Source: Basidiobolus meristosporus CBS 931.73 | Lineage: Eukaryota; Fungi; Basidiobolomycota | Direction: 5' to 3' | NCBI GenBank assembly: GCA_002104905.1 | Contig: MCFE01000005.1 | Location: 124,001 to 188,000, forward strand | DNA: 64,000 nt | Shown here: piece after piece, positions 1 to 64,000 of the stretch | Position numbering within the stretch: position 1 is the stretch's first letter | Layout: each line of letters starts with the position of its first letter | Notes under the pieces: model-generated | Databases searched by the model: none | Told to the model about the DNA's origin: nothing | Seen by the model: only the letters and a program-made list of their open reading frames with translations | Program-made: the position numbers and the translations under genes

Positions 1-120
1 TTCAGTTACAATTTTTGGTGGAAGTAATGAGCAGCTGATTACCCAGTTTGGTGTGATTGGTAGTTGGCCTAGTCTCCCCCAGGAAATAGCATATGCTTGT
101 CTGCTGTGAAGCTATTGACT

Positions 121-480
121 GCAATACCAAGAGTTGTCACTTTTAGGAAAGTTGGCATTTGGCTGATGTTAGGATGGGATTCTGCTGGCCTTTTCTTAGT
201 TTTTTTTGGGGTGTACTAGAGTAAAGTCCCATATAGAACTTGGGTAAGAAATCCCAAGACCAATAAGCTGTGATTGGCTCAAAACATATCACCTATAACT
301 AAGGAATGATTAGAAGCTCAAGTAGATTATGTGTTTTTCACATAATGATTGTTTAAATGTAAGACAAGTGTTTTTACTTTTGTGTATCCCTAAGCAAAAA
401 ATTATCAAAAGGTCAGCAGAATACCATCCTAACGTCAGCTGAATTCCAACATTCCCAAAAGTGACTACTCTCAGTATCTC
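121..480. repeat. Small degenerate inverted repeat (arms about 121-211 and 388-480) around an LTR-like fragment
   Basis: The reverse complement of 128-211 (aagagttgtcacttttaggaaagttggc...ctgctggccttttc) aligns with 388-473 (ccctaagcaaaaaattatcaaaaggtcagcagaataccatcctaacgtcagc...gtgactactctc). Confidence 0.6.
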
Positions 481-3291
481 ATGTACTAGCCTCTCAGCAG
501 ACCCATCAGGCTGGTCCATATACATGTCCTCATCAAGTTCTCCATTCAAAAATGCAGTTTTTACATCCATTTGATGAATAAAAAGCTTATATTTGCTGCA
601 ATAGCCAATATTAATCTGATGGAATTAAACTTGGCTACTGGTGCAAAGGTCTCAGTATAGTCAAGTCCTTTTGTTTGAGAGTATCCTTTGGCTACAAGTC
701 TTGCATTGTATCTTTCAATTGTACCATCAGCCTTGTATTTTGTCTTGAAGACCCATCTGCATCCAATTGATTTTTGGTTGATTGGTAATTTGACTAAGTC
801 CCAAGTTTGATTTTCCATCAGGGCCTGATATTCCTCAGTCATTGCAGATCTCCAAAACTTTGTCTGAGGGCTATTTAGGGCCTCTTTTACAGTTTGGGGT
901 TTATCAATATGGACTAAATAGGCATAGGCTAAGTTTGTACCCTCATTGATATAGTAATTTGGGCTATTTCTTGTCTGATTGGATCTCCGGGCATTTGATA
1001 CTAGAATGATCACTTCTGAGATATTCCTGGGCACTGATTCTGGCTGAACCATGGTTGTAGAGCTCTCTGGAGTGAAAAAATTTTCATTGTTTTGCTCAAA
1101 TTCAATCCTGACAATTAGTGGATTTGAGATCAGATTTTTGTCATCATCTGATGTCATTTTTTGTGCAAACTTTGAATTCTCATCAAACAACACATCCCTG
1201 GACTTGATCAGCTTCTTTGCTTTGGTATTGTAGAGTCTGTATGCTTTACTCTCATTGCAGTAGCCTAAAAATATGCATTTTACACTTTTTGGCTCAAATT
1301 TTGACTGATTTCCAAACAGTTTCTTGGCATATGCTGTACACCCAAATATTCTTAGATGTTCTGCACTTGATCTGTATCCGTACCATGCTTCAAATGGAGT
1401 AGAATCACAAGGTATTCTGTTATAACTCCTATTTTTAAGATATACAGCAGTGGCAACTGATTCTGCCCAAAAATCATAGGATATTTTTTGATCATGGATA
1501 ATAGATCTTGCCATATCAATTATTGATCTGTTAGCTTGTTCTGCTACTCTATTTGCTGTGCGGAGTATGGTACAGTAGTCTCTTGCTTTATCCCATGAAT
1601 TTTGCAGAAGTGGATGAAGAGTTTTGAGGTATATTCTCCACCATTGTCAGAGTGTATTTTCTTGATTTTTTCACCAGTTTCTCTCTCCACCATGGCTTTA
1701 AACTCCCTGAACTTAGACAGAGCTTCTTCCTTTCTCTCCATGAATTAGACCCATGTGTATCTTGTATAATCATCAATAAGAGTGAATAAATACTTCATCC
1801 TGCCTAAGGATAAATTTTGCATAGGTCCACACAGATCTGAGTGAATTGGATCTAATTTTTTCTTAGTTTTGATTAACCCAGAGCTCTTGAACGGTTGTCT
1901 GGCTTGTTTCCCATATATGCAGGCTTCACAGTGCTCCAAACTGGCTGGGGGATCAATTTTTACTCCAGAAATTAGCTGATCTTTGATCATTTTGCGCAAA
2001 TAATCAAAATTGAAGTGCCCAAATTTCCTGTGCCAAAGCATTGGTGTTTCTTCATTTAAGTTACTTATATTGGCTTCCAAATATGATGGAATATAAGTTG
2101 ACTTGTATAGATTCTGATCTCTGATACCCAAAGCAATATGGGTACCATTTTGATCAGTGATCTTGCATCCAGAATTGTCAATGCTGAAACTGAGTCCTTC
2201 TGCCGTGGCCTTGCTTACAGATAGTAGGTTCTTGGCTATTTCTGGTACATAGAGTACTTCTTTAAAGGTCAGTGTATGGCTTCCTTCACTGCTTCTTAGG
2301 TTTACTTGGATAGTTCCTTCTCCCACTGCATCAAGTGTTCTATTGTCACCCATGAAAACCTTCTTAATTGGAATTTCTTGATATTGGGTAAAAAGTTCTT
2401 TTTGGTGTGTGGAGTGTTGAGATGCTCCAGAGTCCATATACCATGTCTGAGAATCCCTGTTTTTGGTCATATTTAGTGCAGATATGAATAGTCTATCTTC
2501 AGTTGTTGCAGCATTTCCATATTCAGACTTCTTTTGCTGATTATCTTTCTTTTTGAGACACTGGTCTGATGTGAGTCCTTTCCTTTTGCAGTAGTTGCAA
2601 AACAGGTTGCTGTTGCCTTTGTAGGGTCTTGGGTACCTCCTTTGTTGGTTATCATTACTTATTAAAGCATTTTTTCTTCCTTCTTATTTGCGCTTGATTT
2701 TCTTAATTCTTCATCCAAGAGCCTTCCATATATGTAATTTAAGGTCAAATCTTCAGTTCTGGACTCTAGGGCTGATACAAGACCCTGAAACTTGTCTGTC
2801 AGGCTATTCAGGATGATAACTATCACATCCTCATCAGCAGTTGGTACGCCCACAGATTCCATCTCATCTACCAGTAGGGTAATTCTGCTAATTAGATTTT
2901 TCATATCTTCTCCTGGCAGCATCTTTGTAGCAAAGAATTTTCGTCTCAGATACATTTTCTTAGCAGCTGAACATGAGTGGTAGGTGTCTTCTAATGCCTT
3001 CCAGGCATTCTTTGCCGTTTTTGCTCTTGAGCATTGAATTAGCAATTTGTCCTTGACATTAAGGCAAATGCAGTTAAAGGCACTTTGTTGTTTCCTCTGA
3101 TACTTCAAGGCTTCCTCTCCCACGTTTTTAGGAGGGCATTCTTCTCCCATGACAATATCCCAAAGGCCTCTTTCTTGTAGCAGCATCTTCATCTTCACCT
3201 TCCACACTTGGTAGTTAGATCCATCCAACTTTTCAGCAGAGGGAAGAATTCCAGTAATAGCAGTAGTGGACATTGCAGAGAGTGTCAGCTT

Positions 3292-3304
3292 GGGGCTCAT
3301 AGCC
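3292..3304 (-). promoter_or_regulatory. Primer-binding site GG(C/T)TATGAGCCCC, Ty5/Drosophila copia-type half-tRNAiMet PBS
   Basis: Directly abuts the LTR; reads GGTTATGAGCCCC in the copies at 31481 and 56020-56032. Matches the known Ty5/copia internal tRNAiMet PBS. Confidence 0.75.
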
Positions 3305-3652
3305 TGTTGTAAGAGTCTTGGAGATATTGGAAGTAATTGGGAGGACAAGTAGATTATGTGGTTTTCACCTAATGATTTATTGAATGTAAAAGTAGTATTT
3401 ATACTTTTACATGGTCTTGGCATAACAAACACGTAGAAGAGGTCAAGGAAGGTCCCATGAACATATGTGCAAAGTTTGGGGCTGTTTGGACAACTTTGAG
3501 AATTCCCATGTTCTGGGTACCTGGTATTTTGGTGAAAATATTCCAAGCAAATCCCAACAAGGAATTTGGTCAGTATTCTCTAGGATTTGAAGGTAATGAT
3601 CTAAGTGACTAAGTTAGGTGAATATTTTGGTGGAAATATGAATTTTACAACA
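3305..3652 (-). repeat. Copia 5' LTR, 348 bp
   Basis: Bounded by TGTTGTAA...TTACAACA; same length and sequence family as the LTRs at 51718 and 56033. Confidence 0.93.
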
Positions 3653-4099
3653 GATCCCAAAGGTAGAAATTTGGTTTACACATACAATATTTACAAAACA
3701 TAAGATTCTGGCTGGCTTATTGCCAGGTTACAGACTCTTTACTTAAACATTAATTTATATCATATTAGCCAATTCTTAGAATTAGCAAAGGCCTAGAGGT
3801 TTTCAGCATTCTCAAGCTTACCCAAAAGCCTTCAAGTCTTGTACACAGATATTGGAGTTCTTACACACAGCATCTTTATCATCAACATCCAAGTTCTCTT
3901 GAGAGTATAAATAACTTACTTGAACTCAATCAAACAATAAGTGAATATTGGGCAATCCCCATGATTCTCCAAATCACTTCCGATGAGTCCAAAACCATGG
4001 CAGCAAGATTTGCTATTTCTTGACCAAATTTGATGTGTTGACATGAAAAATACACTTGCTACTCACAATAACAACATCAATTGAATGAGCAAACTCAAA

Positions 4100-5083
4100 G
4101 AAAATAAACCTGGAATAAAAAGCGCAATGAAAAAGATATACGTACATAGCTTATTGTAGATCGCACACAAAATGTGCATGAAAGTTAAGCCAATAATGTC
4201 AACGGCATAATGGCATTTAGAAAAACCAATATTCATTTATTTAGGTTGTCCCGAATCCATTTTCCAAATGGGGTGAAAATTTCTGGACCTGACCGTCACT
4301 CATATCTAGTAATTACCCGGTCAAAGCTACCTACGGTGATACGGATTCATGCATGCCCCACCAATTATACACAATTGTGCCATACTATCTGCAACGATGT
4401 TACAAGTATGCACCCTCAACCCATGGCTCACAACTTTGAACAATGTTACAACAAAATTACTCTCATGACAAAAAAACGATATATTACGTATAAAAATGCA
4501 AATCTTGAATACAAAGATGTTATGAATGTTTGCCAAAAGTATTTACAGCAGTGCCATTACCAACACAGTCAACGACGTTCCTAAAGAACAAATTGTTTCC
4601 AGCGTTGGTATCATCTTACAGATCTTCAATGAAAAAATAACCCCCTTGAACTTTCAAGTATGAATAAATCAGTTAAAAATTGGATGAGTACTAAGGCGCA
4701 CCTCCTCCGGTTTTTATATCAAACGGATAATGGCCAATGGTGTTCATAAAGATTGCTATTAAAACGTATTCTAGACAAGTACGTATGCAACTTCATATCC
4801 TCTTGTTTTTCAGTTTTTACGGCTCCAAAGAAAGCTCTACATTAATATCCAAGATTTTGACAAAGGATAATATCGCAGCAAATCAACAGTTACGCGTAAC
4901 AGCAGCTATCTGCAACGTAATACTGGCCTAGAAATCCCAGATGAAAACGACAACTTGCAATCAAATCTTGGTCTACGGGTCACAGTATTCCTGTCCATCC
5001 AATTTGGCAAACATCAAATCACCATTTTTCAAAATAAGTATACAATATTTACATGTCTATATAGATATGGGAATACCAGATAG
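4100..5083 (+). pseudogene. Family-B DNA polymerase relic, copy A (5'-truncated)
   Basis: tac ggt gat acg gat tca = YGDTDS at 4332-4349; downstream NFEQCYNKITLMTKKRYITYKNANLEYKDV; upstream DRTQN...ANNVNGIMAF. Multiple stops and frameshifts. Confidence 0.85.
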
Positions 5084-5961
5084 ATAGATCCTGATGTTTA
5101 TTTCTATAGAAATCTACTAAAGAGGTGTTTCCCAACAACACGGTAGATAAGGTCGCCAACCATAGCATACTCGGCCCTGGAAACATAGTTGGTTGGTGGT
5201 ACTAGTATTTTCCGAGGGACATGATGGGGGATCTATCAATGTTTGACTGGTGGAAGGGAGTGAGATAATATATCCATTTAGAGAAGCTACAAGATTCCTG
5301 TTTGTCTCCACTGGGTTGTTGTGAGCCAGCACTCTTTCCTATTATTGATGGCTTCACCATACACTTCATACTTCTCATTCGAGAATGCCTAACTAGGTTC
5401 GGGGCCCAGCATACCAGTCTGGCCAGCTACATGGTAATTGAGAATCTCTTATTGCCCATACTGGGAATGTCTTTGGGGGCTGGTATATTTTACATTACGT
5501 TGTTGTAGAGGGCCGATCATGGGTTCTGCGCATGGGCACATTTAACATAAAATAAGATCAATTAGATTTTACACTACGAAGACTCCAACACGATTGGTAT
5601 GCGACGTATATGTAGACAAAGCGTACAGAGACGCATTGACCACGCTGGCTTCCAAGGATATTTGCAATCACTACTCTAATGGCTGATAAGATCGTAGGCT
5701 ATTGCCAACTCGGCATCAGAAACATATTCAGTTGTTTGAAGTGTGCTCATGGGTCTAGTGTTCCGTAAGGAAGAGGAAGATCGAAGACCAGACTCAATAG
5801 TAGGTCTATACGTATTGGGATAGATGGATGTGAAGGTGCATCCATCGAGTACTGAGGAGAATTTGGTGGTTGCCTCTGCTGTACTGCTTGTCGTGGGTCG
5901 ACGGTCAGATGGGTTGACTATGACCCCTGCCACACACTGGCCAACGTAAACGTTCCACTCG

Positions 5962-8141
5962 TCAAATTTGAAGGCATGCTGACTGTTCCATCCCTGACAG
6001 CGAAACAATAGTTGATGATTCAGAACCAGCTTCTTGCTTGGGAGTGATATTACTTTCCGCAATCAGATCATGCAGAATAGTGTAATATCTTCCAGCATAG
6101 CCACATCGCTCTCGGATTTGCTTGAGCGTTTCTAGGTTCTTGAACAAGCTAGCTCGTGACGAATTGGCAATCCACTGATCGGACGACTTCGCTTGTAAAA
6201 GAAGTATCGTGCTCGCAGTGAAGATTGGGAACAGCAGAAACAAAACTATCTCTGATGCTCTAGGGCAGCTCACACACGAGGTTACAATGCTAGTCAGACT
6301 GTTTGCCGCATCCATGCATATCAGGGCTGAAGAGGACTGGGAGGTAGATGAAGACTCAGTTCTCAGTACGAAGGGTCGGTGTAGTAAAATCAATGCACAG
6401 TGATACCAGACATGGGCGTAGATAAGTGTGGGACTCTTAGGTGGATTCCCTGTGCCATAGTTTGTAGGAATGTAAGCAAGATCGGCTGGCAATGAGTTTA
6501 GCCACACATCAAGCTGAGAATCTAGATCCATTAAACTCGTGCGGAATTTCGGGAAGTTGCTGGTCAATGGGGCTCTAACTATGTACATGGTGCTCAAAAT
6601 ACGGCCAATCAGTTTGTGAAGCTTTATCACCTCATGGAATGGCCTTAAGGATAGCCCGGTGCGCGGCGAGACACCATTTGGTGTCAATAGGTCGTCGTCA
6701 GTTAAGGATGGCAGCGGTGTATCAAACTGCTGGTCATCAATAGACACAGGCCTCCCTACGCATACACTAGAGAACCGATCTATCAGGTAGCACACCCACC
6801 AGGTCCGCTTTCTTGTTTCCTTCTCTGCTGTTGTTAGCTTGATGTTCCATATATCGGGGTCGCGATGCAGTATGAGGTCTTCAGCCATTCTAATGGCCAT
6901 GCCACTGTACATCCACGATTTCACCCCACCTTGAGATATGTGGTAATAGATGGACATCAGTGCCAAACCTTGAGCGTTTTCTACTGAGCTAGCATTGTAA
7001 GCTTGATCCAACAGAGTCCGTGCCTTCTTAAAGAAGCCTTCCGCATCCAGATTCTCCTTGTTCAACATGCTCTCGGATGATACTAGAGCGGCAGAAAGTG
7101 AAAACATCGCATTCACGAGAAAATACGGCATTTCTTGTTCACTGCGATTTAAGCGCTCCATGAACTCCCCTTTGTGAAGCAACGGGAAAACAGGGTTGAT
7201 TTTCGAAAAGTACACATCCACAAGATAAGCAAAAAGATTTGGAGACGGTAGCGCAGTAGGGTCTGGATTGATATCGACGCGGTTGATAGTTGCTGTGACT
7301 CGCGGTCTTATTTTGAAAAGGTCGTTTTGGTACTTTCGTGAGCCTTGAAGTAAGTACAGGCCAGAGCTGTTCCCGCAGTGTCTTACTCGTCCCTCATCAT
7401 CCAATAACAGCTGATCTCTATTGTTGCAAATTTTTTCCACTTCCGGGTCAGTAGTAAGGGCAATGCGTTGGCTCGTTGTGGCATGCATTTCAGGTTGGGT
7501 AGTCAGTAAGTTGTCTGGCGTGTGCAAGTTCTGAGGGGGCGTACTATCATCGGATTTATCAATTGTGATGGCGGGAGTGTTGGTGACACAAGTGCTACTG
7601 GCAGATTTAGTATCCGGAACGTGTGAGCCTGGAAATATTGTGTATCTGAATTCTAGTGGCTTGGCTTTGGGTGGAGTTATGATAGCGGAATCTCTGTCCT
7701 CTTCAAGTTTCCGCACTTCATGCAAAACAACATCAGCCATTTGTGAATCGTTCTGGACGAGCTCACTGAGAATATGCTCCATTTTGTGCAGTCTACTCTC
7801 AAGTGCTTCTATATAAGCCTTTGGAGGTCCTCGCTTCTTCTTTATGTCGTTATAAGTACACTTTATGCCGCAATACAGACAATATGAACATTCAGGATGT
7901 TCACCATCGCATCGTATCTTCTTCCTACGACAACTATCACATGCTCTACTGACCCGTTGTCTTTTGTGATTATCTTCAGTACTTATACTCATATCTCCGG
8001 CACTTATATGGGCCTTAGCGAAATATAAGACCTTCCTTGAAATAATGAATAGTTGCAGTGTTTGTATTCGAAGAAAAAGTTCCAAGTGGCATGTGCTTAC
8101 GAGTGAGCTTTATACGATTTGTATCGGATAGACTGAACCAT
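5962..8141 (-). CDS. Zn(II)2Cys6 fungal transcription factor, copy A, C-terminally truncated (predicted 704 aa; exons 8141-8101 and 8035-5962)
   Basis: Zn cluster RACDSCRRKKIRCDGEHPECSYCLYCGIKCTY; middle homology region (KSWMYSGMAIRMA, ETRKRTWWVCYLIDR, HCALILLHRPF). A 65-nt GTAAGC...TTTCAAG intron at 8036-8100 joins an in-frame ATG at 8141. Confidence 0.9.
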
Positions 8142-8849
8142 TAAACCTTAGAGGTATGATGGTAGAACCTACTTGGGCAAATCTACAGTGATTAAGACGT
8201 TGTACCAAATTTGGTGGCCATCAAATTCCTAGCTCGCACATGAACATGAAGATCTTGTGTCCGATTTATCCCGATTAACCTATTTTATAACCATGATGAA
8301 TTATGGAAGGAGATCAATTCTGTGTTGTCTGGCACCCGACATCCGCAGAGCGGTCAATCGATAAATCGATGATAAGCCTTAATTTCTCTTTGAGACGATG
8401 GCACAAATGCTTCTGGAAATGCGGCAAACCAAATCAATTAGGAACACAGAAGTGGTATGCAGAATTGATAGGCTACAAGGGGTGAGTGATGCTGGCACTC
8501 CTTTCGATTCAATCCACAGGAGAGCCGCACGTGCACTCAAAAGAAGCCGGCAGAGACTTTGCGTGCCAAAATTATCTGTGTGTTCCGAAGAAGGTTATTC
8601 AGATATGCTGAGTATTAAGCAACTGTACTTACTGAAATAAGCTGATGCTGATCAAATAGAAATCCACTCAAAAATCCCACTTTTATTTTTGACTGTCAGA
8701 TGCCCCCAAATATATCGGGATATTCCTTGTATTATTGACAAGTATTAACTAGTTTGTGATCTACTCAGTGCCACTGGAGCTTATTGCTACTCGTGTTAGC
8801 TTTCGCAGCTTGCAGTGCTACTGGTATATCCTTCCATTTGTATAATTAT

Positions 8850-9480
8850 GCATCATGTATGTTTTCGCCAAAACATTAGGTATCCAGAACTTGAAATTTC
8901 TCAAAGTTGTCCAAGCAGCCCCAAACTATGCACACATGTTTTTTGAGACCTTCTTAAGGATACTCTACGTATTGTATCTGCCAAGACTATGTAAAAGCAC
9001 AATCGCTACTTTTACATTCAATAAATCCTCAAGTGAGAGCCATTTAGTCTACTTGCTTGCCCAATCACTTTCAGTATCTCTAAGACTCTCACAACAGCTT
9101 ATGAGCCCCTAACAGTCAGTCTTTAGAATACTTATTACTATAATTATCTGTATATCATCCTCTGCTGAATAGTTGCATGAGTCCAACTGTGCCAAATTTT
9201 TAATTACTATTAAATATTCACCTTAGTCACTTTATGATTTATTGTATGTAAAAGTAGTATTTGTACATTTATATACTCTTGGCAAAACAAACGTGTAGAA
9301 TATGCTTAGGAAAGTCTCAAGAGCATATGTGAAAAGCCTGGGGCTGTTTGGAAAACTCATCAAATTTTCATGTTTGGGTACCTGATGTTTTGGTGAATAA
9401 ATATTAAATATATCTTGACAAGGGATCTGATCAGTATTTTCTAGGATTTATTGGTGATGATCTAAGTGGCAAAGCTTGGT
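8850..9480. repeat. Two degenerate Copia LTR relics in opposite orientation
   Basis: About 8850-9110 matches the LTR sense strand, ending cacaacagcttatgagccc; about 9225-9480 matches the LTR in reverse. Confidence 0.75.
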
Positions 9481-9589
9481 CAATGTCTAAGTGGAATCAG
9501 GGTTTTTACAATGCCCCACTCAACTCAATATATATACAAACTTATTTTAATTATATTTTGAAGTACTTGAACATGACACTTGCTAATGG

Positions 9590-10100
9590 TTTGGTAGATA
9601 TGTGTGTAATCATTGCATACCATGAATGCTTATATATGGCTTGTATGGCAATACACTGGCTGTTATCCTTGTAATACTCTGTATGCTGCCTGCACACTTC
9701 ATGGCTGAGGGGCTTATTACAATAGCCACCTGGTTCTTTATCTCTACTCATAAGGTGTTGAATCAAAATAGTCTTGTCCATGGGGAAAGCAGCTTAATAC
9801 TCAACAACACAACACTATTTTACCATTCTGTCAATATGCATGTGAGTTCAAGTCAATCTTGTATTTGAGACATTGCACCTTTATGAATGTAGGATTCAAT
9901 GATGATCTACCATAGTAAGTACTATAGGTAAAGCTATGGGCATATACACACATATGGGAAACACTATTTCCCCTCTGGTTTGACTCACTTTCATATGTAT
10001 GCTGCCAAAATATGAAGCAAAGTTGTCTGGTTGCAACCAAACCTGATCACAAACAACAGCAGAAAAACAGTGGACTGCATGTCTTAAGGCCTTTGGTGCT
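9590..10100. mobile_element. Relic of the CACTA-like family (transposase N-terminus and start of ORF2)
   Basis: ORF 9551-9781 (MDKTILIQH...GYCNKPLSHEV) matches the transposase N-terminus at 45357; 9830-10090 matches 45430-45680. Confidence 0.7.
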
Positions 10101-10169
10101 CTCACTCATGGTCCCCAGCATTGATCCCAAAAAAAAGGTCAAAAAATGAGTCTTCTCCAGTACAATAGG

Positions 10170-11280
10170 TGAAACACTGGGGCAGCTTTGCATAAAAATG
10201 TAGAAAACCTTAGAAAGTCTCATGTGCTGGCTATCTGATGCTTTGGTGGAATTGTATTACACAAATCCCAGAAAGAAATTTGGTTAGAGTTGGGTATAGG
10301 TTGTAGTTAATAATCTAAATGACCAAGTTAGGTGAGTGTTGAGTTGCAAATATAATCCTTATAACACTATTGGATACACTGAAGCTCATTGGGCACACAA
10401 TATGTGTTGTAATTATTAAGTTGCCACCAAAATATTCATGCCAACTTAGTCACATAGACCTTATTCTTTGATTCGCATTTTGTCTTGACCAAACTTCTTG
10501 TTGGGATTTACTTAGAATATTTCACCAAATTGTCAGGTACCCAGATTATTATTTTTCTCAAAGTCGTCCAAAAGACCCCAAACTTTGCACACATATTCTT
10601 GGGACCTTCCTTAAGAAACTCTACACGTTTGTTTGCTCTACTCTATCAAAAGTATAAGTGCCATACTTTTGATCAATAAATCTACAAGTAAACAACATGT
10701 AAATCCTCTAGTTCTCCACATCACTTGCAATACTCCTCAGAATATTGCAACAATATGGAAGTCAGAAAATTCACCACTGGATACACCATTCTTTACTGCA
10801 ATGGTAAATATCTAATAGATTTCAAGAAAGCAACCAACAATGGCTCTTTTCACTGCAGAGGCAGAGTACATGATCCATCCAACTTTTCAGTAGAGGGAAA
10901 AATTCCAGTAATGGTTGTGGTTAACAACTCAGAGACTGAGAAGGGGGGTTAATAACCAGTTGGACAAGTTTTAGAGGTATTGAAGGCAATTGGGACAACA
11001 AGTAGACCATGTAGTTTTCACTTGATGATTTACTGAATATGAAAGTGGAATTCTTGCTCCTTTGTGATCTTGGCAAAGCAAGCATGTAAGATATGCCCAA
11101 GAGGGTTCCAAGAAAATGTGCGCAAGGTTTGGAACTGCTTGGGCATCTTTGAGAAATCTCATGCTTTGCGTACCTGATCTTTAGTGAAAGTATTCCAAGT
11201 AAATGCCAACAAGTAACTTAGTCAGGATTCTCCTAGTTTTTTAGGTGATGATCTAAGCTAATAAGTTAGGCAAATACTTG
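10170..11280. repeat. Cluster of degenerate Copia LTR and gag-start fragments in both orientations
   Basis: Recurrent LTR words (gtccaaaagaccccaaactttgcacac, ctaagtgaccaagttaggtgag) and gag start atccatccaacttttcagtagagggaaaaattccagtaa. Confidence 0.65.
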
Positions 11281-11689
11281 AATTCAATTACAATTATTAT
11301 AGCAATTATTGGTACAATCAGTAGCTTTGCAACATGTTCCAAGATTCACCAACTATAATCTGAGTGACCAAGTTACAAAGTACTTCAATGTGATTACAGA
11401 GCTTTCAGCACTTAGTTCCTGACATTTTAGTCTAAATTTCCAATTGGTTCAGCAGTTGACATGATTCTACTATGAGAACTATTATATTTGAAATCATTTG
11501 CTGATCTGCCAGTAAACTGCTGGTACACTGGTGCTAATGTGCTGATATTCTGCTAGTACTTTTCTTTCATATAATTGATAAATCTGTGGTATGAGCAGTA
11601 AGTGATTTCCAAGATTAGTATCAATGCTTGTTGGCTTGGCAACCTCTAGACACTTTATTTGCTGGTTAGCCAGATAACTAGCACCTGAG

Positions 11690-13036
11690 ATACACAGAGT
11701 TGAGGGCTTAGATAAGCCTGGAGTACAGCTGAAAATATGATGGTATTCTCATGGCTTTGAGTTGATATCTTCTCTTGGGATTTGTAAACATGTTCCTGCA
11801 ACCATTCAGAGCACTTTGTGAGTATTGAGTTCCAAGGCCTTTTAAAGTATAAAAACCACCTCCCACATTGCATAAATTATCCAATAGTAACATATCAACT
11901 CCTAGCTTTCCCATACTACAACATTGTATTCATTTTAAAAAACCTATGCAATATTTGACAAGCATTTTGATGTATTGGGTATAAATCTTTACACCTGCCC
12001 ATTGGTATTCTTTTCGGTCTTATTTGCAAGTTTGATGGGCATATGCAAAGAGAATAAATTTAGTATAAAATAACGCGATGAAAAAGATATATATACATAG
12101 CTTATTTCAGATTGTACAAAAAACACGCTTAAAACTTGCGCCAATAATGGCTACGGCACTATGGCATTTAAAAATATCAATATTCATTTATTTAGGTTGT
12201 CCCGAATCTATTATCCAAATGGGGAGAAAATTTCTGGACCTGACGGTCACTCATATATCCAGTAATTACTCGGTCAAAGTTATCTACTGTGATACAGATT
12301 CATGCATGCCCCACCGATTATGCACAATTGTGCCATACTATCTGCAAAGATGTTACAAGTATGCACCCTCAACCCATGGCTCACAACTTTGAACAATGTT
12401 ACGACCAAATTACTCTCATGACAAAAAAACGATATATTACGTATAAAAATGCAAATCTTGAATACAAAGATGTTATGAATGTTTGCCAAAAGTAATTACA
12501 GCAGTGCCATTACCAACACGGTCAACGACATTCCTAAAGAACAAATTGTTTCCAGCGTTGGTATCATCTTACAGATCTTCTATGAAAAAATGACGCCCTT
12601 GAACTTTCAATTATGAATAAATCAGTTAAAAATTGGACGAGTACTAAGGCGCACCTCCTCCGGTTTTTATATCAAACGGTTGATGGCCAATGGTGTTCAT
12701 AAAGATTGCTATTAAAACGCATTCTAGACAAGTACGTATGTAACTTCATATCCTCATGTTTTTCAGTTTTTACGGCTCCAAAGAAAGCTCTACATTAATA
12801 TCCAAGATTTTGACAAAGGATAATATCGCAGCAAATTAACAGTTACGCGTAACATCAGCTATCTTCAACTTAATACTGGCCTAGAAATCCCAGATGAAAA
12901 CGACAACTTGCAATCAAATCTTGGTCTACGGGTCACAGTATTCCTGTCCATCCAATTTGGCAAACATCAAATCACCATTTTTCAAAATAAGTACACAATA
13001 TTTACATGTCTATATAGATATGGGAATACCAGATAG
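11690..13036 (+). pseudogene. Family-B DNA polymerase relic, copy B
   Basis: ORF track shows ESIIQMGRKFLDLTVTHISSNYSVKVIYCDTDSC (YCDTDS at 12285-12302) and NFEQCYDQITLMTKKRY. Confidence 0.85.
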
Positions 13037-13912
13037 ATAGATCCTGATGTTTATTTCTATAGAAATCTACTATAGAGGTGCTTCCCAACAACACGGTAGA
13101 TAAGGTCGCCAACCATAGCACACTCGGCCCTGGAAACATAGTTGGTTGGTGGTACTAGTATTTTCCGAGGGAGATGATGGGGGATCTATCAATGTTTGAC
13201 TGGTGGAAGGGAGTGAGATAATATATCCATTTAGAGAAGATACAAGATTCCTGTTTGTCTCCACTGGGTTGTTGTGAGCCAGCACTCTTTCCTATTATTG
13301 ATGGCTTCACCATACACTTCATACTTGTCATTCGAGAATCCCTAACTAGGTTCGGGGCCCAGCATACCAGTCTGGCCAGCTACATGGTAATTGAGAATCT
13401 CTTATTGCCCATACTGGGAATGTCTTTGGGGCTGGTATATTTTACATTACGTTGTTGTAGAGGGCCGATCATGGGTTCTGCGCATGGGCACATTTAACAT
13501 AAAATAAGATCAATTAGATTTTACACTACGAAGACTCCAACACGATTGGTAGGTGACGTATATGTAGACAAAGCATACAGGGACGCATTGACCACACTGG
13601 CTTCCAAGGATACTTGATATCACTACTCTAATGGCTGATAAGATCGTGGGCGATTGCCAACTCGGCATCAGAAACATATTCAGTTGTTTGAAGTGCGCTC
13701 ATGGGTCTAGTGTTCCGTAAGGAAGAGGGAGATCAAAGGCCAGACTCAATAGTAGGTCTATAAGTGTTGGGATAGATGGATGTGAAGGTGCATCCATCGA
13801 GTACTGAGGAGAAATTGGTGGTTGCTCTGCTGTACTGCTTGTCGTGGGTAGACGGTCAGATGGGTGGACTATGACACCTGCCACACACTGGCCAACGTAA
13901 TCGTTCCACTCG

Positions 13913-16026
13913 TCAAAATTGAAGGCAAGCTGGCTGTTCCATCCCTGACAGCGAAGCAATAGTTGATGATTCAGAACCAGCTTCTTGCTTGGGAGTGATA
14001 TTACTTTCCGCAATCAGATCATGCAGAATAGTGTAATATCTTCCAGCATAGCCACATCGCTCTCGGATTTGCTTGAGCGTTTCTAGGTTCTTGAACAAGC
14101 TAGCTCGTGACGAATTGGCAATCCACTGATCGGACGACTTCGCTTGTAAAAGAAGTATCGTGCTCGCAGTGAAGATTGGGAACAGCAGAAACAAAACTAT
14201 CTCTGATGCTCTAGGGCAGCTCACACACGAGGTTACAATGCTAGTCAGACTGTTTGCCGCATCTATGCATATCAGGGCTGAAGAGGACTGGCAGGTAGAT
14301 GAGGATTCAGTTCTCAGTACGAAGGGTCGGTGTAGTAAAATCAATGCACAGTGATACCAGACATGAGCGTAGATAAGTGTGGGGCTTTTAGGTGGATTCC
14401 CTGTGCCATAGTTTGTAGGAACGTAAGCAAGATCGGCTGGCAATGAGTTTAGCCACACATCAAGCTGAGAATCTAGATCCATTAAACTCGTGCGGAATTT
14501 CGGGGAGTTGCTGGTCAATGGGGCTCTAACTATGTACATGGTGCTCAAAATACGGCCAATCAGTTTGTGAAGCTTTATCACCTCATGGAATGGCCTTAAG
14601 GATAGCCCGGTGCGCGGAGAGACACCATTTGGTGTCAATAGGTCGTCGTCAGTTAAGGATGGCAGCGGTGTATCAAACTGCTGGTCATCAATAGACACAG
14701 GCCTCCCTACGCATACACTAGAGAACCGATCTATCAGGTAGCACACCCACCAGGTCCGCTTTCTTGTTTCCTTCTCTGCTGTTGTTAGCTTGATGTTCCA
14801 TATATCGGGGTCGCGATGCAGGCCGAGGTCTTCAGCCATTCTAATGGCCATGCCACTGTACATCCACGATTTCACCCCACCTTGAGATATGTGGTAATAG
14901 ATAGACATCAGTGCCAAACCTTGAGCGTTTTCTATTGAGCTAGCATTGTAAGCTTGATCCAACAGAGTCCGTGCCTTCTTAAAGAAGCCTTCCGCATCCA
15001 GATTCTCCTTGTTCAACATGCTCTCGGATGATACTAGAGCGGCAGAAAGTGAAAACATCGCATTCACGAGAAAATACGGCATTTCTTGTTCACTGCGATT
15101 TAAGCGCTCCATGAACTCCCCTTTGTGAAGCAACGGGAAAACAGGGTTGATTTTCGAAAAGTACACATCCACAAGGTAAGCAAAAAGATTTGGAGACGGT
15201 AGCGCAGTAGGATCTGGATTGATATCGACGCGGTTGATAGTTGCTGTGACTCGCGGTCTTATTTTGAAAAGGTCGTTTTGGTACTTTCGTGAGCCTTGAA
15301 GTAAGTACAGGCCAGAGCTGTTCCCGCAGTGTCTTACTCGTCCCTCATCATCCAATAACAGCTGATCTCTATTGTTGCAAATTTTTTCCACTTCCGGGTC
15401 AGTAGTAAGGGCAATGCGTTGGCTCGTACTATCATCGGATTTATCAATTGTGATGGCGGGAATGTTGGTGACACAAGTGCTACTGGCAGATTTAGTATCC
15501 GGAACGTGTGAGCCTGGAAATATTGCGTATCTGAATTCTAGTGGCTTGGCTTTGGGTGGAGTTATGATAGCGGAATCTCTGTCCTCTTCAAGTTTCCGCA
15601 CTTCATGCAAAACAACATCAGCCATTTGTGAATCGTTCTGGACGAGCTCACTGAGAATGTGCTCCATTTTGTGCAGTCTACTCTCAAGTGCTTCTATATA
15701 AGCCTTTGGAGGTCCTCGCTTCTTCTTTATGTCGTTATAAGTACACTTTATGCCACAATACAGACAATATGAACATTCAGGATGTTCACCATCGCATCGT
15801 ATCTTCTTCCTACGACAACTATCACATGCTCTACTGACCCGTTGTCTTTTGTGATTATCTTCAGTACTTATACTCATATCTCCGGCACTTATATGGGCCT
15901 TAGCGAAATATAAGACCTTCCTTGAAATAATGAATAGTTGCAGTGTTTGTATTCGAAGAAAAAGTTCCAAGTGGCATGTGCTTACGAGTGAGCTTTATAC
16001 GATTTATATCGGACAGACTGAACCAT
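13913..16026 (-). CDS. Zn(II)2Cys6 transcription factor, copy B, truncated, with a 22-aa internal deletion (predicted 682 aa; exons 16026-15986 and 15920-13913)
   Basis: Same domains as A, about a dozen residue differences; intron 15921-15985 (65 nt); 66-bp in-frame deletion near 15425. Confidence 0.9.
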
Positions 16027-16744
16027 TAAACCTAAAAGGTATGATGGTAGAACCTACTTGGGCAAATCTGCAGTGATTAAGACGTTGTACCAAATTTGGT
16101 GGCCATCAAATTCCTAGCTCGCACATGAACATGAAGATCTTGTGTCCGATTTATCCCGATTAACCTATTTTATAACCATGATGAATTTGGAAGGAGATCA
16201 ATTCTGTGTTGTCTGGCACCCGACATCCGCAGAGCGGTCAATTGATAAATCGATGATAAGCCTTAATTTCTCTTTGAGACGATGGCACAAATGCTTCTGG
16301 AAATGCGGCAAACCAAATCAATTAGGAACACAGAAGTGGTATGCAGAGTTGATAGGCTACAAGGGGTGAGCGATGCTGGCACTCCTTTCCATTCAATCCA
16401 CAGGAGAGCCGCACGTGCACTCAAAAGAAGCCGGCAGAGACTTTGCGTGCCAAAATTATCTGTGTGTTCCGAAGAAGGTTATTCAGATATGCTGAGTATT
16501 AAGCAACTGTACTTACTGAAATAAGCTGATGCTGATCAAATAGAAATCCACTCAAAAATCCCGCTTTTATTTTTGACTGTCAGATGCCCCCAAATATATC
16601 GGGCTTGACGCACATTCCTTGTATTATTGACAAGTATTAACTAGTTTGTGATCTACTCAGTGCCACTGGAGCTTATTGCTACTCGTGTTAGTTTTCGCAG
16701 CTTGCAATGCTACTGGTATATCCTTCCCTTCGGATAATTATGCA

Positions 16745-17860
16745 TTATGTATGTTTTCGCCGAAACATTAGGTATCCAGAACTTGAAATTTCTCAAAGTT
16801 GTCCAAGCAGCCCCAAACTATACGCACATGTTTTTGAGACCTTCTTAAGGACTCTCTACGTATTGTATCTGCCAAGACTATGTAAAAGTACAATCGCTAC
16901 TTTTACATTCAATAAATCCTCAAGTGAGAGCCATTTAGTCTACTTGCTTGCCCAATCACTTTCAGTATCTCTACAACTCTCACAACAGCTTATGAGCCCT
17001 TAACAGTCAGTCTTTAGAACACTTATTACTATAATTATCTGAATCTCATCCTTTGCTGAATAGTTGCATGAGTCTAACTGTGCCACATTTTGTAATTATT
17101 ATTAAATATTCACCTTAGTCACTTTATGGTTTATTGAATGTAAAAGTAGTATTTGTACATGTACATAGTCTTGGCAAAACAAACGTGTAGAATATGCTCA
17201 GGAAAGTTTCAAGAATATATGTGCAAAGCCTGGGGCTGTTTGGAAAACTCATCAAATTTCCATATTTGGGTACCTGATATTTTGGTGAAAAAATATTGAA
17301 TAAATCTTCACATGGGATCTGATTAGTAAGCTCTAGGATTTATTGGTAATGATCTAAGTGGCAAAGTTTGGTCAAAATCTAAGTGGAATTAGGATTCTTA
17401 CAACACCCCCACTTAACTCAATATATGTACCAACTTATTTTAATTATATTCTAAAATACTCAAATATATCTCCAGCTAATGGTTTGGTAGATATGTCTGT
17501 AATAATCTCATACAATGAATGCTTGTATATGACTTGTATGGCAAAACACTGGCTGCGCTCCTTGTAATACATTGTATGCTCTCTGCACACTTCATGGCTG
17601 AGAGGCCTATTACAGTAGCCACCTGGTCCTTTATCTCTACTCTTAAGGTGTTGAATCAAAGTAATATTGTTCATGTGGAAAACAGCTTATTGCTCAACAA
17701 CACAACACTATTATATCATTCTGTCCTCCTCATCACAAACAACAGCAGAAAAGCAGTTGGACAGCATGTTTTAAGACCTTTGGTGCTCATACTCATGGTC
17801 CCCAACATTGATCTCAAAAGAAGATCAAACATGAGCTTTCTCCAGTACAATTGATGAAAC
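16745..17860. repeat. Duplicated copy of the inverted LTR pair and CACTA relic seen at 8850-10150
   Basis: Collinear with 8850-9830 and 10050-10170, with many transition differences. Confidence 0.75.
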
Positions 17861-18099
17861 ACTGGGGCTGCTTGGCATAAGAATGTAGAAATATGTTTAA
17901 TACTTTTAGCCAAGTATAGGTCTACTTTGCCTCAGTGGCACACTATGGCATTATTTGGCACTGATGGCTCAATGTTGTGCTATCTAACAGAACAAATTAA
18001 TTAAGCAAAAACCACATTCTCTACATCTTCTCCTAGTGACTTCCAATATTGCAAAGCCTCTTAAGGCTTGTCTTCTCAAGGCTATGTAAGAGTTACAGG

Positions 18100-19100
18100 T
18101 AGTCAGACCATCACCTTAAGCCAGTCCTGGAATATTTAAGACAAAATTATGAAGTACCAGAGGAAACAATATATATCAGCTGCTAACCCAATGGAGTCAA
18201 ACCTTAGATTAGTCAAAGCTTCATCTAGTCAAGAGTGCTTAGTGCCATCAGGAAGCCAAAGATTTCCTTGCCAATCTATGACTGGTGGCTTCATGTATAT
18301 TGTGCTAGGAGTACATCTATGCATCCCATATTTGGTGGAAGTGGCCAGCCAACAATATTAGGACTCTGGATCTGATCATTATGCTGAAGTGAAGCAGAAT
18401 TTGGATAGCAAGAGGAACTACTGATATGTGCCTAAAGTACCCCTACAAAGATGTAGATCAGGATATTTTTGCTGTATGAGTTTTGAGGAAACTGGAAGTG
18501 ACTGTGTGGACTAGCAGATTATGTGGTTTTCATGTATTGATTCACTCAGCTTGAAAGTAGTGTTTCTACCTTGATATGGTCTAGGCAAGATAAACTTGAA
18601 AATATGCTGAGGAAGACACCCTGAGCATGTGTGCAGGTTTAGGGACTGCATGAACAACCTAAGAAAGTCTCATGCTCTGGCTATTTGATACTTTGGTGGA
18701 ATGGTATTAAGCAAGTCCCCATAAGAAACTTGGTTAGAGTTGAATATGGTATGTAGTTAATAATCAAATTGACCAAGTTGATTGAGTGTTTAGTTGCAAA
18801 AATATACTTTTTAGCACTATGGGTTGCACTGAAGCTCATTGGGGACGAAACATGGAAGTCAGAAAATTCACCACTTAATACACCATTCTTCAGAGTAATG
18901 GTACATATTTAATATATTTCAAGAAAGCAACCATCTGGCCCTTTTCATTGCAGAGGCAGAGCACATGATCTATCTATCTTTTGAGTAGAGGGAGGAATTG
19001 CAGTAATGGTTGTGGTAGACACCTCAGAAAGTGAAAACTTGGGGCTCATAACCTGTTGTACAAGTTCTAGAGATATTGAAGGCAATTGGAGAACAAGTAG
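18100..19100. mobile_element. Degenerate Copia RT/RNase H and LTR fragments
   Basis: ORF 18149-18361 (PMESNL.LVK...FPCQS..GGFMYIVLG) resembles the RT end at 52499-52830; LTR words at 18500-18790 and 19030-19110. Confidence 0.55.
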
Positions 19101-19189
19101 ATCATATAGTTTTTTCATATAGTTGCTTGTTAGCTTGGCCTCCTCGAGAAAAACTTGTTTGCTGGTCTGCCAAACAACTAGCACCTGAG

Positions 19190-20595
19190 ATACGCAGAGT
19201 TGTGGGCTTAAATAGGCCTGGAGTACAGCTGAAAATATGATGGTATTCTCATGGCTTTGAGTTGATATCTTCTCTTAGGATTTGTTAACATGTTCCTGCA
19301 ATCATTCAGAGCACTTTGTGCATATTGAGTTCCAAGGCCTTTTAAAGTATAAGAACAACCTTCACATTACATAAATTATCCAAGGGTAGCATATCAACTC
19401 CTAGCTTTCCAATACTACAACATCGTATACATTTTGAAAAACCTATGCAATATTTGACAAGCATTTTGATTTATTTTTAATGCTAAGATAAGCAAAATGT
19501 GTACTCAAAGCGGCTTTAAAATGGGCACATATGGGTATAAACCTTTACACCTGCCCATTGGTATTCTTTCCGGTCTTTTTTGCAACTTTGATAGGCATAT
19601 GCAAAGAGAATAAATTTAGTATGTAATAACGCGATGAAAAAGATGTATACACATAGCTTATTTCAGATTGTACAAAAAACACGCTTAAAAATTGCGCCAA
19701 TAATGGCTACGGCACTATGGCATTTAAAAATATCAATATTCATTTATTTAGGTTGTCCCGAATCTATTATCCAAATGGGGAGAAAATTTCTGGACCTGAC
19801 GGTCACTCATATATCCAGTAATTACCCGGTCAAAGTTATCTACTGTGATACAGATTCATGCATGCCCCACCGATTATGCACAATTGTGCCATACTATCTG
19901 CAAAGATGTTACAAGTATGCACCCTCAACCCATGGCTCACAACTTTGAACAATGTTACGACCAAATTACTCTCATGACAAAAAAACGATATATTACGTAT
20001 AAAAATGCAAATCTTGAATACAAAGGTGTTATGAATGTTTGCCAAAAGTATTTACAGCAGTGCCATTACCGACACGGTCAACGACGTTCCTAAAGAACAA
20101 ATTGTTTCCAGCGTTGGTATCATCTTACAGATCTTCTATGAAAAAATGACCCCCTTGAACTTTCAATTATGAATAAATCAGTTAAAATTTGGATGAGTAC
20201 TAAGACGCACCTCCTCCGGTTCTTATATCAAACGGTTGATGGCCAATGGTGTTCACAAAGATTGCTATTAAAACGAATTCTAGACAAGTACGTATGCAAC
20301 TTCATATCCTCTTACTTTTCAGTTTTTACAGCTCCAAAGAAAGTTCTACATTAATATCCAAGATTTTGACAAAGGCTAATATCACAGCAAATCAACAGTT
20401 ACGCGTAACAGCAGCTATCTTGCAACGTTAATACTGGCCTAGAAATCCCAGATGAAAACGACAACTTGCAATCAAATCTTGGTCTACGGGTCACAGTATT
20501 CCAGTCCATCCAATTTGGCAGACATCATGTCACCTTTTTTCAACCTAAGTAAGCAATATTCACATGTTCTATATAGATATGGGAATACCAGATAG
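19190..20595 (+). pseudogene. Family-B DNA polymerase relic, copy C
   Basis: YCDTDS at 19841-19858; TKKRYITYKNANLEYKGVMNV in ORF 19845-20093; ANNGYGTMAF upstream. Confidence 0.85.
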
Positions 20596-21474
20596 ATAGA
20601 TCCTGATGTTTATTTCTATAGAAATCTACTATAGAGGTGCTTCCCAACAACAAGGTAGATAAGGTCGCCAACCATACAACACTCGGCCCTGGAAACATAG
20701 TTCGGTTGGTGGTACTAGTATTTTCCGAGGGAGATGGTGGGTGATTTATTAATGCTTGACTGGGGGGAGGGGGGGAGATAATATATCCATTTAGAGAAGC
20801 TACAAGATTCCTGTTTGTCTCCACTGGGTTGTTTTGAGCCAGCACTCTTTCCTATTATTGATGGCTTCACCATACACTTCATACTTGTCATTCGAGAATG
20901 CCTAACTAGGTTCGGGGCCCAGCATACCAGTCTGGCCAGCTACATGGTAATTGAGAATCTCTTATTGCCCATACTGGGAATGTCTTTGGGGGCTGGTATA
21001 TTTTACATTACGTTGTTGTAGCGGGCCGATCATGGGTTCTGCGCATGGGCACATTTAACATAAAATAAGATCAATTAGATTTTACACTACGAAGACTCCA
21101 ACACGATTCGTATGCGACGTATATGTAGACAAAGCGTACAGAGACGCATTGACCACACTGGCTTCCAAGGATATTTGCTATCACTACTCTAATGGCTGAT
21201 AAGATCGTAGGCGATTGCCAACTCGGCACCAGAAACATATTCAGTTGTTTGAAGTGTGCTCATGGGTCTAGTGTTCCGTAAGGAAGAGGAAGATCGAAGG
21301 CCAGACTCATTAGTAGGTCTATAAGTGTTGGGATAGATGGATGTGAAAGTGCATCCATCGAGTACTGAGGAGAATTTGGTGGTTGCCTCTGCTGTACTGC
21401 TTGTCGTGGGTCGACGGCCAGACGAGTTGACTACGACCCCTGCCACACATTGGCCAACGTAATCGTTCCACTCG

Positions 21475-23654
21475 TCAGAATTGAAGGCAAGCTGGCTGTT
21501 CCATCCCTGACAGCGAAACAATAGTTGATGATTCAGAACCAGCTTCTTGCTTGGGAGTGATATTACTTTCCGCAATCAGATCATGCAGAATAGTGTAATA
21601 TCTTCCAGCATAGCCACATCGCTCTCGGATTTGCTTGAGCATTTCTAGGTTCTTGAACAAGCTAGTTCGTGACGAATTGGCAATCCACTGATCGGACGAC
21701 TTCACTTGTAGAAGAAGTATCGTGCTCGCAGTGAAGATTGGGAACAGCAGAAACAAAACTATCTCTGATGCTCTAGGGCAGCTCACACACGAGGTCACAA
21801 TGCTAGTCAGACTGTTTGCCGCATCCATGCATATCTGGGCTGAAGAGGACTGGGAGGTAGGTGAGGATTCAGTTCTTAGTACGAAGGGTCGGTGTAGTAA
21901 AATCAATGCACAGTGATACCAGACATGGGCGTAGATAAGTGTGGGACTTTTAGGTGGATTCCCTGCACCATAGTTTGTAGGAATGTAAGCAAGATCGGCT
22001 GGCAATGAGTTTAGCCACACATCAAGCTGAGAATCTAGATCCATTAAACTCGTGCGGAATTTCTGATAGTTGCTGGTTTTTGGGGTTCTAACTATGTACA
22101 TGGTGCTCAAAATACGGCCAATCAGTTCGTGAAGCTTTATCACCTCATGGAATGGCCTTAAGGATAGCCCGGTGCGCGGAGAGACACCATTTGGTGTCAA
22201 TAGGTCGTCGTCAGTTAAGGATGGCAGCGGTGTATCAAACTGCTGGTCATCAATAGACACAGGCCTCCCTACGCATACACTAGAGAACCGATCTATCAGG
22301 TAGCACACCCACCAAGTCCGCTTTCTTGTTTCCTTCTCTGCTGTTGTTAGCTTGATGTTCCATATATCGGGGTCGCGATGCAGGCCGAGGTCTTCAGCCA
22401 TTCTAATGGCCATGCCACTGTACATCCACGATTTCACCCCACCTTGAGATATGTGGTAATAGATGGACATCAGTGCCAAACCTTGAGCGTTTTCTACTGA
22501 GCTAGCATTGTAAGCTTGATTCAACAGAGTCCGTGCCTTCTTAAAGAAGCCTTCCGCATCCAGATTCTCCTTGCTCAACATGCTCTCGGATGATACTAGA
22601 GCGGCAGAAAGTGAAAACATCGCATTCACGAGAAAATACGGCATTTCTAGCTCATTTCGATTTAAGCGCTGCGTGAACTCCTCTTTGTGAAGCAGCGGGA
22701 AAACAGGGTTGATTTTCGAAAAGTACACATCCACAAGGTAAGCAAAAAGATTTGGAGACGGTAGCGCAGTAGGATCTGGATTGATATCGACGCGGTTGAT
22801 AGTTGCTGTGACTCGCGGTCTTATTTTGAAAAGGTCGTTTTGGTACTTTTGTGAGCCTTGAAGTAAGTACAGGCCAGAGCTGTTCCCGCAGTGTCTTACT
22901 CGTCCCTCATCATCCAATAACAGCTGATCTCTATTGTTGCAAATTGTTTTCACTTCAGGGTCAGTAGTAAGGGCAATGCGTTGGCTCGTTGTGGCATGCA
23001 TTTCAGGTTGGGTAGTCAGTAAGTTGTCTGGCGTGTGCAAGTTCTGAGGGGGCGTACTATCATCGGATTTATCAATTGTGACGGCAGGAGTGTTGGTTAC
23101 ACAAGTGCCACTGGCAGTTGGAGTATCCGGAGCGTGTGAGCCTGGAAATTTTGCATATCTGAATTCTAGTGGCTTGGCTTTGGTTGGAGTTATGATAGCG
23201 GAATCTCTGTTCTCTTCGAGTTTCCGCACTTCATGCATAACAGCATCAACCATTTGTGGATCGTTCTGGATGAGCTCACTCAGAATGTGCTCCATTTTGT
23301 GCAGTCTACTCTCAATCGCTTCTATATAACCTTTCGGAGGTCCTCGTTTCTTCTTTATGTCGCTATAAGTACACTTTATGCCACGATACAGACAATATGA
23401 ACATTCAGGATGTTCACCACCACATCGTATCTTCTTCCTACGACAACTATCACATGCTCTACTAACCCGTTGTCGTTTGTGATTATCGTCAGTACTCATA
23501 CTCATATCTCCGGCATTCATATGGGCCTTAGCAGAATATAAGACTTTCCTTGAAATAATGAATAGTTGCAGAGTTTGTATTCGAAGAAAAAATTCCAAGT
23601 GGCATGTGCTTACGTGTGAGCTTTATACGATTTATATCGGATAGATTGAACCAT
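21475..23654 (-). CDS. Zn(II)2Cys6 transcription factor, copy C, truncated (predicted 704 aa; exons 23654-23614 and 23548-21475)
   Basis: All six Zn-cluster Cys intact; intron 23549-23613 (65 nt, GTAAGC...CAAG); same 3' lesion as A and B. Confidence 0.9.
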
Positions 23655-24879
23655 TAAACCTTAGAGGTATGATGGTAAAACCTACTCGGGCAAATCTACA
23701 GTGATTAAGACGTTGTTGTACCAAATTTGGCTGCCATCAAATTCCTAGCTTGCACATGAACAGCCAAGTCATGAAGATCTTGTGCCTGATTTATCCCGAT
23801 TAACCTATTTTATAACCATGATGAATTCGGACGGAGATCAATTCTGTGTTGTCTGGCACCTGACATCCGCAGGGAGGTGAATGTACCACGTCCTAGTGGG
23901 ATCATCGTCGGTGGTCATTTCATAAATGAATAAATCGATTAAATAATCCTAAAATCAGGCTGCAAAATCATTGATGTTTCACTTTCGATTTTGATTTGTC
24001 ATGGTAGTTATGGTACTTTGAAAATACCAGTGGAAGAGAAAAACGGCATCAAGCTCAAAAAGCTAACGGAATTAGCAAGCGTATTTCCCACATTTTTTTG
24101 CCCATAGCTTACCAACTCTCGACATCTGTTTCAACAGCCAATAGCTTTCATTCTTCTGCTGATATCGGCTGCCCTTCCGCTTCTGTGGTTTTCCCGGGAA
24201 TATTGACTAACTGTCTCAAAGATCTGTAACAGCCTAGCTTGATTAATCGATGCGATAAGCCTTAATTTCTCTTTGAGACGATGGCACAAATGCTTCTGGA
24301 AATGCGGCAAACCAAATCAATTAGGAACACAGAAGTGGTATGCAGAATTGATAGGCTACAAGGGGTGAGCGATGCTGGCACTCCTTTCCATTCAATCCAC
24401 AGGAGAGCCGCACGTGCACTCAAAAGAAGCCGGCAGAGACTTTGCGTGCCAAAATGATCTGTGTGTTCCGAAGAAGGTTATTCAGATATGCTGAGTATTA
24501 AGCAACTGTACTTACTGAAATAAGCTGATGCTGATCAAATAGAAATCCACTCAAAAATCCCGCTTCTGTTTTTGACTGTCAGATGCCCCAAATATATCGG
24601 GCTTGATGCATATTCCTTGTATTGTTGACAAGTATCAAGCAGTTTGTGATCTACTCACTGCCACTGGAGCTTATTGCTACTCGTGTTAGTTTTCGCAGCT
24701 TGCAGTGCTACTGGTATATTTTTCCATTTGCATAATATGTATGATGGCTGCGATGAAATGGTCCTGTGCCTATATTTATTGTAAATTTTGTATTTACATC
24801 TAAATATTCACCTATCTTAGCCATCTACATCATTACTTACAAATCTTGGAAAAATCTGGCAAGATTCCATGTGGGGATT

Positions 24880-26190
24880 TGCTAGAAATATTTTCACCAA
24901 AACATCAGGTACACTGAACATAAAAATTCTCAAAGCTGTCCAAGCAGCCCCAACTCTTACATGCATACTCTTGTAGCCTTCCTAAACATAATCTATGTGC
25001 TTGTTTGCCAAGACCATGTAAATGTGCAAATACTACATTTACATTCAATTAATCATTAGATGAAACCACACAATATACCATTTCTTCCTATTGCTTCCAG
25101 TACTTCAAAGACTCTCACAAAAGGCTATGAGCCCCAAGCAGTCACTCCTTGGAATATCTGCTATTGTAATTACTGGAATTTGTCCCTCTGCTGCAAAGTT
25201 GCAAGGATCTCAATGTTGCATATTTTGTAACTGCTTTTAAATGCTGACCTAGCTTACTTGCTTGGCTTGTTGTCTACAAACCTTAAAGAGTTTAGACCTA
25301 ACTTCCTGTGAGCATTTACATAGAATCTTCCCAAACATATTTTATGTGTTTGTTTTGCCAAGATCATATACAAGTATAAATACTTCTTTCAAATTCATTG
25401 TATCATTAAGTGAAAATGCCCTAATCTATGTGTTATCCAAGTCATTTCTAACATTTCCAATGCACTTACAACAGGTTATGGGCCTCAATCTGGCACTTTC
25501 TGGAATTTCTACTCCTGACACTAAAGGAGTGTCTTCCTCTCCTGAAAAGCTGGATGGATCCAACTACCAAGCCCAGAAGGTAAAAATGAAGATGCTGCTG
25601 CAGGAAAGAGGCCTTTTGCATATTGTTTTAGGTGAGCAATGCTGTCCTACTGGTGTAGGAGAAGAGGCCTGAAAGTACTAAAGAAAGAACACAGTGCCTT
25701 CAAGTGTTTTTGCCTTAATGGTGTAAGGCAAACTGCTAACTCAATGCTCAAAAGTAAAAGCAGCCAAGAATACTATGAAGGCATTAGAAGTACCTACTAA
25801 TCTTGCTCAGATGCCAAGTTAACATATCTTACACAAATACTCTCCATGATAAAAATGACCCTGGAAGAAGAAATGAAAAATCTCACTTACAAAATCACTA
25901 TGCTGATTGATCAGATGAAATATGTGGGCATATAAACTACTAGTGAAGATGAGATAGTTACTCTCCAGAATAACCTGACACACACATATCATAGACTTGT
26001 ATCAGTCCTACAGTCCTGAATTGAAGATTTGACTTTCAGTATTATGCTTCTGGATCAGGAGACCAGAAAATAAAGCAACAATAAGTAGAGAAAAGACTAC
26101 TTTCTAATAAGTAATGCTAACTGCCAATGGGGTACTCAGGACCCTTTGAAGACAACAGCAATCATTCTGGCAGCTACTACAAAAGGAATG
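24880..26190 (+). mobile_element. Degenerate Copia LTR+PBS relics followed by decayed gag
   Basis: PBS-like ggctatgagccccaagc near 25124 and ggttatgggcctc near 25474; ORF 25262-25672 contains EKLDGSNYQAQKVKMKMLLQERGL. Confidence 0.75.
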
Positions 26191-26265
26191 GACATGTGGC
26201 AATATCCTGTGGAGTATCAGGAGTGATGTGGAGTAATAGAGGATTTATATGTTAGACTGGTTCTG

Positions 26266-26972
26266 TTGGATAGTGCCACATTGATCCATGAGTGCCAAAT
26301 AATGCCATAGTGTGCCAGAGAGGCCAAGTGAGCCTATACCTGGCCACAGAGTGTGAAACATAGCTCTTCATCTTCATGCAAAGCAGCCACTGTGCTTCAC
26401 CCATTGTGATGGAGAAAATCTATTTTTTGACCTTTTTTTGTGGATCAATGTAGCTCAGGATGTGTAAGAGCACAGGAGAACTGAAGATATGCATCTGGTA
26501 CTCAATACCCATGGCACTCTGAATCTAGCTCCTGTAGCTTGTATCATGTCACAAAAATGAATGGCACTATCTTGGTCCACTGGTACTATCTGGCACTATA
26601 TTTCAATATTAGCCCTAAAGTAAGACCTATACAAAGCACTTATAGTGCCATATAGTACCAGTGGACCAAGATAGTGCCATACATTTTTGTGACATGTTAC
26701 AAGCCACAGGAGCTAGATTCAGAGTACCCTGGGTATTGAGTACCAGATGCATATCTTCAATCTACTTGTGCTCTTACACATCCTGCACAACATTGATCCA
26801 AAAACGGTCAAAAAATAGATTTTCTCCATCACAATGGGTGAAGCACAGTGGCTGCTTTGCATGAAGATGAAGAGCTATGTTTCACACTCTGTGGCCAGGT
26901 ATAGGCTCACTTGGCCTCTCTGGCACACTATGGCATCATTTTGTGCTCATGGCTCAATGTGGCACTATCCAA
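26266..26972. repeat. Foldback/MITE-like long inverted repeat (arms 26266-26600 and 26641-26972, 40-bp loop)
   Basis: Arms are high-identity reverse complements over about 330 bp (ttggatagtgccacattg / caatgtggcactatccaa; ggcactata / tatagtgcc). A fragment of one arm recurs at about 17908-17996. Confidence 0.9.
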
Positions 26973-26994
26973 TGCAACAAGTCTGTTGCTCACT

Positions 26995-27255
26995 TGTAGA
27001 TTTATTGATCAAAAGTATGGTACTTATACTTTTGATCAAGTATAGCACACCAGTGTGCAGAGTTTACTAAGGAAGGTCCCAAGAATATGTGCGCAAAGTT
27101 TGGGGGCTTTTGGACAACCTTGAGAAAGATGATAATGTGGGTACCTGATAATTTGGTGAAAGTATCCCAAGTAGATCCCAACAAGATTTTTGGTCAGGAC
27201 AGAATGCCAATCAAAGAATAAGAACTATGTGACTAAGTCAGCATGAATGTTTGGG
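26995..27255 (-). repeat. Degenerate Copia LTR relic
   Basis: gaaggtcccaagaatatgtgcgcaaagtttgggggcttttggacaacc matches the LTR core. Confidence 0.7.
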
Positions 27256-28379
27256 CAACAGTTTAATAAATACAACACTCCCACTCCACAAAATATTCAT
27301 AAGTAATATATACATACTGAGAGTGTGCAATCTGTAATAAGTATATAAGATTGAGCTGTGTTGCATACTGAAATAATACATTATCCAACTGCAAATGCAT
27401 TTGTGCTTAACTTAGCTGAACAAGTAAGCTGTAACTTGATGTGCATATCTACTTAACAGTATGCCTAAAAATTTGATTGATCTAATTGTAATACTAAACT
27501 TTTACTTTGATCAGTAGTACAGGCATGAATATTGACATGAGTCTAGTTGTCAGATTGCAGTAATGATATATAGCCTCTGGGCTATCCAATACTGCTTATT
27601 TGAGCAAAATTGATCCACTTTTGGTCAAGTTAAGGTTTTGTCATTTATGGCAGATCTGGAGTTTCCTTATTTCTGGGCAACAATCTAATCCATTTAGACA
27701 ACATTACTGTATGTCCATATCAGGCTCAGGGACTGTCACTTCTGTAACATAGACTTTATGTAAGGTAAAAGAGATGACCTATATTAGGCCAAGTTAAGGT
27801 TTTGTCATTTACACCTGATCTGGATTTTCCTCATTTCCTGACACTGTGGCCCATAAAACATGGCCAAAAAAAAGGTTTTTACTCAGCTGTGAGCTGGGAT
27901 GTGTTATGTTGTATTATGATTAGTTTGGGGCTTGTTCTACAATGTAGAGGCTGATTAACAATACACAACACCTTCCAGTATGCTAATATTGAAACAGTTT
28001 ATTGGGAGCTTGATATACCAATAGAAGATAGAACTTTCACTAATGTCCTCAATCTTAGGCTCAAAATATACTATAGGCAGTGTTTCTTACTTCTACAGCA
28101 GGGTTCTGACCGTCTGTCAGCTATTGGGTTTATTTATTTAATAGTAACTTTTCCTTATTTTGGGGTCACTTTCCTTTCTGAGATAATATTTCTTAGCATG
28201 GAAACTCTGAACTCCCCTTTAATCTAAAGGGGTGTGGTGTAGAAGTCTCAAGGGGGTATTTAGACCTAAAGGGTGCCTAAAGGGTTGTCTTCAGAGTAAA
28301 GGGGCTTCTTACAGTGGTCTCTAAAGTGGACTCTAAACTCAAGGGGTGAGTATGCCTTAAGTAGATACTGGCAGTTTCT

Positions 28380-31020
28380 TTTTGGTATCTAACAATCCAC
28401 TTGACTGCTGCAATATGATCAAATCAATAATTCTGGTTATACGGGCTGGCAACTTTAAGCTGCAGACCAAATGGGGGTTATCTTGGTCAAGAAATGCATC
28501 AGGCTGGCTCATTAAATGTCCTCATCATGTACCAAAGTGCAGTCTTACATACATTTAATAGATAAACTGCTTGTATTTAGCTGCAATAGCCACTATTAGT
28601 CTGATGAAATTAAACTTGGCTACCAGTGCACAGGTTTCAGCATAGTAAGGTCCTTTTGTTTGAGAGTATTCTTTGGCCACAAGTCCTGCTTGGTATCTTT
28701 CAACTATTCCATCACACTTGTATTTTGTCTTGAAGGCCCATCTGCATTGAATTGAATTTGGTTGATTGGCTATTTGACTAAGTCCCAAGTCTGATTTTCC
28801 TTCAGGGCCTGATATACATCAGTCATTGCGCATCTCCAAAACTTTGTCTGAGGGCTATTAAGGGCCTCTTTTACAATATAGGGCTCATCAATATGAATTG
28901 AATAGGCATAGGCTAAGCTTGTACCTGTTGTAAGAGTCTTGGAGATATTGGAAGTGATTGGGAGGACATGTAGATTATGTGGTTTTCACTTAATGATTTA
29001 TTGAATGTAAAAGTGGTATTTATACTTTTACATGGTCTGGCTTTACAAATACGTAGAATAGGTTAAGGAAGGTCCCAAGAACATGTGTGCAAAGTTTGGG
29101 GCTGTTTGGACAACTTTGAGAATTTTCATGTTCTGGGTACCTGGTACTCTGGTGAAAATATTCTAAGTAAATCCCAACAAGGAATTTGGTCAGTATTCTC
29201 TAGGATTTGAAGGTGATGATCTAAGTGACTAAGTTAGGTGAATATTTAGGTGGAAATACAAATTTTTACAACAGTACCCTCATTGATATAGTTATTTGGG
29301 CTATTTCTGGTCCATTGGATCTCATAGCTGGTGGTACTAGAATGATCATTGCTGGGATATTCCTAAGCACTAGCTTAGGCTGAGCCACAAGTTTAGTACT
29401 CTTTAGGGTGAAAGAACTCCATGGTCTTGCTCAGATTTAATTCTTACAATTAACAGACTTGGGATCAGATTCTTGTCATAATCCTTTGTCACTTGTTGTA
29501 TAAAATGTGAATTATCATCAAGCAGCACATCCCTAGACTTGGTCAGTTTCTTTGCTTTGGTAATGTAGAGTGTGCATGACTTGCTCTCACTGTAGTAGCC
29601 CAAAAACATGCATTTTAAACTTTGTGGCTCAGCTTCTGACAGATTTTTGGGCTGTTTCTTGGCATATATCCTACACCCAAATATTCTTAGATGTTCTGCA
29701 CTTGGTCTGTATCTATACCATGCCTCAATTGGAGCAGAATCATATCTTATTGTGCTCTAGCTTCTATCTTGGACATATAGAGCTATTGCAACTGATTGTG
29801 CACAAAACTCATAGGATAATGTTAGATTATCATGCTTACCATATAACATACGGATTTGTTTGCACATTCTTCAACCCTTATTTGCTGTGTACCAGTTCTC
29901 TTACCACCATAGCTGTAAACTCCCTGAGCTTAGTCAGAGTGTCTTTTTTTTTCCAAAAAGTAGACACTCACATGTCAGGTATAATCATCAATAAAAGCTA
30001 TTATTTACTTTATGCTGCCCAAGGATTAATTTCTCATAGGTCCCCACAGATCTGGGTGAATTAGGTCTATTTTTTCTTAGCTTTGATTAGCCCAGAGCTC
30101 CTGGGTAGCTGTGCAAAACAGGTTACTGTTGCCTTTGAAGGGTCACAAGTACCTTCTTTATTAGTTATTATTGCATTTTAAAGCATTTTCATCTTCTTTC
30201 TTACTAGCACATGATCTTTTAATTCCTCATCTGGGAGCCCCCCATTTACATATTTTAAGATCAGATATTATGTTCTGGACTCTAACACTGATTCAAGTCC
30301 CTCAAACCCATCTGTCAGGTTACTCAGGATGATAACTATCAGGTCTTTGTATGTAGTTGGTTGCCTCATATTTCATCTTATCAACCCACAGGGTAAACCT
30401 GTTATTTGGATTATTCATTTCTTCTCCAGGCAGCATCTTTGTAGTGAAGACTATTTGTCTAAGAAGCATTTCTTTAGCAGCTGAACATGATTGGTAGGGG
30501 TCTTCTAATGCATTCCATGCATTGCTTGCAGCATTTGCTCTTGAGCATTGAATTTGCAGCTTGTCTTTGACATTGAGGCAAATGCAGCTAAAGGCACTTG
30601 TTCTTTGTTGTGGTCCTTGAAGGCTTCCTCTCCATTATCCTTAGGAGGGCATTCTTGTCCCATAAATGTATCCCAAATACCTTTTTCCAGTAGCAGCATG
30701 TTTATCTTCACTTTTCAAACTTGGTAGTATGATCCATCCTACTATTCAGTAGAGGGAAAGATTAGAGTAATAGCAGTGGCAGAAATTGCAGTGAGTGATA
30801 GCTTGGGCTTATAAGCTGTTATTAGAGTCTTGGAGATATTGGAACTGATTAGGACAAGAAGTAGATTATCTGGCTTTCACATAATACTTTATGGAATGTG
30901 AGAATAATGTTTATACTTTGACATAGCTATGGCATAAAATCATGTAAAATATGCTTAAGAAGGTTGCAAGAGCATGTGTGCAAAGTTTGGGGCTGCTTGG
31001 AGAACTTAGAATATTTTCAC
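28380..31020 (-). mobile_element. Older, heavily decayed Copia copy (RT, IN, gag and partial LTR remnants)
   Basis: ORF remnants QCRWAFKTKYK...LVAKEYSQ, FLGYYSESK, MKINMLLLEKGIWD; LTR start near 30817. Confidence 0.8.
28926..29273 (-). mobile_element. Solo Copia LTR with 5-bp TSD GTACC, nested in its own family
   Basis: 348 bp, TGTTGTAA...TTACAACA; GTACC at 28921-28925 and 29274-29278. The flanks rejoin into the sequence seen intact at 930-945. Confidence 0.92.
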
Positions 31021-31352
31021 CAAAACTCCAGGAACCCAGAATATGAATATTCTCAAGATTGTTTAAACAGCCCCAGACTTAGAACACATGTTCTTGGGAC
31101 CTTTCTAAGCATATTCTATGTGCTTGTTGTGCCAAGATCATGTAAAGGTACATATACAACTTTTACATTCAATTATTAATTAAGTTAAAGCCACATAATC
31201 TACTTGTTATTGCAGGACTCTTAAGACACCAAAGACTACTTTCTTATAACAGCATATTTATCTTTACACTCAGACATGATAGTTATATCCATCCAACTTT
31301 TCAGTCAAGGTAAGTTTCCAGTAATGGCAGTGGTGGACACTCAGTTGAATAA

Positions 31353-34300
31353 GTGCTTGTATTGCCAAGACCATGTAAAGGTATAAATACTCCTTTTACA
31401 TTCAATGAACCATTAAGTGAGAAATACATTGTCTACCTGTTCTCCCTATCACCTCCAATATCTCCAAGACTCTTACAACAGGTTATGAGCCCCAAGCTTT
31501 CACTTTCTGCAATGTCTACTACTGCTATTACTGAATTTTTTCCTCTGCAGAAAAGTTGGACGGATCTAACTACCAAGTGCAAAAGGTGAAGATGAAGATG
31601 CTGCTAAAAGAATGAAGCCTTTGGGATACTGTCATGGGAGAAGAATGCCCTCCAAAAATGTGGGATAGGAAGCCTTAAAATACCAGAAGAAAGAATAAAG
31701 TGCCTTTAACTGCATTTGCCTTAATGATGAAGACAAATTGCTAATTCAATGCTCAAGAGCAAAAACAGCAAAGAATGCCTGGGTGCCATTCAAAGGCACC
31801 TGCCAGTCATGTCCAGCTGCTAAGAAAAAGCATCTAAGACATAAATTTGCTACTACAGAGATGCAGCCAGGAGAAGTAATGAAATATTTCACAGAATTAC
31901 CCTACTGGTTGATGAGATGCAATCTGTGGGTGTACCAACTGCTGATGATGCTGTGATAGTAACCAACCTGACTAGCCTGACAGACAATTTTCAGGTCCAT
32001 GTATCAGCTCTAGGGTCCAGAGCTGAAGATTTGACCTTATGTTATGCATATGAAGGGCTCCTGGATGAAGAATTAAGAAAATTAAGCACCAATAAGAAGG
32101 AAGAAGAAAATGCTTTAATAAGCAGTAACAGCAATAAAGGAGGTACACAAAACCCTTAAATGGCAACAGCAACCTGTCTTACAACTACTGCAAAAGGAAA
32201 GAACACACAATAGACCAGTGCTTCAAAAGAGAGATAATCAGCAAAGGAAGCCTGATATGCAAATGCTGCAACAACAGAAGATAGGCTATTCATATCTGCA
32301 CTAAAAATGACTAAAAACAAGGATTATCACATGTGGTACATTGACTCTGGAGTATCTCAACACTTTATACACCTAACAGAACATTTTATCCAATATCAAA
32401 AAATTACAATTAAGAGGCTTTCATAGGTGACAATAGAACACTTGATGCAGTGGGAGAGGGAACTATCCTAGTAAGCATTAAAAGCAGTGATGGAAGCAAT
32501 GCATTGGCCTTTAAAGTAGTTGTCTATGTACCAGAAATAGCCAAGAACCTACTATCTGCAAGCAAGGCCTCTGCAGAAGGACTCAGTTTCAACTTTAACA
32601 ATTTGGGATGCAGGATCACTGATCAAAATGGTGCCCACATTGCTTCAGGTTTCAGAGATCAGAATCTACACTGGTTGACTTTTATTACATCATATCTGAA
32701 AGCCGACATAAGTAACTTAGGTTAAGAAACACCAATGCTTTGGCACAAGAGTTTTTGACATACCAATTAGAATTATTTGCACAAAATGATTAGAGATCTG
32801 CTAGTTTCTGGAGTTAAAATTGATCTCCCAGCTAATTTGGATCACTGTGAAGCCTGCATATATAGGAAACAAGTCAGACAACTGCTCAGGAGCTCTGGGT
32901 TAGTAAAAACTAAGAAAAAATTAGATCTAACTCACTCAGATAGGTGTGGACCTATGCCATATTTATCCTTAGGCAGGATGAAGTATTTGATCACTTTTAT
33001 TAATGCTTTTACAATATCCACATGGGTCTACTTCATGGAGAGAAAGGAAGAAGCTCTGTCTAAGTACAGAGAGTTAAAAGCTATGGTGGAGGGAGAAGCT
33101 GGTGAAAATTCAAGAAAATATGCTCCAACAATGGTGAAGAATATACCTCAAAATTCCTCATCCACCTCTGCCAAATTCATGGGATAAAGTAAAAGACTAC
33201 TGTACCATACTCCCCACAGCAATATGAAGCAGCAGAACATGCAAACCAATCTACAATTGATACTGCAAGATCCATGATTCATGATCTGTTTATCTTATGA
33301 TATTTGGGTGGAATCAGTTGCCACAGTTGATTACCTTAAAATAGGAGTTTTAACAGAATACTTAGTAATTCTACTCCATTTGAATCATGGTATGGATACA
33401 GACCAAGTGCAGAACATCTAAGAATATTTGGGTGCATAGCATATGCCAAGAAACTGCTTGGAAGTAAGTCAAGACTTGTGCCAAAAAGTGTAGAATGCAT
33501 ATTTTTGGGCTACTGCAATGAGTAAGGCATACAGACTCTGCAATACCAAAGCAAAGAGGCTGATCACGTATGGGGATTTGTTGATTGATGAAAGCTCAAA
33601 ATTCTCACAATAAATGACATCAGATGATGACAAAAATTTGATCTCAAGTCCACCAACAATCAGCATTGAATCAGAGCAAAACAATGAAACCTTTTCTACT
33701 CCAGGAGACTCTACAAACATGGTCCAGCCTGAATCAGTGCCCAGGAATATCCAAGAAGTGAGCATTCTAGTATCAAATGCCCAGAGATCCAACTGGAAAA
33801 GAAATAACCCATATTACCATATCAATGAGGGTACAAACTTAGCCTATGCCTATTCAGTCCATATTGCTGAGCCCCAGACTGCAAAGGAGGCCCTAAGTAG
33901 CCCTCAGACAAAGCTTTGGAGATCTGCAATGACTGAGGAATATCAGGCCCTGATTAGGTAGAAACCAAATTTTCATGCTAGAACTAAGCACATATATATT
34001 AGACATCATTTTATACATGAAGCTATAGAGAGTAACTTAGTTAGCTTAGCTTACCATCTTTCAGATGAAATGATTGCAGATATATTTACTAAATCATTAG
34101 CTAGAGACAAGTTTGAATATCTTAGGTCAAAATTAGGACTAGTCAGTATGAGCATTTAGCTAAGTAGGAGTGTTTTAAAAATATGTAATTCCACCTAAAT
34201 ACTCACCTAACCTAGTCACTTAGGTCATTACCTTCAAATTCTAGAGAATACTAACCAAATTCCTTGTTGGGATTTACTTAGAATATTTTCACCAAAATAC

Positions 34301-34517
34301 CAGGTACCCAGAACATGAAAATTCTCAAAGCTATCCAAACAGCCTCAAACTTTGCACACATATTCTTGGGACCTTTCTTAATCATTCTCATGTCTCTTAT
34401 GCAAAGACTATGTAGAAGTATAAATACCACTTTTTCATTCAATAAATCATCAAGTGAAAACCACATAATCAACTTGTCCTCCCAATCACTACCAATATAT
34501 CCAAGACTCTTACAACA
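31353..34517 (+). mobile_element. Internally deleted Copia element (partial 5' LTR, PBS, gag, PR, IN; nearly all RT and RNase H lost; 3' LTR 34171-34517)
   Basis: LTR ends at 31480, then GGTTATGAGCCCC. Near 33955 the sequence jumps from the RT start (EEYQAL) to the RNase H end (catgctagaactaagcac). PPT-like agtaggag precedes the 3' LTR. Confidence 0.88.
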
Positions 34518-35934
34518 GAGTTGTGGGCTTAGAGAAAGCTGGAGTTCAGCTAAAAATATAACAGTATTCTTGTGGCCTTGAGCTGATTTCTTATCATGGG
34601 GTTTGTGAACATGTTCCTGGGATCATTCAGAGCACATTGCAAGCATAGATTTTCCAAGGCCTTTTAGAAGTACAAGAACCACCTTCATAGTCCATATTTA
34701 ATCCAATGGCAGCATATAATCTCTAAGCTTTCCCATACTATAGCATTGTATACATTTTGAAAAACCCATGCAATATTTGACAAACATCTTAATTTATTTT
34801 AAATGCCAAGATAAGCAAAATATGTACTCCTGCGGCTTTAACATGTATACCTATGGGCATAAACATTTACACTCGCCCATTGGTACACTTTCAGGTCTTT
34901 TTGCAAATTTGATGGACATACACGAAGAGAACAAATTTAAAATAACATAACGCGACGAAAAAGATATATACACATAGCTTATTTCAGATCGTACACAAAA
35001 CACACTTAAAATTTGCGCCAACAATTGCTACGGCATTATGACATTTAAAAAAATCCAAATATTTTGATTTCGATCGCGCCAAATCCATTACCCGAATGGG
35101 GAGAGATATCTGGACCTGATGGTCACTCATATATCCAGTAATTACCCGGTTAAAGTTATCTACGGTGATACAGATTCATGCATGACCCGATTATATACAA
35201 TCGTGTCACACAATCTGCAAAGATGTTACAAGTATGCACCCTCAACCCATGGCTCCCAACTTTGAAGAATATTATGACAAAATTATTCTCATGACCAAAA
35301 AACGATCTATTATGTACAAAAATCCAAATCTTAAATACAAAGATGTTACGAACGTTCGCCAAGGATATTGCCAATTTGCCAAAAATATTTACAGCAGTAC
35401 CATTACTGACACGGTCAACAACATTCCTAAAGAACAAGTTGTTTCCAGCGTTGATATCATCTTACAGATCTTCCATGAAAAAATGACCCCCTTGAACTTT
35501 CAATTATGAATAAATCCGTTAAAAATTTGTATGAGTACTAGGACGCACCTTCTCAGGTTCTTATGGCCAAACGGTTGATCGCCAACGGTGCTCATAAATA
35601 TTACTATTAAAATGGATTTTAGACAGGTACGTATGCAACTTCATACCCTCTTACTTCTCAGCATTTACAGCTCCAAAGAAAGCCCCACACCAATATCCGA
35701 GATTTTGACACAGGCTAATATCGCAGCAAATCAACAGTTACGCGTAACATCAGCTATCCGCAACGTAATACTGGCCAAGAAATCGCAGATAAAAACGGCA
35801 ACTTGCAATCGAATCTTGGTTTACGGGTCACAGTATTCCAGTCCAACCAATTTGGCAAACATATCAAATCATCTTTTTTCAACCCAAGTTGGTAATATTT
35901 ACATGTTCTATATGAATATGGGAATACCAGATAG
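34518..35934 (+). pseudogene. Family-B DNA polymerase relic, copy D (best preserved), cut at its 5' side by the Copia LTR
   Basis: Stitched translation: PIGTLSGLFANLMDIHEENKFKIT*RDEKDIYT*LISDRTQNTLKICANNCYGIMTFKK/SKYFDFDRAKSITRMGR/LDLMVTHISSNYPVKVIYGDTDSCM/...NFEEYYDKIILMTKKRSIMYKNPNLKYKDVTNVRQGYC.../ELSIMNKSVKNLYEY*DAPSQVLMAKRL. Motif B at 34996-35034, motif C at 35161-35178. Confidence 0.9.
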
Positions 35935-36528
35935 ATAGATCCTGATGTTTATTTCTATAGAAATCTACTATAGAGGCGTTTCCCAACAGCAAGGCAGATA
36001 AGGTCACCAACCATAGCACACTCGGCACCGGAAACATAGTTGGTTGGTGGTACTAGTATTTTCCGAGGGAGATGGTGGGTGATCTATCAATGTTTGGCTG
36101 GGGGGAGGGAGTGAGCCAATATATCTATTTAGAGAAGCTACAAGATTCATGTTTGTCTCCACTGGGGTTGTTGTGGGTCCACAGCCAGTACTCTTTCCTA
36201 TTATTGATGGCTTCACCATACACTTCATACTTGTCATTTGAGAATCCCTAATTAGGTTCGGGGGCCCAGCATACCAATTTTGCCAGCTATTTGAGAATCT
36301 CTTATTGCCCATACTGGGAATGTCTTTGGGGGCTGGTATATTTTACATTACGTGGTTGTAGAGGGCCAGTCATGGGTTCTGCGTATGGGCACATTTAACA
36401 TAAAATAAGATCAATTAGATTTTACACTACGAAGACTCCAACACGATTGGTATGCGACGTATATATAGACAAAGCGTACAGAGACACATTGAGCGCACAG
36501 GCTTCCAAGGATATTTGCTATCACTACT

Positions 36529-39353
36529 CTAATGGCTGATAAGATCGTAGGCGATTGCCAACTCGGCACCAGAAACATATTCAGTTGTTTGAAGTGTGCT
36601 CATGGGTCTAGTGTTCCCTAAGGAAGAGGAAGATTGAAGGCCAGATTCAATAGTAGGCCTATAAGTGTTTGGATAGGTGGATGTGAAAGTGCATCCATCG
36701 AGTACTGATGAGAAATTGGTGGTTGCCTCTGCTGTGCTGCTTGTCGTGGGTCCACGGTCAAATGGGTTGGTTATGGCCGTTGCGACACATTGAATAATGT
36801 AATCGTTCCACTCATTGAAATTGGAGCCCATCCCATGAGCTCTGGAGGTGGTATCGTCGAATTTCCCCCCGATTCCAGTTGTGTTGGGGACGAACAATGC
36901 AGGATTGAGCGTACTGGTGCCTAGAATGCCACTATTTTTGGCTTGTTCAAAGGCTCCGGGTATGGCATACGGGTCCAAAGTAGCTATGATATCCAAGTTG
37001 GGCGAGGTACGTTCTTCAATAACCTTAAAAGCACCTTCTACGTAAGGAGGTATACCTGAAAACCCCATGGTAAGGCTTGTAGGATAAAGGGGTGTTCTTA
37101 CTAAGTCATCATTTTTTAGGATGAGACCTAGCAAGTATTGATTTTGCTGGATTCTAGCACGCGACTGATCCCTATAGATGTCATCGGGCTTGGCTGATTG
37201 CGAATCAATGGTCGATGACTCAACACCAGTTTCTTGCTTGGGAGTGACATTACTTTCCACTATTAGGTCAGACAGAATGGTGTAATATCTTCCAGCATAC
37301 CCACATCGCTCTCGGATTTGCTTGAGCGTTTCTAGGTTCTTGAACAAGCTAGCTCGTGACAAATTGGCAATCCGTTGATCGGACGACTTTGCTTGTAAAA
37401 GAAGTATCGTGCTCGCAGTGAAGATTGGGAACAGCAGAAATAAAGCTATCTCTGATGCTCCAGGGCAGCTCACACATGAGGTCACAATACTGGTCAGATT
37501 GTTTGCTGCATCCGTGCAGATCTGGGACGAGGAGGACTGGGAGGTAGATGAGGATTCAGGTCTCAGTACGAAGGGGCGGTGTAGTAAAATCAATGCACAG
37601 TGATACCAGGCATGGGCGTAGATAAGTGTGGGGCTTTTAGGTGGATTCCCTGTGCCATAGTTTGCAGGAACGTAGGCAAGATCAGCTGGCAATGAGTTTA
37701 ACCACACATTAAGCTGAGAATCTAGATCTATTAAACTCGTGCGGAATTTCTGGTAGTTTCTGGTTTTTGGGGTTCTAACTATATACATGGTGCTCAAAAT
37801 ACGGCCAATCAGTTTGTGAAGCTTTATCACCTCATGGAATGGCCTTAAGGATAGCCCGGTGCGCGGAGAGACATCGACTGTTGCCAATAGGTCGTCGTTC
37901 GTTAAGGATGGCAGCGGTGTATCAAACTGCTGGTCATCAATAGACACAGGCCTCCCTACGCATACACTAGAGAACCGATCTATCAGGTAGCACACCCACC
38001 AGGTCCGCTTTCTTGTTTCCTTCTCTGCTGTTGTTAGCTTGATGTTCCATATATCGGGGTCGCGATGCAGGCCGAGGTCTTCAGCCATTCTAATGGCCAT
38101 GCCACTGTACATCCACGATTTCATCCCACCTTGAGAAATGTGGTAATAGATGGACATCAGTGCCAAACCTTGCGCGTTCTCTATTGAGCTGGCATTGTAT
38201 GCTTGATCCAACAAAGTCCGTGCCTTCTTAAAGAAACCTTCCGCATCCAGATTCTCCTTGTTCAATATGCTCTCGGATGATATTAGGGCGGCAGAAAGTG
38301 AAAACATCGCATTCACGAGAAAATACGGCATTTCTTGTTCATTTTGATTTAGGCGCTCCATGAACTCCTCTTTGTGAAGCAGCGGGAAAACAGGGTTGAT
38401 TTTCAAAAAGTACACATCCACAAGGTAAGCAAAAAGATTCGGAGACGGTAGCGCAGTAGGGTCTGGATTGATATCGACGCGGTTGATAGTTGCTGTGACT
38501 CGCGGTCTTATTTTGAAAAGGTCGTTTTGGTACTTTTGTGAGTCTTGGAGTAAGTATAGGCCAGAGCTTTTCCCGCAGTGTCTTACTCGTCCCTCATCAT
38601 CCAATAACAGCTGATCTCTATTGTTCCAAATTTTTTCCACTTCCAGGTCAGTAGTAAGGGTAATGTGTTGACTCGTTGTGGCATGCATTTCGGGCTGGGT
38701 AGTCAGTAGGCTGTCTGATGTGGGGAAGTTCTGAGGGGGCGTACTATCATCGGATTTATCAATTGTGATGGTGGGAGTGTTGGTTACACAAGTGCCACTG
38801 GCAGATGGAGTATCCGGAGCGTGTGAGCCTGGAAATTTTGCGTATCTGAATTCTAGTGGCTTGGCTTTGGGTGGAGTTTTGATAGCAGAATCTCTGTTTT
38901 CTTCGAGTTTCCGTACTTCATGCATAACAGCATCAGCCATTTGTGGATCATTCTGGATGAGCTCACTAAGAATGTGCTCCATTTTGTGCAGTCTACTCTC
39001 AATCGCTTCTATATAACCTTTCGGAGGTCCTCGTTTCTTCTTTATGTCGTTATAAGTACACTTTATGCCACAATACAGACAATTTGAACATTCAGGATGT
39101 TCACCATCGCATCGTATCTTCTTCCTACGACAACCATCGCATGCTCTAATGACCCGTTGTCTTTTGTGATTATCTTCAGTACTCATACTCATATCTCCGG
39201 CATTCATATGGGCCTTAGCGGAATATAACACCTTCCTTGGAATAATGAATAGTTGCAGAGCTATATTCGAAGAAAAATTTCCCAAGTGGTGTGTACTAAC
39301 GAGTGAGCTTACGTGTGAGCTTTATACGATTTATATCGGACAGACTGAACCAT
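36529..39353 (-). CDS. Zn(II)2Cys6 transcription factor, copy D, full length (predicted 915 aa; exons 39353-39313 and 39235-36529)
   Basis: One open frame with Zn cluster (RACDGCRRKKIRCDGEHPECSNCLYCGIKC), middle homology region and an S/T-rich tail ending ELAIAYDLISH; intron 39236-39312 (77 nt). Confidence 0.92.
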
Positions 39354-41989
39354 TAGACCTTAGAGGTATGATGGTAGCACCTACTTGGGCAAATCTACAG
39401 TGATTAAGACGTTGTTGTATCAAAATTGGTTTGCCATCAAACCATTCCTAGCTTGCACAAGAACAGCCAAGTCATGAAGATCGTGTGCCCGATTTATCCC
39501 GATTAACCTATTTTATAACCCTGATGAATTTGGAAGGAGACCAATTCTGTGTTGTCTGGCACCTAACATCCGCAGGGTGGTCAAAGTACCCCGTTCTAGT
39601 GTGATCATCTTCGGTGGTCTCTTGAAGGCAAGATGTACTAAAGAATGGCATTTCATACCTGAATAAATCGGTTAAATAATCCTAAAGCCAGACTGTAAAA
39701 TCATTGATGTTTCACTTTCGCTTTTGTCTTGCCATGGTAGACATGGTACTTTGAGAATACCACTGGAAGAGAAGCGCGGCTTCAAGCTCAAAAAACTAAC
39801 GGAATTGGCCAGCGTATATCCCGCATTTTTTTGCCATTAGCCTCCCAATTCCCGACATCAATTTCAATAGCCAATAGCTTTCATTCTCCCGCTGATATCG
39901 GCTGCCCCTCCGCTTCTGAGTTTTTCCTGGGAATATTGACTAACTGTTTCAAAGATCTGTTATAGCCTAGCTTGATTAACTGATCCAATAAGCCTTAATT
40001 TCCTTTTGAGATGATGGCACAAATGCTTTTGGAAGTGCGGCACACCAAATCAAATAGGAACACAGAAGTGGTATAAAGAGATGACAAGTTACAAAGGGTG
40101 AGCGGTGCTGCCTATCCTTTCTATTCAGTCATCAGAAGAGCCTCACGCGCACTCAAAAGAAGCCAGCAGAAACTTTGTCTGCCCAAAACGATCTGTGTGC
40201 TCTGAAAAAGGTTATTCGTTGGGCATTAAGTAACTGTACTTACTGAAAGATGCTGATGCCGATCAAGCAGATATCCACCCAAGAATCCCGCTTTTGTTTT
40301 GATTGTTGGATGTCCCACAAATACATCGGACTTGATGCATATTCCTTGTATTATTGCGCAGTTTGTGATCTACTCCATGCCAATGGAGCTTATTAATATA
40401 CTTCTTGACTTTCTCAGATTCCAGTGCTGCTGGTATATTCTTCCGTTGATGTAAATATGCATCCTGTACTTATGTATATCAGTTTTAGTTGCTTTGCATA
40501 ACCCCAATGCTCACCATACATTTTATGCCTGGGCATAGCCCATTGCTGGAACACACAGCTAGAAGGAGCTGCAATGTGTATTCAGTGGCTCTTACTTCCA
40601 GATTTGATGAGTCACAGTGCACTTTGTAGTCTAAGGAAGTCCAAGCTGAGTCAAAGTAATCCTAGTTACATGTGTGTAACATCTGGGGGCCTATTAACAA
40701 ATCTTGCAATACTCATACTCTGATTATCTAATAAAGTAAAATATTATAAGTATATCCCAACAAATACTTGCACAAGGCAATTGATGATGCATAGACTGTG
40801 ATTAGGGTGACTATGTAAGTGAAATATAAAGGTGTAATCATACACTTTCATCTCTGGTGCATTCTGATATTAATACTGGGGTAAAGTCTAACATATAACT
40901 TGGGCAGGATATACCAAGGCCAAATGGCTGTGATCTTCTTTAAATATGTCATCCATGACCAATGAAATACTTGTAAGGTCAAATAGAACACTTGATTTTT
41001 AAATAATTATTTATTCAGTCTTAGAGCAGTGCTTGCACCTCTTGACAATAATTCACAATAAACATGCACAATATGTAGTATTCATTTTGTTATCACCTTG
41101 GCAACTCACAAACATGAGATTCTGCCAAGCTTATTGCTAAGTTTTGAATCACTTATCAAAGACACACTTTGTATAATGTTAGACTTGTTTCATTTGATAG
41201 TGCCACATGATGACAGCTAATTTATACTGCTGGAATGATCTGGCACCCTACAGCACTCTCCAGCACTATAGTTTCTACTCTAATGCCAGTTGTAGGAGAC
41301 TATTACTGGTAGTTTTGCTCAAATGCTTTTTTGTGTCATGATCACATGACAACCATGAACACCCATGCCAAATTTCAGCTTCCTAGCTCAATTTCTAAGA
41401 GATTCCTTCTGGAACCTTCTACTACCTTCCAGAAAGTTCCTGACCCTTCCAAACCACTGTTACACAATGGAACATTCCATGGAAGCTTCCCATTGTATTT
41501 TTCATAGTCCAGTACCATATATGGAAATACCAGGATACATGACTTAGTCACATGATCAGGTGACCTAATCCACTTCCCCATCCTGTCTCAGTGCTGTGTC
41601 ATCTATGTCATTTTCCCCAGCACCATTGCTGTGCCTCACCCCACAACCCCATTAGTATTAGCTAATATCTCTCGGCATCAGTATAACCAAAAAGTATATA
41701 TAGTCCTATCCCCCTTATGTATTCCTCAGTCTGATAAATACAGGTCTTGAATAAACAGCCTTGCCTTGAATCCTGCCTTGCCTTGATGGTCCACACCTAA
41801 GTCCTTTCCTGCCATGCCTAGCTTTTCCTCCTGCCTTGTGTCTATTCATAACATTTTGTTGCTCAGAATAATACTTTTCTTGCTTATTCACTGTGGATAA
41901 TACACCAGACACATTTTGCACAGTAGATGTCTTGGTGCATGAATATACTCTGCATCAACAAGTATCTTGACTATTTTAGCTAGTGTGCT

Positions 41990-42300
41990 AATTTATATTG
42001 TAGTTGACTTTCCTCTGTATCTACCTCCTGGTGGGCACAGTCTCTTTAGATATCCAGCTGTATGCTCTACTATTACTCTGAGATGATGAACTATCTCATT
42101 TAGCAGCTTCTGCTTCATGCTAAGCATGCCATTTCTTGGCTTTCTATAAAATGCAATACATTCTAATATCTGAAAATTCTCTCCTATGTAAGCCAAGTCT
42201 GCCATACATATCTCCCCCCTCTGAACTCAGGATGGTATTATACCTACAGCGTTCTACTATACCTACCTCCTGCAAATGGCCCACCAAACCAGAAAATGCT
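41990..42300 (-). mobile_element. DDE_Tnp_4-type (PIF/Harbinger or ISL2EU-like) transposase fragment
   Basis: GEICMADLAYIG...YRKPRNGMLSMKQKLLNEIVHHLRVIVEHTAGYLK fits the LADxGY...KP...R..VE...G.LK pattern of this family. No TIRs found. Confidence 0.55.
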
Positions 42301-43382
42301 ACTCTCAGTGTCAGAGAGTGCTTGGAACTTCACTCAGTGTGCCTTATAATTGCCAGAATAAAGTGCCACTGCCCTCTACAAGGTCTGCTGATTCCCACTG
42401 GGAAGGAATCCAAGATACTCCCAATATTGAACCTGCGGCTGAATATATGAAGAATTATTAGGTCCCAAGTGTGAATCTGATCCAGATCAGCCATCAAGAT
42501 CCCATCAGGAGACCGCTATAATACCAGCAGCTTGGAATCAATGAACATTTACACAATCTTGTGATGGGATCACAACAGCATTTTGCTGATTTTACAGCAA
42601 AATAAAGTTGATAAAATGTAACAGTGTTTGCATGGTGTTTTGTTAAGGGTGGCATGGCATTGTTGTGGTCTTAGTGAGCTTTACAACTATTTGAGTGGAT
42701 CTAACCAGCCAGTACATTCAATTGCCTTATAAGATCATGATGGTGTTTTGCAAATTTTACAGCCAAATAAAGGGATTAAGCTTGACAATTTTTGATTGGT
42801 GCTGTGACAATATTTGCATGGCATTGTTGCAGTCTTTCAGCACTCTATTACTATTTCAAGTGGATCCAGTTGGCCAGAACTTCCAATTGCCTTATATGGC
42901 AAGAAACTTGATGGTATTTTGATGGCCTCACAGCAAGACTCTGATGGCTTTTTCTTTGCAGTATGACAGCCTGCTGCTGGTTCTGTATAATGCTACCTTA
43001 CCAGTTTACCAAATGGTATTTCCTTTTTCTACCTCCCCTTGTGCAATTCATATATTCCACTATAGAATCACCTTTCTTTATTTGCTTACCCACTACTACC
43101 TTGGGTATTCCACATATAGTTTGAATCAAAAAAACTATGGCCTCCTGCTTACTAACCTCTACAAACGTGGACACCTGCCAAAATTGACATACTTCTATCA
43201 CCTCAACTTTACAGCTTCTTAGTGTGATACTTGCAAAGTTACCATATACCTTGTACTGCTGGTAGCATATACATCTTGCAAACAAATGCTTGGTTGTTGC
43301 CACTTCTGCAATGAATACCTCCTGAATATCTGGAAAGAACTTCTTGGTATTTAGCCAGTATATTCCTTCTCCCTGCTGGATT

Positions 43383-45357
43383 CTAGTCCCCCTTATAGGT
43401 GTGCTCTGGCTTTTGTTTGTGTGAATTCCATATTGAATGGTGTAGAAGTTGGCTTGTGACTACAAGAAATCCGGCATATCTTGGTGGAGTCTTCCTGATA
43501 AAAATTAGTTGCTTGTTGCACCCAACCCAACTTTGCATTACTTTACTGATTACCCACGCATTGGGGCTGCTTAGCTTCTTAATGCCATAGGCATAGGTGT
43601 CTCCATGTGCACATTTGTCCTCAATATTTTCCAACTCTTTCTGGCTGTCCTCTGTGTGGCAACTCATCACATCCATGATGAACTTGAAGGTAATATTCTT
43701 GATGAGATTGGGATCTGGTAGTACCTTCAACTTGACTTGTCTTCCTATCTCCCCACACACCCACTCCATAGGAAACTCCCAAAAGGTGAAGCAAGGCCCA
43801 ATATTCACCACACACCATGCAAGATGGAGTAGAGAATGGATACAATAGTGGCAGAGATCTACGCGTTCAGCTTTATGTTTGTAGTATAGCCGCTCAAATC
43901 CCATCACAAACTCCTCACAGAACAGCTGTAGATGCCTCAAGTTGGCACAGGTGATCCGCTTCTGGATAAATATTCCTACAATGTTCACATATGACTCCCA
44001 ATGCTTCCAATGTACTCTTAGTAGGAATGGCTTCAGAGCACCACTTGAATAAATACATATCCAGCTCATCCAGCCTTTGCACTTGTATTGTTGCATGTGA
44101 GTATGAATATTAATTGGAGCCTGTGAGAAGTACTTGGGGTAGCAGATACTCTGTAATATCTTACCAATTCTTTCAAATTTCTCCGGTATCTCAAAGGGCT
44201 CATTTAGCTTGAAATGCCCCATGTACAACTTGGTCATCAGTATAGGGATATTGTTGAAAAGCAAATGCATTGCTCCTAGTGGAAAGCTTTTGCTCCAACA
44301 GATACCCTCTATCTTAAGTATCTCTGGTTTCCAATTGATTCCATATTCTGGCCAAAGGCTTATAGCTTGCCAACTTTGCTGCAATTGCATGCTTACTTCT
44401 GTACATTCTCTTGGTGGAAAGATAATGTTCTTAGTGCTGGTGTTTGGGTAATAATAATGTGTGTGAGTTGTGGAGTAAATCCTCTGGATCTCAACTTGAT
44501 TGATACTGAGTGTGATACTGTTTAGCTTTGCAATGTTTGTCAAACTGCATCAGCTTCCTCAGACAAGGTATGACTGGAATATATCTGGAGTGTGAATGAT
44601 GTTTTCCCTCAATGGTGGTGGATTCCTCACAATTTGGACATGTTGCAATGGTAGCATTTTTTGATGTGAATGCCATGCAACTGCTAACACATGCTGGAAT
44701 CAGGACAGTCTCTAGATCATATGTTGCCGGCCGCATGACGGTTGTCCACTTGTACCATGTACATGGTAAGTTGCATCCCGGTATGATTTTGGCAAGAAGT
44801 AGTAGTAAATCCTCAAAGCCCCCAATACTGATATTAGTGGAAATGCACCACTTCTCTAGCCACAACATTACATCATTCACCAGTAGATGGATTACTGGGC
44901 TCACTTGGCTCCATAAAGTATCCTTGGCATTTGTTTCAGCAGGTGTTGTCTCATTGCATATAGGGATTTGACTGGGCTCATATGTGGTACTGTTGTTAGG
45001 GGAGATAGGCTCAAAATCTATCAGTGAACCTTCTTTGTCAGAGCAATCACTCTGCGTGCCATATTCAGAAGGCTGAGGTGAGCCTAAAGGTGTCACAAAC
45101 TTACCTGACTCAGTTTGCGCAAGGTGACAAAGATGGCCAGGTGCCAATAAAGAAGTATCAACTGGCCGGCAAGATAATGTTGGTGTAGTAGTGACCAATG
45201 AATGGTCAAATATGACTTGGGTGGCAAAACACTGGCCTTGATCCTTGTAATACTTCCTATGCTCTCTGTGTGCTTCATGGCTAAGAGGCTTGCCACAAAA
45301 GCCACATGGTCTTTTTTCACTTCTCTTTTGGCGTTGAGTCAAAGTAGTCTTGTCCAT
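43383..45357 (-). pseudogene. CACTA (tnp2-family) transposase, frameshifted and probably internally deleted
   Basis: N-terminal CGFCGKPLSHEAHREH; CVSSCMAF...CPNCEE...YIPVIPCL; MHLLFNNI; FERLYY...HSLLHL...GP...WEFPME.VCG. These are typical fungal tnp2 motifs. Confidence 0.82.
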
Positions 45358-45579
45358 GGGGCAAACAGTTTGACCTTAATCAATGTAACGCTATTATATC
45401 ACTTTTTGGTCAATACTCATGTGAACTTAAGACAGTCATGTATTTGAGACATTGCACCTACATGAATGTAAGATTCAATGATGACCTACCATAGTAAGCA
45501 TTATAAATAAAGTTGTGGCACCACATACACACTTATATGTAACACTCTTTCCCCTTTGGTTTGACTCAGTTCCATATAT

Positions 45580-47650
45580 ATGCCGCCAAAAAATAAAGCA
45601 AAGTTGTTTGGTTCTCAACCAAACCCCACCACTGATGGCAACAGAAGAATGGTTGGACAACAGCTTGCTTTGACATTCAGTGCAACAAGTGGGGCTACAT
45701 CCAAAAAAGGCCCTGTGGACAGTGTGCCCATTGAAGGTAACAATGCGGATTCCTCAGGCTCTTAGTCAAGTACGCAATTGAGAACCTCTGCGGAGCCACA
45801 AGCTGACTGTTATGCTCAGGCAGATGAGAATGTAGCAAATGCAGTACCCTCAGTTAAAGATCAGCAAGTGGCCATGATAACATCACCACCACCCATATTA
45901 GCAAGTATGTTTTCAGCTCATACCAAAGCATCAATGAAGCAATTAGGTGCAGTGGCTGATAGGATAGATGCAATGGCCCAGAGAAATCAGGAAGTAGTCC
46001 AGAAACAGGATGAGCGGATAATATGTGTAGAGCAATCAATATCTCAGGTAGAGAAAACAGTATCTTTGCTGCAAAGAAGGAACTCAAGTAGCTCAATGTC
46101 ACAGCCAAGAATTGCGCCATTTCCCAATGTAACAGCAGAGGAACACCATACAGTCTTTGAAGCACAACAACAGTGCCCAAAGATAAAGCCCACAGAAAAA
46201 CCTACCACAGCATGGGAGGGAGACAATGTGGTGCTTATACCAAAGCCTAAAAATCAAAAGACATTGAAGATCCATGAAGCCATTGAGTGCAATAATGAAG
46301 AGTGGGCTAATATACAAGAGGCCGTCAGAAGTCTAGCATGCCATCACCTTAAAGCTGGCATACCATGGGACCATCAGGAACACAAGGCAAAGCAGAATGC
46401 ACTTGACTGGTTCCATGAGCATTATCCTGGATTCAAATGGGCAAATGGATTTTGGGCCAGCATTGATATGCTAAGAAAGTATCTTAAGAATAGCAGAAAC
46501 TATCAAAGGCAGAAGAACAAGGGTGCCATGGCTAAAAACCAGCGGCTTCCTCAAGAGCCTGTTACAAGCAGGGCCAAAAGCTCCAGACAAGTGTCAAAGA
46601 GATGTCAGGCAGCTGGAGGGGTGCCAATTAAGGACAAGCAGGCAGACATGGATGCAGCAGCACAACATTTATCAAGGAAAAAGCAAGTACCACTCAAGAC
46701 ACACCCAGTCAAAGTAGCAGTGAAGGACCTGGCAGTGATAAAAACCAGCCGCTTTTACAGGAGCCCATCACAACTACGGTTGAGAGCTCAAAACAAGCTG
46801 AAAAGAAATGTCAGGTTGCCAGAAGAGTGCCAGCAAGGGACAGACAGGCCAAAACAGATGTGTCAGAGCAGAATTTATCCAGGAAAACACGTAGTTCTTT
46901 ACAAGAAGCACTCAGACTAAGTAGCAGTGAAAGACCTGGCAGTGGCAAAGGAAAAGGTAAAGGGAAAAATGTCTACCAAAGCTTGAGACAGGGAGGCATG
47001 CAAAAAAACTGCAGTTCTTGCCAATTAACGCCACAAGCTAGGAACAGACTGAATCCCATCATAGCCAAGAAGAATTACCAACAAGAAAACAGCTGTTTTC
47101 ACAAGGGTTGGAAGCGCAGCTGGTTGAGCTACACTCCAGCAAGGTAGATGAGTTTGCTGAAAAAGGCAATTTGTCTACCACAGCCTCCACAGCCTCCACT
47201 GTTGACAGAGTGGAGATCCTACTGACAGACAAGGCTACAACATCAAGAGCTTAAAAGACTATCACAATGCCTTCAGTGGAGTTTTGGAAAATTAATAGGT
47301 AAACCATGAGGTTGCAGCGCTTCTTCAAGAGCAGTGCTCAAGAAAATGCACTGGAATATTGCAAGGATTTATTGCAAAGACTGGCAGATGAGGAGCTAGA
47401 CCTTGCAGTGCCAGCTGAAGACCAAGATGTGTGGGAGCCAGTGAATGAACAGTGGCATAAAACTGTTGGGTTTGCGCCAAAGTTGTGGAACCAGAGCATT
47501 AGAACATAAATACTTATTGAGTGGTGAATTTTAATGGAGTTACTTGTTAAGTGTGGGGTTGGGCTTAATGTTAGCATAGGGTTTAGAGACTTGTATAGGT
47601 CAATACAATTGGCAATTGAGGTACAAATGAAGTTTCAACAGAAATAAATC
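45580..47650 (+). pseudogene. Accessory ORF2 of the CACTA-like element, function unknown
   Basis: ORFs 45580-45765 and 45778-46920 are in one frame split by a single TAG. Coiled-coil-like segment, a WxxxxMLRKYLKNSR domain, two tandem units of about 206 bp (about 46533-46945), then frameshifted pieces to about 47650. Confidence 0.6.
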
Positions 47651-47979
47651 AAATTGTACAAATGAAAAGTAAGAGAAACGGTTGAGTCAGGAAGTAAGGA
47701 GTGTGAAAAAGAGGCAATAGCCAATCAATTCACACAAACATAGGAGGCAATAGAGTGTCTGGGATCAGAAAGTGAGCAAATTGACAGGGAACCAATCAAA
47801 AGCCACTTATATATTGTTGTGATGAAAAATTTTGACAAAGTTTTTTGTGAAATTTGGGGTGCAATTATTTTTCAAAAGTCTCTGGACAGTGTCCTGACAA
47901 GATCAGTACCTCCCAGTCACAGGACATTAACTTTGTGATGGCCTTCTGACAGGATCATCCCAATAATTTTTCATAGGGA

Positions 47980-49740
47980 TTAACACAACAGTATGGCAGC
48001 CTGCGGCTAGTTCTGTATAATGCCACTTTGCCAATCTACTAAATGGTATTTCCTTTCTATACCTCCTCTTGGGCAATTCATATATTCTACTGTAGCATCA
48101 CCCCTCTCTATTTGATTACCCACTACTACCCTGGATATTTCACATTTGCTTGAGTCAAAAAATACTATGGCCTCCTTCTTACTAACCTTCACAAACACAC
48201 ACACCTGCTGCAATTGACATACTTCTATCTCCTCAACTTTATGGCTTTTTAGTGTGGTGCTTGCAAAGTTGTCATATACCTTGTATTGCTGGTAACATAT
48301 ACATCTTGCAAACATATGCTTGGTTGCTACCACTTCTGCCAGGAATACCTCTGGAATATCTGCAAAGAAAATTTTTGGTATTTAGCCAATATATTCTTTC
48401 CCCCTGCTGGATTCTAGTCCCCCTGATAGGTGCATTCTGGCTCTTGTTTGTGTGAATTCCATAATGAATGGTGTAGAAATTGACTTGTGCCCAAGAGAAA
48501 TCCAGCATACCTTGGTAGAGTTTTCCAGATAAAGATTAGTTACATGTTGCACCTAACACAACTTTTCATTACTTAACTGATTACCAACTGATTGGGGCTG
48601 CTTAGCTCCTTGATGCTATAAGCATAGGTGTCTCCATGTGCACATCTGTCCTCAGTATTTTCCAATTCTTCCTGGTTGTCCTTCTAATGCCAACTCATCA
48701 CATTCATGACAAACTTGAAGGTTATATTCTGGATCAGATTTGAATATGGTAGCACCTGCTGTTGTAAGAGTCTTAGAGATATTGGAAGTGATTGGGAGGA
48801 CAAGTAGATTATATGGTTCTCACTTAATGATTTATTGAATGTAAAGTAGTATTTATACTTTAACATGGTCTTGGCATAGCAAACTTTTGAAAATTTTCAT
48901 GTTGTGGGTACCTGGTATTTTGGTGAAAATATTCCAAGTAAATCCCAACAAGGAACTTGGTCAGTATTCTCTAGAACTTGAAGGTACTGATCTAAATGAC
49001 AAAGCTAGGTGAATATTTAGGTGGAATTACAAACTTTTACAACACCTGCAACATGAATTCTCTTCCTATCTCCCCATACAATCACCCCATAGGAAACTCC
49101 CAAAAGGTGAAGCAAGGTCCAATATTCTCAACACAGTAAGCAGGATGGAGTAGCAAATGGATAAAGTAGTATCAGAGATCTACACATTCAGGTTTATTTT
49201 AGTAGTATAGCCACTCAAATTCTGTCACAAACTCTTTGCACAAAAGCTGTAGATTCATCAAGTTGGCATTTGTGATCCACTTCTGGATAAACATTCCTAC
49301 CATGCCCACAAATAACTCCCAATGCTTCCGGTGTACTGTTGGCAGAAATGACTTCAGAAGGCCACTTGAATAAATACTTATCCAGTTTATCCAGTATTTG
49401 CATTTGTATTGTTCCATATGCACATAATATTCATTGGAGCCCATGAGAAGTGCTTGAGGTAAAAGTATAAAGTAGCTGTTGTTTCTTGGCTGTTTGTAAT
49501 GTTTGCCATCAAATATGTCAGATTTGTTTCTTCTTGATTGATAATGGGTGCAGTACTTTATAGCTTCACAATATTTGATGCACTACATGAGCTTCTTTAG
49601 ATGGGGTATAACCAGAAATTATCTGGAGTGTGAACAATGTTTTCCCCTAATGGTGGTGAATTACTAACATGTTGGATGCCTTGCAATGGTGACATTCTCT
49701 GATGGGAATGCTATTCAACTATTAACACATCCCTATCAAA
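47980..49740 (-). mobile_element. Second, more decayed CACTA transposase fragment
   Basis: Collinear with 42980-44110 and 44560-44700; interrupted by a solo LTR. Confidence 0.78.
48760..49044 (-). mobile_element. Solo Copia LTR (285 bp, internally deleted) with TSD CCTGC
   Basis: TGTTGTAA...TTACAACA; CCTGC at 48755-48759 and 49045-49049. Confidence 0.92.
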
Positions 49741-49750
49741 AATCATTGAG

Positions 49751-50906
49751 ATAATCCCTTCAGAAGGCTGTCACAAAGTTAAAGTCCTGTGACTAAGAGG
49801 TACTGATCCCATCAGGACACTGTCCTGAGACCATTGAAAAATAATTGCACCCCAGATTTCACTAAAAACTTAGTCAAAATTTTTCACCACAACAATGTAT
49901 AAGTGGCTTTTGATTGGTTCCCTGCCAATTTGCTCACTTTCTGGTCCCAGACACTCTATTGCCTCCTACATTTGTGCAAATTGATTGGCTATTGCCTCTT
50001 TTTCACACTCCTTACTTCCTGACTCTACCATTTCTCTTTTCATTTGTTCAAATTGATGTATTTTTGTTGAAACTTCTGTTGTACCTCATTTGCCAGTTGT
50101 ATTGACCTATGCAAGTCCCTATACCCTATACTAACTTTAGGCCCAACCCCACACCCAACAAGTAACTCTATCAAAATCCACCACTCAATATGTATTTCTG
50201 CTGTAATGCTATGGTTCCACAACTTTGGAAGGAACCCAATGGCTTTATGCCACTGTTCATTAACTGGTTCCCACATGTCCTGGCCTTCAGATGGCACTGC
50301 AAGGTCTAGCACCTCATCTGCCAGTCTTTGCAATAAATTGCTGCAATATTCCAGTGCATTTTCTTGAGCACTGCTCTTGGAAAAGTGCTGAAACCTCTTG
50401 GTGTGCCTATTAATGTTCCAAAACTCCACTGAATGCATTTTGATAGTCTCTTGAGCTCTTGACATTGTAGCCTTGTCTGTCAGTGGGATCTCCACTCTGT
50501 CAACAATGGAGAATGTGGAGGCTATGATAGACAAATTGCCATTTTCAGCAAACTCATCTACCTTGCTGGAGTGTAGCTCAACTGGCTGCGCTTCCAACCC
50601 TTGTGAAAACAGCTGTTTTCTTGTTGGTAATTCTTCTTGGCTATGATGGGATTCAGTCTGTTCCTGGCTTGGGGTGTTAATTGGTGAGAACCGCAATTTT
50701 TTTTGCATGCCTCCCAGTCTCAGACTTGGGTAGACCTTTTTTTCTTTACCTTTTCCTTTGTCACTGCCAGGTCTTTCACTGCTACTTTATCTGAGTACTT
50801 CTTGTAAGGAACTACATTTTCTCCTGGATATAATTCTGCTCTGATGCATCAGTTTTGGCCAGCTTGTCCCTTGCTGGCACTCTTCTGGCAACCTGATGTT
50901 TCTTTT
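49751..50906 (-). repeat. Inverted copy of the ORF2 3' end of the CACTA-like element
   Basis: Reverse complement of 46800-47958; ORF 50040-50708 matches pieces at 47050-47640. Confidence 0.85.
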
Positions 50907-51717
50907 CCACTGTGGTGGTGTATAGGTCTAAGGGAGAGATACGTCCAACACTTCTCAAGTGTTTGTGTGTGGGGTGTTTGCTGGGTGCAATAACTGCTGG
51001 CAAAAGCTTGCTAGAAAATACTTGGGTTCTGTTTCTAATCTAATGTGGCAGGGAATAAAGCCATAAGCTTGTCAAGGGAAAACTATTGAGCTGCAATCCC
51101 CAACTTAGTTGGCATCTTTGCAAAAGTATGTGCTGGGTTCAGCATCCTTTGAGATGACAACTTACTAAAGCTTCCAAAGTCAAAACAACTGTAAACTCCA
51201 CCAACAGGGACTTGATAAGAATGCAGCTGTGGTCAATAGTTACAAAGACAGAAAGTATCTTTGCCTGTACAAGAACAAACTTGGGAAAGAATCAAATATA
51301 ATAAAAGTTACCTACTCTGAGTATTCCTCACTAGTAGTGCCTCCAAGGTCAGTTGGCTGTCAGCATGGTTTCCTGGGAGTGTCCTGTGGTCTGTAGTTGG
51401 AAGTTCAGGTAGCAGCAGGTAGCAGCAGGTAGCAGTGATCACACTAGTCCACAAGTTGGTATATTGATAAAAGGGATGATGATTTATTGTTAGGGATAGC
51501 CTCACTTATATACTTTTCTTACTGGCTATGTGATTACTAATCATGGAGTTCCAGAAGGTTTTGGATATCAACACAATTCTTAATGACATCAGAATGACCT
51601 AAAAATGTTCTAAGTAGGTGCCAGAAGGTTTTAAGAGGCACAGCACATCTAACCAATCAGGAAACATTACCCTGAAACCTGTGTAACATAGCAATACCAT
51701 ATATGGTATGGAAATGG

Positions 51718-54700
51718 TGTTGTAAGAGTCTTAGAGATATTGGAAGTGATTGAGAGGACAAGTAGATTATGTGGTTTTCACTTAATGATTTATTGAATGT
51801 AAAAGTAGTATTTATACTTTTACCTGGTCTTGGCATTACAAACATGTAGAATAGGTTAAGGAAGGTCCCAAGAACATGCGTGCAAAGTTTGGGGCTGTTT
51901 GGACAACTTTGAGAATTTTCATGTTCTGGGTACCTGGTATTTTGGTGAAAACATTCTAAGTAAATCCCAACAAGGAATTTGGTCAGCATTCTCTAGGATT
52001 TCAGGGTAATGATCTAAGTGACTAAGTTAGGTGAATATTTAGGTGGAATTACAAATTTTACAATACTCCCACTCAGCTAAATGTTCATACTGACTAGTCC
52101 TAATTTTGACCTAAGATATTCAAACCTGTCTCTAGCTAATGGTTTGGTAAATATGTCTGCAATCATATCATCTGTAGGACAGTAAATAAGCTAACTAAGT
52201 TATTCTCTATAGCTTCACATATGAAATGATGTCTAATATCTATGTGCTTAGTTCTAGCATGAAAAGTTGGATTTCTACCTAATTGTATACATGCTTGATT
52301 ATCTTGAAATAATGTAATAGGTGTTTTTTGACATAGGCCTAAATCTGTGAGAAGTTTTCTTAACCACATTGCTTCTTTTGTAGCTTCACAGGCTGCCATA
52401 TACACTGGATCTGTGGTGGAAAGTGCTACGGTTGGTTGCTTTTTTGAATTCCATGAAATTGCTCCTTTACAGTAAAGAAAGGTGTATCCTGTGGTGGATC
52501 ATCTGTCTTCTAAATTTTGTCCCCAATCTGCATCAGAGTATCCCACAAGATCTTGTTCTGAGTCCTTATAAGTGTATCTTAAGCAAATATCAGCAGTTCC
52601 TTTTAGGTATCTAAAAATCCGCTTAATTGCTGCAATATGATCAGATCCATAGTTCTGATTATGTTGGCTGACAACTCCCACTGAATATGAGATATCTGGA
52701 CGTGTTCCAAGCATGATATACATCAGACTGCCAACCACAGATTGATAAGGAAAGTCAGGGCTTTCAGATGGCACCAAGCTCTCTTGATTTGGTCAAGTTT
52801 TGACCAAGTTAAGGTTTATCTCCATTGGGGTAGATGCCGGTTTACAGTCTTCCATTTTGTACTTCTTTAGTATATCTTGAATATACCTGGATTGGCTTGG
52901 GGTAATAGTCTGGGTACTTCTGTCTATGGAGAACTTAGTCCCTAAGTAGTAACTGAGTTCTCCTAGATTGGACATCTTGAACTCCTTAGATAGGCTGGAT
53001 TTAGTCTCTTCCAATGTTTCTAGGTTATTGGTGGCTATAATAAGATCATCCACATATAGAGCTAATAGAACTGGATTTGCTCTATCTGGCTTATAGTATA
53101 TACTATAGTCAGCATTAGTCCCTTTGAAACTCAAAGATTCCCAATAAGAATCTATCTTGCAATTCCAGGCTCTTGTGATTGTTTGAGACCATATAGTGAC
53201 TTCTTAAGCTTGCAGACCAAATGGGGGTTATCTTGGTCAACAAACCCATCAGGCTGGTTCATATACACGTCCTCATTGAGTTCTCCATTCAAAAATGCAG
53301 TTTTACATCCATTTGATGAATAAAAAACTTATATTTGGCTGCAATAGCCAATATTAATCTGATGGAATTAAACTTGGCTACCGGTGCAAAGGTCTCAGTA
53401 TAGTCAAGTCCTTTTGTTTGAGAGTATCCTTTGGCTACAAGTCTTGCTTTGTATCTTTCAATTGTACCATCAGCCTTGTATTTTGTCTTGAAGACCCTTC
53501 TGCATCCAAATGATTTTTGGTTGATTGGTAATTTGACTATGTCCCAAGTTTAATTTTCCATCAGTGCCTGATATTCCTCAGTCATTGCAGATCTCCAAAA
53601 CTTTGTCTGAGGGCTATTTAGGGCCTCTTTTACAGTCTGGGGCTCATCAATATGGACTGAATAGGCATAGGCTAAGTTTGTACCCTCATTGATATAGTAA
53701 TTTGGGCTATTTCTTGTCCAATTTGATCTTCAGGCATTTGATACTGGAATGATCACTTCTGGGATATTCCTGGGCACTAATTCTGGCTGAACCATGGTTG
53801 TAGAGTCCTCTGGAGTGAAAAAATTTTCATTGTTTTGCTCTGATTCAATCCTGACAATTGGTGGACTTGAAATCAGATTTTCATCATCTGATGTCATTTT
53901 TTGTGAAAATTTTGAATTTTTATCAAACAACACATCCCTGGACTTGATCAGCTTCTTTGCTTTGGTATTGTGGAGTCTGTATATCTTACTCTCATTGCAG
54001 TAGCCCAAAAATATGCATTTTACACTTTTTGGCTCAAATTTTGACTGATTTCCGGCCAGTTTTTTGGCATATGCTGTACACCCAATTATTCTTAGATGTT
54101 CTGCACTTGGTCTGTATCCATACCATGCTTCAAATGGAGTAGAATCACAAAGTATTCTGTTATAACTCCTATTTTCAAGATATACAGCAGTGGCAACTGA
54201 TTCTGCACAAAAATAACAGGATAATTTTTGATCATGGATCATAGATCTTGCCATATCAATTATTGATCGGTTAGCTTGTTCTGCTACTCCATTTTGCTGT
54301 GGGGAGTATGGTATAGTAGTCTCTTGCTTTATCCCATGAATTTTGCAGAAGTGAATGAAGAGTTTTGAGGTATATTCTCCACCATTGTCAGAGCGTATTT
54401 TCTTGATTTTTTCACCAGTTTCTCTCTCCACCATGGCTTTAAACTCCCTGAGCTTAGACAGAGCTTCTTCCTTTCTCTCCATGAAGTAGACCCATGTTTA
54501 TCTTGTATAATCATCAATAAAAGTGATTAAATACTCCATCCCGCCTAAGGATAAATTTTGCATAGGTCCACACAGATCTGAGTGAATAAGATCTAATTTT
54601 TTCTTAGTTTTGATTAACCCAGAGCTCTTGAACGGTTATCTGGCTTGTTTCCCATATATGCAAGCTTCACAGTGCTCCAAATTAGCTAGGGGATCAATTT

Positions 54701-56380
54701 TCACTCCAGAAATTAGCTGATCTTTGATCATTTTACGCAAATAATCAAAGTTGATGTGCCCAAATCTCCTGTGCCAAAGCATTGGTGTTTCTTCATGTAA
54801 GTTACTTATATTGGCTTCCAGATATGATGTAATATAAGTCAACTTGTATAGATTCTGATCTCTGATGCTCAAAGCAATATGGGCACCATTTTGATCAGTG
54901 ATCCTGCATCCAGAATTGTCAAAACTGAAACTGAGTCCTTCTGCTGTGGCCTTGCTTACAGAGAGTAGGTTCTTGGCTATTTCTGGTACATAGAGTACTT
55001 CTTTAAAGGTCAGTGTATGGCTTCCTTCACTGCTTCTAAGGTTTACTTGGATAGTTCCTTCTCCCACTGCATCAAGTGTTCTATTGTCACCCATGAAGAC
55101 CTTCTTAATTGGAATTTCTTGATATTGGGTAAAAAGTTCTTTTTGGTGTGTAAAGTGTTGAGAAGCTCCAGAGTCAATATACCACATCTGAGAATCCTTG
55201 TTTGTGGTCATATTTAGTGCAGATATGAATAGTCTATCTTCAGTTGTTGCAGCATTTCTATATTCAGGCTTCTTTTGCTGATAATCTCTCTTTTTGAGAC
55301 ACCGGTCTGATGTGTGCCCTTTCCTTTTGCAGTAGTTGCAAAATAGGTTGCTGTTGCCTTTGTAGGGTCTTGGGTACCTCCTTTGTTGGTTATCATTGCT
55401 TATTAAGGCATTTTCTTCTTCCTTCTTATTGGCAATTGATTTTCTTAATTCTTCATCCAGGAGCCTTCCATATACGTAATTTAAGATCAAATCTTCAGTT
55501 CTGGACTCTAGGGCTGATACAAGGCCCTGAAACTTGTCTGTCAGGCTATTCAGGATGGTAACTATCACATCCTCATCAGTAGTTGGTACGCCCACAGATT
55601 CCATCTCATCTACCAGCAGGGTAATTCTGTTAATTAGATTTTTCATTTCATCTCCTGGCAGCATCTTGTAGTAAAGAATTTTTGTCTCAGATACATTTTC
55701 TTGGCAGCTGAACATGACTGGTAGGTGTCTTCCAATGCTTTCCAGGCATTCTTTGCCATTTTTGCTCTTGCAATTTGTCCTTGACATTAAGGCAAATGCA
55801 GTCAAAGGCACTTTGTTCTTTCTTCTGGTACTTTAAGGCTTCCTCTCCTACATTTTTAGGAGGGCATTCTTCTCCCATGACAATATCCCAAAGGCCTCTT
55901 TCTTGTAGCAGCATCTTCATCTTCACCTTCCACACTTGGTAGTTAGAGCCATCCAACTTTTCAGCAGAGGGAAAAATTCCAGTAATAGCAGTAGTAGACA
56001 TTGCAGAGAGTGACAGCTTGGGGCTCATAACCTGTTGTAAGAGTCTTGGAGATATTGGAAGTGATTGGGAGGACAAGTAGATTATGTGGTTTTCACTTAA
56101 TGATTTATTGAATGTAAAAGTAGGATTTATACTTTTACCTGGTCTAGGCATTACAAGCACGTAGAATAGGTTAAGGAAGGTCCTAAGAACATGTGTGCAA
56201 AGTTTGGGGCTGTTTGGACAACTTTGAGAATTTTCATGTTCTGGGTACCTGGTATTTTGGTGAAAACATTCTAAGTAAATCCCAACAAGGAACTTGGTCT
56301 GTATTCTCTAGGATTTAAGGGTAATGATCTAAGTGACTAAGTTAGGTGAACATTTAGGTGGAATTACAAATTTTACAGCA
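51718..56380 (-). mobile_element. Structurally complete Ty1/Copia element, 4663 bp, TSD AATGG, coding region inactivated
   Basis: 348-bp LTRs at 51718-52065 and 56033-56380 (about 15 mismatches by eye); AATGG at 51713-51717 and 56381-56385; PBS 56020-56032; PPT gagtgggag; gag-PR-IN-RT (LYVDDL)-RNase H (YSDADWG) with stops and frameshifts. Confidence 0.96.
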
Positions 56381-56639
56381 AATGGTAGGGATGGTGACAT
56401 GGGTTGATCATGTGTCACAGGTACTTGCCTAAAATAGAAGCCCTTGCTGCTAGTAATCTTACTTAAAGTAGGGGATAACTGATGCAAAAAGGTAAGCAGT
56501 TGTGATAGTCAACCAGATTATGGGATAGTACTGATCAGGCAAGACAAATGGGATAAAACTAAAATAAGGGTAGTAGAGAAATAGCAAAGTAGAAAATATA
56601 GGAATGAGCACATCTGTCAGTGGGTGTCACTGTGACCCC

Positions 56640-57000
56640 ACTACACCGCTTGTTTTGAGCTCTCAACTGTAGTTGTGATGGGCTCCTGTAAAAGCAGCTG
56701 GTTTTTATCACTGCCAGGTCCTTCACTGCAACTTTGACTGGGTCCTTCTTGAGTGGTATTACATTCTTTCCTTGATAAATATTGTGCTGGTGCATCCATG
56801 TCTGCCTGCTTGTCCCTAGTTGGCACTCTTCCAGCCACCTGATGTCTCTTTGATGCTTGTCTGGAGCTTTTGGCCCTGCTTGTAACGGGCTCTTGAGGAA
56901 GCCACTGGTTTTTTGCCATAGCACACTTGTTCTTCTACCTTTGAAAGTTTCTGCTACTCTTAAGATACTTTCTTAGCATACCAATGCTGGTCCAGATTAT
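56640..57000 (-). mobile_element. Fragment of CACTA ORF2
   Basis: ORF 56641-56919 (MAKNQWLPQEPVTSRAKSS) matches 46528-46800. Confidence 0.75.
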
Positions 57001-58391
57001 TTTTCATAGGGGTTGTAGGCAGCTGTTGTAGGCTTACAAACCTCCCATAGACCAGATTGGCCATACAGCTGTTATATTGACTTACCCAAGTTTTGTCACC
57101 TCAGAATGTGGATCAAAAAACTTGTCATGGTAGTGCACTAGAAGCACAATGGCTTCTGGAGACACTAGAGCACCTAAGAAGCTAGAAAAGTAGGAGCTTT
57201 TGCCAAAGTGACATGTTGATTGAGAACTAGCAGTGTAGATCCAGAGGTTATTGTGCACATCAGACACCTCACACTCCAGGAGCTGTTTAGCCTCTCTTAG
57301 GTGCACATCTAAGCCACCACTCCATCACACCACAATACTGATACAAAAATGCTAAGAGAGATCTGCATCATGGCTGTCCAAGTGCATTCAAGCTTTTTGC
57401 CATGTAAGACATCTGCATGTAGTGGCCACTTAGACCTGCTCAAACAGATGCTGACCATATTGCAACCATTCAAATATCATGCAAGTCTTGCAATGGACTG
57501 CTACAACACTGTTGAGTCTATTTTGGCCAGCTTGTCTCTTGCTGGCACTATGCAGGAAACCTGATGCTTCTTTCCTGCTTGTTCCAAGCTCTCAGTCCAT
57601 GCTGTGAAGAGCTCCTGAGGTAGCCACTTATTTTTATCATTGCTAGGTCCTTCACTGCTACATTGACTGAGTGCTTCTTGAGTAGAACTACGCTGTTTAC
57701 TTGACAAATGTTGTACAGGTGTATCTATGTCTGCCTGTTTTTCCCCTGTTGGCACTCTTCCACCTATCTGATGTCTCTTTGATGCTTGCTTGGAGCTTTT
57801 GGCCCTGCTTGTAACAGGCTCTGGAGAAAGCTGCTTGTTTTTAGCCATTACACCCTTATTCTTGAGATACTTTTTTAGTATAGCAATACTAGCATAAAAT
57901 CAGTTTTCTTGTTTGAATCCAGCATAATGCTCATGGAACAAGTCAAGCACATTCTGCTTGCCCTTGAGCTCCTGATGGTCCCATGTTTTGCTGGTCTTAA
58001 GGTATTGGCATGCTAGACCTCCAATGGCCTCTTGAATATTAGCCCACTCTTCATTGTTGCACTCAGCAGCTTCACAGAACTATAATGTCTTTTAATTTTT
58101 AGGCTTTGGTATAAACACTGTATTTTCTCCCTCACATGCTTTCATAGGCTTTTTGTGGACTTTTTCTTTGGGCACAGTTGCTGTGCTTCACAGACTGTAC
58201 AGTATTCCTCTGCTGTTACATCAGAAAATGGCTCAGTTCTTGGCTGTGACATTGGGCTACTTGAGTTCCTTCTTTGCAGCAAAGATACTGCTTTCTCTAC
58301 CTGGGATATTGACTACTCTACACCTTTTAGCCACTAACCTGTTGGAGGACTATATCCTGACTTCTTTAGGTCATTGCATCTATCTTACCAG

Positions 58392-61129
58392 TTTTACAAG
58401 TCTTTGTATAAGAGTTGTAGAGGAATAGGGAGTTTAGCTAGTAATGTATTCACTAAAACTTGAACTGATTTTTATTGAGGTTCCAGCAGCTCCTTATATA
58501 CATTTTGCCAGATCAATTGCTGACTAATTGTATTGCCTAATGTAGGTTGTGGCTGATGACTCATTTTATTGCATCAACATCACCCAATCAGATCCTACTT
58601 AATATATCTATTTCTGTCTGATATGGATCTGCTGATTCATTCGCTGGCTAATGCTACTGATTTCATAGATAATACTGATATACTGATAAGCTAAGCATAT
58701 ACTAATTGATTTTGACTAAAAACTGATCTAACTTAAACATTCAAGCGGCAGATCATAACATTCTCCCCTACTAAAGTTGAGAGGGTTCTAAATGCTGTCT
58801 TAGGAATATCTTCTGGTTTCACCCTAATTTGGTTGTATCCTGACATGAGTTCAATCTTGCTGAAAATAGTGGTTCCATTAAGTTGGTCCAAAAGCTCATC
58901 AATCCAAGGTATGGGGTACTTATTCTTGACAGTAACTGAGTTCAGGGCTCTGTAGTCAATGCACATCCTAAGTGTTCCATCCTTCTTTTTCACAAAAAGC
59001 ACTGGTGCTCCCCAGGGTGACTTGCTAGGCCTGATGTATCCTAGCTCCAATAGCTGATCAATTTGTCTCTTCATTTCCTCCAATTCCAATGGACTCATTC
59101 TGTAAGGTGTCTTGCTCACTGGAGGGCTATCTCCTGTGTCAATGGCATGATCCACGTCTCTGACTGGTGGTAGGCTTACAAGCTCATCTGGAAACACGTC
59201 TGAATATTTCTTCAAGAGAGTCTGGACCTGCTGGGGTGCTGGGGTAGAGGAATCCTCCTGTAAAACTGCCATGAGGAACATCTGAGTACCTTTTCTAAGC
59301 GCTCTACAGAACCGAGTCTTGCTAAGTTCACTTGTCTCACACATACTGGCATTGACCGAGTTGAAATCCAGCCTGGCAGGTAATAGCTCATAGGTCTTGT
59401 TGTCTTTTTGGATCTGAGTAGCATGGGTTCTCCAGTTGATTGATGGATTACAACAAAATAGCCAGGTTTTTCCAAGTACAAGGTCAAACTTGCAGTTCCC
59501 AAATATATAAGCCTGTAGGTCTTCTTCATAGTCATTGATCTTCATTCTTACTGGCTGGGTAATACGGTTGATTGTGTGGGAGTTCCCATCAGCTGTGGAG
59601 ACTGAAGTTGATTTGGTAGGTTCCAAGTTGATTCCAGCTTTAAAAGCAAATTGCTCTGACATGTACTCATGCAATGCTCCTGAGTCAATCATGATCTTGG
59701 CAGGTACTCCATTGATTACTCCATTTAAGTACAATAACTTCCCTGAGTTTGAAGTCATTAGGGACAAGTACTCTTCTGTCATATGGAAGGTGAGTTCCAA
59801 GTCTTCTTCAAGCTCATCTTCCACATTACTGTGTTCATAGGACTCAATATGGTTGAAGGCTCTTGTTGGCTGGTGTCCATTTCTTCTCTGAGGGCAGTAC
59901 TTTGCAATATGTCCCTGCTGGTGGCAATTGAAGCAAAGTCCTCTCTTCTTGCATTCTTCTGAGGAGGGATTCTTCTGCATAGCATCTATTTCCACTGGTA
60001 CTGCTTCTGATTGTCTTCTTTCATAATGATTATAGCCTTTCTGATTAGTCACTGTAGGCTTCCCAACTCCAAACATAGCTGAGTTATAGTCAATGGCAAT
60101 CTTGATGGCTTCTTCAATAGTCCGAGGTCTTTGGTAATTCACTTCCTTGCGGGTTCTTTCTTTCAACCCATCAATAAAGTATTCAACTTGATCCAGGGGG
60201 TCCATTCTTTCAATTTGTCCAAGTAGACATCTGTACTCATAGATGTATTCTTGCACCATTCCTTTCTGTCTGAGTGTCTTTAACTTCCTTCTTAGTAGTG
60301 TCTGCTGGTGTGGAGATTCCAAAGCATCCTGAATTTCCAACACAAACTTGTCCCAGGTAGAGATTGTAGAGCATCCCATCATAATGGCCAACCTGGTCTT
60401 GTTGTGGTACCACTGTAAAGCTGCATCTGCCAGGTAAGAAGCTGCATAATGCAACTTGCTTTCTGGAGCAATTCCTTTAGCTTTAAAGCTTCTTCAATCT
60501 GAAAGAGCCAAGTTCCCAGGTTTTCATTGACTTTGCCATGGTACCGGTTGACCTTCACACTAAAGTTGCTCTTAACAGGGCTTTGCTGGCTCTGAGCCAT
60601 GGTAGTCATTCCTTGTTGCTGTTGGCTTAGGATCTGGAGTAACTGTTGCTGTTGGGCCAGGATTTGCTGCATGGCATTCTTCCATTCTTGATTGTCCAAC
60701 ATCTTGAAGGTGGTTTCTTCTTTCTTCAGGAGGGAGGTTTCTGGTTATTACTGCTACCAATATTACAAGTCTTGGTATAAGAGTTGTAGAGGAATAGGGA
60801 GTTTAGCTAGTATTGTATTCACTAAAACTTGAACTGATTTTTATTGAGGTTCCAGCAGCTCCTTATATACACTTTGCCAGATCAATTGCTGACTAATTGT
60901 ATGTCCTAACGTAGGTTGTGGCTGATGCCTCATCTGATTGCATCATCATCACCCAATAAGATCCTACTTAATATATCTATTTCTGTCTGATAAGGATCTG
61001 CTGATTCATTTGCTGACTAATGCTACTGATTTCATAGATAATACTGATATACTGATAACCTAAACATATACTAATTGATTTTGACTAAAAACTGATCTAG
61101 CTTAAACATTCAAGCGGCAGATCATAACA
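58392..61129 (-). mobile_element. Non-autonomous Ty3/Gypsy element: gag, protease and RT N-terminus only; TSD CCAG
   Basis: 369-bp LTRs at 58392-58760 and 60761-61129 (about 18 mismatches); PBS TGGTAGCAG; PPT AGTAGGGGAGAA; CCHC knuckle [14 protein letters not shown]; protease IDSGA; [28 protein letters not shown] ending at KTAFRT; a gag frameshift near 60485; CCAG at 58388-58391 and 61130-61133. Confidence 0.93.
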
Positions 61130-61130
61130 C

Positions 61131-61939
61131 CAGCCACTGCACCTAATTGTGTTATTAATGCTTTGGTAGGAGTTGACAACATACTTATTAATATGGATGA
61201 TGGTGATTTTATGATGGCCACCTACTGGTCTTTGACTGAAGGGACTGCTTTTGCTACATGCACATCTGCCTCAGCATTATGGTCAGCTTGTGGCTCAGCA
61301 GATATTCCCATGTGCCTTCTTGACCCAGAGTCTGAGGAGTTCCCATATTACCTTCAGTGGGCACATGGTCCACAGGGCCTTTTTTGGTTGTAGCCCTTCT
61401 GAACCATAGACTGATTTCTCTGGGCCTTTGCATCTATACCATCAGTCACTGCACCTAATTACCTCATTAATGCTTTGGTGTGAGCTGCCGACATACTTGC
61501 TAACATAGGTGGTGGTGATGCTATGATAGCCACATGCTTGTCTTAAGCTGAAGGTACTGCTTTTGCTACATGCACATCTGCCTCAGCAATATGGCAGCTA
61601 GCAGCTCCGCAAAGATTCCCATCTGCCCCCTTGACCAAGAGTCTGGGGAGTTCCCATTATTACCTTCAGTGGGCACTTGGTCCACAGGGCCTTTTTTGGT
61701 TGTAGCCCTGCTGGACTATATCCTGCTTTCTCTGGGCCATTGCATCTATCCCACCAGCCATAGCACCTAATTGCTTATTAGTGCTTTGGTAGGAGTTGAC
61801 AACATACTTGCTAATATGGGTGGTGGTGATATTATGATAACCACTTGCTGGTCTTGAACTGAAGGTACTGCATTTGCTACACATGCATCTGCCTCAGCAA
61901 TATGGTCAGCTTGCAGCTCTGTGGAGATTCCCAATTGCC
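61131..61939. repeat. Tandem repeat, 312-bp unit, about 2.6 copies, within CACTA ORF2
   Basis: Units start cagccactgcacctaatt (61131), cagtcactgcacctaatt (61443) and cagccatagcacctaatt (61755). Confidence 0.88.
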
Positions 61940-62984
61940 TATTTCACTTTTTTGGTTGTAGCACCACTTGATGCACTGATTGTCAGAGTAAGCTGTTGTC
62001 CAACTGTTCTTCTGCTGCTGTTGGCAATGGGGATTGGTTGGGAGCCAAACAACTTTGCTTCATTTCTTGTTGGCATATATATGGAAGTGAGTTAAACCAA
62101 AGGGGAGACAGTGTTGCAGATACATGTGTATGTGGTGCCACAACTATATTTTAACTCTAACTATGGCAGGTCATCATTGATTCTTGGAATCATGTGGCGC
62201 AATGTCTTGAATACAAGGCTCTTGTAAACTCACATGAGTATTGGCAAAAAAGTGATATTATGGTTTTACATTGCTCAGTATCAAACTGTTTGTCCCATGG
62301 ACAAGTCCACTTTGTTTCAACACCGTAAGAGAAGAGAAAAAAACCACGTGGCTATTGTAGTAACCCTCTCAGCTGTGAAGTACACAGAAAGCATAGGAAG
62401 TATTATAAGGATCACAGCCAGTGCTTTGCCACACAAGTCATATTTGGCTATTCACCAGTCACCACTGTACCAACAATAACTCGCCAGCCACTTGATACTT
62501 TTATGACTGCATCTGGGCATACTTGTTACCTTGGGCAAGCTGAGTCAGGTTAGTTTGCGCTGCTTTTATGCTCAGCCCAGCCTTCTGAATATGGCACGCA
62601 GAGTGATAGCTCTGAAGAAGCAGGCTCACTGATGGATTGTTAGCCTGTCATCCCAAACAACATTACCTTGCATGAACCAAGCAATATCCCATTATGCAAT
62701 GAGATAACACCTGTGGAAAAAAATGCCAAGGATAGTGTACAGAGCCAAGTGAGCCCATTCATCCATCCACTGGTGAATGATGTGGTGTGGTGGCTAGTGA
62801 AGTGGTGTATCTCCGCAAATATCAGTAATGGGGGCTTTGAGGATTTACTGCTTTTTTTACCAAAATCATCCAGGGATGCAATTTACCATGTACATGGTAT
62901 AATGGACAACTGCAAAGTGGCAGGCAACACATGACCCAGAGACTGTCCTGATATCAGCATGTCCCAATGAAAACTAATTTGGTC

Positions 62985-64000
62985 TCACTGGTGGATCCCA
63001 TCCGGATCAGCTGTCAGGATCCCATTGAGCAACTGTCATAATAGCAGCAGCATGGAATTAGTGACCCTCCTAACAATCTTATGACAGGATCACAATGGTG
63101 CTTTACTAATTTTACAACCAAATAAAGTGATAAAACTTGACAATATTTTATTGGTGCTGTGACAATACTTGCATGGTACTGTTGCGGTCTTTTATCACTC
63201 AATAACTATTTCAAGTGGATCCAGTTGGCCAGAACATCCAATTGCCGTACATGGCAAGAAACTTGACAGTATTTTGATGGCCTCACAGCAAGACTTTGAT
63301 GGCATTATACTGTACTGCTGGTAGCATATACTTCTTCACACATATGCTTGGTTATTGCCACTTATGCCATGAATATCTTCTGAATATCTGTAAAGAACTT
63401 GTTGGTATTTAGCCAATATATTACTTCTCCCTGCTGGATTCTAGTCCCCCTTATAGGTGTGCTCTGGCCTTTGTTTGTGTGAATTCTGTGTTGAATGGTG
63501 TAGAAGTTGGCTTGCAACCATGAGAAATCCAGCATACCTTGGTAGAGTTTTCCTAATAAAAATTAGCTGCTTGTTGCACCAAACCCAACTTTGCATTACT
63601 TAACTGATTACCCACACATTGGGGCTTCTTAGCTTCTTAATTCCATAGGCATAGGTGTCTCTATGTGCACATTTGTCCTCAATATTTTCCAACTCTTTCT
63701 GGCTGTCCTCCATGTGCCAACTCATCACATCCATGATGAAATTGAAGGTAATATTCTTGATGAGATTGGGATATGGTGGTACCTGCAAATTGACTTGTCT
63801 TCCAATCTCCCCACACATCTGCTCCATAGGAAACTCCCAAAAGGTGAAGCAAGGCCCAATATTCTCCACATATTGTGTAAGATGGAGTAGAAAATGAATA
63901 CAGTAGCGGCAGAGATCTATGCGTTCAGCTTTATGTTTGTAGTATAGCTGCTCAAATCTCATCACAAACTCCTCACACAACAGTTATAGATGCGTCAAGT
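62985..64000 (-). mobile_element. CACTA-like end and transposase C-terminus, running off the window
   Basis: ORF 63600-63980 FEQLYYKHKAERIDLCRYCIHFLLHL...WEFPMEQMCG; 62985-63300 matches 42460-42940. Confidence 0.8.

Follow-up and report, generated by a model that had tools for sequence, protein, structure and literature searches.

A dead family-B DNA polymerase fragment, likely from a fundsalphavirus-type virus, present four times beside a transcription factor gene in Basidiobolus meristosporus

The window, a stretch of 64,000 nucleotides of a Basidiobolus meristosporus contig, contains a unit of 5-6 kb which self-comparison showed to be present four times amid Copia and Gypsy elements. In every unit, the relic of a family-B DNA polymerase (PolB) on the plus strand lies tail-to-tail with an intronless gene encoding a Zn2Cys6/Fungal_trans transcription factor. 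Repeats of LTR families were found at or close to the unit ends, and no terminal inverted repeats bounding the unit were found in copies 3 and 4, the two examined. The features of the locus are:

34171..34517, plus strand: 3' LTR of the Copia retrotransposon at about 31350-34517; it abuts copy 4 of the unit.
34518..40468, no strand assigned: copy 4 of the duplicated unit, without terminal inverted repeats; the other copies lie at about 4085-8859, 11625-16751 and 19124-24746.
34520..34857, no strand assigned: CpG-poor segment common to copies 2-4, carrying the proposed motif A; its PolB similarity is not above chance.
34858..35589, plus strand: PolB relic, copy 4, the best preserved, with frameshifts at about 35053, 35106, 35188 and 35487 and stops at about 34950 and 35541.
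19537..20250, plus strand: PolB relic, copy 3; its ends were mapped from copy 4 and are approximate.
11985..12695, plus strand: PolB relic, copy 2, ends approximate.
4085..4742, plus strand: PolB relic, copy 1, truncated at the 5' end.
36529..39186, minus strand: transcription factor gene, copy 4, intronless and full-length, tail-to-tail with the relic.
21475..23499, minus strand: transcription factor gene, copy 3, its C-terminal part lost by a deletion common to copies 1-3.
13913..15871, minus strand: transcription factor gene, copy 2, with the common deletion and an extra 66-base gap.
5962..7986, minus strand: transcription factor gene, copy 1, with the common deletion.

The relic in copy 4 comprises about 240 codons (34858-35589) and covers the palm, the fingers and part of the thumb. 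As the first-pass annotation had claimed, motif B, motif C (YGDTDS at 35161), the TKKR region and a thumb segment all lie on the plus strand in the proposed order, and the three further copies were found near 4085, 11985 and 19540. In a Pfam scan of single frames, with X written at stops, two frames of copy 4 matched DNA_pol_B (PF00136) above the curated cut-off (E 1.2e-9 and 1.2e-6), confirming a family-B polymerase of the RNA-primed type; one frame of each of copies 1-3 matched the same profile at or below the cut-off. Frameshift-aware alignment of copy 4 with a profile of intact relatives scored 342 over 34858-35580, with four frameshifts and two stops, compared with 25 for the reversed and 29 for the reverse-complement control. 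The extent proposed initially, 34518-35934, had to be narrowed at both ends. A motif-A-like stretch upstream (34520-34860) was equalled or surpassed by shuffled sequences in 4/40, 8/40 and 10/40 cases for copies 4, 3 and 2, respectively. Similarity past about 35590 was likewise at chance level (4/40 and 12/40 shuffles), and a C-terminal thumb remnant beyond this point was therefore rejected. Intact compact relatives possess both motif A and the 3'-5' exonuclease domain; the latter had no match anywhere in the 64-kb window. The relic is a fragment. Moreover, none of 19 other family profiles used to search for a second viral gene matched the window. The CpG ratio rises from 0.09 to 1.14 roughly where PolB similarity starts. 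The observed-to-expected CpG value is 0.71 for the transcription factor and 0.87-1.14 for the cores of the four relics, against 0.03-0.10 for the Copia and Gypsy elements; the relic has been spared the CpG loss seen in the retrotransposons of the window.

Three of the frameshifts (at about 35053, 35188 and 35487) are common to all four copies, implying that the polymerase was dead before the duplication. A 20-base gap is common to copies 1-3, and copy 4 represents the earliest split from these. The relic of copy 4 differs by about 13% from those of copies 2 and 3, close to what the synonymous sites of the transcription factor show (dS 0.14-0.15). The LTRs that flank copies 1 and 2 are common to both, at 94.6% identity. 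Segmental duplication is the simplest reading of the four copies, probably through LTR-mediated recombination. Four separate infections were rejected, since the polymerase was already broken and was then copied together with the host gene region. The 5' end of the copy 1 relic (4085-4235, the first 150 aligned bases) is 22% divergent from copy 2, against 0-8% for the remainder of the unit; copy 1 is possibly a mosaic that arose by recombination with an older fifth copy.

For the relic, dN/dS was 0.72-0.74 (p 0.25-0.3), within the range of the control frames (0.43-1.07), in a test noisy enough for 4 of 10 control comparisons to reach p <0.05. For the transcription factor it was 0.25-0.57, significant in all six pairs (p 0.03 to 1e-10). 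Selection on the relic is thus not detectable, and the relic is predicted to yield no protein, whereas the transcription factor is under purifying selection. This applies also to factor copies 1-3, the C-terminal truncation common to them notwithstanding. The best relatives of the factor are found in B. meristosporus (80-92% identity) and in Basidiobolus ranarum (57%, for copy 4 over 914 columns), and additional paralogues reside on the same contig and on two others.

The intact proteins nearest to the relic are compact PolBs from metagenomes, mostly of 740-860 amino acids, which provided 23 matches among 278 candidates. The best of these, P0001, scored 93 bits with a single-frame query, compared with at most 35 bits for archaeal enzymes, 23 for Pol alpha, 16 for poxvirus-type polymerases and 12.9 for yeast Pol delta. 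Copy 4 is 34-48% identical to the compact PolBs (n=51), with 48% over 232 columns to P0001, 21-28% identical to PolBs of other viral contigs (n=10) and 20-26% to archaeal ones (n=15). The resemblance to poxvirus E9 noted at first is hence not reflected in the scores. The suggested archaeal likeness fares no better, as the AU test additionally rejected a grouping of the relic with the 15 archaeal PolBs (p 1.5e-4). A grouping with the 10 other viral-contig PolBs was also rejected (p 4.4e-5); the supplement of PMC8575486 assigns two of these to Pimascovirales PM_01 and one to Imitervirales. Furthermore, the spacing of about 42 residues between motifs B and C, to which the first-pass annotation had attached taxonomic weight, has no diagnostic value. 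Among the PolBs measured, those of the compact clade have 41-45 residues, seven of nine from other large viruses have 42 and all six archaeal ones have 41, and we rejected the spacing as a marker because of this overlap.

In a quick tree of 77 rows, which did not include relic copies 1-3, the relic fell within the compact clade (SH-aLRT 98) beside P0001 and P0083, on a long branch (0.97). In a bootstrap tree of 46 rows with copies 1-3 included, it was again placed in the compact clade (bootstrap/SH 95/92) beside the same two proteins, and its subclade with Mortierella sp. GBA30 received 96/98. Both trees exclude seven distant IMG/VR PolBs (L011, L013, L015, L020, L023, L026 and L031). They also comprise neither the Pithovirus PolB nor the Basidiobolus sequences of Gong et al., so the family name used below is based on shared hosts and gene set; eukaryotic Pol delta, alpha and zeta and bacterial Pol II are likewise not among the rows, and host enzymes are therefore excluded by scores. 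With this basis, the scores, the nesting in the tree and the AU tests uphold the proposal of a large dsDNA virus fossil and not a host replicase. A profile search yielded 940 proteins at E <=1e-60 among 6289 candidates; proteins of Mortierella sp. GBA30 and Spirogloea muscicola are among the 120 of these that were listed. An IMG/VR search with P0001 found no close relative. The best solved relative of the compact-clade profile is Pol delta (400 bits), as expected for many large-virus PolBs, and 12 of 12 compact PolBs scored far below the NCBIfam Pol II cut-offs.

We then considered the gene neighbourhood of the intact relatives at 27 loci, 20 of which carry a clade PolB ORF. Each locus is a segment of no more than 20 kb on an incomplete contig, and several of the conserved ORF families carry no annotation; of 22 metagenome motif matches, six lacked a clade PolB ORF and do not count among the clade loci. 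One representative per neighbour family was scanned (two loci, L083 and L191, are near-identical). Recurrent families encode RPB1 as two parts (at 9 and 6 of the 27 loci), RPB2 (7), RPB5 (8), an SF2 helicase (8), a D5-like helicase (7), a capping enzyme (7), a flap nuclease (7) and an uracil-DNA glycosylase (6). A split RPB1 is also a feature of Pithovirus. The D5 protein matches ASFV C962R, and an AEP-like family has its nearest neighbours in Nucleocytoviricota clusters, which we take as a lead only. Replication and transcription genes of the Nucleocytoviricota type, namely D5, capping enzyme and RNA polymerase subunits, are thus present in the relatives. Several listed relatives carry inteins. 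Accessory genes of the relatives encode HET domains, a phage-type lysozyme and B-lectin proteins (L188:1330-2874, L186:11385-13238, L081:2313-3302, L083 / L191), and the HET domains fit a fungal host. One clade contig of 37,136 bases (L084 / L189-L190, contig 3 of G001) lies inside a bin of Mycoavidus cysteinexigens, a bacterium living inside Mortierella hyphae; it is likely mis-binned viral DNA.

We consider it very probable that the relic is a dead PolB fragment, likely of a fundsalphavirus-type (Pithovirus-related Nucleocytoviricota) virus of Basidiobolus, which likely reached its four copies as a passenger of the transcription factor. The donor would have encoded a compact PolB. Its intact relatives carry genes for an RNA polymerase of their own, a capping enzyme, a D5 primase-helicase and an SF2 helicase, which makes cytoplasmic replication and transcription of the donor likely. 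A piece of viral DNA would have entered the chromosome about 0.9 kb past the stop codon of the Zn2Cys6 gene, where the relic now lies, perhaps by illegitimate end-joining or with the assistance of a retrotransposon. It would then have decayed in place, acquiring the three frameshifts found in all four copies. Subsequently, the 5-6 kb region would have been duplicated, probably when the LTRs around it recombined unequally, with copy 4 the first to separate from copies 1-3. Thereafter, selection would have acted on the transcription factor, with none detectable by dN/dS on the relic. The locus has not been listed previously, yet the kind of element is already published.

A variant of this explanation is that the donor belonged to the same lineage but was a capsid-less, plasmid-like cytoplasmic DNA element of about 60-95 kb, inherited within hyphae. 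We regard this as rather unlikely, although several observations speak for it. No capsid or A32 packaging ATPase was detected by Pfam in the 58 neighbouring ORFs, which come from partial contigs, and the one bin searched, that with the 37 kb clade contig, gave no match to Capsid_NCLDV. An ORF of capsid size (441 amino acids) in one relative was rejected as a capsid candidate, as it resembles unannotated ascomycete proteins. Contigs of 55-95 kb carry 25 of the 120 listed relatives, and no longer contig is in that list, which hints that genomes of the compact clade are small. Known Pithoviridae/Orpheoviridae-like isolates, by comparison, have amoeba hosts and genomes of several hundred kb. HET-domain genes occur in the loci of three relatives, and a capsid is absent from the shared-gene list of Gong et al. 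(PMC7017919). Against this, the loci are short segments of incomplete contigs with unannotated conserved families, and Pithovirus-like viruses are described as having no A32 and a highly divergent capsid protein (PMC9546926), so that a Pfam miss is expected either way. The variant would modify the main explanation and not displace it.

Additional evidence on this lineage came from sequencing runs. Runs X4-X6, which come from a single sample (S2) of one study and share the species label of X1, contain contigs that align with three relic pieces at 82-88% identity, against window positions 34933-35589. These PolB contigs reach 3,962 and 5,560 bases, at a depth of 3,813-4,914 in X4 and X5 and of 1,665-2,044 in X6. 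Long X4 and X5 contigs with transcription factor homologues have a depth of 23-25 (shorter ones up to 67), and the PolB contigs are thus about 150-220 fold deeper than the long host-gene contigs, bearing in mind that contig depth is not copy number, that this is one sample and that short pieces only were aligned. A second PolB variant is present at low depth (14-18, and 6-8 in X6), about 260-325 times shallower. The deep form has no frame break over a 287-base piece spanning two of the relic frameshifts, and continues past 35589 into a thumb motif that is conserved. Contigs that are long, unbroken and of uniformly high depth suggest near-identical copies, as from a replicating molecule, and this points to an extrachromosomal, replicating element beside one chromosomal copy. 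The signal might also stem from a repeat that was amplified recently, or from a virus of some organism sequenced alongside. Runs X1 and X2 cover all 30 bins and possibly derive from the window's own sample, hence they are not independent; in X3 the relic core was without cover. We hold it to be an evenly balanced question whether the relic lineage is an extant replicating virus or capsid-less episome of Basidiobolus, present in S2 at a few hundred copies per host genome plus one chromosomal copy, within a widespread, small-genome (about 60-95 kb), Pithovirus-related group of terrestrial fungi reported as fossils only. In the literature searched, outside which most subscription papers fell, we found no report of an active or extrachromosomal member of the compact clade.

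The polymerase and the transcription factor might alternatively form one mobile unit, either a mobile element or a virus that captured the factor, with each copy representing its own insertion. Both genes occur together in four of four copies, the factor is intronless and its close paralogues are found on two other contigs. Nevertheless, this is very unlikely: terminal inverted repeats are absent from copies 3 and 4, the PolB was broken prior to copying, the flanking LTRs common to copies 1 and 2 (94.6%) are as in a segmental duplication, the factor is a member of a native Basidiobolus family, none of the 58 ORFs from the loci of the relatives is a Zn2Cys6 gene, and the spacer is not covered by the deep X4-X6 contigs. 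A processed pseudogene of host Pol delta, alpha or zeta could be envisaged for an intronless relic amid retrotransposons, the second frame of which has weak Pol zeta hits (E 0.02) as its sole solved-structure matches. This is highly improbable given the score of yeast Pol delta against that of the compact PolBs, the 48% identity to P0001, the firm nesting in the compact clade and the 82-88% identical relative, the behaviour of which is unlike that of a single-copy gene. Equally improbable is an archaeal or bacterial polymerase acquired by horizontal transfer: the top solved-structure matches are archaeal (E 7e-8) and the motif spacing is similar, but the AU test rejects the archaeal grouping, archaeal identity is low, and the sole close match among 80 prokaryote-genome loci is the Mycoavidus-bin contig, which carries the viral gene set and was likely mis-binned from a fungal host.

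The fossil, likely of a fundsalphavirus-type PolB, adds one locus to a published list and shows a viral scrap multiplied by hitch-hiking on the duplication of a host gene. The depth signal outweighs it in importance. Active dsDNA viruses of fungi were shown only recently, and in a different lineage, the Mycodnaviridae (PMC13533422). If a culturable Basidiobolus carries a replicating fundsalphavirus, the infection of fungi, the particles and the genome size would become directly testable.

The closest known system is that of the fundsalphaviruses, which Gong et al. (2020, PMC7017919) placed next to Pithovirus as its sister and reported from 14 fungi, including B. meristosporus and Mortierella, with relatives in plants. 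Their account describes endogenous, often broken PolBs that often adjoin retrotransposons, and a shared-gene list with D5, SF2 helicase, SAM methyltransferase, RPB2, RPB5 and split RPB1, in which no capsid appears. Similarly, the present relic is a broken endogenous PolB with stops and frameshifts, near retrotransposons of an early-diverging fungus. The same companion genes recur in its intact relatives (each at 6-9 of 27 loci), with none in the window, and it groups with the Mortierella sp. GBA30 and Spirogloea proteins, which are not Gong's own sequences. In contrast, the locus is not one of the three B. meristosporus copies given by Gong et al., which lie elsewhere, on contigs of 137,082, 92,759 and 33,329 bases. 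It forms a four-copy array amplified along with a host transcription factor, and it has a relative at very high depth, whereas the fundsalphaviruses were described in that account as endogenous only.

Pithoviridae and Orpheoviridae-like Pimascovirales, as portrayed in PMC9546926, have no A32 and a divergent capsid, matching the lack of hits in the relatives of the relic; they differ from the compact clade, the contigs of which do not exceed 95 kb among the 120 listed, and the kinship is drawn here through the placement by Gong et al. The fundsbetaviruses and the 1.5 Mb Rhizophagus element (PMC10640383) likewise show multi-copy viral polB scattered through a fungal genome, with no capsid gene reported; in contrast, they are Asfarvirus-related elements of Glomeromycota and, by the placement in these papers, lie outside the compact clade. 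Mycodnaviridae (PMC13533422) are related to Algavirales/Imitervirales, possess a capsid gene and infect mainly zoosporic hosts, and that account treats other fungal PolB clades as distinct from them. Nevertheless, as giant viruses of fungi with both endogenous and active states, they provide a precedent for an active form.
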